This document shows positions 1 to 53,745 of a DNA stretch of 53,745 nucleotides, in pieces. The translations under genes and the position numbers were made by a program. The notes under the pieces were generated by a model. The model had not been told where the DNA came from. It saw only the letters and a list, made by a program, of their open reading frames with translations, and made no database searches. Numbering within the stretch: the first letter of the stretch is position 1; the number at the start of each line of letters is the position of its first letter. Origin of the DNA: Vitrella brassicaformis CCMP3155 (Eukaryota; Protista; Chromerida); contig CDMY01000548.1 of assembly GCA_001179505.1 (NCBI GenBank), positions 1 to 53,745 on the forward strand, read 5' to 3'.

Positions 1-416
1 CCGCTGTACATGTTATCGGACCTCTCGCGCAAGCCATCCCACCTCGGTGACAGACACGCCACACAGGCAGCACAAATATGGATGGATGGACTTGTGTGTG
101 TGTCAGAGGCGAGCTGTCGTCTGCGCCAAGATTCGGTGAGTTTTCAAAGAGAGACACACGCGGATGGATGGATGTATGGATGGATCAATGCAGAGGAGAG
201 TGGAAAATTCCGACGGTCACAGAGAGGAAATACTCCACGTCGGCCGTCAGATTCAAACAATCCAACTCAAACATTGGTAAGTAGATGGAGCAAAGATGGA
301 CGAATGAATCGATGGCGCGCAATGCGTCTGTGTGTCTGTCTGTGTGTCTGTGTTTGTGTGCAGGTGCCAGACTCCGCCACGGCAGACGCAGACACACTTC
401 CCGCAACAGCCATTGA
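1..416 (+). pseudogene. 3' exons of a paralog of the 4105-5069 micro-exon secreted-protein gene; the 5' end lies outside the window and the frame is uncertain
   Basis: Reverse complement of 3977-4521. Same exons and splice sites, but two 1-nt deletions relative to that copy (near 110 and near 205). Confidence 0.55.
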
Positions 417-544
417 GCGAGTGCAGGCAGTTCACGAGCCATGAGTGACTCTGCGTCTGTGAGAGCGAACCAACCAATGATGCCATGACATGGATGCATC
501 TCATCAACTGACTGACTGACTGAGCGACTTGTGTCGATTCAGAG
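1..544. repeat. Inverted segmental duplication, partner of 3977-4521
   Basis: ccgctgtacatgttatcggac at 1 is the reverse complement of gtccgataacatgtacagcgg at 4501-4521. The match continues to about 544/3977. Confidence 0.9.
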
Positions 545-567
545 TCCGCCGTTTGTGTCTCACTGTT

Positions 568-873
568 CCTTCGTCACACCTGGCAAACTGATGACGGACA
601 GCAGCAAACACACACCGACAGAGAGAGAAGCAGAATGCATTCATCCATTATATCATCATGTGAATGACTTACGCGTCGGTCTTGCTCATTCTGACAGGCT
701 GTTGGTGCTGCTGTGCGGTGTCGGCCGTGCCGTCCACACCGATGCACAGCAGCAGCAGCAGCAGTGTCACGACAAACGACACTGACCACGACGCCATGAT
801 GACAATCAGTCAATTGCAATCTCGTCAATCACTGATCGACTCTGTGTATTCGAGTGTTCGGAGGATTCGTACA
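568..873 (-). pseudogene. Truncated 5' fragment (signal-peptide exon plus start of exon 2) of the 4105-5069 gene; direct repeat of about 4823-5147
   Basis: Exon 797-673 reads MASWSVSFVVTLLLLLLCIGVDGTADTAQQHQQPVRMSKTDA with a GTAAGT donor. Homology to the intact copy breaks at about 568, inside exon 2. Confidence 0.7.
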
Positions 874-1979
874 CACACATGTACATGTCTTCGCCTGTGT
901 ATGTGGTGTAGTGTGGTGGCAAATGCAACATGTGTGTGTGGCAAGCAGGTTGAACGGAAAGGATGTTTGTGCCGCACATTACACTCGCTACGGCTGGTTT
1001 GAGCGGGTGTTCACACGTCACCTTAATTTTCTTTGGCTGGCTACTTCTTACATGAGCTACATGAAAAGGTAGTCTGGGATATGTTCTTTGAATGGATAAG
1101 TTCATTAGAACTGGGTTGTGAAGTTTGTCTATGCATGGATATACATAGACATATATACATACATACGGTCTTTGCGATCCCACCCCTGATGTCCCTGACC
1201 ATAATCCCGTCCAGCTGCCCAACCAAGTGCCAAAAAGTGAAAAGGAAATGACGTCACGACGACCCCCATAGAACATATAGTAACACAGTCAGTCACTCAC
1301 TGTACTCGACGCACGCCAAGCCGACTAGCTAGCTGTGGCTGGACAACCTACTCTTACCATCCAATCATGCACTGCACACCACACCCTTACGTACACGATA
1401 TACGTACATCAGCACACACACACACACACACATCGACAGCCGTGGCACAACTCTGATGCTTTTCGTCCTTGCCTGCCCCTGCCTGGCAGCCCTTGCTCGT
1501 GTGTCGTGTCTGTCTAACACACCCAGGCATGAGGCCGATGAATAAACGAGACGAACAAGAAAAACGACAAATAGGTCAGTCAGTAAAGATGGCTGGCTGG
1601 CAGCTCATGCATCGATGGATGCCATGCCACGGCTGCATCCATGCATGAGCTGTCTGCCTTGCATCCGTACGATGAGTCTGAGGGGGCGGGTGTCACACCC
1701 ACCCACTCCCAAGAAAGGGGTCCCCGCTCCCACACTGTCTGGCTGGCTGTGTGACCTGGCAAAGTGACGTAAGTAAAGAAAAATGAGGTGACAGGAGAGG
1801 ACAAGACAGGACAGGACATAGGACATGACATGCCCAGGGAGCGGCTCGCAAGACACCATGTGGACTGGCTGGCTGGCTGACGGAACGACCTGTCTGGGCA
1901 TCAGCACGCAGGCACACGCAGGCAAACATCACACTCACACATACAAACCGGCACATGCAGGCAGGCAGGCAGACGGACA

Positions 1980-3564
1980 TCAGTCCCCCCTCAGCGCCCT
2001 GTATCCACCCTTCTTGCCGCCGTACGAGTAGCTCTTCTTAATGTGAGTCGGCGGGGCCTTCTTGGGCGGCGGGGTCTTCTTGGGTGGCGGCTTCTTCTTG
2101 GGCGCGGGCGTAGTGGTGTGTTCCTTCTTCGGTGGGGGTGGCGCCTTCTTGCCGTAATAAGAGGAAGAGTGGCCACCGGTGCCCAGCTCACGCACGTCGG
2201 CATCTGCACCACAGACAGAAAGACAGAGAGAGAGAGAGAGACACACAGACAGAGAGGAGGAGAGTGAACAATGAGTGTCACGCCGTCCATCCATCCATCC
2301 ATCCATGTATGTGTGTGCGGGCGGGCTGGCGGGCGGGCCGTCGATCGTGCAATGTGTGTGTGACATGCTTGATACACGTACGTACCGTCAGTCACATCCT
2401 CCTCCTGGAGCTCCCTGTATCCGCCCTTCTTGCCGCCGTACGAGTAGCTCTTCTTGGTGTGAGTCGGCGGGGCCTTCTTGGGCGGCGGGGTCTTCTTGGG
2501 TGGCGGCTCCTTCTTGGGCGCGGGCGTAGTGGTGTGTTCCTTCTTCGGTGGGGGTGGCGCCTTCTTGCCGTAATAAGAGGAAGAGTGGCCACCGGTGCCC
2601 AGCTCACGCACGTCGGCATCTGCACCACAGACAGACAGACAGAGAGAGAGAGAGACACAGACAGAGAGGAGGAGAGTGAACAATGAGTGTCACGCCGTCC
2701 ATCCATCCATCCGTCCATCCATCCGTCCATCCATCCGTCCATCCATCCGTCCATGTGTGTGTGTGTGCGGGCGGGCGTGTGTGTGTGTGCGGGCGGGCGG
2801 GCGGGCCGTCGACCGTGCAATGTGTGTGACATGCTTGATACACGTACGTACCGTCAGTCACATCCTCCTCCTGGAGCTCCCTGTATCCGCCCTTCTTGCC
2901 GCCGTACGAGTAGCTCTTCTTGGTGTGAGTCGGCGGGGCCTTCTTGGGCGGCGGGGTCTTCTTGGGTGGCGGCTCCTTCTTGGGCGCGGGCGTAGTGGTG
3001 TGTTCCTTCTTCGGTGGGGGTGGCGCCTTCTTGCCGTAATAAGAGGAAGAGTGGCCACCGGTGCCCAGCTCACGCACGTCGGCATCTGCACCACACACAA
3101 GACATACCAAGAACATACGGATGGGATGGGATGTATGTGGGCAGGGCGTGCCGTCGGTTGCTGACCATCTGCCGTCATGATCGTGTCATCAGCCGTCTGG
3201 ATATCCATTCGAAGAACCAACGCAACGAAGACGTGTGACGTGTGCACTGTGAGGTCTGTTTGTCTGACACAGAATGAAGTGTGCTTCTCTGACCACGTCA
3301 TTAATGTCCTCGGCGGCTGTTTCCGTGAGCTCCCTCGCCGGCTCTTCCTCCTGGGGCACACAAACAACACAGCACACACGTTCGGGAGATGCCACCCCAC
3401 CGACCCATGTACTAGATCAGCCAGCCTCTCTCTTCATTGCCCCACACCCATCCACGCAGGGCCGGGGTGCAGGCACTCGCTGTGTCGTCCATGCACTCAG
3501 ATCTTACCGGGACGGCACATGCGAAGGCCAGCAGGCCCAGGGCAACGCAGGCGAGGAGCTTCAT
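1980..3564 (-). CDS. Secreted extensin-like Lys/Pro/Tyr-rich polyprotein precursor with three tandem repeat exons (~278 aa)
   Basis: Phase-consistent exons 3564-3508 (signal [19 protein letters not shown]), 3350-3294, 3196-3166, 3085-2852, 2619-2386 and 2203-1980. The repeat is [56 protein letters not shown], flanked by REL motifs. Confidence 0.85.
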
Positions 3565-4104
3565 GACGGCCGGTGCACTCACAGACGACAGACCTGGGGA
3601 GGAGGGCGGATTCCCAGGAGATCCGATGAATGGCAGGATCCACGCTAGATCCGGATCGCCGTTAGGGTTCCGGATCTTCCGTGAAACGCTCCGGTGAAAC
3701 AGCCAGTTGGGGTGTGGCAGCCGGTGATGGCGAAGCTGCCTGTGAAGCTGAGCATCGGTGTCTTGGCTCGCGCTGCATGCGGATGGGGTGGTCAGTTCAA
3801 TCAACAGCAGTACCACAGTAGATGGAATGTACCTGTCTGTCTGTCTGTCTGTTTGTTTCCATGTGTGAGACGATGAATGACCTTGGCAGCTGTGATACAA
3901 TTGTCCACTCTACATTGTACTGATTCTTTGTCATTCATGGCTCGTGCATGTCACTTTGTTGATCGGTGCTTTGTCGCTCTGATTCGACACAAGTCGCTCA
4001 GTCAGTCAGTCAGTTGATGAGATGCATCCATGTCATGGCATCATTGGTTGGTTCGCTCTCACAGACGCAGAGGCACTCATGGCTCGTGCACTGCCTGCAC
4101 TCGC

Positions 4105-5069
4105 TCAATGGCTGTTGCGGGAAGTGTGTCTGCGTCTGCCGTGGCGGAGTCTGGCACCTGCACACAAACACAGACACACAGACAGACACACAGACGCACT
4201 GCGCGCCATCGATCATTCGTCCGTCTTTGCTCCATCCGCTTTCTGACTTACCGTTGTTTGAGTTGGATTGTTTGAATCTGACGGCCGACGTGGAGTATTT
4301 CCTCTCTGTGACAGTGGCCAGATTCGCACTCTCCTCTGCATTGATCCATCCATCCATCCATGTGGGTCTCTCCTTGAACACTCACCGAATCTTGGCGCAG
4401 ACGACAGCTCGGCCTCTGACACACACACAAGTCCATCCATCCATATTTGTGCTGCCTGTGTGGCGTGTCTGTCACCGAGGTGGGATGGCTTGCGCGAGAG
4501 GTCCGATAACATGTACAGCGGACCTGAAGTGATAACAGACAGACAGACACATGGATGGATGGATGGATGGCAAAGTGTACCCACCGAGATCATCCAGCGA
4601 ATCTAAGGAGACACAGAGACAACAGGAGACACAAGAAGCACAGACAGAGAGGGATGCACCGTTGTCTGTCTGTCTGAATTATTCCTTACCCTCATCCTCA
4701 TCTGCAGCCATCCGTCGCCGTGACACACACAGAGACATGCACGGAAAGATGATGATTGTGTGTGCATTACACGTGTCACGTACCATCGTCAGCCGGGAGT
4801 ATCTCGAGAGTGAGCTGATTGCCCTTCGTCACACCTGGCAAACTGATGACGGACAGCAGCAAACACACACCGAGAGAGAGAGAGAGAGAGAGAGGGAGGC
4901 AGAATGCATTCATCCAGTATATCATCATGTGAATGACTTACGCGTCGGTCTTGCTCATTCTGACAGGCTGTTGGTGCTGCTGTGCGGTGTCGGCCGTGCC
5001 GTCCACACCGATGCACAGCAGCAGCAGCAGCAGCAGTGTCACGACAAACGACGCTGACCACGACGCCAT
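4105..5069 (-). CDS. Small secreted acidic protein with about 8 short exons and a basic C-terminal tail (GARLRHGRRRHTSRNSH)
   Basis: Signal exon at 5069, then a chain of phase-1 micro-exons: DEDE, DSLDDL, GPLYMLSDLSRKPSHL, EAELSSAPRF, EESANLATVTERKYSTSAVRFKQSNSNN. All have GT/AG boundaries. Confidence 0.7.
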
Positions 5070-5906
5070 GATTGACAATCAGCCAATTGGAATCTCGTCA
5101 ATCACTGATCGACTCTCTCTGTATTCGAGTGTTGCGGAGGATACGTACGCGTACGCGTACTTATGTACATGGCAAAATTTAAATTCAACACCCACGGCAC
5201 GTAGTTCACCCATGTGTATGCAAGAATTGACGAGTTCCAACGCGCAAACGCATCCGACGATCGACTTGGGTCACAGCGACAGACCGACAGGTAGACGGAG
5301 AGCACCGACCATGGCATCAAGAAGCCCGACATGCGAAGATTCCTCCTTGGCACGGCGACAGAAAGGTCTCTCCAGCTCGTCCAGGCTGGCAGCCCAGTCG
5401 GCGACAGAAAGCTCAAAATCTATTATAAAGCCACCATGCAATAGATGAACGGCTCAACAAATGTCCTGTCGACCAAAGTCTCACTCTCTGCTCTGCTGCC
5501 TCACGGTGCGCTTCGCCTCGATTGTCCCCGCAGGCGCGTCTATTTCTTGTTCTTGGATGGGAACTTCAAGGTGTAGTTGGCGGGGAGGGGAAGAATCGGG
5601 TAGCGATGATGGACACGATTGGGGTCCTGTATGCACACACACAGCAGAGACAGCACAGATACCAGCCATTCAGCATGGCGGCAGGGGCCTTTTTAAGCAC
5701 GCACGTACCGGCAGGCAGCAACTACAATGGATAAAGAATAATACACAGGCCGCCACCCGTATAGAGAGAAAGAAAGATAGACACAGTCTCTCGCTGCGAT
5801 GATATCTAGGTGTGTATCGGCAAGGGTGTAGCAGCACGAAACCAAGAAAGAGGTGAATGTCACTGCACCCCTTGCCCCCTCCCTCTCCCATACTGACCCA
5901 CCCACA

Positions 5907-8407
5907 TTACTCGCTTTCTGTCTCACTCTCACTGCTGCTGCTATCTGTCCCCTCCTCTCCCTCCCTTGCAGCCAAGAACCTGCCCGCCACCCTCCGGGCC
6001 ACATTGATTCGACGGCGATAAAACCTGGCCTGTCGCCGTCCAAACTGAAACACTGTCGTGCCAACATCAAGCCCCGCCGAGCTAAAGGCTGGCCGGGACT
6101 CCTCTATTCTTGCCTTAGGAGGGGCGGGCCTAAAAACGCCCTCTGCTATCGCACTGCTGCCTGGGTTCACTGGTGGTGCGCTTGCTGTGCTTGTGCTTGT
6201 GCTTGTTTTGCCCGTGCCTGTCTGCTCGCTTCTAGGAGGATTGCTGGCTGGCGCCTCTGTCTCACTTGCAGAAGGAGTGGGCGAGGCGGTGGTGGCTGCC
6301 TCTGTCGGAAGCGGGCCAATCGGCACCACCTCCTCTTGCGCTATGACAAGAGTGATGTTGTCTCCTCCCTGCTCCTGCCTAGGGCCTGTCTCATCCCCGC
6401 CTGTCTCTGTCTCTGTCTCCCCTGCAGTACCAGACGAGACATCGGTACCACCACTGCCCGCTCTCTCTGCCCCCCGCTCCCTTCACATTCACGCACGCCA
6501 CCACCAGTGGTCCCCCCGCCCCCCGGATCGGGCATGTACGGCACGACAGGGAACCCGTGCACCTCTAGTGGCTGTACCTTCTCTTTCTTCTCCTTCTTCT
6601 TGCCGGGCGTCTTGTAGATGAGCGTGCCTGCGGGGACCGCCATGACGCACTTCTCCCTCTTCTCGTCCAGCACAAAGCCACCGTCCTTCACGTGCTCACA
6701 CTCCAATGCCGGCTTGTAAATCGTTAGCTTGGCGCACGCCTTGTTCTGTGCGTTGAAATAGCTGATGCACAAACGCACATACGCAGAGCTACAGAGGTAT
6801 CCGTATGTTCTGCGGCTTCTCTTATCCACTCACCCCTTTGGGCATTCGATCTTGAGTGCATCCTTTTCCTTGACCTGGTCGACACAATCGCCCGTGAGGG
6901 GGTCGAGCTTAAATTTGTAAGGGCACCGTATCTCTGCGTCGTCTATCTTGTGCTTCACACACGCGTCGAACTCCGCTCGAAAATACCAACCCTGAGAAAA
7001 GTTTCGCAGAGGCCACGAGAGACATGAATAGCGAATGAATCCCCGGGCATACCTCATGGCAATTGTCCTTGGCTTTCGGTGCTGTGCCCATGTACTGCTT
7101 GCAAGTGATTTTGAATTTGTCCATAGTGAATCCCTCCGGGCACACACTCATGATCTCGCAGTGCTTCTTGAAGCCCGGCTTTATGTGCTCCTTCTTGTCT
7201 CCCAGCAGGTCGCGGCCAGGTGCGGTCCCAAAGCCCTCCTCCCACATCTTGACCAGATCCATCTCGCGAGGGTCATCCACTGGATTGTCCTCTGTTCCTG
7301 GGTTGTCTTGCTGGGCCTCGAGGGCCCTCCTCTTTTTCGTGTCGTCTGGCTGTTTGGTGCTGATGTAGGAGCAGATCTCCTGGTGAATTGGCGGCACCTC
7401 GTTGATGATGATGCACACTTCCATCCCGCCCTTGGTCTCCTTCTGCACCAGGGCACACAAACGCACTGCGCATCTATTCGCGGCTTTGAGCACTGTCTGT
7501 GTCGACCTTTTTGAAGCCTTCGGGGCAGTGGGTCTTGGGAAAGTAGACTTCGTTCTTGATGCAGTAGGCGAAAGGCCCCTTCGGCTCCTCCGGCTCTTTC
7601 TTGTGGTGCTCTCCTTTCGGGCTGTGGTAGCTGGTCTTGTAGGCGTCCTCAACCGGATACTTGGACTCAATCCTCCACCATCTGCCACGCACACAGACCG
7701 AAACACGCAGGAAGAAAAGAGGTGGGGACAGATGTAGGCATGTGCGATGGTGCCTGCAGCAGACAAGGGCTCACGTACTTTGGCTGGCCTTCCTTGTGGC
7801 CGCATTGAGGGCTCGGGGGCTCCCGCTTCTCCCCCACACACTTGTTCAAGATCACATCGGGATGGAGACCCTTCGGACACTCCTGCACATGATTGATCAA
7901 TCAACACAAACGAGCGAGCCGAAAATGAGGGAAGGAGAAAAGAGGCAGCCAAGCTTGGACACTCACTATTTTGACAGGCTCTGCCTGGTCAAACATGTTG
8001 ACGTAGTGGCACTGCTTGGTAACAAAATCAAGCCGTTCAATCGCATCTTTGGTCTTCTTCCCTGAACACACATACGACATGAGCAAGCTCGTCACATCAA
8101 CACACATGGCCGTCCGTACATCCTCCCCCAACAACCTACCTGCGAGGAACTTCAGGCAGTGCCTGATGGGTTCGACTTCAACGATGGTGCCCTTGGGCAC
8201 CACAAAGGGCTTCTCCGGTAGCTTGTGCTTCTTCGCTTTGTCTTTGTCCTTGTCAGACGTCGCCATGATGAAGTTTTCCCCGTACCCGCCCATCGACAGA
8301 GTGAGGGGCGTGTCAAAGTCCATGGGGGTGAGCGTTTCGGCGTCGGTGGCAGCTTGTTGGGCGGCGAGTCTCTTGCAGAAAAGGAAGAGAAGGAAGAAAC
8401 GCAGCAT
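5907..8407 (-). CDS. Secreted oocyst-wall-protein-like (COWP/OWP-type) cysteine-repeat protein with a probable Ser/Thr/Gly/Glu-rich tail; 3' end uncertain
   Basis: Signal MLRFFLLFLFCKRLAA. Phase-consistent exons give repeats ECPKGL..NKC, HCPEGF..EVC, VCPEGF..ITC, RCPYKF..GDC and ECPKGY..KAC. The junction into the low-complexity tail near 6460-6500 needs a very short intron or a frameshift. Confidence 0.75.
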
Positions 8408-8490
8408 CGCGGGGGGGGAGAATCATGAATTCCGATCGGACCTCAGAGGTCTGCAAGCTCGGCGCGCAGAGGGACAAAACGGCCCACATC

Positions 8491-10255
8491 ATGATGAGCG
8501 TGACTCCACTGAGTGTTCCAGTAGCCATTCTGGTTGTCTTTCTCGGCACCCCGCAGAAGGAGGCTGCCTTCATCTCGCCAGCTGTCGGCGTGCGCAGATC
8601 GCTGCATCATGGCTGTCCGAGTGAATGCATTCTCCGCACGCCCAGGGACGGCCATTCTGCGTCTGTTGCGCTTCATCATGCACAGTCGCTGAGTGGCGGC
8701 ACCCCGCTGTGCCACAGAGGCGGGAGATGGGCCGCTATAGCCGTGTGGCCATCCATCAAGGCGCTGACACAGTGGCNNNNNNNNNNNNNNNNNNNNNNNN
8801 NNNNNNNNNNNNNNNNNNNNNNNNNNNNNNNNNNNNNNNNNNNNNNNNNNNNNNNNNNNNNNNNNNNNNNNNNNNNNNNNNNNNNNNNNNNNNNNNNNNN
8901 NNNNNNNNNNNNNNNNNNNNNNNNNNNNNNNNNNNNNNNNNNNNNNNNNNNNNNNNNNNNNNNNNNNNNNNNNNNNNNNNNNNNNNNNNNNNNNNNNNNN
9001 NNNNNNNNNNNNNNNNNNNNNNNNNNNNNNNNNNNNNNNNNNNNNNNNNNNNNNNNNNNNNNNNNNNNNNNNNNNNCCATCCATCAAGGCGCTGACACAG
9101 TGGCAGAAGGGTGTGATATTCGCTGGCTTCGCTGCCCTAGCGGCTGTGGCAGTCATTGCCAAGCTGCAGAAATCACAGGTGAGCACAAGAGAAACAGAGA
9201 TATTGATGAATTCATTGATCTATCTCCCCCCGTGTGCGTGTTGTTTTGCTGCATGCCCTCAGAAAGTCAAGCTGGGGGGACTCATACGCCGTCCTACGGT
9301 GGACAGCGACGCAATCGCACAAGAGTACTGCAAGCACAGTGGAGCAATGTGTTCTCATGCATTTCACTCTGGCGCTGTGCGTGCGTGGGTGTGTAAGGCA
9401 CGAGAAGGCTCTCGAGGCTGAGAGGAGCAAGGTGCGGTCACTCGAGAGCCAGATGCGCACATTGGCGGCCGAGCTGGAGGCGCAACGCGATCGTGTCAAG
9501 GACTTCGACGAGCTCAAAACCAAATACGACAAGGTACACAGATTTGCAGGCGATCAGACGGAGGACATGACCACCACCAGCCACACACGGATCGCTGCCG
9601 CTGTGTTGTGTGTGTCAGGTGGTCGCCGATATGGCTCGTGTGTCTGAGAGAAAGCGCTCGCGGACAAGCAGATCCAAGAGGTATGTACGAGGAAGACACG
9701 CATGACGATGGCTGCAACAACATGGATGGTATGCTGATGCTGACTGATATGGATGGTGGTCAGCTACTGGATCGTATCAAGGTAGCAGAGGAGCATGCTG
9801 CTCAGGCCGCTGCAGAAAGCAAGCAGATGAGGGACAAGGTGGCAGGCGTCAAAGTGACGGGCGTGCAAGAGCACGTCAACAACGATGTGCCGGTAAGTAC
9901 TTAAGGGAGAGACCTCCCGAGGTGGCCAAGAGAGACGTATGTCATGACTGTGTGCGTGTCTGTCATGGTGTAGGCTGTGCCCGCCAGTCGCACCGACATA
10001 TACGATTGGGTGAACCTGTACAAGAAGGACCAGCTCATCCACTTCGCTAAGGTATGTAACCAACCAGCCACCACCCCCACACACATTCACACCCACACAC
10101 CACACCACACCACACACACCAACCTGCCGCAAACATGTGTATGTGTCTGGTGCTGAAAGGTGTACGGTGTGGACACCCGCAAGGGGCAGACAAAGATGGC
10201 GATTGTTGATGAGATCGCCAAGGCCATCTACTCACCCACGACTGGCGACGAGTGA
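8491..10255 (+). CDS. Membrane-anchored coiled-coil protein with a C-terminal Rho_N/SAP-like helical motif and a possible bipartite plastid leader (copy 1; apparent 1-nt frameshift near 9648)
   Basis: Leader MMSVTPLSVPVAILVVFLGTPQKEAAFISP, TM segment GVIFAGFAALAAVAVIA, coiled-coil exons, and last exons WVNLYKKDQLIHFAK / VYGVDTRKGQTKMAIVDEIAKAIYS. An alternative ATG lies at 8425. Confidence 0.65.
8777..9076. other. 300-N assembly gap; probably spurious
   Basis: The same ~29 nt (ccatccatcaaggcgctgacacagtggc) occur on both sides, and copy 2 is contiguous here. Confidence 0.9.
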
Positions 10256-11690
10256 ATGCATCCACTGCCAGCCAACCGAGTGCCGTCGGTCAGTGTACAG
10301 TCAGGTCAAGTCCGCCCAGTGCATCGCATCCATCACGATTCGGTGGACGTGATTAGCCCCCGTGGCTCCATGTATGGGTGTTGTGTGATGTATGCAACAG
10401 GCAGGTAGGCAGGTAGATAGACAGGTAGATAGACAGGTAGGTAGCTGGGGATGATCAAGAAGAGAAGGTGCCTTACTGCCTGTGGGGTAGGTGCGGTTCG
10501 CGGGCTTTTTGTGTGTAGTGAGGGAGGGATGGATGGATGGAGGGAATTGCTTTCGGTTTTCGTGCGTCGGTCACATGATGAGCGTGCTGTATATAAGTCA
10601 GTCACTGGAGCATGTGTGCCCCCGGTCGGTTGGTTGTGTTAGATGCCTCTGGGCACAGACAACGGTTTTGACTTTGCCTTCTTTCGCCCCCTCGGCTCCT
10701 CTTCCCACCCCCTCTCTCTTTTCCTCTGTTTATGTGTGTGCCGTGCTGAGACCACATGTATATGTATACGTATGTGCGGTGGATTGCGTTTGGTATGTGT
10801 CTGTGTATGTGTGTGTGTGTGTATGTGTGCGAATGGGACACATACACATGATTTGAGATATTTGAACCCTCTTGGATTCACTCACAATCGTGTCCAGCTT
10901 GCTGACTCACCCATGCGAAGGCGAGGCCCGAAGGGCCGAGCCGAGCCTGAGTGCGTCTGTGTCTGTGTGTGTGCATCACACACACACGACCCCCCCACAC
11001 ACCGATCCAGCCACCCCCTGCACACACACAAACACTCTCTATCTCTCTCTGTGTGTGTGTGTGTGCCGTGCGAAGGCGAGGTCCGAAGGGCCGAGCCGAG
11101 CGTGTCTGTCTGTCTGATGCTGTGTGTGTTGTCTGTGTGTGTGTGCATCGTATGGACACCCCCTTGCACCCCTACACACAGCCACTCACCCCTGCACGCA
11201 CTCCCTCTCTCTCTGTGTCCATGGGTTTTTGGCCAACTTGGCGATGACCTGGAAGGACGAGTATTGACTGTAGAGCTTATCTACAAGATGTTCTGATTGT
11301 CAACGCCCATCGGTTTGCCATTCGTCGTTTCCACCAAACTGCACCTCTCACCACTTCACCGCACTCACCCCATCGATACCCCCCCTGCCGCATACCCACT
11401 TCTCACACACGCAAGGCCAGCCGCCCAACCGCCGCACACAGACAGCCCACCACACCAACAGTCATTCCCCGACTTCCCAGCCTCCTGCGCTGGACACTCG
11501 TCGAGTTGTGTGTGTCTGAGTGTCTCGGTGCGTCTGCCGCCCACTGCTGCACACCTGCATTCACCCATTTCGCAAACCCCAGGCGTCAGTACTGTTCAGA
11601 TGAGCACGGCAGCGGCCACCATGGCCACTTGCAATGGAAAAAAACCTCCCAACTCGGCCGATCGCCGCGCACTGCGAGCTTAGATGTGCA

Positions 11691-12973
11691 GGGACGGCCA
11701 TTCTGCGTCTGTTGCGCTTCATCATGCACAGTCGCTGAGTGGCGGCACCCCGCTGTGCCACAGAGGCGGGAGATGGGCCGCTATAGCCGTGTGGCCATCC
11801 ATCAAGGCGCTGACACAGTGGCAGAAGGGTGTGATATTCGCTGGCTTCGCTGCCCTAGCGGCTGTGGCAGTCATTGCCAAGCTGCAGAAATCACAGGTGA
11901 GCACAAGAGAAACAAAGATATTGATGCATTCATTGATCTATCTCCCCCCGTGTGCGTGTTGTTTTGCTGCATGCCCTCAGAAAGTCAAGCTGGGGGGACT
12001 CATACGCCGTCCTACGGTGGACAGCGACGCAATCGCACAAGAGTACTGCAAGCACAGTGGAGCAATGTGTTCTCATGCATTTCACTCTGGCGCTGTGCGT
12101 GCGTGCGTGGGTGTGTCAAGCACGAGAAGGCTCTCGAGGCTGAGAGGAGCAAGGTGCGGTTACTCGAGAGCCAGATGCACACATTGGCGGCCGAGCTGGA
12201 GGCGCAGCGCGATCGCGTCAAGGACTTCGATCAGCTCAAGAGCAAATACGACAAGGTACACAGATCTGCAGGCGATCAGACGGAGGACATGACCACCACC
12301 GGCCACACACGGATCGCTGCCGCTGTGTTGTGTGTGTCAGGTGGTCGCCGATATGGCTCGTGTGTCTGAGGAGAAAGCACTCGCGGACAAGCAGATCCAG
12401 GAGGTGCGGCTGGAGTGGCTGGAACAAAATGGATACATACATGCTGCCTTGCCTGCGTATCGATGGTGGTCAGTTGGTGGATCGTATCAAGGTAGCAGAG
12501 GAGCATGCTGCTCAGGCCGCTGCAGAGAGCAAGCAGATGAGGGACAAGGTGGCAGGCGTCAAAGTGACGGGCGTGCAAGAGCACGTCAACAACGATGTGC
12601 CGGTAAGTAAGGGAGAGACCTCCCGAGGTGGCCCAGAGAGGACGTACGTCATGACTGTGTGCGTGTCTGTCATGGTGTAGGCTGTGCCCGCCAGTCGCAC
12701 CGACATATACGATTGGGTGAACCTGTACAAGAAGGACCAGCTCATCCACTTCGCTAAGGTAACCAACCAGCCACCACCCCCACACACATTCACACCCACA
12801 CACCCACACCGCCAACCTGCCGTGAACATGGGTATGTCTTTGCTGCTGTGTGTGGTGCTCTGTGTTTGTGTGTGTAGGTGTACGGTGTTGACACCCGCAA
12901 GGGGCAGACAAAGATGGCGATTGTTGATGAGATCGCCAAGGCCATCTACTCACCCACGACTGGCGACGAGTGA
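11691..12973 (+). pseudogene. Copy 2 of the TM/coiled-coil/Rho_N-like gene, lacking the leader-encoding 5' end
   Basis: Homology to copy 1 begins at gtgcag/GGACGG. No equivalent upstream exon is visible, and the acceptor near 12120 is altered. Confidence 0.55.
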
Positions 12974-13109
12974 ATGCATCCACTGCCAGCCAACCGAGTG
13001 CCGTCGATCAGTGTACAGTCAGGTCAAGTCCGCCCAGTCAGTGCATCGCATCCATCACGATTCGGTGGACGTGATTAGCCCCCGTGGCTCCATGTATGGG
13101 TGGGTGTTG

Positions 13110-13409
13110 NNNNNNNNNNNNNNNNNNNNNNNNNNNNNNNNNNNNNNNNNNNNNNNNNNNNNNNNNNNNNNNNNNNNNNNNNNNNNNNNNNNNNNNNNNN
13201 NNNNNNNNNNNNNNNNNNNNNNNNNNNNNNNNNNNNNNNNNNNNNNNNNNNNNNNNNNNNNNNNNNNNNNNNNNNNNNNNNNNNNNNNNNNNNNNNNNNN
13301 NNNNNNNNNNNNNNNNNNNNNNNNNNNNNNNNNNNNNNNNNNNNNNNNNNNNNNNNNNNNNNNNNNNNNNNNNNNNNNNNNNNNNNNNNNNNNNNNNNNN
13401 NNNNNNNNN
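13110..13409. other. 300-N assembly gap
   Basis: Run of N. The equivalent stretch in copy 1 is only about 80 nt. Confidence 0.95.
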
Positions 13410-13864
13410 TTACTGCCTGTGGGGTAGGTGCGGTTCGCGGGGTTTTTGTGTGTAGTGAGGGATACATGGATGGAGGGAGGGAATTGCTTTCGGTTTTCGT
13501 GCGTGCGTCACATGATGAGCGTGCTGTATATAAGTCAGTCACTGGAGCGTGTGTGCCCCCGGTCGGTTGGTTGTGTTAGATGCCTCTGGGCACAGACAAC
13601 GGTTTTGACTTTGCCTTCTTTCGCCCCCTCGGCCTCTGCTTCCCACCCCCTCTCTCTGTTTCTCTGTTTATGTGTGTGCCGTGCTGAGACCACATGTATA
13701 TGTATACGTATGTGCGGTGGATTGCGTTTGGTATGCGTATGTGTATGTGTGTGTGTGTGTATGTGTGCGAATGGGACACATACACATGATTTGAGATATT
13801 TGAACCCCTCTTGGATTCACTCACAATCGTGTCCAGCTTGCTGACTCACCCACTTCTGCTCACT

Positions 13865-14565
13865 ATGGTCGACGGTGAGGGTCGCGACTCGTCTGCGAAG
13901 CGTCGCAAGACCGAGGGCGCAGAGGACGAGCAGGCAACACACGATGACACAGACCAGGTACGGCACAGAGGGAGAGACACATCCGGTGATGCATTCACTG
14001 CTTTTCGTGTGTCAGGTTGTGTCCAAGTTACGTGTGTGTGAGGAACGTTTGCGTGAGGACGCTGGTGGGTCGATGAGGAAGCACACACGTCTCTCTCTCT
14101 CGCCGATTGGCTGTCTCCTTTGTGTGTCAGAGAGTCTGCTGCGTGAGTTCAACGAGTGGGTATCGTCGATGATGGAGCACCTCTCGCAGATCACACACGC
14201 ATCGTAAGGAGAGGAAAGACAGACGGAAAGAGAGAGACATGGACAGACATGTTCTTTGTGTGCAGGTGTGAGGCATTGCTGAGCGAGTTTTCACACAAGG
14301 TCGACGAACTCGACACACTCACCAAGGAGGTATATTGCACGTCACAACCGAATGCATGGATGCATCCCTCATATATTGTGTGTGGTGTCGCGTGGTCAGA
14401 ACGACGAGGGCGACGGCCACATCATGCAGGCGAGCCAGATCGCACAGTCCTACATCCAGAACGACCTCATGAACGACAGTCAGTCACCTACACCCACCAA
14501 CAACACATACAGAAACACGACGAGTTGTTGTCCAACGCCTTCATGCAGGCGACGAGCAGGGCTGA
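13865..14565 (+). CDS. Small hypothetical helical/coiled-coil protein (~125 aa, 6 exons) with an NLS-like KRRK
   Basis: Phase-consistent exons MVDGEGRDSSAKRRKTEGAEDEQATHDDTDQ / VVSKLRVCEERLREDA / ESLLREFNEWVSSMMEHLSQITHAS / CEALLSEFSHKVDELDTLTKE / NDEGDGHIMQASQIAQSYIQNDLMND / SDEQG*. Confidence 0.7.
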
Positions 14566-15041
14566 AGGACGGAGGATGACGACACGCACAAATGGGTGCA
14601 ACAAATGCATGTGATGGATGGATGGATGAAGAGACCAAACACAGACAGGTGCCTGCTGCGGAATGTTGTTGGCTTGTGTCTCCGTTCGCAACTGAGCATT
14701 ACTGCATCAGACACGAAATATAAGTTGCAAGCAGCGATTCTGCCTGCCTGCCTTGCCCTAGCGATGTCCCGGAGTGGCTGCCAGGCTGTCTCACTACTTT
14801 TCCATCACCTGTGCCCATGTCGGCCGTGCCAACAGAAGATATCCGCTTCTCTACCTGTCTGCCCCATTCCCCACCGAATGCAGACTCTCTCTCTCTCTCT
14901 CTGCCACACACACATATAGGTATTGAGCTCATACAGTCATCAATATCATTCAAACATCAAACAGGAGTATATAAAATGTAGGTAGCGATTGGCTCGAGCC
15001 GCCCCTGCCTGCCCGTCTCTGCTATCTAACCCCTTTTGAGC

Positions 15042-17439
15042 TCATATGAGTACTGGACACGTATGGGCGTGCCCGACCTCACCGGTATGGTCAGCCATGC
15101 AGCCGCCCCTTCTTGGGCTCGACACCATGGCTGATCGCAGAGGCAGACGGCACTCCCCCATGACGGTCTTCCGGTAGCGGTTATCGACTGACGCTACCTG
15201 CAGGGCAACCTCACTGAGAGGCCAACGCACAGGGCAATGAAAGAATGAATGGATGGATGGTGTGTGGTTGTAGCGCATCTTCGTGTGTGTGAGTGTGGGT
15301 GGATGGATGGATGAATGGATGGATGACTCACGCAATGCACTGACCTATCGAGCGTCATGACGAATGGATAAGGCGGCTCGCAGGTGAAGGTCTCGTAGAT
15401 ATCGCCGCTCTTGTCCTGCAGCGGACAGACAGACAGACAGACAGACAATTAGAAAGACAGAACTGGATGGGTGCCTTCCCTTCCTCCCTCCATCCCTCCC
15501 TCCCTCCCTCCCTCCCTCCCCCACCCACCTCTTCCAGAGAGTTCGCCCGGCGAATGAAGCAGTACTCGCCCTGCAGCAGCGTTCCTACGAAGTTGAGGCG
15601 CATGGCATATCTCTCTCCGCGATGTTTGTCAGGCCCTGATGCGATGCGCACATAGACATACACACCATCATAAAGGACATCGCTGTCTGTGGATTGAGTG
15701 CTGCTGATCGGTCATTGGCTTACTTCTGCTAACGTTGAGTTTGCGGGCGAATTTGTAGACGTTGACGACGGGCACGCCGAGCGGCAAGACGAAGTCGGTC
15801 AGAGGCGCCGACAGCTCTCCTGTAAACACACATGCCATACACACACATACTCACATGTGGCCGACATGGGCGCCTTGGATGGTGCGGCCAATGGTGGTGG
15901 CCGCCGTGGTGGTGGGAGGGCAGCCATGGGGTCGGTGCTGCCGCTGTCGTCCTGGAGGACGGGGCGTAGGTGGGCCGGCATCATGCATGAAGGCGGTGAG
16001 AGTGGGGGGGTGGCTTGGCAGTTGCTGCTGCTGCTGGTGCGGGAAGGGGGAGACACGTCGGGGATGGCCGCCAGGAGGTCGCCGAGGTCGCGCTGCACCT
16101 GCACCCACACATTCACATACCAGGCACGCAATGAATGAGGAAGGAATTAACACACTTCACTCTCTACTCTCTCTCTGTCTGTCTGTTTCCGGGTATGCGT
16201 ACCATGCGCCGCACGACGAGGGGGTGCCCCCCATTGTTGGCCTCCCCAACGACGTCCATAATGCGGTCGGAGGCCTGCAGGCGGTCCATGACCTCCAGCA
16301 GTCACCACGTGGCAGCCTGCATGTCGGCAGAGTGCGACAGCAGGGCCTCTGGCTCGAAGGCGCTGTTGGCTTGGTTGGGAATGTACAGCCGGTCGCCGTC
16401 CTGCCGGTGCAGCCTGTCCAGGTCGATCAGCACCCCCTCCAAAGCAGCACCGCCTCCCCCACGCACCACTATGTTCTTGTGCTAAATACATAAAACAAGA
16501 CAGAGAGGTAACCACCCAGCCAGGCAGGCAGGCACACAGATGAACCCCAAACCTCAGCAGCGCTCGTGTGTGTGAGGTTAGGGGGAGTGTCTACGTGGAT
16601 GTCGCCGTGGATCAGCCCCCGCAGCCCCAGGTAGTGCACGGCGTCGACGACGTCCCTCACGATGCCCGCCAGCTGGGCATCGGGCAGCGGCCCCGTCAGG
16701 TCGGCCAACGTGCCTGCATCCATCCATCCAGCCAGCCAGCCAGCACAGATAGACAGACAGGTACACTAAGAGCTCAACAAACAACCAGCCGTCTAATGTT
16801 TGTGACTTACGGTCTATCCACTCCATGCGGTATGCTGTCACCCCCTGTAGGTGGTGCCCTTGGGCGTGGGGCGGCATGGGGATGTGGTACGTCTCGGCCA
16901 CGCGGACGATGCTCCTGGGCGGCTGCTCGACGCCCTCTTCGGTGGCCCTCTGCGCCTGCTGGCGGCAGTCCTCCACCCAGAGGTCGTTCCCGGTCCGCAG
17001 GAAACCCTCAACCTGCACGCATACAGACGAAGTGCGGGTGAGCCGTGCCAGTGGACAGCTCTGTGGACTCACTCACCGGCTGGGCGCAGTCCATGTGGTC
17101 GTTGGAGAGCATCTTGACAGCCCAGCGGACGCCCCTCTTGTCCCTCCTGGCGAACGCCGTGCCGTATTTCCCGCTCCGCTGTGGCACGGTGGGGTCGACC
17201 GTCAGGCCCTTCTGCTGGGCCAGCCACACCTGCTGTGTGGTAGGCTGTGTGCCTCGCGGAAAAAAGGCATCAGACCAAAAAAGAAAAAGGAGGCAAGTCT
17301 CCTCGTCTCGCGCGATTCTCGCCCCAAAACCCTACACCCTAACCCTGCCGCATCGCTGCCATCTGTGCTGGCTGATGAGGCGCATGAGAATGAGCGCAGC
17401 CGCCTTGACCGCCAGCAGATGTGAGGCGCTCTTTCCCAT
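15042..17439 (-). CDS. Atypical protein kinase with a C-terminal C2-like domain and an N-myristoylation motif; contains an in-frame TGA at 16304-16302
   Basis: MGKSAS start; RSGKYG Gly-loop; WAVKM; HGDIH/HKN catalytic loop split by an intron; VLIDLD. Downstream exons YVRIASG, DIYETFTC and VALQVASVDNRYRKTVMGECRLPL resemble C2. Confidence 0.7.
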
Positions 17440-18084
17440 GAGTGGCTACACAGCCGCAGCTGCGCGATGGTTGACATCGCCGGCAGGAAGCATGAGAACA
17501 GATGCACCCGCCTCTCTCGAGGATGAGATCATGGCCTCGCTGCCTGCCAAGAGGCGGAAGGTGTTTGGCCACGTGAGGACGTTCTTCAAGGCCAAGGGAT
17601 ACGGCTTCATCGGTGAGCCGAATGAGATGATGGAGTGGGAGAGAAGTTGACAACACCAGCTCACTGACAGCCTGTGGTCGACTGTGCTGCTGTGTTCAGC
17701 GCCCGAGGGAGGCGGCCCTGACATTTATGTCCACCACACAGACATTGCGGCAACCGGTGGGGATAACAAATATGTCAAGTCATGGCGTCCCATATTCGCT
17801 GCCTTACATGTCTGTGTTGTGTGTTCAGCTGCATCGGTTGCGAGTGACCGTCGCAAGAGGCGGGCACGGCGCAAGCTCGAGTGGAAGGAGGGAGAGGACA
17901 AAGGTCAGCCAGTCAGTCAACCGCCAAATGAAGAGGTCACCTGAGGCTGCCGCGTGCCTGCGTATGGGTGCTTTGTGCAGGTGTGTATGTGTTGCGGGTT
18001 GGCGACCGAGTGCAGTTCGAGACGGTGTGGGACGATGCGGCCGCGAGGCCGAGAGCATCACTTGTGGAAACACTCATCGACTAG
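17438..18084 (+). CDS. Cold-shock-domain protein (start may be 17492 or 17531)
   Basis: GHVRTFFKAKGYGFI (RNP1-like), PDIYVHHTDI (RNP2-like) and LRVGDRVQFETVWDDAAARPRASLV across 4 exons. Confidence 0.85.
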
Positions 18085-18822
18085 ACAAGCCCGTGAGTGA
18101 GGGGGGTCACATTGCAGCGTAGAGAGGTCTCATGGCTTAAGAAACGGCTGGTGTGACCAGGGGAGCCAGAAGGCCTTTCTTGGCGAGGCGAGACTGTCGC
18201 TTCCAGACTGCGTCAGTCGGGTCTCACCAGGAGGGTCTTCTGGCTCCCCTGCTTTAACACGTGCAATCTGGAAGCCCCACTTGTTTGCCCAGGCAAAACT
18301 GGGATGTGGGTCTCTGTCAGTTAGCTAATAGGCGGCTTCTGCACGATTGCTTGACCCTCCCTCTACCTTTTATGTGTGTGAATGTGAGGACACTCACTGT
18401 GTGGTTGGGTGATGAAGCTTCGGTGTCAATGCTGAATTAGCACATCGCCACTAAACAATCGATTGATTCATTTGAAATATACCAAGAATACTGTGAGTTG
18501 TGTGAATTAGTTGCATCACTGTCAGCAGCATGTAGGCAGAAGCACAAAGGCACACGAGACCCTCTCGCTTGTCAGTCAGAGACACAGACAGTGACATCCA
18601 TCCATCCATCCCTCAGCAGCCGCTCAGAAACACACCACACCCACACCACTGACTAAAGTCAAATCCATCCTCGGACATGTACGGAACAAGTGAGCCAAAA
18701 ATACTCAACGTCGTTATCAACAAGCCACGGATCAGACCATGGCTGTCCTCTGAGGCAGTCAGTAGGGGAGGGGAGGCAATCAGCCCGTCCAAGCACCGTA
18801 CACCGGGGCTGCCCGGCCGCCT

Positions 18823-20163
18823 TCATCGTGGTGCCGCCCATTTCTTTTTGGGCGCCTTCGTGGTGGTGGCTGGTGCGTCGTCGGTGATGGCGGCGGTGGT
18901 TGGTTCGGCGGCTGTGTACAGGTCGAGGACCAACGGCACCTTGACCGGGAAATCACACAGCTCATTCAGCGACGTGCCAGACTCAATGAAGAAGACCGCC
19001 GCGGCCTGATGGATACACACACAGCACAAAAAGGGAGACCATGTGGACGTCAGGCCTGCCTGCCTGCCTGCCTCCTCGCTGCTCACCACGTCGACGTCCT
19101 CATCGGTGGCTGGGTAGATGAAGATGTCAAGCTGTTTCCCGATATTGGGGAGGATCACCACGTCCTCGTAAACCTCATCGTCGCCATCAGGCAAAATGTA
19201 CGAGCCGCCCGCAAACACGCTGCACAGACAGACGAGAGAGGCTCATCTTGTTGTGTGTTCCGCCCGGCTGTGTTGATCCACCCACTTACCCGCCATCGAG
19301 AAAAGTCTCCATGTCGGGATCGCCTTCAAAGCCGTTGATAGCAACCACTATTGCCCCTGCCTTCTCCGCCGCCTCCTGCAAGACAGACACACAGCATCTC
19401 CTCACACGTGGCTTGTCGCCGTGTGTGGCGCTGACGCATCACGCGCGTACCAGAGGGACATTGATCTCCCAAAACTCTGTGAAATCTCCGGGCAGCTCCC
19501 TCCTAGATGGCTCCAACTCAAACACACGACACGGCTCTACTTCGTCACCTTCTCCTGCTGCAGATGGGCACAGGGACATCAACATACATCATTGCCCTCT
19601 CTTTTTATCCTGTGGACGCGCACCTGGAGAGAAGTGGAGCCTCGGAAGCTCTGGTGCATCCTGCAATTTAGGCGCGTATACATACACGGCACACCCAGCA
19701 CTTGCGCACATTCCTCAGCTGGTTGTGTACTGTATGGTGTGTGTGTTACTTTTGCTCGCCAGAGCGTCTGCTTGATCTCGCCGATCTCAAACTCCACTTT
19801 GGCCATCCCCATGTCTGCAGCAAAACACCACACCCGCGTCACAGACACCAGGCGTCAATACTCATTTGCCTTCACCACAGCAGCTAGCGTTGCCTCTGCC
19901 TTCGCACCTCGAAAAACGTCGTGGGCTTTCTTCCCGAGTCGTGCCTTCTTGAGGGCGTGGTGCACCATCAGCGGCACGTCGTCCTTGGCATCGTGGGTCT
20001 GGCTGAGGAACCCCAGCAGCGTGTCGAGGATCTCCTCCACACGGGAGTGTATCTGGGAGCTGGCTTCGGCCAGCTGCGCGTGTATCTCTGACTGGCAGCG
20101 CGACACGCCTTGCAGGAGCAGCAGGAGGGCCAGCACAAACGCGGGAAAATGCGGCATCGCCAT
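18823..20163 (-). CDS. Secreted PPC-like beta-domain protein, paralog 1 of 4 (Thr/Ala-rich tail)
   Basis: Signal MAMPHFPAFVLALLLLLQGVSRC; exons GAIVVAINGFEGDPDMETFLDG and VYEDVVILPNIGKQLDIFIYPATDEDVDV. Confidence 0.75.
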
Positions 20164-20231
20164 TCTGGTTTGCTTTCCTAAGTACACTGTATAAGACGTT
20201 TTGTCGCACCAACGGCTGAGCTGCGGTTTTG

Positions 20232-21460
20232 ATGATGGTCTGGCGCCTCCTTCTGGCCTTCGGCGGACTGCTGTGTGGGGCACAGGTTGCTCCGGCCGAC
20301 AGGCAGCAGCTCCGTTTGCGAGAAGACTCCGTGGGGCATGGTGTGCGTGAGGCATCTGCCAAGCTTAAGGTCAGCACCAAATCAATGATCCTTCGGGCAA
20401 TCCAGACGGCTCGGGAGAGCGGCAGGAGGGAGTTAGATAGCGCGTTTGTCGAGGCGGGCCTGACCAAGGTGGAGTTCGACGTCAGCGACACCCTCAGTAC
20501 GCTGACACAGACTCTCTGGGCGGCAGAGGTGACCCCTCAGCATTACACACGCCGCACTGATCATGAATAATGCTCTCTGAAAATGCTTGTTCGTGCCAGG
20601 GAGCGCCAGACCTACCCAGGCTGCTCTTTCCACCAGGTATAATATGACTCTGCGACACCAAGTGGCATGTCTGTGGTGGATGTGACTGCAGCTGGCGAGC
20701 AGGAGGGGGACGAATGTGAAGTGATTGATGTGGAACCCCCCGAAGTGATTCCTGCCGACGGCGTGCGGACAATCACCATCGAAAACCTGGTGAGCAACGT
20801 ACAGGGCGAATTCGGGTCACTCCTAGTTGGGCGTCTGCGTGCCTTTTGTCTGGTTTGTGCAGTCGCAGCTACAGGACGCTGGGGCCATTGTGGTCGCCAC
20901 AAACAGTCTAACAGGCGACGCTGATATCTCTGTCGCCATCGACGGGTAAGAAGGAAGAGCCGAAGACATGACGGGGCTGGCGGAAAGCGCGAGACTCATT
21001 TCATTGTGCGTCCGGTCATGCGCACACGAATGCAGCTTCTTTGTGGGCGGCAGCAGTGTTCCGAGCGATTACGACCCAGACGTGTATGAGGATGTAGCCG
21101 TCGTGCCGCTAATCGGCGAGGAGCTGTTCATCGTCATCTTCCCATTCACTGATGAAGACGCAGACGTGGTCAGCTAGTAACTAGCTACCTAGCCAACCCT
21201 CATGCCTCTTTCCATCTTTCTCTGTGTGTGTGTGTGGCCGTGTTCAGGAGGTGTCCGTGTGGCTGGTCGACGCGGGGTATCCCCTGGGTGAGGTGTGCGT
21301 CAGTCCCGTAGCCACATCGTCCGATCTCTTCCCCGGTCCCGACGGCACCTTCCCACCGCCCGTCACCGCTCCAGGCCCTGGACCTCCACCACCTGCAGAT
21401 GACTACGAAGAGCCCGACCGTGTAGATGATGACGATGATTTTGATGACCGTTTCGGATGA
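20232..21460 (+). CDS. Secreted PPC-like beta-domain protein, paralog 2 of 4 (Pro/Asp-rich tail)
   Basis: Signal MMVWRLLLAFGGLLCGA; exons GAIVVATNSLTGDADISVAIDG and VYEDVAVVPLIGEELFIVIFPFTDEDADV; intron positions match paralog 1. Confidence 0.8.
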
Positions 21461-22307
21461 GATGCCGGCTAGATTTCGACACCGCAGACAGTGTGTTTGC
21501 ATTTCTGTGGTCCTGAAGTATCATTGGTGGGCAAATAGCCCGTCATGATGTGCATGCTTAATAAGGCAGGCCGATTGCTGACGTGAGTCGTGTCATTGCG
21601 CTTGGTCAAGGACAGATGGAGAGGATAAATGAAGGGAGTGTTGATGAAGGAAAAGAAATACACTATGCTCCGCCGTGCTGCTCTTCCTTTTAAAGAATCG
21701 CCCCCAGCTTCACACGTGCACAAACATGACGAGCCAATTACGGTCGTATGCAGCAAAAAGAGAGACATTATCTGCTCATTCGTCAAGTGGCGATCGATGG
21801 CATGTACAAAAGAAGAAAGGTGGCTGCAGTGTAGGTAGAGATATACGTGAAGACATACATGTCTCTTGAGGCGACAAATAGATATACAAAGAGGCAGAGA
21901 CAGACACCCCGGTGCTTTGCCCGACGCGCCTGTCGCCTGAATGAGTGCTGAAGGCAGAAGACGGCTCCTAGAATCCATAGAATACCTCTAATACGGACAG
22001 TCCTAGAACACACGCGTCCAGTGACGGCCGACCATGACAGAGACATCACATCATGATGTACGGAAAACTTGCAGCACATGCAGACGAATGCATGGCTCTT
22101 GGAACGCGCTAGATGTACACAAATAGACAAGAGGCAACACGCACAACATCAGAGACACCCCGGTGCTTTGCCCGACTTGCCAGTGCGTGTGTGTGCGTGT
22201 GCATGGGCGTCACTGAAGACTACAAACGACCCGCACAAATCATACCAACAAACACACGTATCCATCGAACGCATGAGTGTACACACGCAGTCTACACGTA
22301 AGTACAG

Positions 22308-24010
22308 CTATGTGGTCGGTTGGCCAGCACTGCTGGTGCTGTTGCCCTCATCGTCGTAATAGTAATCGTAGTAGTAATCACAGTAGTAATAATAACAGTC
22401 TGCAGACAGGGGGGACACACACACATCAATGGATGGCATATCATCATATCCCTCTCTTTGTGCTCGTGGGCCTGACGACGTACAGTAGTCATATTCATCT
22501 ATGTCTCCGTTATCGTAAGGAATACAGTAGTAATATACTGCATACTCATACCCTTCGTAGTAATCGCCTGTGCACGCAAGTGGGAGAGGAAGGGCTATGG
22601 CGGACATGTCCGGAGGAGGCAACAATCGATGTGCACCACGTGTGTATGCGCGCGCATCGGTGGGTGACACGAACATGCTTACAGTAGCTGGTGTAATAGT
22701 GCGTGATCGGCATGTGGGCACCGGCAGGATCGCATCGCTCCCCGCTGGCCTCGCGAGCAGCCTGCAAGCATTCCACAGCCATGCATTCACATCACATTGC
22801 CCAATCAGCTGAGAGCTCAACTGACCTTGCCTTTCCAAAGCGTATGTGTCTTGCCGCCCATTCGGTACACAGACCGCTCCAGCCCCATCTTGGCCATCAG
22901 ATTCTCACCTTCGCTGTCTCCGCTTCCCTTGCGGATGCCGTCGACGATCCTCTGGGCCTCCTCGGTGAGGCCGGGGTCGACGCATGGCGTGTTTTGGTAT
23001 GTGTCGAGGGTGTCCATGTTTGGCGGGGCGGGCTTGGGGTCGGCGTGTCTCATCATGATGGACGCTGGCTTATCACTGGGGCGGATGATGGAGGGGTCGC
23101 TGACAGACTTGTCGAGTCCGGCGATCTTGAACGGCACCACACAGTCGCCATCTTTGTGGAAGGACAGCAACACCGTCTGCACTCAAGAAATGAAGACACG
23201 CAGCTAGACAGGCGGAGAGATCGGCGTTGTTGGCTCGCTGCGGTGGACTGACCACATCGGCGTGTGTGTTGCCCACAGGGACGACGAATGCATGGGCCGT
23301 CCCACCGCTGGCCACAGGCAGCACCACATAATCCTCGTACACGAAATCGTCACGGACAGACACGGCCGTACTCGTGGACACGGTGCTGACATAAGGGACA
23401 CGCAAAAGCCCATCAGCGTGTCGTGCCTTCTGCTTGTCTGTCTGTCTGTCTGTCTGCATACCCGTCCGCTGCCTGCACGGCCAGGTCAGCGTTGCCGAAG
23501 TGGGAGTTGGCAGCCAATATGACGTCATCAAAACCTGCCTCGCGAGCGTGACTCTGCACACGTAGACGGACACAAACACAGACACCATCAGCACCTACCC
23601 GCCCCCTCCCACATCTCGTCCCGCTCACCAGGTCCATTCGTATGTACTGCTCCCGGCCGCTGGGGATGCGTCGCGTCGGCAGGGACGAGAAGTGCACTGG
23701 GCTGTCTTCATGGGCCTCGACAGGGAGAGGCGACACCACGGGGCAGCTGCGTGGGCGACTGCGCGAGCTGCTCACGGGGGAGGCTGGCGGCTGCCGGTTA
23801 TTGTCAGGGTGTTTGGCAGGCGGCGGACGTGGAGGCTTCAGGAAGGCGTCGTCATTCTGGTCTACCGAGCCGGGGGTGATCCAACTCGAGCAGCCTCGTC
23901 TTGATGTCGGTGAGGATTTCCTCGAGCTGCCCTCTTTCCCCCGGTGTGATGGACTGGCAGCGTGCGGCGGTGGTGAGAAGCAGCGCGGAGAGGATTGTGG
24001 TGATATGCAT
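22308..24010 (-). CDS. Secreted PPC-like beta-domain protein, paralog 3 of 4, with a tyrosine-rich C-terminus
   Basis: Signal MHITTILSALLLTTAARC; exons DDVILAANSHFGNADLAVQAADG and VYEDYVVLPVASGGTAHAFVVPVGNTHADV; last exons splice to ...HYYTSYCDYYEGYEYAVYYYCIPY...YYCYYYYCDYYYDYYYDDEG. Confidence 0.75.
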
Positions 24011-24301
24011 CGTCTTTCTCGCCCGTAACGTCTTCGCCGCGTACACTGTGGGGAAAGTCGGCCAGAATGGCTTCTTTTCCGGTCCCTTGACTCGAGTGCG
24101 AGTGTGGTGCTGTGTGAGGCACGGTGACTGCGGGGGGCAGGCAGGAGCTCCTCGTTTATTGGCCAGGATCGTTCTACTCGTGCGAGCTTAGGATGGAGAG
24201 ATCTCTCCCCGCTCTGTGTCTACTCTCCTCATGTCGTCACGCCGACCGGGGATTCCCACGCCACCGAGACTGCAGTTCGTGGATTTCACTGACTCTCAAG
24301 A

Positions 24302-25360
24302 ATGGCTCGTGCCCTCGTGCCCCTCACTGCGCTGCTGCTGGCGTCACATGGAGTGCTGTGTGAGGCTCAGGTGACGGCGGCGGACGGGCAGGAGCTTGAG
24401 GAGCCCGCGCAGAGCTTGAGAGGCTCCGCCAATGCCAGTCCCACCTCAACGCCTCCGCCCACCGTCAAGTTGCAGGAGGAGTGCCGCGTCCTGGAGAGAT
24501 TCAATGCGACCATCCAGCCGGGCGACTATCGGAAGATCTCCGTCGATCTGGTAAGACGAGTAAGTCAGCCAGCCGACACCTCCAGCATGTGCAACCCCTT
24601 CTCATCCGTTCAGGATGAGCTCCGCAGTGATGGCTTTGCTGAGGTGGTTGTCGCATCGAATTCGCTTCGAGGTGATAGAGATCTCTTAAAGTTTCTTGAC
24701 AGGTGAGAGGGGCGAAACGCGCATAGATACATCGATGTTCTAGAACCTCTTCTCGTCCCTTCAGGATCGTTTCCGCTGTCAGTTCCAGAGTGATTGTCGC
24801 TTCGAATTCGATCCTTGGCGACGCAGACATCTTCACGTTTCTGGACAGGTAAGGAGCAGGTGAGATGCACACAGACACATCGACATTCACTACGTGCTCG
24901 TGCAGGAAGAAATGGGGCTCGGAATCTACCGTCGTGTCCAGCACGAGCACGTCGCTTCAGCCGTCGTGTCTTTCTGAAGAGGGTCATGCCGATGATTTTG
25001 AGGATGAGGTTACGTACCGTCTGGATGGAAATGACTCAGAGGATCTCCAGGCATACAATATGTCGTTGGCGATAAATGCCTCTCTTCTGGAGGCATATAT
25101 TGTGCCGTTCGGCAACGACACAGCTCAAGTGGTACGCCGTCGTTTCTACCATCCGACTGGCCACGATAGCAGGGATTGTTTCTTGGCGGCAGGATGTTGT
25201 CGTGTATGTGGCTGATGATGAGTGCGAGAGGCCCGTGGAACGCGGATGGTGCGAGGAAGTCTCCCCTGGAAGTGGATGGATATTCTACACTCCTCCCTGC
25301 CCCCCTGGTAGTACGGTCTGCGGTGCTGGCCCCCGGCCCGGCCCAGAGAGGGGTGGGTAG
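24302..25360 (+). CDS. Secreted PPC-like beta-domain protein, paralog 4 of 4 (duplicated GDxD exon, Cys/Pro tail)
   Basis: Signal MARALVPLTALLLASHGVLC; exons EVVVASNSLRGDRDLLKFLDR and RVIVASNSILGDADIFTFLDR; AYIVPFGNDTAQV / DVVVYVADDEC. Confidence 0.75.
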
Positions 25361-25934
25361 TAAGAACACAAAAGAGAATATCTAGAATATCTATGGGAGC
25401 TGTGCTGATTTGTTCCTTATGTCCTTCCTCAGGTGGCTTTGAGCAACCAGACCAGGACGATGCTGGCTTGTTTGGCCTTAGGCAAGAGACTGTGACGGCC
25501 GAAGCCGATCAAGATGGCAATCGATGACCAAGCAAAGCAAACAGCTGCCCACTCGGATGGGAAGGCCTGCCTGTAGAGACCATTAGAGACCATTAGCAAT
25601 GTGTCCGCCTTCTTCCTGTGGGTGCATTTACTGCTTCTCACATGTCGCTCGTGAGGCGCTACTTTTGATGTATTCGTGTAGGCGTCTTTTATGGACCGCT
25701 TTAAGTAGTTGTTTCGTTGTCAGAATGTGTTTGTTCCAATGGACGGACGAATGATTGGGACTGGGAAGTCCATGCAGCCCGAGTGACGTAAAAGTGTACC
25801 GACATTGCCAGCCTTTCATACACGTCGGTCCGTCCGTCCTTGCGACTGATGTCTCCTGCCGTCCCTTAAGATGATGCACTGCTTCCGCCAGCTATCCATT
25901 GATTTGACACACCTCCCTCTCTCTCTCTCTCTCT

Positions 25935-25965
<31 letters not shown>

Positions 25966-26103
25966 CCCCTGTGTGTCTCTCAGGCTTGATTCTTTCCTTC
26001 CCGCCTCGGCGTCCGCTTCTTAGGAAGCCGAAGGGCATCACGGGGTCCAGAGGGCCGGGCTTCACGAAGGGTGTCGCGACCATCCCCACCTTGTCGGCCC
26101 CGG

Positions 26104-27145
26104 TCATCTCACGGTGAGTCGCCACCTCTTCGGCGCAGTGTCACGGTGCACCGTCGACTTATCGGAGCCGGAGGCAATCGTGATCTGCTTCTTAGTGCGC
26201 GACACGGGCGGCTGGTGCTTGCAGCAGTGGCAGTTTCTGAGGAGCTTTTCCTTGATCTTCTCCCCCATCTTCTTCTGCTTCTCCTCGTCCTTGATGTTCT
26301 CCTTGATCGTCTTCTCCTTGTCCTTGTCCTTGTCCGGCTTCTCTAAGACTTCGAGTGCGGCTTGCAGGCCCACATCGTCGCACCTGAGCTTGGTGAATGT
26401 GAGGGCGTTTGGGAAGTTGTGGAAGACGTCCTGGATGGATTTGAAGCTGTAGCACTTCATGCCTTCGGGGCACTCCCCCTTTCCCGGCTTTCCGTACTCC
26501 TCTCCGTCCTTATTGGTGTGCCCGCACTTGACTGCATTCATAACCGGAGACACCACACACACACACACACACACACACAGGGATGGACGTGGGCCGCGAC
26601 TGTCTTGCGTCCTGTCGTTTGCATGAGTGTTTCTGTGCCGATTCAAGCGTCACTCACTGCCAGTGCCGGCGCAGCCATGAAATATCGCTGGCCATTCCTC
26701 GAGGTCGGACAGGCCGGTGGCCTCTTCTGACGCACATGTCATCCACACACGCACAGACAGAGAGCGAGACACGCTAAGGCACGCGTGACACACACCGGCC
26801 GATGCATGTACCTGCAACATCGGCGGGGTGCTGGTAGCCTTCCTCAGAGTCGCATTCCGCATCGGACAGCATGCCAGGGCACTGCAGAGGTGGGTGCCTC
26901 GGTGGTGCAGGCAGTGCCGAGAGCCGTGCCAGCAGCTCTGCCTCGTTCACACCGGCAGGTGGTGTACGCAGTGCCCGGAGCCGTGCCAGCAGCTCAGAGT
27001 CTGTCTCGTTCACGCCGGCACTTGGCCGGGTCTGATTGGTCTGGTTGGCGTCCACAGGCGTCTCTGTTGGCCTCGCCAGGAAGGCATCGGAGAGACACAG
27101 AGTCGCCAAGAAGACAACAAGCACCAGACTGTGAAGAGGCGGCAT
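26104..27145 (-). CDS. Secreted Cys-containing protein with a duplicated GVNE..ELLARLxAL motif and a Lys/Glu-rich helix; 3' end uncertain
   Basis: Signal MPPLHSLVLVVFLATLCLSDA. Phase-1 exons end at 26812 and continue through EEATGLSDLEEWPAIFHGCAGTG and IKCGHTNKDGEEYGKPGKGECPEGMKC. Confidence 0.65.
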
Positions 27146-27907
27146 TAGAAAACTTTGACGGATAGGCGGATGGTTGGATGGGTGGATGGATCCTCGAGGG
27201 GAACGCCGTCGAAAAGAACGACCAGGCGCGTCTCTGAGTCGGCCCCCACGGGATGGAGGCACGGCATCTCGCACGGATCATGCATGCGCTTCCTAGCCAG
27301 GCTTGGAGCTCGCTCGTCAGCCTGGCTCCTGTCTGTCGGTCATCGCATCAGTGTGAAGCATTTCATCCATCAGTCATGAGTGATCGTGCATAATGCCATG
27401 GTGTCTGTCAAAACCCATGAAGGACATGTCACCTGACTCCTGCATGTGTGAATGAATGAACAGACAATCCGCGAGATTCAATCGATGCAGCTGCGAATAT
27501 CCGTGCGGGTGAGGTGACCTGTGCGTGCGTGCGAATGCTCGTATGTACATACAGCAGCAAACCCATCCATCCAGCCATGCCGAAAATAGCGCTAGCAGCA
27601 GCAATACGTGTAATTGCGGAAAAGAGCAAGTGCAAGGAGAGAGAGGGAGGACCAGCTAACAGCTGGCGTAGCGCAGCGTAGCGTTAGGCAACACACACGA
27701 GCAAAGAGGCAGGCAGAAAGGCAGAAAGGCTGGCCTGCTGATCGGTCGATCGATGGAAAACACAGCCAGCCAGCCAGCCAGCTGTACACGCGTCCGCGCC
27801 GAGGCAATGGAATGCAATGCCTGGGTGCCACACAGGGCCGAGGGTGCCCAGGTGACGCGCTTGGAATGAGAGCAAAGAAGTAGGGGAAGCAAGCAGGGTC
27901 GGGCGGA

Positions 27908-29361
27908 TCACACCCATTTGTAGAAGAGGACATTTGCGATGGCCAAGACGACACCCAAATCCAAACCCGAGTGGGCAGCAGTCGCCGTCAATATGCCGAG
28001 ACTGAGCCAATACACACACATACACACACACCATTGCCAGTCGCTTGATGAGGGCGTGTGGTTGGGTGGGCAAGTGGCGTACCTTTTGGTGTTTCTGCAT
28101 ATGATGAGCAGCCGGCCGAACATGGTGAGGAAGACGAAGGCCAAGGCGGCGTACAGCGTGTTGACGAGATGGTAGACGACAACCACGTGATACGTACCAT
28201 AAAACATCGACACAACCATCTTCCCAACCTCACTCAGACGCACATCTGACAGACAGTCAGACAGACAGACAGACCCGTAAGCTTTATCCGCCCTCCCCGC
28301 CTCTCTGTTGTGCATGACTGCGTACCATGAAATGTCCCGGCCGAGTCGTGGCATGTAGCGCCCCCTTCTACGTCCCGGTGTGAAGTGGGCGACACATCGA
28401 TGGCCACACCGTCGGCCGCTGCGTTGCCCACGGGCTGCCGGGGGGAGGGGGACTCGGCCGTCGCCACTCTGTCCCTCAGAGGGAGAAACTCACCCTCATC
28501 GAGCGCAAAGAGACGACCGCCCAGCTCCTGCATGAATGGAGGTGTGTGTGTATGTGGGTGGGCTTGGGAGGGATGGGAAAAATTGCATGTGTGCTGTGCT
28601 GACCCTGTATAGCACCAGTCGCCAGAAGAATTCCTCAAATACTGGGTTGACGATGGTGAAGTACATGCCGACGAGCCATGCATTGGTCTCGCTGTAGTTG
28701 AAGCCCTCCTGGATGATGTTCTTAGGGCGCAAGGGCATACACAACCACGGAAAGATCCCGCCGCACTTGAGCACCGCATAACCTGACACACACACCCGCA
28801 CCAGCACGTATGCAGCGATTCGTGAGAGCGCTGAATGTGTGTCTGCTGACCGATGAAGCACGCCCCGACCATGACGCAAAAGGCGACAATGGACCAGCCG
28901 AGCTGCTCCGGCCACCTGACCGACACGCAACACCAACACCACATCATTTGCAACTGAGTGAGACCCTCTTGTGGAGTGTGTGCACGTCTGTGCGTGTGTG
29001 TGTGTGTGTGTGTCCCTCACCCACCTCTCGAGCTGTGACTTCATGAGTCCATTATAGTATGGCCACGCAGAGGTGAACGTGATGAACAGCGCCGTGAGCA
29101 GACCCATGCACACCCAATGCATCATGACCAATGCTGCAATAATAAGGACACACACACAAACACACGCACAGACGCATTGCAATGGGTGTGAGATGGCAAT
29201 CAGTGGACGGGCGGATGGTCTCATCGCTCACCGAGCACGACCTGGTGGAGGCCGGTGATGCAGATGACCATCGTGAGTGTGGGCGCGGCGCCCAGCAGCA
29301 CGACGATGAATATGGTGCCCCATCCTTGCCACCCGTCCTGGTCAGCCGCCAACGAAGTCAT
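27908..29361 (-). CDS. CPBP/Abi family intramembrane metalloprotease (type II CAAX protease-like)
   Basis: Multiple TM exons with the motifs PVFEEFFWR, FYGTYH and AAHSGLD. Confidence 0.85.
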
Positions 29362-29571
29362 CCAGAAACCCCCGTCACCGCTGCCGTCTACTCTTGCTCA
29401 TTGGAATCGCTCAAATCGGGCAGGCATGCGTGTGTACGTGATTACACCACGTCAATGGCCGCTGCGGAGGCGTGTTTCCCTTCCTTCTCTGGCGAGCTTT
29501 GAGGCGAGCTTGACGTCGTCGTCGCCAAAAAACAGCGGGAAGAAGGAGTCTGCAGCATCAGACCGCATCAG

Positions 29572-31817
29572 ATGTCCTCAGCCACGGCAGCGGCCGTGAC
29601 TTCATCTTCTGGCGCAGCTGCATTCGATGACTGGATAGCGTCGTCGACATCCACCACGACGCAGCCATGCACAGAGGCAGCAACAACAAGCCGCAGCAAG
29701 ACCAACGAGCACCATCCACACGGCCATGCCCACTCCCGTGCGCGTCCCGCCCTCCCCCATCCGCCCCCTGACGATGCCGATGACCATCACCACTACGTCG
29801 CTCACAAGGTGACCGAGTTCCCCGAGTTCGATGAGCAGGAAGAGGTCAAGGTGTTCGACGGGCAGATCAAGTCCCAGCAGCACGACATCACCCTCACCAA
29901 GGACGGCTACTACACCATCTCGGTGACCAACAGGAACGAGGCCGTCTGGGACAGCCTGTGGCTCGGCATTCAGCACATCGCCGTCAGGAATGAGTACGAG
30001 CTCGTCAGGAAGACCACCGAGGCAGCAAGCCCCATGCTGCCCAAGAGCCGGCTGGGCGGGGAGGGGCCCGGGGCGCTCGCCTCCCCCCTCGCCACGCAGA
30101 GCACCCCTTCCGCCCCCGCCCCTTCCCCACCCAAGAAGGACCGCCGCGGCCGGCAGGACAAGAAGGCCGAAGGCAAGGCCGACACGCCCACGCCAAACCA
30201 CACGTCCGTCCTCAAGGGGGCAGTGGAGGTGCGGGCCAACCAGACCCGGACGACGTCCTTCTACGCGACCGAGGGCACGGTGCTCAAGATGAATGTCTTC
30301 GCCAAGGCGGCGGCAGGCTTCGGCGTCAAGGGCGACTACTCACTCATATATGGGGGCGCGCCGCGGCTGCTGCCCAACAACCCCGTGGCGCCGTTTCTGC
30401 GGAAGGCTGGGATTCTGGTGCTTGATGGGGGCGGCGTGCTGGGTATCTCGTCGCTGAAGATCCTGGAGAGGCTGGAGAAGGAGCTGCAGAAGGAGATGGG
30501 GAGCGACACGGTGCAGCTCGTCGACTGCTTCGACATGATCGTCGGCACCAGCACCGGAGGCATCATCACTCTGGGACTGCTTGCCGGTACGTGGAGTAAG
30601 AGAGAAAGAGAGAGCAGAGGACACACGAAGTATGTGTGTGTGTGTGTTGGTTGTGATTGGTGTGTGTCAATAGGCCGCTCCATCCAGGACATGACGGACA
30701 TGTGGGGCACGGTGAGCAGCAAGATCTTCGACGGCTCCCGCACCCTCTTCTCCGGGCTCTTCTTCGAGGGGTACGACATCAGCCGCATGAAGAACGTCCT
30801 CATGGACAACCTGGGCAACAGGTTCCTCGACACATACGGGCCGCCCCTCTGCTTCGTCACCTCCACGGACGTCAAGCACCAGCCCTACCAGCTGTTTCTG
30901 CTGCGCAACTACCAGCACAAGCACTACTCGCGCCACGAGTACCGCGGCAGCAGCCACTTCCCCCTCTGGGCCGCTGCGTGGGCAACCAGCTCGGCACCCA
31001 CATACCTCAAGGGCCCGACAGCAGAGGAACTGGAGGCCATGGGCATACACATCGAGCCGCAGGTGAGCCAGGGAGGGAGGGAGGGAGGGAGGGAGATGAC
31101 CTTTTCTCTCTGTTTGTGGGTGGATCGGTGCGTATCGGCGGTGTTTGTGTGTGTGGTTGGTCATGAATGGCATGGTCAGGTTCATTTGGTGGACGGTGCG
31201 ATGAAGGCCAACAACCCTGCGTTTGTGGCGCTGGAGGAGTGCGCGAGGCTGTGCGGCAAGCAGCTGAGCCACTTCATAGAGGAGGACCTCGACATACTCG
31301 TCTCCATCGGCACCGGACAGCCAGGCATGAAACTCACACAGGGGGAAAGCGCCAAAAACACTCAGGTAAAGCGGGGGTGGGCGGGCGACACAGAGAGAGA
31401 GAGAAAGAAGTCACGGAGGTTTGCGTGTTGTGTTGTGTTTGTTCAGGCGAGCACGTTTCAGATAGTGATGAACAGCAGCCACCTGCTGACGTCGAGCACC
31501 AATGTGCACCGAGAGGTGCTGCACTGGCTGGCCGACCAGGACGACATGTACTTCAGGTTCAACGTCCCCGGCATCGGTGACATCCCGCTCGACTCATCAG
31601 ACAAAAGGTATCAAGAATCCTTGATACATACCACATCAACACACGAATGACGACTCTCTCTCTCTCTCTCTGTGTGTGTGGACATATCAGGCACATCGAC
31701 TTGATTCGGAAGGCCACGGTGGAGTACATATTGGACGAGAAGTTCTACGACGTCAAGCGACTGGCCCGAAGGCTCGCGAACCGACTACTCGCCAGGGCTT
31801 CCGCATCCATTCTCTAG
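29572..31817 (+). CDS. Patatin-like phospholipase with an N-terminal GOLD-like beta region
   Basis: DGGGVLG oxyanion motif, GTSTG nucleophile, WATSSAPTY, VDGA; spliced to a final exon ending at 31817. Confidence 0.92.
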
Positions 31818-32591
31818 GCCCTGCCTAAACCACCATGGTAGGCAGCACAGCACAGCACAGCACACATAGGGCGGGATCTTGCACAAGAGTGAGTTGTGAG
31901 TGTGTTGTGTGATGTGGTGGATGCAGCGAGCTGAGGCGAAGGCGCGTGTTGCCTTGGGGGCGTTTTGCGACATGAAGTTGAGATGTGTATCTATCTATCT
32001 GTCCACCTTTTTGGGTCAAGACGGTCTCGCGTTGGTTCCCTCGTCCATTCATTCATTGTGGGCTGGTGGCTGCTGCCGAGCCGACCCATGTACAGACTGA
32101 CGGACAGGTCTAGACCTGCCCCTCTCCCTCCCTCCCTCCCTCCCTCCCTCTCCTTACCTACTCAGTCGTTTTCAAGGGTGCTCTGTGTGGTGTGTGGCGT
32201 GGTGTGCCATGGATGGATGGCTGCATGGGTGCGTCAGTGTGCGTAGCGTATCTGACGGTGTGTACAGAGAGGGACCCACCTGTCAGTCAGTGTGGATTGA
32301 TTACATTTGTGTGGTACTCTTAACACGGACCGACCGACGCGATGTCACGTCAATCGATACGCACCCATCACAATCCTACCCCGGCAGCCCATGGACCACA
32401 CGGAGAAAAGCACACACCCATCCTCGGTGTGGATGAGACATTGAATGACTGACGCGTCTCACCCGTTCTCTCTGGACGTGACACGTCTGCTCATCCCAAA
32501 CAGACTCCTTCCCGGTGTTCCAAGCAGTGCCTCGATGCCAATCACGAGGACGCGCGTCAACAAGTTCCACGCGATATGCATCCATGGGTCC

Positions 32592-34448
32592 TCATCCTTT
32601 CCTCACTTTCTTGCGCGGCCCCCCTCTGTCTTTTCCTTCGTTGCCTCTCTTGCGCTGCCCAGCAGCCCCCTCCTTGGATCGGTGGTACCGGGCCAGCACG
32701 GCTGCCTGCTGCTTCTCGAAGCGACCACCGCCCATCTTCTTCGCACCATCTGGCACGCCATCGGCGGCTGGCTCCTGAGCTTGTTTCCTCTTCTTGGCCT
32801 TGAACGTGAAGGGATTGAACCTGCACATACAGACACAGACACACAGGGTGGTGTGTGTGATGTGTTGTTGGTGCGGCGAATGGATGGATGGACCTACTTG
32901 GTCTTTTGTGGTTGTGTGGCTCCTGTTCGGCTCCTGCTGGTTGCCGAGGGGCTGTCGTCCTCTCTGTTGTCATCCCCCTCGTCGTCAGCCTGACACATGA
33001 ATACAATCAATGACGCGCGATCAGCAAGGCGCACTCGCTCGCCTTTTGACTGACCTCTGCATCTCCGCCATCTTCGGCTGTTGCCTCCTCTGCTGGCTTG
33101 TTTTTCAGCATCTTGCGTTGCTGCCTCTCAGCAAGACGCTCGGCCAGCCTCTCCTGCTCCCTGACATGGGCAGACACAAAGGTGGCTGTCTGATGCGTGT
33201 GTGCATCCATCGGCTTTCTTACTTTCTTCTGTCTTTCAGTATGTGGGCTTTCTTGTCGAGCTGCTGCATCTCGTCCGGCGTTTTCTTGACGTACTCATGA
33301 AACAGCACTGCACCGCACAGACAGACACTCGTCCGAATGCATACGACGGCAACTGACGTGTGATGTGCTCACCTTTTCCGGCAAACATCTCCTCCTCGGC
33401 CTTGATGAGCTGCAGCGTCAGGCGCGGGCCCAGTTCAATCAGACTGCATCCATGCAAACCAACACACCAACCAACCAACCGATCGCTCAGCCCCGTGTGT
33501 GGTCATCCACCTCTCTCACCTGACGGAAATCTCTTTCTCCTCAGTCTGCGCCTCCCTCTTCGCCGGCGGCACGGCCACCTGCGCTGCGTCCTCCACCTCC
33601 GAATCGGAGGCATCGCCCACACCGCCCACACCGCCCGACAAGACGAAGTCCGACACCTCGGTCTTGGTGCCCAGGTTGACGAGCTTCTCCGACTTGGTGC
33701 GCAGGAGCTTCCGCACGCCACGCGTCATGCCAGCGGGGCGCTTGACGATGGCGTAGTGGCGCATGGAGATGGCCTTGCCCGCTGGGGAATAGTTGAACAG
33801 CACCACGCGACGACAGTCACCCACCTGAAGAGAGGACGAGGGAAGACAAGAAGGTACTGATGGCTGGGATTTCTCTTCTCTCTCGATGTCCCGTGCTCCT
33901 CTCTACCCTACCTGCATGTTCTTGACGTCGATTGGCGGGAACATGTTGCTGAGCATCACCGTCATGAGCTTGAGGGCGCCGGCCGTTTCACCAGACCCCT
34001 CGGCTGCCTTGCCCTCCTTGAAGCCGTTGAGCACCACCAACGGCGACTTGTCGTAGTCAGACGTGGTCGCCCGCGGCCTCTTCTGACTCGCTCGCACCTC
34101 AGTCGCCAGGGTGTACGAGTGCACGCGGAAGGTGAAGGAAGGGCCGGCAGGGAGTCGGGCGATGCGGAGGTACACAGCCACATCCGTCTGGCTGAGCATG
34201 ACGAGGTGTGTCACGCCGAAGACCCCAGCCACGTTGATGAAGTCGCGCACCTTCTGCACGCGGGCCTCCCTCAGCCTGAGGGCGGTGAATGGAGCCATGA
34301 GCTTGCGGAGGTCCTGGACCAGCAGCCGGACGCTCGGTGTGACGCGGCCCTTCTTGAAGACGAAGCTCTTGGGCAGATTCTTGAAGGCCTCATCCGACTG
34401 GACCACGTGCGTGCGCCTCTTCCGTCGCCTCGCACCCTTCTTCGCCAT
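32592..34448 (-). CDS. PPAN: Brix-domain ribosome biogenesis protein Peter Pan/Ssf1
   Basis: PKSFVFKKG..QDLRKLMAPFTA..VAGVFGVTHL..RLPAGPSFTFRV, RHYAI and LIELGPRLTLQLIKAEE are characteristic of PPAN/Ssf1. Confidence 0.9.
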
Positions 34449-34706
34449 CGGACCGCTGACTCAAGATCCGTTGCTGATCTGCACGCAATACGATGAGGAT
34501 GACCAGATGCAGTTGAGGATGTCGTCAAACGGCAAACAGCGGCCCGGTCACTCATTTTGCGAGCTCGAATGCGAGCTAGAGTTGAAGCCCCTTTTCTCTT
34601 TTCCCTCGCAAATCCTCATCGTCCGTTGCATTGCACACCCTCATCATCTCAATTGCCAAGTGCATGCGCCTCGCAGGGCCTCTCCATAGCGAGTCGGGCT
34701 GTCACC

Positions 34707-36240
34707 ATGCCATTGCTCTCTTTGCTGTTCGTGTTCTCAGCTCTATCGATGCTGCACTGCGCATCGGAAGGCCTCCACGGTGAGTTCTTCCCATACGCTT
34801 TGCAAAAAGGTGAGAGACAAACATGAGACACTGGACGGGGGCTGGACTGCCAGCTGCGGCAATGCAGGTGGGCCCCTTCCATTGAATTCATCGACTCTGT
34901 CTCCGCGCCCCTCCCTTCACGACTCACATGGTGATAATCACATCCTCCACACCGACGAGTTGAAGAAGACGGTCCAGCAACCTGGCTATTTCGATGAGAT
35001 CCGGCCGCTGCTATGGGTGACTCCCATCGCCCCGCAACTTGTCAAGTGGCTGGAGCACTTTGCATCGATGGCATTCGACTGCCTCATTCGCAGGGACCAC
35101 GGCCCCAGCACCGAAGAGAGCTCCGATTCGGGCCTGGTGGCCGCCTTCCACGGCTGCATCGACTGGCATTCAGCCGTGCATGCACACTGGGCTGTCCTGC
35201 GAGTCGCCAGGGCCCTTCGGCAGTCTGACGCTCTCTCTGATGACATACGCAGGATGGCGACAACGCTCGAGCGCACACTGACATCGGAGAGGGTGGACAA
35301 GGACACGCTCGAGGGCCTCAGGCGGTATCGGAGCTTCGAGCTGCCTTATGGGCGAGCGTGGCTGCTGCTGCTGGTGCGAGAGACCGCTGTTTGGCATCAC
35401 GAGGAGCATGGTGGGCCTGATGAGTCGCTTGTGTGGCTGTTTAAGCTGGGTGACGAGGTCTTTGACGAGCTGCGGCAACATTACAGCAGCCCGGCACATA
35501 GCGAGGCATCCGAGCTGTCGTTCTTGCAAGTGGGAGCAGCGGCAAGGCGGCTGCACGCCAAGGAAAACGACGCCAATCCATCGACGCCGAGGAGACACCA
35601 TCCTGTTGAAGCGTCAGACATCGATGCTGGGCGTGTGCTCGACGTCATTCGAAGGTATCGTGTGTCTCACTCGCCGACGCAAGACTCTCCCGCATATCAC
35701 AACGATGCCTGGGCACTCCTCCAGCTGCTCGAGTATGCCCGCTTTCGACAGCAGCCGCCGCATGACATCCTCGCTCTTATCGAAAAGCGCTTCCCCTCCC
35801 CGCCCACCTACGTCCCCTCCGCCGAGCACGAGGCATCCGGCTTCTTCTCGCCCTTCTGGTCGCAGTGCTACCTGTGGGCCCATGCGCTCGACATATCTGC
35901 ACCGGTGTTTCTCCAGGCCCTCGATCAGATAAGCGATGCGACACTGGAGGTGCCACGCGTCAACCAGACGGGGGCCAACGGACACAACCTTGGCAGGGTG
36001 TGGAGCCGCGCATGGGCCATGGTCAAGACAGCTGCCGCGGCGGCGCACATCGGCGAGACAGCACGTAAAGTGGGCGCAAGGACGCGTGAAGCGGCCGCGT
36101 CTCACGTGATTGTTGGGCTGAAGCAGCGGTTCATGGTGGCCGGGGGTGGTGGGGACGAAGCGTACATGCAGTACGGCCACTGGGTGCCCCAATTCAGTGT
36201 GCTTGCTCTGACGGAGGGCTTGGGAGACACCTCGTCCTGA
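34707..36240 (+). CDS. Secreted DUF2891-like protein (copy 1)
   Basis: Signal exon 34707-34809, a 58-nt intron, then one long exon with AFHGCIDWHSAVHAHW, FELPYGRAWLL, GHNLGRVWSRAW and YGHWVPQF. These match my recollection of bacterial DUF2891 motifs. Confidence 0.8.
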
Positions 36241-36760
36241 CTGTGTGTGGCAGTTCCGTGATACGAAGATGGGAAATGCTGGGAATGCCTTTGAGCGATG
36301 TGTGCTATTTGTGGGGCGGGAAGCGATTTCAGATGAGTTGCTGACTGGGCATCTACCAGTCAGCACCTATCAGATGAACACCGGTGAGTCAGTCAATCGG
36401 TTTGCATTCAGGTAAGTCAGTCATTCGATGAGGCACGGGGTCGGTCGGTGAGACGAACACCGTAATCCACCACCCCCCGACTAGTAGCTACGACACCGCC
36501 GTCCCTTTGCTGCTACTGGTGACTCGCTCGCGCACTACAGCCACGTACTTCACTCACTAACCATGCACACTCCATGGACACACACACACCATGGGCACCG
36601 TACACACATCAGACAACACAGATGCATACACAATAATATAAAGAAAGTCGAGTGAGTTAGTGACGTGGTCATGGTGGTCAGCTAATTGTATGCACGTATC
36701 TATAATCACTGCACCAGGACCCATCTCCACCAGCCCCTCCCGCCGACTAGTCCTCTTTCG

Positions 36761-38200
36761 TCAGACAAACAATCTGAAACGTATGGTGTCGGAAGGAGGT
36801 ACGTACACATGATACGTATACGCGTCATGATCGGCCGGATACACTTGTGAGTCATCAGTCACCGCCCACGATCGTGCAGAGTCTTCGTTCGAGGTGCATG
36901 TGTGTGTAGTGACGGCCAGCTTCTGTGCATGTCTCTCACTCTTTCTCTCTCTGCGTGGGTGTGCATGTGTGCGGAACCGAAATACACGCACTGTCAATCA
37001 ACGTGAGGGTGTCAAATCGCCGACTTACTCTCTCTTCCTACCGCGTCAAAAACGTGGAGCACAAACCGATCATGTTGCATGGCTGACGAACAACCCGAAA
37101 AAGTCAGCCATATGGGTGGGTGTACACACGCTACATANNNNNNNNNNNNNNNNNNNNNNNNNNNNNNNNNNNNNNNNNNNNNNNNNNNNNNNNNNNNNNN
37201 NNNNNNNNNNNNNNNNNNNNNNNNNNNNNNNNNNNNNNNNNNNNNNNNNNNNNNNNNNNNNNNNNNNNNNNNNNNNNNNNNNNNNNNNNNNNNNNNNNNN
37301 NNNNNNNNNNNNNNNNNNNNNNNNNNNNNNNNNNNNNNNNNNNNNNNNNNNNNNNNNNNNNNNNNNNNNNNNNNNNNNNNNNNNNNNNNNNNNNNNNNNN
37401 NNNNNNNNNNNNNNNNNNNNNNNNNNNNNNNNNNNNNCTGACACACACACACACACACATCACATCGTCAGACAAACAATCTGAAACGTATGGTGTCGGA
37501 AGGAGGTACGTACATGTGATACGTATACGCGTCATGATCGGCCGGATACACTCGTGCATAGTCTTCGTTCGGGGGGCATGTGTGTGTAGTGACGGCCAGC
37601 TTCTGTGCATGCAAAAAAAAAAAAGCCATCCTCAGCGTGCGTGTGCATGTGTGCGGAACCGAAACACACACACTGTGCTGTGCGAGGACAGGCAGCGTGT
37701 TGGTGACCTGAGCGTCGTAGTTCTCTGACAACCCGGTGAGGACCTCTTTCTGCTCGTCAGACATGGCATCGAGGCTTGTGCTGACACACACACACACACA
37801 CATCACATCGTCAGACAAACAATCTGAAACGTATGGTGTCGGAAGGAGGTACGTACATGTGATACGTATACGCGTCATGATCGGCCGGATACACTCGTGC
37901 ATAGTCTTCGTTCGGGGGGCATGTGTGTGTAGTGACGGCCAGCTTCTGTGCATGCCTCTCTCTCTCTCTCTCTCTGTCAGCGTGCGTGTGCATGTGTGCG
38001 GAACCGAAACACACACACTGTCAATCAACGTGAGGGTGTCAAATGGCCGACTTACTCTCTCTTCCTACCGCGTCAAAAACGTGGAGCACAAACCGATCAT
38101 GTTGCATGGCTCCCGAACAACCCGAAAGCGGCTAAAGTCAGCCATATGGGTGGGTGTACACACGCTACATATATATATAACGTCACGCAAAACACACGCA
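36761..38200. repeat. Three copies of a ~340-bp unit, with a captured exon fragment at about 37670-37790
   Basis: tcagacaaacaatctgaaacgtatggtgtcggaagg occurs at 36761, 37468 and 37811. Confidence 0.85.
37138..37437. other. 300-N assembly gap
   Basis: Run of N. Confidence 0.95.
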
Positions 38201-39854
38201 CACGCACTATATATACATGTGTATATGTGTATGTGTATACCGATATAGCAGTCGGTAAGCATGCACTCACGTATACAGATAGGCACATAGATAGGCCCCC
38301 GCAATCGCTCAACGGGCGACCGGCACTCAGTTTGCTGGCACACGTGCACATCCGCCGGTCAGCCATTCGGTTCTGAGCACACAACGCGTCGCATCCTCCC
38401 GCAGCCCACTGCAGCCCATGCACAGAGTGAGGGAGGACATGCACTCGGTCAATCCACTCAATCAGTCAGTCAGTCGGCCATCCATCCATCCATCCATAAA
38501 TACACGCACCCCACACGCACCAACCGACACCGGCCACCGACCGACGACCTGACACATGTCTCGTGAGTGTGTCCTCTCTCTGATGTGCTGCACGTGTGAA
38601 GCATGGCGCGCGGTCCGGGGAGGCAAACGGGCCATCATCCACTCACATGCATCACGACACGAAAATCAGCAGCCAGACAGACAGACAGACAGTCAGGCAG
38701 GCAGGCAGGCAGCCCAGCAGCGGATGAAACAGGCAGGCGGACACACATCACATATCACACACTGACGTACATACATGATATGTGTCCACGGCGAGCACAA
38801 ATGAGTGGCTACGGTGTGTGCATCTCTACGTGTGAACGTGTGTGTGTGTCTGTCTGTCTGCGTCAGTCAGGTTCAAATACTGAGAGAGGGACAGCTGGAT
38901 TGTGGGTCGCACCAACACCCGGCCCACCTGCCCCTCACTCACACATCAATACTGACAGCCAGAGAGAGAGAGAGAACAAAGCATGCACGTAGAGCTCCGC
39001 TGCTGTCAGGCACACACGCAATGCACGAGACCACAGAGGGCCGTGCAGAATACATAGGGACAATCACATCGAGCATACGATATTAATTACTCACGGCGAA
39101 TGAATACCCAGACAGAAATCGAGACAGACAGACAGACAGACACGCCTGACCTCCCCGCACCAGCAGCACAAAACACCCAGGATCAAAAAGCATTGAGTGG
39201 CCGTCCCCCCTCCCTGTGTAAGGATCATATGCAGCCGTGACCACACCGGTGCGTGGTCCACGCCACGTTCCTCTTGTAGATGGTCAGCCAGGCAGTCGAT
39301 ACACGCACCACACCGCACCACACCACACCATGGCACGGCACGGCAAAAATGCGGCTCATCCCATCCCTCCCCACTTGACACACACGTAAGCACATCCATG
39401 CACACGGGCAGCCAGACAGACAGGGAAGCACCGGTCAGTCCACAGACACTCACTGACCGCATTCAGCACATGTATGTGTGTATGTAAGTGTGCACGGGCG
39501 ATAGTCACATTTCACAACACAAAATGCCAATCAATCCATCCGGCCCCTCCGATCGATCGACCCATCAGCCAGCCAGCCAGCCATTCAACCCAACACACAC
39601 CGACACACCACACGAAGAAAAGCGCTTGAAAGAAGCGATAAGATAAACGGGCGGACAGCCGTCCAGCCAGCCTTTCGTCAGCACACACTGTCACTCTTAT
39701 GATACGGCACACCACTCACTCACTCACTCACTGGACACTCAGGTGATGACTGGATGGACGAGCACTCAGGCAGGCAGTGAGGCAGCCAGTCAGTGACCCA
39801 CCCACTCACTCAACGACTCAGGGGCCTCCGCTCCTCCATTGTCCTGGGGTATCT

Positions 39855-40436
39855 TTAGGATGCTCGTCTTTCACGTTGAAGCTCGTGGTGTCTTTCCCTT
39901 TCGTCTGGTCGTTTCAGCGTCCGCCTTCGTAGTTGTCGCTTGTCGATTGATGATGGTGCCTGTGTAAGGATGAGCAGCGTGTCGCCACGCACATCAAGTG
40001 TGCCTTTCTGTTTAGTTGTGTTTTACTGACCTCAGCCTGGACCTCGTAGATCTCTGACAACTCGGTGAGGACCTCTTTCTGCTCGTCAGACATGGCATCG
40101 AGATTCGGGCTGACAAACACAACCATGCAGACACGCAGATCCAATCCACAGTGCACAGCTCCTGCCTGCTTGTCTCCCTGCCTTCTGTTCTCACCCATCT
40201 GTCGTTCTTGGGCGCATCACCTGGCTCGTCGTCGAGGGCATCTTGGTGCACCTCAGCCACAGACTCACCAGGCAGATCACCGCCCTCACACACAACTGCA
40301 CTCACACACGCGACACGGTCAGCGTGAAGTGAGCACCTGCGGTCTCCGTGTTGTCTGGGCCCTGCAGCTCACCTGTGTTGATGCTGAGCAGGCAGACCAG
40401 GGCCGCGAGGCCAAGCAGCAGCCAGTGGCGCACCAT
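39855..40436 (-). pseudogene. Frameshifted paralog of the 47717-48387 small secreted RxLR-type precursor
   Basis: Signal MVRHWLLLGLAALVCLLSINT. A 5-nt deletion at the end of exon 2 breaks phase. The last exon reads RQLRRRTLKRPDERERHHELQRERRAS*. Confidence 0.6.
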
Positions 40437-40459
40437 CTGCAATAGGAGAACAGTGTTCA

Positions 40460-40770
40460 CCTTGGGCTTTGGCTTGGCTTTGCTTTGCTTTGCTTGTCTC
40501 CTCCCCCTCGTCACCTTTGGCTTTGGCTTTGCTTTGCTTTGCTATGCTTGTCTCCTCCCCCTCGTCACCTTTGGCTTTGGCTTTGGCTTTGCTTTGCTTT
40601 GCTTTGCTTTGCTTTGCATTGACCTTTCCCTCCCTCGTGGCCTTTCGCCTTGGGCCTTGCTTTGGTTTGCTTTGCTTTGCTTGGCTTTGCTTTGCTTTGC
40701 TTTCCGTGTCTCCTCTCCCTCGTCACCTTTAGCTTTGGCTTTGGCTTTGGCTTTGCTTTGCTTGGGGCCC
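40460..40770. repeat. (GCTTT)n pentamer-rich repeat
   Basis: Runs of gctttgcttt with three tctcctccc..tcgtcaccttt subunits. Similar pentamer tracts recur at about 45400-45620. Confidence 0.9.
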
Positions 40771-41220
40771 GTGGGGCCAGGTGAATTTGCGAAGGTTTGT
40801 CTGGTAGCGTACGCGTGCGAAGCACAGCGATCGCGTACATACGCGCCGCGTGCGGGAGCGACCCGATCGACATACGCCGTCTCCGGCTCGCACCTGCGCT
40901 TGGCGAGGCAAGCGCATCCACGTGTTTTTCTCGCACCCACGTGTTGTTGTTTTTGTCGCACGGGCACCCACACACACCCGCACCCGTCCTCGGAGACCAG
41001 GGAGGCGCCCCGTGACGCGGGGGGCGTCTCAGCGAAACGAGGGACGATGCCAATCGTCAACTACCCTCTGAGCGCCGGAGTGCCCTGCCCGCCCCTCCAG
41101 CTCCCTCGTCACGAGGTTCAGAAAGCCGTCGAGGGCGTCTCCGACCCCCTGCTGCTGGATCCGCCGTCTTCGACGCCCTTGCTGCTGATCCGCCGTCTCC
41201 GACGCCCCCCTTGCCGGAGC

Positions 41221-41400
41221 CGTCGAGTTCAACGCCCCGGCTGCTGGATCCATCGACTTCAACGCCCCGGCGGCTGGATCCATCGACTTCAACGCCCCGG
41301 CTGCTGGATCCATCGACTTCAACGCCCTGGCTGCTGGATCCATCGACTTCAACGCCCCGGCGGCTGGATCCATCGACTTCAACGCCCCGGCGGCTGGATC
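41221..41400. repeat. 30-bp minisatellite, 6 copies
   Basis: Unit catcgacttcaacgccccggctgctggatc. Confidence 0.95.
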
Positions 41401-41559
41401 CATCAAACCCTGCCGATGTCTCGGCGCCATCAACCATCATTAGGCAGACACTCACAAGAATGAACCCGACAACCCAACGCTATCGAATTGAAAACAAGAA
41501 CGCAAATCACCAGGAACAATGTCGCATGCGCACGCGCACGGGCACGTGACAATCACCCC

Positions 41560-42290
41560 GCAAGGGCCGTGGCAGGTCTACCCTTGCTGGGGCCGCCAGA
41601 TAACAGCCACGCGCACGGCAACAGCCACGCGCACGGCAACCAACTTGTCGGGGGTCACACACCTTGCACAAGGCCGCCCGCACGCGCAAGGCCACATTGC
41701 CGTGGGGCAAGTACACTCACAGACGGGCGGTTCCGCCCAAATGTACCCAACACACGCGCACGCGCACGCGCACAAGGTATCACCCGCAAGGGCCGCGGCA
41801 GGTCCACCCTTGCTGGGGCCGCGAGATAACAGCCACGCGTACGGCAACCAACTTGTCGGGGTCACACACCTCGCACAAGGCCACCCGCACGCGCAAGGCC
41901 ACCTTGCCGCGGGCCAAGTCCACTCACAGATGGGCGGTTCAGCCCAAATATACCCAACACACGCGCACGCGCACGCGCACAATGTCTCACCCGCAAGGGC
42001 CGCGGCAGGTCCACCCTTGCTGGGGCCGCTAGATAACAGCCACGCGCACGGCAACAGCCACGCGCACGGCAACCAACTTGTTGGGGTCACACACCTCGCA
42101 CAAGGCCACCCGCACGCGCGAGGCCACCTTGCCTCGGGCCAAATACACTCACAGACGGGCGGTTCCAGCCCAAATGTACCCAACACACGTGCACGCGCAC
42201 GCGCACAATGTATCACCCGCAAGGGCCGCGGCAGGTCCACCCTTGCGGGGGCCGCAAGACAAGGGCCGCGGCAGGTCTACCCTTGTCCCC
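41560..42290. repeat. About 3.5 copies of a 207-225-bp repeat
   Basis: caacttgt.ggggtcacac recurs at about 41641, 41849 and 42075. Confidence 0.9.
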
Positions 42291-42339
42291 CGAATCGCAA
42301 ACAACGCGTTCACCTACGGGTAACACTGCTCGAGGACGC

Positions 42340-43220
42340 CTTCGCGGCCAGGGGCGTTGCGGCGATGAGGCCTTCGCGGCCAGAAGCATTGCAAGCGGCA
42401 TTGACTGCTCGATGAGGCCTTCGCGGCCAGGGGCATTGCGGGATTGACTGCTCGATGAGGCCTTCACGGCCAGGAGCATTGCAAGCCGGCCTTCGCGGCC
42501 AGGAGCATTGCGGGACTCACTGCTCGATGAGGCCTTCGCGGCCCCTGTGAGGCCTTCGCGGCCCCTGTGAGGCCTTCGCGGCCAGGGGCATTGCGGGATT
42601 GACTGCTCGATGAGGCCTTCGCGGCCAGGAGCATTGCTAGTGGGATTGACTGCTCGATGAGGCCTTCGCGGCCAGGGGCATTGCGGGATTGACTGCTCGA
42701 TGAGGCCTTCGCGGCCAGGAGCATTGCAAGCGGGAATGACTGCTCGATGAGGCCTTCGCGGCCAGGAGCATTGCGGGACTCACTGCTCGATGAGGCCTTC
42801 GCGGCCAGGAGCATTGCAAGCGGGAATGACTGCTCGATGAGGCCTTCGCGGCCAGGAGCATTGCTAGCGGGATTGACTGCTCGATGAGGCCTTCGCGGCC
42901 AGGGGCATTGCTAGCGGGATTGACTGCTCGACGAGACCTTCGCGGCCAGGAGCATTGCTAGCGGGATTGACTGCTCGATGAGGCCTTCGCGGCCAGGGGC
43001 ATTTATCGACTGCTCGATGAGGCAGGAGCATTGCGGGATTGACTGCTCGATGAGGCCTTCACGGCCAGGAGCATTGCAAGCGGGATTGACGGCTCGACGA
43101 GGCCTTCGCGGCCAGGAGCATTGCAAGCGGGATTGACTGCTCGATGAGGCCTTCGCGGCCAGAAGCATTGCGACCGGAACTGACTGCTTGGTGAGGCCTT
43201 CGCGACAAGGGGGCTTTGCG
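42340..43220. repeat. 43/47-bp minisatellite, about 17 copies
   Basis: gactgctcgatgaggccttcgcggccagg.gcattgc units at 42601, 42648, 42691, 42738, 42781, 42828, 42875, 42922, 42969 and others. Confidence 0.95.
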
Positions 43221-43319
43221 AGATTGATTGTTCGATGGGGCCAGGGCGGCCCGGGGTATGGCGGGATTGACGGCTCGAACGCCACACCCATCTATTCACG
43301 CATCGGCGCTCGTACACGT

Positions 43320-44130
43320 CCACCCATCGGCGTCAAGCGCCGCACACAATCAGCCATCGGCGTCAAGCGCCGCACATAATCACCCATCGGCGTCAAGCGC
43401 CGCACAGAATCACCCGTCGGCTTCAAGCGCCGTACACAATCACCCATCGGCGTCAAGCGCCGCACACAATCAGCCTTCCGCGTCGAGCGCCATAGAAACT
43501 CACCGGCTACGGGCATTGCGAGACCGTCTTCATAGGCCATCGCGTCCCGTGCACTGCGAGACTGACTATTTGACGAGGCCATCGCGGCCCGGGGATTGAG
43601 GGACTGACAGTTCCATAAGGCCATCGCGGCCATTGGCTCGGTCAGACTGACTCTTCGCGACCCGAGAGGGGAGAGGGGTTCGAGGGGGCGCACACAGCGC
43701 CGTACACAATCACCCATCGGCACCAACCGCCGCACATAATCACCCACCGGCGCCAACCGCCGCACGGAATCACCCATCGGCGTCAAGCGCCGCACACAAT
43801 CAACCATCGGCATCAAGCGCCGCACACAATCACCCACCGGCGCCAACCGCCGCACGGAATCACCCATCGGCGTCAAGCGCCGCACACAATCAACCATCGG
43901 CATCAAGCGCCGCACACAATCAGCCATCGGCGCCAACCGCCGCACGGAATCACCCATCGGCGTCAAGCGCCGCACACAATCAGCCATCGGCATCAAGCGC
44001 CGCACACAATCAGCCATCGGCGTCAAGCGCCACATAATCACCCACCGGCGTCAAGCGCCGCACAGAATCACCCGTCGGCGTCAAGCGCCGCACACAATCA
44101 GCCATCGGCGTCGAGCGCCATATAAACTCA
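43320..44130. repeat. 30-bp minisatellite, about 20 copies in two blocks (43320-43500 and 43700-44130)
   Basis: Unit catcggcgtcaagcgccgcacacaatcacc. Confidence 0.95.
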
Positions 44131-46195
44131 CCAGTCGGCGCCGTCGAGGCCCGAGACATTGCGGAACATAGTCGTCACGGACCGTAAACGTTTACATTGC
44201 GAGATTGACGGGCGATAGGCCTATTGCATCCTGGGACGTGGCCGGGGTCGAGTATTGGATGAGGCCATCACGGCCCGATTCACTTCTCAAGTCATGGCGA
44301 CATTGGCTATCCGACGAGGCCATGACTGCCCGAGTCATCGCCACACTGACGATTTGAAGCTGCCATCGCATTGCCGGAGGGCCAGTGTGATAGCGCCATC
44401 ATGGCCCGAAACCGAGTCAGACTGCTCGAGCGGGCCAACACGCACGTTCGAACGCGAGACGTGCAACGCTTCCCTGGGGCTGTCGTAAGGGGTCACTCAC
44501 GGACGAGTTCATACATATCCAGAGGGAGGCACGCAATGCTGCAGATTCACTGTTTACTCGCCGAAAAGCACATCTCTCTTGCGGTCTCACGCACCATTGA
44601 ACCATTTCGGGAATCTCACCCGACCGAAAGTCAGGGGGACTCAGAGGCGCACTCAACGAGAAGCCTCACTCGCCGAGGGAGGGCATGTTATGCTTTTGCG
44701 TCTCGGACACTCTGCGCACGGTACGTCGCACGGTTGCCGTCGAGAATTCGATCGTTGGCGCATCACGCTTGTCGGCGAGCACAAGCCCCGACGAGAGGGC
44801 ATGTTCAGCTTGGGTGTCTCGGATGTCTGAAACACCCAAATATGTTCGGTACGTCGGACGGTCGCCGTCGAGCCTCTGATTCGTGAGCACAAATCCTGAA
44901 AGAGAGCTACTCACACGTCGGCATACTCCGCTGCTGTCACATTACAATCCACGCGCACCTCGATTTCACACCCTCGTGTCTCACCAGTCTCTCACCAGAT
45001 CAAGGAGGCAACCGGAGTGGGGTTGTCATCCACCACCCCACTCGCTCCCACTCACGGTCTTCTGAGTAATTCACATAACGGGATTTACCACAGGAAGAAT
45101 CCACATACAGATACTCTTGGGTGGCCAGCACACCCGTAGGGCACACCTGTTTCGGCTCTGCAAACTCACTTACTCGCCGAAGAGACACATCCATCTCAGC
45201 TCATGTCGGGTACCTCCAACTTACGGCCACAGGTCATGGCAAATCGCTCACGCTTCCGAGGGTACATGGGGTGCACGATTCACCGGACGAGACAGGCGTC
45301 TCACTCGCTTACTGAGGAGACGAACTGACCTCTTACTCGCTGGATCGGACGGCGACGACGGGCAGTCGGCGCGACGCTGTGGGAAGCGGAGCGCGCCGAG
45401 CGTATGGCTTTGGCGAGCTTTGCTTGGCTTTGGCGAGCTTTGCTTGGCTTTGTCACGGACCCATTCGGCTGGCCCCCAACTTTTCACTCAGCGCTTTGAG
45501 CACAGAGAGGGCTTTGCTCTGCTTCGCTTTGCTCTGCTTCGCTCATTGACCCTCCAGAGGAAAGGTTTGTCCGTTGGTTTGCTTTGCTTGGGCCGGTTTG
45601 CTAGGTTTGCTTTGGGGGCTGTAGCCGTTGCACTCTTGGAGGAAGTTTGTTGCTGGCATTGCCGTCCATTGCCATCAATAGACACTCGATCGATGCGCTT
45701 GAGTTGCGCCGCCGTGATTTGCAGAGAGAATTCACTCAGTCACTCATCGGATGCAAAGCTGTCCATCCGATCATTGACAGGTGATTCACGATCACCGCCA
45801 GAGTCTCACAACCACATCATGATCTCACACATGAACCCTCCACCCTGTTATTGAATGAGTCGTGGGCACTATAGGAAGGTGCCGGGCCTCTCCTCTCCTC
45901 TCTCCTCCTCTCTGTGTGGCACTGGCGTACACAAGTCAATCAACATGATAGTGCCAAGCCGCGGAATTCCCCTCTCCCCCGATGTCAAAACGTGTCACGT
46001 GTCCGTGGACATATGGTACGCTTACGGCTCTACCCAACGCGCGTACACAGGCAAGTGCGCAAGTGCGTGGATGCACACACGCCACCACACACACGAGGAT
46101 ATATCACGTCACAGACACAAGCAAACTATATCAATAATCATAGACGTGCGTATATATAGCAGTCGGTAAGCATGCACTCACGTATACAGATAGGC

Positions 46196-46495
46196 NNNNN
46201 NNNNNNNNNNNNNNNNNNNNNNNNNNNNNNNNNNNNNNNNNNNNNNNNNNNNNNNNNNNNNNNNNNNNNNNNNNNNNNNNNNNNNNNNNNNNNNNNNNNN
46301 NNNNNNNNNNNNNNNNNNNNNNNNNNNNNNNNNNNNNNNNNNNNNNNNNNNNNNNNNNNNNNNNNNNNNNNNNNNNNNNNNNNNNNNNNNNNNNNNNNNN
46401 NNNNNNNNNNNNNNNNNNNNNNNNNNNNNNNNNNNNNNNNNNNNNNNNNNNNNNNNNNNNNNNNNNNNNNNNNNNNNNNNNNNNNNNNNNNNNNN
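46196..46495. other. 300-N assembly gap
   Basis: Run of N. Confidence 0.95.
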
Positions 46496-47716
46496 CTTCA
46501 CAGACGCCATCCAGCTATTCATACACGCACTCCCTACTCCTTTCTGGCCATGTGTGTGTCCATGGCTGCCTACGAGCACAAATGCGTGATTCTACGGTGT
46601 GTCCATCTCTACGTGTGTACGTGTGTGTATGTGAAGGTCTGCCTGTCTGTCTGTCTCTCTGCAGTCACGTAGACATACTGAGAGAGGGACAGCTGGACGG
46701 TCGGTCAGCCGCACCGACACTTGGGCCACCTGCCCCCCACTCACCCACCCACTCACACAGCCAGCCAGAGGGAGAGAGGAAGCACACAAGGGAACACACA
46801 CCACATGTCTCACACGCCATGCACTCTTTACTGACCATGTGTCCATCCCTGTACAAAACAGTGGATCATGTGCAGGCATGGCCACATGTGTGTGTGACGT
46901 GTTCCCATATCTGTCTGTCTGGCTGCCTGCCTGCCTGCCTGTCTGGCTGTCTGCGTCAGTCAGGTTGAAATGCTGAGAGAGAGACAGCTGGACGGTCGGT
47001 CACCCACCTGCCCCTCACTCACACAGTCCGACAGCCAGCCAGCCAGCCAGCCAGCCACACAGACCAAGCAAGAAGGGCGGAATGACTTCACTAAACGATT
47101 CTCGGCTACTGACTGTAAGGCAGATACGTTTGAGTATGTGGTGCATGTATACGCGTGTACACTTTCCTTCCATACGCTGGGTAAACAGGCAGTCAGACAG
47201 ACAGTCAGACAGGCAGGCAGACAGACAGGTAGGCAGACAGACAGTCAGGTAAATGATACAACATGTCTGACTTGGTCACATGCAACGGGCAGCCAGGCAG
47301 ACAAGGAAGCACCAATCAGTCCACAGACGCCCACTCACGGCATTCAGCATACACACGTATGTATGTATTTGTGTGTGTGTGTATGCAGGTGTGCAACAAC
47401 AACAAAGTGTCAATCAATCGTCACAAGACCCAGGCATCCATCCATTCGATCGGTCACTCACCCAAGCCACACGCGTAACCAGCCAGCCCACGAAGAAAAA
47501 CGCCTCGAGAGGAAGCGACCGGCCAGACAGCCTTTCCCCAACACTGCCCTTCATATGATATGGCACACCACTCATTCACTCACTAGATGGCACACCAATC
47601 ATCCAGTCACTCACTTCACTCGCTCACTGGGCAGACAGCTGACATTTGAATGGAAGGGCGCCCAAGCAGCGAGTGAATCGGCAAGTTGATAACCGAGTGA
47701 GTGGGCCATCCACTCA

Positions 47717-48387
47717 TCAAGGTCCGCCCGACCTGAGTATCGCTGGACCTCCGCCTCCTGTCCCGCCGCCTCCTCCCCCACCTTCACCTCCCCCTGCTGC
47801 CCCACCTTCCTCCTCCTCCTCTTCCTCCTCCTCCTCCTCCTCTTCTTCTTCTTCTTCTTCCTCCTCCTCCCCCTCTTCCTCCTCTTCCTCCTCTTCGTCC
47901 CGCAATCCCCTCCCTCGCAGGCGTCGCTGCTTGATTGATGGCTTGGGCTGTGCGAGGACAGGCAGCGTGTTGCCGACCTGAGCCTCGTAGTCCTCTGACA
48001 ACTCGCTGAGGACCTCTTTCTGCTCGTCAGACATGGCATCGAGGCTTGTGCTGACAGACACCAGCCATGCAGAGACACACACGTCTCATCGACACTGCAC
48101 AGTCCCTGCCTGCTGCCGTCCTCACCCGTCTGTCGGTTTGTTCTCCGGCGCATCCTCTGCCTCATCGTCGAGGGCTAAGGGGTCGAGGGCATCTTGATGC
48201 ACCTCAGCCACAGACTCACCAGGCAGATCACCGCCCTCACACACAACTGCACTCACACACGCGACACGGTCAGCGTGAAGTGAGCACCTGCCGTCTCCGT
48301 GTTGTCTGGGCCCTGCAGCTCACCTGTGTTGATGCTGAGCAGGCAAACCAGAGCCACGAGGCCAAGCATCACCCAGTGGCGCACCAT
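47717..48387 (-). CDS. Small secreted precursor: acidic pro-region, RRLRG motif, then a poly-Glu/poly-Gly peptide
   Basis: Phase-consistent 4 exons: MVRHWVMLGLVALVCLLSINT / VVCEGGDL..ENKPTDG / TSLDAMSDEQKEVLSELSEDYEAQ / RRLRGRGLRD(E)n(G)n. Confidence 0.7.
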
Positions 48388-50019
48388 CTGCGATAGGAGG
48401 ACGGCGTTGAGTGACCGGAGGAAGGCAGATCCCGGGAAGGGAGACGGGGATTCAACGTCTCCTTCAAACCCTGAACCCGAACCCTCAGTTCATGGAGCAT
48501 TTGTATTGGATGGCGTGTGGTATCAACGTTTCCACAGATGCTTTGTCTCATTACACGCTGCACACACAGATGTGCGTCTCCTGTCTGCATGGGCGTACAC
48601 GCGTGTGTGGGTGTCTGTCTTGGTCTCATCCTGGGATCTCCCATCCCTCCCTCCCCTCCCCTTAGCGTACGTCCCTCATCCCTCATCCGCCCTCTAATTG
48701 TCGCACACACTTGACGCACTCGCCTCTCTCACTCTCGCGTGGATCGCTCTCTGTCTTTCTGCCTGTTTGTGTGCAGATGAAGGGCACACACACAGACACA
48801 GACACAGACACTGACGCAAAGGCAGAGGCAAACGTAATAGCTACCCACAGACGGACGGATGCCCCTCTTCCCTCTTATCTACGTCACTCAAATGGCCAGC
48901 CAGCGGCAGCTTGGCTGAAACACAGCTCTACCTCTATGCTCACTGGCAGCACAACACATCACAACACACGGCACGCACATGTGACAAAGTTCTCCTGGCA
49001 AATATCTGCCTGGGCGGCATCATCGGGCCAGGGAGGGGCAGGGAAAGGGGGGAGGGGGTGGGGTGGGATGGGTGAGGGGGGCGGTCCATCACGTCATATG
49101 TATCGGCAAAAACCGAGCGACACGACACGACACGACACAAGAAAAGAACTGATTGATGGATGAATGGATAGATGGATAGCAGGTTCGTGATGTTGACAGG
49201 TTAACAGGTTAAGGGGCAAACAGCCCTCCCACACGACACGCACACGCACACACACACACACAAACATGCCGAGGAAAAGACGATATCAGCAGCCAGGCAC
49301 ACCACAGGACGAAAGCAACGCATTTCACCGATTGAAACGATCCGCATAGCCAGAGACAGGCTCGTGCGAGATCCGACAGATGGATGGATGGATGGATGGC
49401 ATGGGAAAACTCCCTCCCCGAGACGCCCGTCTGCCTAAACGACTAGAGCGGCTCAAGGGGAGGGGAACAGCTATGCGGGTCCGCATGGCAAACATGGCCC
49501 CAGATGATGTGCCTGTGGCGGGTGTGGATGGAGGTGCGGACCCACCCACCCACTCACGTACGGATGCAAAAGCCCACATGCACAAATCACGCACCACAAT
49601 ACGGCACAAAGAGGGAGAGGAGAGCTGCCTTTCCTTCAGATGCGGGCGGCGTGCACGGATGAAGTAATGAGTGGATTAGCCGACAAAATGAGAGATAGAG
49701 GTACGGAGGGAGGAATAGACGACACGCACGCGTAAGCACGTCGCGTAGAAACGGGGAAAGCTGCGCTTCCGGCTGTGCAATGGCCGTGGTGTGGTGTGGT
49801 GTGGTGTGGACGGACTATTACCCTATCGACTATATGTAATGTACGCTGGTTGGTCAGATGATCGTCACCCGATGCAGGCAGACACACGACACCGCTATGC
49901 CCGCCCACATACATCGGAAAATACGCACAATACACACACACGTACACAGAGAGAGGCACGCAGACAGACAGGCAAAGAGACAGCCAGCCAGCCAGCCAGC
50001 CAGACGGGCAGACGGGCAG

Positions 50020-50300
50020 GGAGGTGAGTACACACTCGGACAAATACGTACATGTACATGCTTACGTCGACGTACGCGTATACGTATATACATACATACA
50101 TATATACACACGTACACACGTACACACATGCACACGTGCGCACACACATGCACACGTGCACACACACATGCACACGTGCACACATACATACATACATACA
50201 CATACCATACATACATACATACACATACCCACGTGTGTGGGTGCATACATACATACATACATACAAATACCCACGTGTGTGGGTGCAGAGATGTGGCTAT
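50020..50300. repeat. Compound (TACA)n/(CA)n microsatellite region
   Basis: Runs of catacata and cacacatgcacacgtg. Confidence 0.85.
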
Positions 50301-50993
50301 CAATGGGTATATCCCGTCCGGCCGGCCGTCCCATGTTCCACATGGCTGCATGCGCACACACTTACCTGCCTGGCTGCCTGACTGCCTGACTGTACACAAA
50401 CAAAGGCCTTTCTGTAGACAACAAGCGAGAAAGTGAGAGTTGGTTAGGTTGGGTTAGAGCGGCAGCCGGCCTGTACACGAGAGAAGAAGAAAAGAGTACC
50501 TGGAACCTAGCCCCTCCCCCTCCCGCCACAAGATGGTGCGTGAAAAGACTGCCTCTCAGTAAGAAACCGCCACTGCATGTGTGTGCCTGTGTGTCTGCCT
50601 GTCTGTTATGTGTGGCGCACAGAAACGCCTGTCATACATAAGATGGAGAGAGATACCCAGCGTGGCCCAGCAGGCATGGATGGATGGATGGATATCAAGA
50701 GAAGAGAAAGGATAGAAGGACGGAAGAAAGAAAAAGACCATATGACCACAAATGCGTACATGAAGTGAGTACGCACAGGGATTGAGCGACACATACACAT
50801 AAAAACACCACCCTGTAGGCCCCCGGCACCCACAGTCCACGCGCGTCGGTCATCCATCCAGCCAGCCAGAAGGACATTCCCCCCACCCAGCCCCAAGTCC
50901 CATCATCATGACAATGTACGCAACAATCCATGTATGTATCCACATATCCGCGCATTCATAAGGAGTGAGTGAGTGAGTGAGTCAGTGAGTGAA

Positions 50994-52017
50994 TCACTGA
51001 CTTCCCCGTCTGCCGCGGCCGCCCGTGCCCCCCCTGCTGGGGCCGCCCCCACGATTGCGATTGCGATTGCCCGAATGCTGCCTCGTGCGACCATCCCCAC
51101 TGCCGGCACCGAGTGACCTGACGCCATAGATGACCAGGCTGTCCCTCGTCGTATCGACGGCTTCACCCCCGCCACGCAGCTGCCGCCCTCTGCGATGCGG
51201 TCTCCTGTGCTCGCCGCCCCCGTCAAAGGTGTGCGAGGCGATTAGGGCTTGCCGGGCGTCCGTGAGGCGGTATCCCCATCTCGTGAGGTTGAGCGTGTAG
51301 CCGCCTGTCAGCTGCAGCTCGTAGCGGCCGCCCGAGTACTCGACCATGCTCTCGATGCGGAACAGCATCGAGAGGGCTGCTGCTTCTGCTGATGGTGACG
51401 TTTTCGTCCCGGTGCCCATGGTGGCCGTGGCGCGTTGGGTGTTGGTGCTGGTGTGTTGTGCCATGGGTGCGCGTGGGATAAGGATGGTCTCGAGTCTCTC
51501 GAAGGCATGGAGTGGGCGAGAGAGGAAAGCGGTGACGCTCAGGAGTGCGGGGGAGCCGGGGTGGGCTGACGAGAGGGGGGAGAGGGAGAGGGAGAGGGGC
51601 GAGGAGTGCACCAGCAAACGAGTGGCTGATACACATAGACGGACAATCAGACAAGCACACAGACAGATCCACCCACAAGCCGCCAGGCACACGCACCAGA
51701 GTCATCGGTGATTCATCACGCCTGTCTCCCCTCCCAAGCCATGTGTTCGTGAGTCCCCCTGTGCGCGTACCGATGAGGACAGCGCAGACGAGTGTGGCGG
51801 TGAGTACGATGGACAGGGCAGACAGCGCCATCACAGCAGCCTTCAAGTAGAGCGTCTCTCGCTGCAGGCGTGCAGCTGAGGCCGTGCTGGCGGGGCGGTC
51901 CACACTGGAAATGGTGTGTGTGGTCGGCAGGGACTCTGCCACATCAGGCAGTTGCTGGGACGCACGAGCCATAACAGACCTTGGCAAGGGCGGCTCGGAC
52001 AGGGCCGTATCCATCAT
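50994..52017 (-). CDS. Hypothetical single-pass (type II) membrane protein with a GRQLRGG motif and a Gly/Arg-rich tail
   Basis: MMDTALSE start, TM segment AAVMALSALSIVLTATLVCAVLIG, a donor after ESPMTL, and a second exon containing FRIESMVEYSGGRYELQLTGGYTLNLTRWG. Confidence 0.55.
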
Positions 52018-53541
52018 CTCGTGCGCTCTCCCGGGGAAGGAGGACGCACAGGCTCGCACTGGCAGATCTGCGAGCCGGAGATCTTCCTTCCGTACACTCT
52101 GCGGGAAGAAGAGAACACTCAGACACCGGACGGGGGCTGGACTGCCAGCTGTCATTGCAATGCATCAGGTGGGCCCCTTCCATTGAATTCATCGACTCTT
52201 TCTTCACGCCCCTCCCTTCACGACTCACATGGTCATAATCACATCCTCCACACCGACGAGTTGAAGAAGACGGTCCAGCAACCTGGCTACTTCGATGAGA
52301 TCCGGCCGCTGCTATGGGTGACTCCCATCGCCCCGCAACTTGTCAAGTGGTTGGAGCACTTTGCATCGATGGCCTTCGACTACCTCATTCGCAGGGACCA
52401 CGGCCCCAGCACCGAAGAGAGCTCCGATTCGGGCCTGGTGGCCGCCTTCCACGGCTGCATCGACTGGCATTCAGCCGTGCATGCACACTGGGCTGTCCTG
52501 CGAGTCGCCAGGGCCCTTCGGCAGTCTGACGCTCTCTCTGATGACATACGCAGGATGGCGACAATGCTCGAGCGCACACTGACATCGGAGAGGGTGGACA
52601 AGGACACGCTCGAGGGCCTCAGGCGCTATCGGAGCTTCGAGCTGCCTTATGGGCGAGCGTGGCTGTTGCTGCTGGTGCGAGAGACCGCTGTTTGGCATCA
52701 CGAGGAGCATGGTGGGCCTGATGAGTCGCTTGTGTGGCTGTTTAAGCTGGGTGACGAGGTCTCTGACGAGCTGCGGCAGCACTACAGCAGCCCGGCACAC
52801 AGCGAGGCATCGGAGCTGTCGTTCTTGCAAGTTGGAGCAGCGGCAAGGCGGCTGCACGCCAAGGAAAACGACGCCAATCTATCGACGCCAAGGAGACACC
52901 ATCCTGTTGAAGCGTCAGACATCGATGCTGGGCGTGTGCTCGACGTCATTCGAAGGTATCGTGTGTCTCACTCGCCGACGCAAGACTCTCCCGCATATCA
53001 CAACGATGCCTGGGCACTCCTCCAGCTGCTCGAGTATGCCCGCTTTCGACAGCAGCCGCCGCATGACATCCTCGCTCTCATGGAAAAGCGCTTCCCCTCC
53101 CCGCCCACCTACGTCGCCTCGGCCGAGCACGAGGCATCCGGCTTCTTCTCGCCCTTCTGGTCGCAGTGCTACCTGTGGGCCCATGCGCTCGACATATCTG
53201 CACCGGTGTTTCGCCAGGCCCTCGATCAGATAAGCGATGCGACACTGGAGGTGCCACGCGTCAACCAGACGGGGGCCAACGGACACAATCTTGGCAGGGT
53301 GTGGAGCCGCGCATGGGCCATGGTCAAGACAGCTACCGCGGCGGCGCACATCGGCGAGACAGCACGTAAAGTGGGCGCCAGGACGCGTGAAGCGGCCGCG
53401 TCTCACGTGATTGTTGGGCTGAAGCAGCGGTTCATGGTGGCCGGGGGTGGTGGGGACGAAGCGTACATGCAGTACGGCCACTGGGTGCCCCAATTCAGTG
53501 TGCTTGCTCTGACGGAGGGCCTGAGAGACACCTCGTCCTGA
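51916..53541 (+). CDS. DUF2891-like protein copy 2, with no signal peptide and an in-frame retained intron; true start uncertain
   Basis: 52169-53541 is nearly identical to 34868-36240 (offset 17301). The 3' flank also matches up to the window end. Confidence 0.65.
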   Translation: MCGRQGLCHIRQLLGRTSHNRPWQGRLGQGRIHHLVRSPGEGGRTGSHWQICEPEIFLPYTLREEENTQTPDGGWTASCHCNASGGPLPLNSSTLSSRPSLHDSHGHNHILHTDELKKTVQQPGYFDEIRPLLWVTPIAPQLVKWLEHFASMAFDYLIRRDHGPSTEESSDSGLVAAFHGCIDWHSAVHAHWAVLRVARALRQSDALSDDIRRMATMLERTLTSERVDKDTLEGLRRYRSFELPYGRAWLLLLVRETAVWHHEEHGGPDESLVWLFKLGDEVSDELRQHYSSPAHSEASELSFLQVGAAARRLHAKENDANLSTPRRHHPVEASDIDAGRVLDVIRRYRVSHSPTQDSPAYHNDAWALLQLLEYARFRQQPPHDILALMEKRFPSPPTYVASAEHEASGFFSPFWSQCYLWAHALDISAPVFRQALDQISDATLEVPRVNQTGANGHNLGRVWSRAWAMVKTATAAAHIGETARKVGARTREAAASHVIVGLKQRFMVAGGGGDEAYMQYGHWVPQFSVLALTEGLRDTSS

Positions 53542-53745
53542 CTCTGTGTGTGGCAGTTCCGTGATACGAAGATGGGAAATGCTGGGAATGCCTTTGAGCG
53601 ATGTGTGCTGTTCGTGGGGCGGGAAGCGATTTCAGATAAGGGCTGTCTGGCATCCATCAGATGAACACCGGTGAGTCAGTCAATCGGTTTGCATTCAGGT
53701 AAGTCAGTCATTCGATGAGGCACGGGGTCGGTCGGTGAGACGAAC

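Follow-up and report, generated by a model that had tools for sequence, protein, structure and literature searches.

The window analysed here is the whole of scaffold CDMY01000548.1 (53,745 bp, assembly GCA_001179505.1) from Vitrella brassicaformis CCMP3155, a coral-associated alga and indeed, as the sequence-only reading of this DNA had supposed, a non-parasitic relative of apicomplexans. Near one end of the scaffold we predicted a gene of six exons on the minus strand, with position 3564 as its start and position 1980 as the end of its stop codon. The exons were joined by script, which gave 837 nt and a protein of 278 amino acids. All five introns begin with GT and end with AG, and the phase is consistent throughout. 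The coordinates 1980-3564, the residue numbers and the motifs that had been reported earlier are all present in the sequence, as seen in the reverse complement of 3700..1900 after the exons were assembled. The features of the gene are listed below in the direction of reading.

3508..3564, minus strand: exon 1, with the start codon and a hydrophobic signal peptide of 19 aa; donor GTAAGA
3294..3350, minus strand: exon 2, 57 nt, phase 0-0; start of the acidic pro-region, with RELTE (REL codons 3335-3327)
3166..3196, minus strand: exon 3, 31 nt, acidic, gives the repeat exons phase 1; based on frame and GT..AG only
2852..3085, minus strand: exon 4, repeat unit 1, 78 codons; DADV-REL (3074-3066), then the basic peptide, then QEEDVTD
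3065-2874, minus strand: basic peptide of unit 1, with its terminal REL at 2882-2874
2620..2851, minus strand: intron 4, phase 1, microsatellite-rich, duplicated along with the exon
2386..2619, minus strand: exon 5, repeat unit 2, with REL at 2608-2600 and 2416-2408
2204..2385, minus strand: intron 5, homologous to intron 4 except for microsatellite indels and a few substitutions
1980..2203, minus strand: exon 6, third repeat unit, changed by E>K, T>I and REL>RAL (2000-1992); C-terminal RGD; stop TGA at 1982-1980

Each repeat is carried by one phase-1 exon, the repeat exons share identical donors (GTACGT) and acceptors (GTGCAG), and the frame stays open through all units. The choice of exons 2 and 3 is not unique, because brute-force enumeration returned thousands of possible in-frame GT..AG paths for the N-terminal part, among them one that joins exon 1 to exon 3. 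Exon 2 has a pyrimidine-rich acceptor of good quality; it was placed by splice-site quality and frame only, and since RELTE resides on it, skipping of this exon would drop the motif. ORFs on the plus strand across the repeats were also considered and rejected, as they are Arg/Leu/Gly-rich mirror images of the Lys/Pro frame, without start or splice logic.

The first 19 residues of the predicted protein are hydrophobic, with a mean Kyte-Doolittle value of 2.6 over residues 3-17 and, as judged by inspection, small residues at -3 and -1. According to the -3/-1 rule, the signal peptide is more likely to be cut after Ala17 (A-C-A|VP) than after Pro19. RELTE occupies residues 25-29, and an acidic stretch runs from there to residue 55, with a net charge of -9 for residues 28-55. 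Thus the 19-aa signal peptide and the RELTE behind it, both claimed before, are found in the 278-aa protein. Plastid targeting was rejected, since a transit peptide would not have the strongly acidic segment that follows the leader here. What follows are three basic peptides of 64 aa rich in Lys, Pro, Tyr and Gly (net +12, +12 and +15, pI about 10), between which lie two acidic linkers of 14 aa, QEEDVTDDADV-REL, with a net charge of -6 each. The sites of the form VREL|G have their REL at residues 53-55, 131-133 and 209-211, those of the form YREL|QE at residues 117-119 and 195-197, and the last site, YRAL|RGD, lies at 273-275, so that the boundaries V-REL-G, Y-REL-QE and Y-RAL-RGD and the linker QEEDVTDDADV all stand where they had been placed.

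The charges of the segments therefore alternate (-9, +12, -6, +12, -6, +15), and RxL is located exactly at every boundary between an acidic and a basic segment. Outside the signal peptide, all seven Leu and seven of the eight Arg fall in RxL. In the non-redundant part of the protein (residues 20-126, 107 aa), this holds for three of three Arg and three of three Leu, with REL each time, and at least three RxL occurred in just 1 of 200,000 composition-preserving shuffles of these 107 residues. The earlier statement that RxL flanks every repeat is right as to the presence of the sites, but, the units being recent copies, no more than three of them are independent, with one variant besides. Similarly, acidic linkers that mask the charge of the peptides were an overstatement: a linker of -6 offsets about half of +12 to +15, and the protein without its signal peptide still has a net charge of +15.

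A basic peptide of 64 aa contains 14 Lys, 14 Pro, 8 Gly, 7 Thr, 5 Tyr and 5 Ser. The lysines form seven KK pairs per peptide, with KK-x-PPP cores and PPP or PPPP stretches, and the ends of the peptide are rich in Tyr, Gly and Lys, with YY and a single YSY in each unit. AlphaFold gave no secondary structure for one unit (pTM 0.14), and by this model the secreted protein would be intrinsically disordered.

The repeats are young. Exons 4 and 5 match at 234 of 234 nt, and intron 4 recurs as intron 5 save for microsatellite indels; therefore the duplication is very recent or the copies have been homogenised, and the three units are not independent of one another. Exon 6 has five substitutions relative to the other repeat exons ahead of its tail. 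Where the tail of the last unit has diverged, its site retains R and L (the Leu with a silent CTC>CTG change) and the middle residue has changed from E to A, a small point in favour of RxL as a site, in repeats that are otherwise too young to carry a selection signal. The C-terminal RGD was dismissed as a designed motif, as it arises where the final linker is shortened and frame-shifted.

We further examined the number of copies. Words from the internal repeat exon (2386-3085) are 6.0-8.6 times as deep as those from the unique flanks (1900-2026 and 3225-3700) in each of the four DNA runs, with two identical copies in the assembly, while the terminal unit and the junction of intron 3 and exon 4 are at single-copy depth. 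Contigs of the DNA runs that end at 3099 carry on with GACAGACAGA, which is characteristic of the inter-repeat introns. Probably, a tandem array of roughly 6-9 units has been collapsed in the assembly, an estimate that rests on contig depth and is accordingly rough. Alternatively, the excess depth may come from identical paralogues elsewhere.

Expression was sought in public sequencing runs. Runs X1-X4, the four in which the locus occurs, consist of genomic DNA, for their contigs pass straight through the introns and show no joints. As for RNA support, the one RNA-labelled run contains 1 of the 21 exon words (0.02-0.05 of the words). Another run, X6, contains 0.76 of the exon-4 words, yet it did not come up among the runs that match the 1801-nt stretch around exon 4. 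In the protein sets, a word-index search of 5.8 billion sequences (candidates of 127-402 aa) returned no protein bearing the unit, and exact matching of 15 translated ORFs in and around the locus gave no recorded protein. The searched sets do contain other annotated proteins of scaffold CDMY01000548.1 (P0002) and MMETSP transcript ORFs of Vitrella (P0009). Moreover, a Logan contig from a Vitrella run (L002, run ERR558152), compared with 26100-31800, is an intron-free sequence of 5 kb that holds three neighbour genes (276 aa, 313 aa and a 625-aa patatin) and is evidently transcript-derived; RNA-derived Vitrella assemblies therefore exist, with adjacent transcripts merged in this one. The gene is thus apparently unannotated and was missed by the transcript assemblies, which could reflect masking of perfect repeats or trouble in assembling them, stage-specific expression, or silence.

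As for relatives, phmmer with one unit against 1.84 billion representatives gave a single match, P0001, which is a translated junk repeat; accordingly, no relationship to GAM56/GAM82 or TyRP was found in that search. No Pfam family, extensin models included, was matched by residues 1-126, which contain one whole unit. The Atlas search returned compositional look-alikes only, with scores of at most 0.67, namely a viral mucin-like G protein, extensin-like clusters and apidaecin clusters, the apidaecin cluster at 0.54 being a lead only. The layout of the protein was compared with known systems.

Among diatom proteins, Sil1p of Cylindrotheca fusiformis has a 19-aa signal peptide, an RXL behind it and an acidic N-terminal domain, followed by tandem basic repeats with Lys clusters, whose C-terminal RXL tetrapeptides are absent from the mature peptides (PMC4557024). 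RXL recurs in cingulins, silacidins and frustulins, where it is presumed to be the recognition site of a specific endopeptidase (PMC4557024), and the RXL domains of diatoms are removed by a yet unknown protease (PMC5525289). Besides Sil1p, the known biosilica proteins with RXL include cingulins, silacidins, Sin1 and SAPs (PMC4557024; PMC5525289), and these diatom proteins have in common with the Vitrella protein that they possess no fold and no detectable homology between species. The Vitrella protein resembles Sil1p in the order of its parts, in the REL at 25-27 after the leader, in the REL or RAL that ends each basic peptide and in the basic repeats with Lys clusters (14 Lys per 64 aa, in seven KK pairs). 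It differs from silaffins in that its peptides are Pro-rich and Ser-poor (5 Ser vs 14 Pro per 64 aa) rather than Ser-rich, its units are 64 aa long vs 15-33, and its acidic linkers have RxL on both sides. Furthermore, silaffins are stramenopile proteins, whereas Vitrella is an alveolate, for which we infer processing from sequence. Among the systems compared, the silaffin-type RXL precursor appears closest in layout, and this parallel, which the sequence-only reading had mentioned in passing, proved the best architectural match, with the same order of parts as Sil1p.

The second system is that of the apicomplexan PEXEL/TEXEL substrates. The clade D aspartyl proteases of apicomplexans cut RxL motifs in the ER or Golgi (PMC8540915), and the Vitrella protein is similar to their substrates in that it has RxL in a secretory protein of a sister lineage, with the first site just after the signal peptide. 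Three of the seven sites match the plasmepsin V pentamer RxLxE/Q/D (RELTE once and RELQE twice), and the other four have no E, Q or D at position 5 (RELGT three times, as the N-terminal fence of each basic peptide, and RALRG). RRL, the motif of Toxoplasma ASP5, is found at none of the seven sites and nowhere else in the protein, which excludes the TEXEL class. Hence, of the PEXEL/TEXEL-like sites proposed before, RELTE is an exact RxLxE and three of seven fit, but four of seven are off the pentamer and the RRL form is absent. The Vitrella protein also differs from PEXEL/TEXEL substrates in having seven sites across its repeats, not one N-terminal site, and the free-living Vitrella has no host for export. 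With its basic stretches fenced by RxL sites and acidic spacers, the protein is a candidate target of the malaria-parasite export protease in a pre-parasitic form.

The description of the peptides as extensin-like was apt as to composition: the protein is predicted to be secreted and extended, is rich in Pro, Lys and Tyr, and has one YSY (YxY) per unit and a PPPP run. However, SPPPP is absent from it (APPPP occurs once per unit), no Pfam extensin model was matched and no homologue was found, so membership of the extensins was rejected. Unlike the extensins of plants and green algae, it belongs to an unrelated lineage and has a polyprotein layout with acidic spacers. A nearer lineage is offered by the coccidian Tyr-rich wall precursors, which are likewise secreted and disordered. 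GAM56 and GAM82 of Eimeria are disordered Tyr-rich precursors that give rise to small peptides, which become part of the resistant oocyst wall by cross-linking through Tyr (PMC4776368). The Vitrella peptide has no sequence similarity to them and contains about 8% Tyr (5/64), and the available text of PMC4776368 describes no RxL fences for GAM56/82. Vitrella itself has oocyst-wall-protein domains (PMC4501334), and the chromerid wall is described as mainly cellulosic, with uncharacterised proteins (PMC9293442).

We propose that the gene encodes a secreted, disordered polyprotein that would be cut at RxL into basic peptides acting outside the cell. This reading is preferred because the layout of Sil1p matches and because the clade D proteases of apicomplexans cut RxL; we hold the whole chain tentatively, at somewhat less than an even chance. 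After removal of the signal peptide, an endoprotease of the secretory pathway that recognises RxL would cut after each Leu. It could be a putative aspartyl protease of the plasmepsin V/ASP5 type in the alga, or one of the kind that trims the RXL domains of diatoms. With these cuts the acidic pro-piece and the 14-aa linkers, which may partly neutralise the cationic peptides in transit, would be lost, and several copies of one polycationic peptide (about 61-64 aa, about 7 kDa, pI about 10) would be freed. The multi-copy secreted precursor of the earlier account is thus borne out in its layout (signal peptide, acidic pro-region, basic units and RxL at the boundaries), with cleavage deduced from that layout. 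The most likely role of the freed peptides would be extracellular, in a matrix, wall or adhesive, and they could bind polyanionic or cellulosic wall polymers. Their Tyr/Gly/Lys ends, the KK-x-PPP cores and the extended disordered chain point to such a structural or adhesive role. Tyr cross-linking, as in the Tyr-rich peptides of the coccidian oocyst wall, is conceivable. Counting against the proposal as a whole are the single exon word of 21 in the RNA-labelled run, the protein searches that returned neither the unit nor a homologue, the young age of the repeats, the four sites off the pentamer, the absence of RRL, the low share of Tyr (5 of 64 residues) and a chromerid wall described as mostly cellulosic.

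Several other explanations have to be weighed against this proposal. The protein could be secreted and remain uncut, as a block-polyampholyte of wall or mucilage in which REL is simply part of the repeat, for example a boundary that aids self-association of the charged blocks. The alternating charge blocks and the predicted disorder would suit such a protein, its extensin-like and mucin-like look-alikes (scores of at most 0.67) act uncut, and there are just three independent RxL sites, the units being recent copies; yet it leaves unexplained the restriction of Arg and Leu to RxL, seen at each of the three independent boundaries, one of them just behind the signal peptide, and we regard it as unlikely. 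A different secreted product is suggested by the apidaecin-type precursors of insects, in which many copies of a cationic Pro-rich peptide are carried with acidic spacers on one secreted precursor. A multi-copy precursor of cationic Pro-rich antimicrobial peptides, whose acidic spacers keep them harmless in transit, would account for the arrangement of basic units and acidic spacers in Vitrella, an alga that lives among coral-associated microbes, and the apidaecin cluster with its Atlas score of 0.54 is a lead in this direction. Apidaecin precursors, however, are animal proteins with peptides of 18-20 aa and dibasic/dipeptidyl processing, unlike the RxL sites and longer peptides of the Vitrella protein, which has no homology to them; peptides of 61-64 aa are long for the class, and their Tyr/Gly/Lys ends look adhesive or structural. 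We give this reading a slim chance.

The likeness to Sil1p could also be taken more literally, in that the Lys-Lys clusters, perhaps modified, would condense silica, polyphosphate or acidic polysaccharide during wall formation. The order of parts of Sil1p is present and the KK spacing resembles clusters of the KXXK type, but Ser is scarce (5/64) and Pro abundant (14/64), and Vitrella is not known to silicify. In addition, the wall of Chromera is mostly glucan (PMC9293442), and a silaffin-like templating peptide seems to us very improbable. Finally, the locus could be a silent, very young tandem duplication or be mis-modelled on a draft scaffold. It appears neither in public annotation nor among transcript-derived proteins, and it lies on a scaffold that contains N gaps and duplications; an inverted repeat surrounds the locus, and the N-terminal exons are not unique. 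On the other side stand a clean signal peptide after the start codon, five canonical introns, a phase kept across identical exons and a frame that is open in three units and, by depth, in further copies, and annotation pipelines often mask repeat-rich genes. We assign silence or mis-modelling a rather small probability, and judge that the locus is quite probably a real expressed gene.

If the cut polyprotein is the right reading, the gene bears on what the PEXEL/TEXEL protease did before apicomplexan parasitism, for which it is, alone, modest evidence. A free-living chromerid here supplies clean candidate RxL substrates, in which Arg and Leu are nearly confined to the boundaries of charge blocks, and a candidate for the protein part of the chromerid wall or adhesive. 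In a wider and more doubtful extension, a general RxL endoprotease related to plasmepsin V/ASP5 would mature many unrelated extracellular polyproteins of Vitrella, the original task of the PEXEL/TEXEL protease would have been matrix building in a free-living alga, and diatom RXL, oomycete RxLR and apicomplexan PEXEL would be branches of one ancient SAR pathway. Here the multi-copy, RXL-fenced layout of a silaffin precursor turns up in an alveolate, combined with a Pro/Lys/Tyr composition and doubly fenced acidic linkers; a search of the available literature returned nothing that ties chromerids to RxL-processed polyproteins.

The surroundings of the gene are rich in repeats. An inverted repeat of about 545 bp brackets it (1-544 vs 3977-4521, 93.7%), and a direct repeat adjoins (568-872 vs 4823-5148, 91%); these bracketing repeats could stem from an inverted duplication at this site, from a foldback-type element or from misassembly. 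Segmental duplications with 92-96% identity are found at 9077-10913 vs 11795-13852 and at 34820-36458 vs 52114-53745, the latter bearing two DUF2891 paralogues. Four gaps of 300 N (8777, 13110, 37138 and 46196) mark the scaffold as a draft. Between 41500 and 44150 there are dense minisatellite-like arrays, whose ORFs are periodic His/Ala/Gly-rich or CVRRL-type repeats with no signs of a gene.

Two other genes on the scaffold deserve mention. The multi-exon gene at 6341-8407 (minus strand) matches the MMETSP transcript ORF P0009 (486 aa) with 98% identity over the shared part; its first exon opens with a signal-peptide-like leader, and among the search returns it had no NCBI-annotated counterpart. 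The annotated gene of 235 aa (L001 814-1889) that starts at 20385-20570 (plus strand) lies in an ORF that has an upstream in-frame part resembling a signal peptide, MMMVWRLLLAFGGLLCG, and contains GRREL-D. Judging from this upstream part, the annotated start of the 235-aa gene may lie too far downstream, and the gene may hold another RxL behind a leader.
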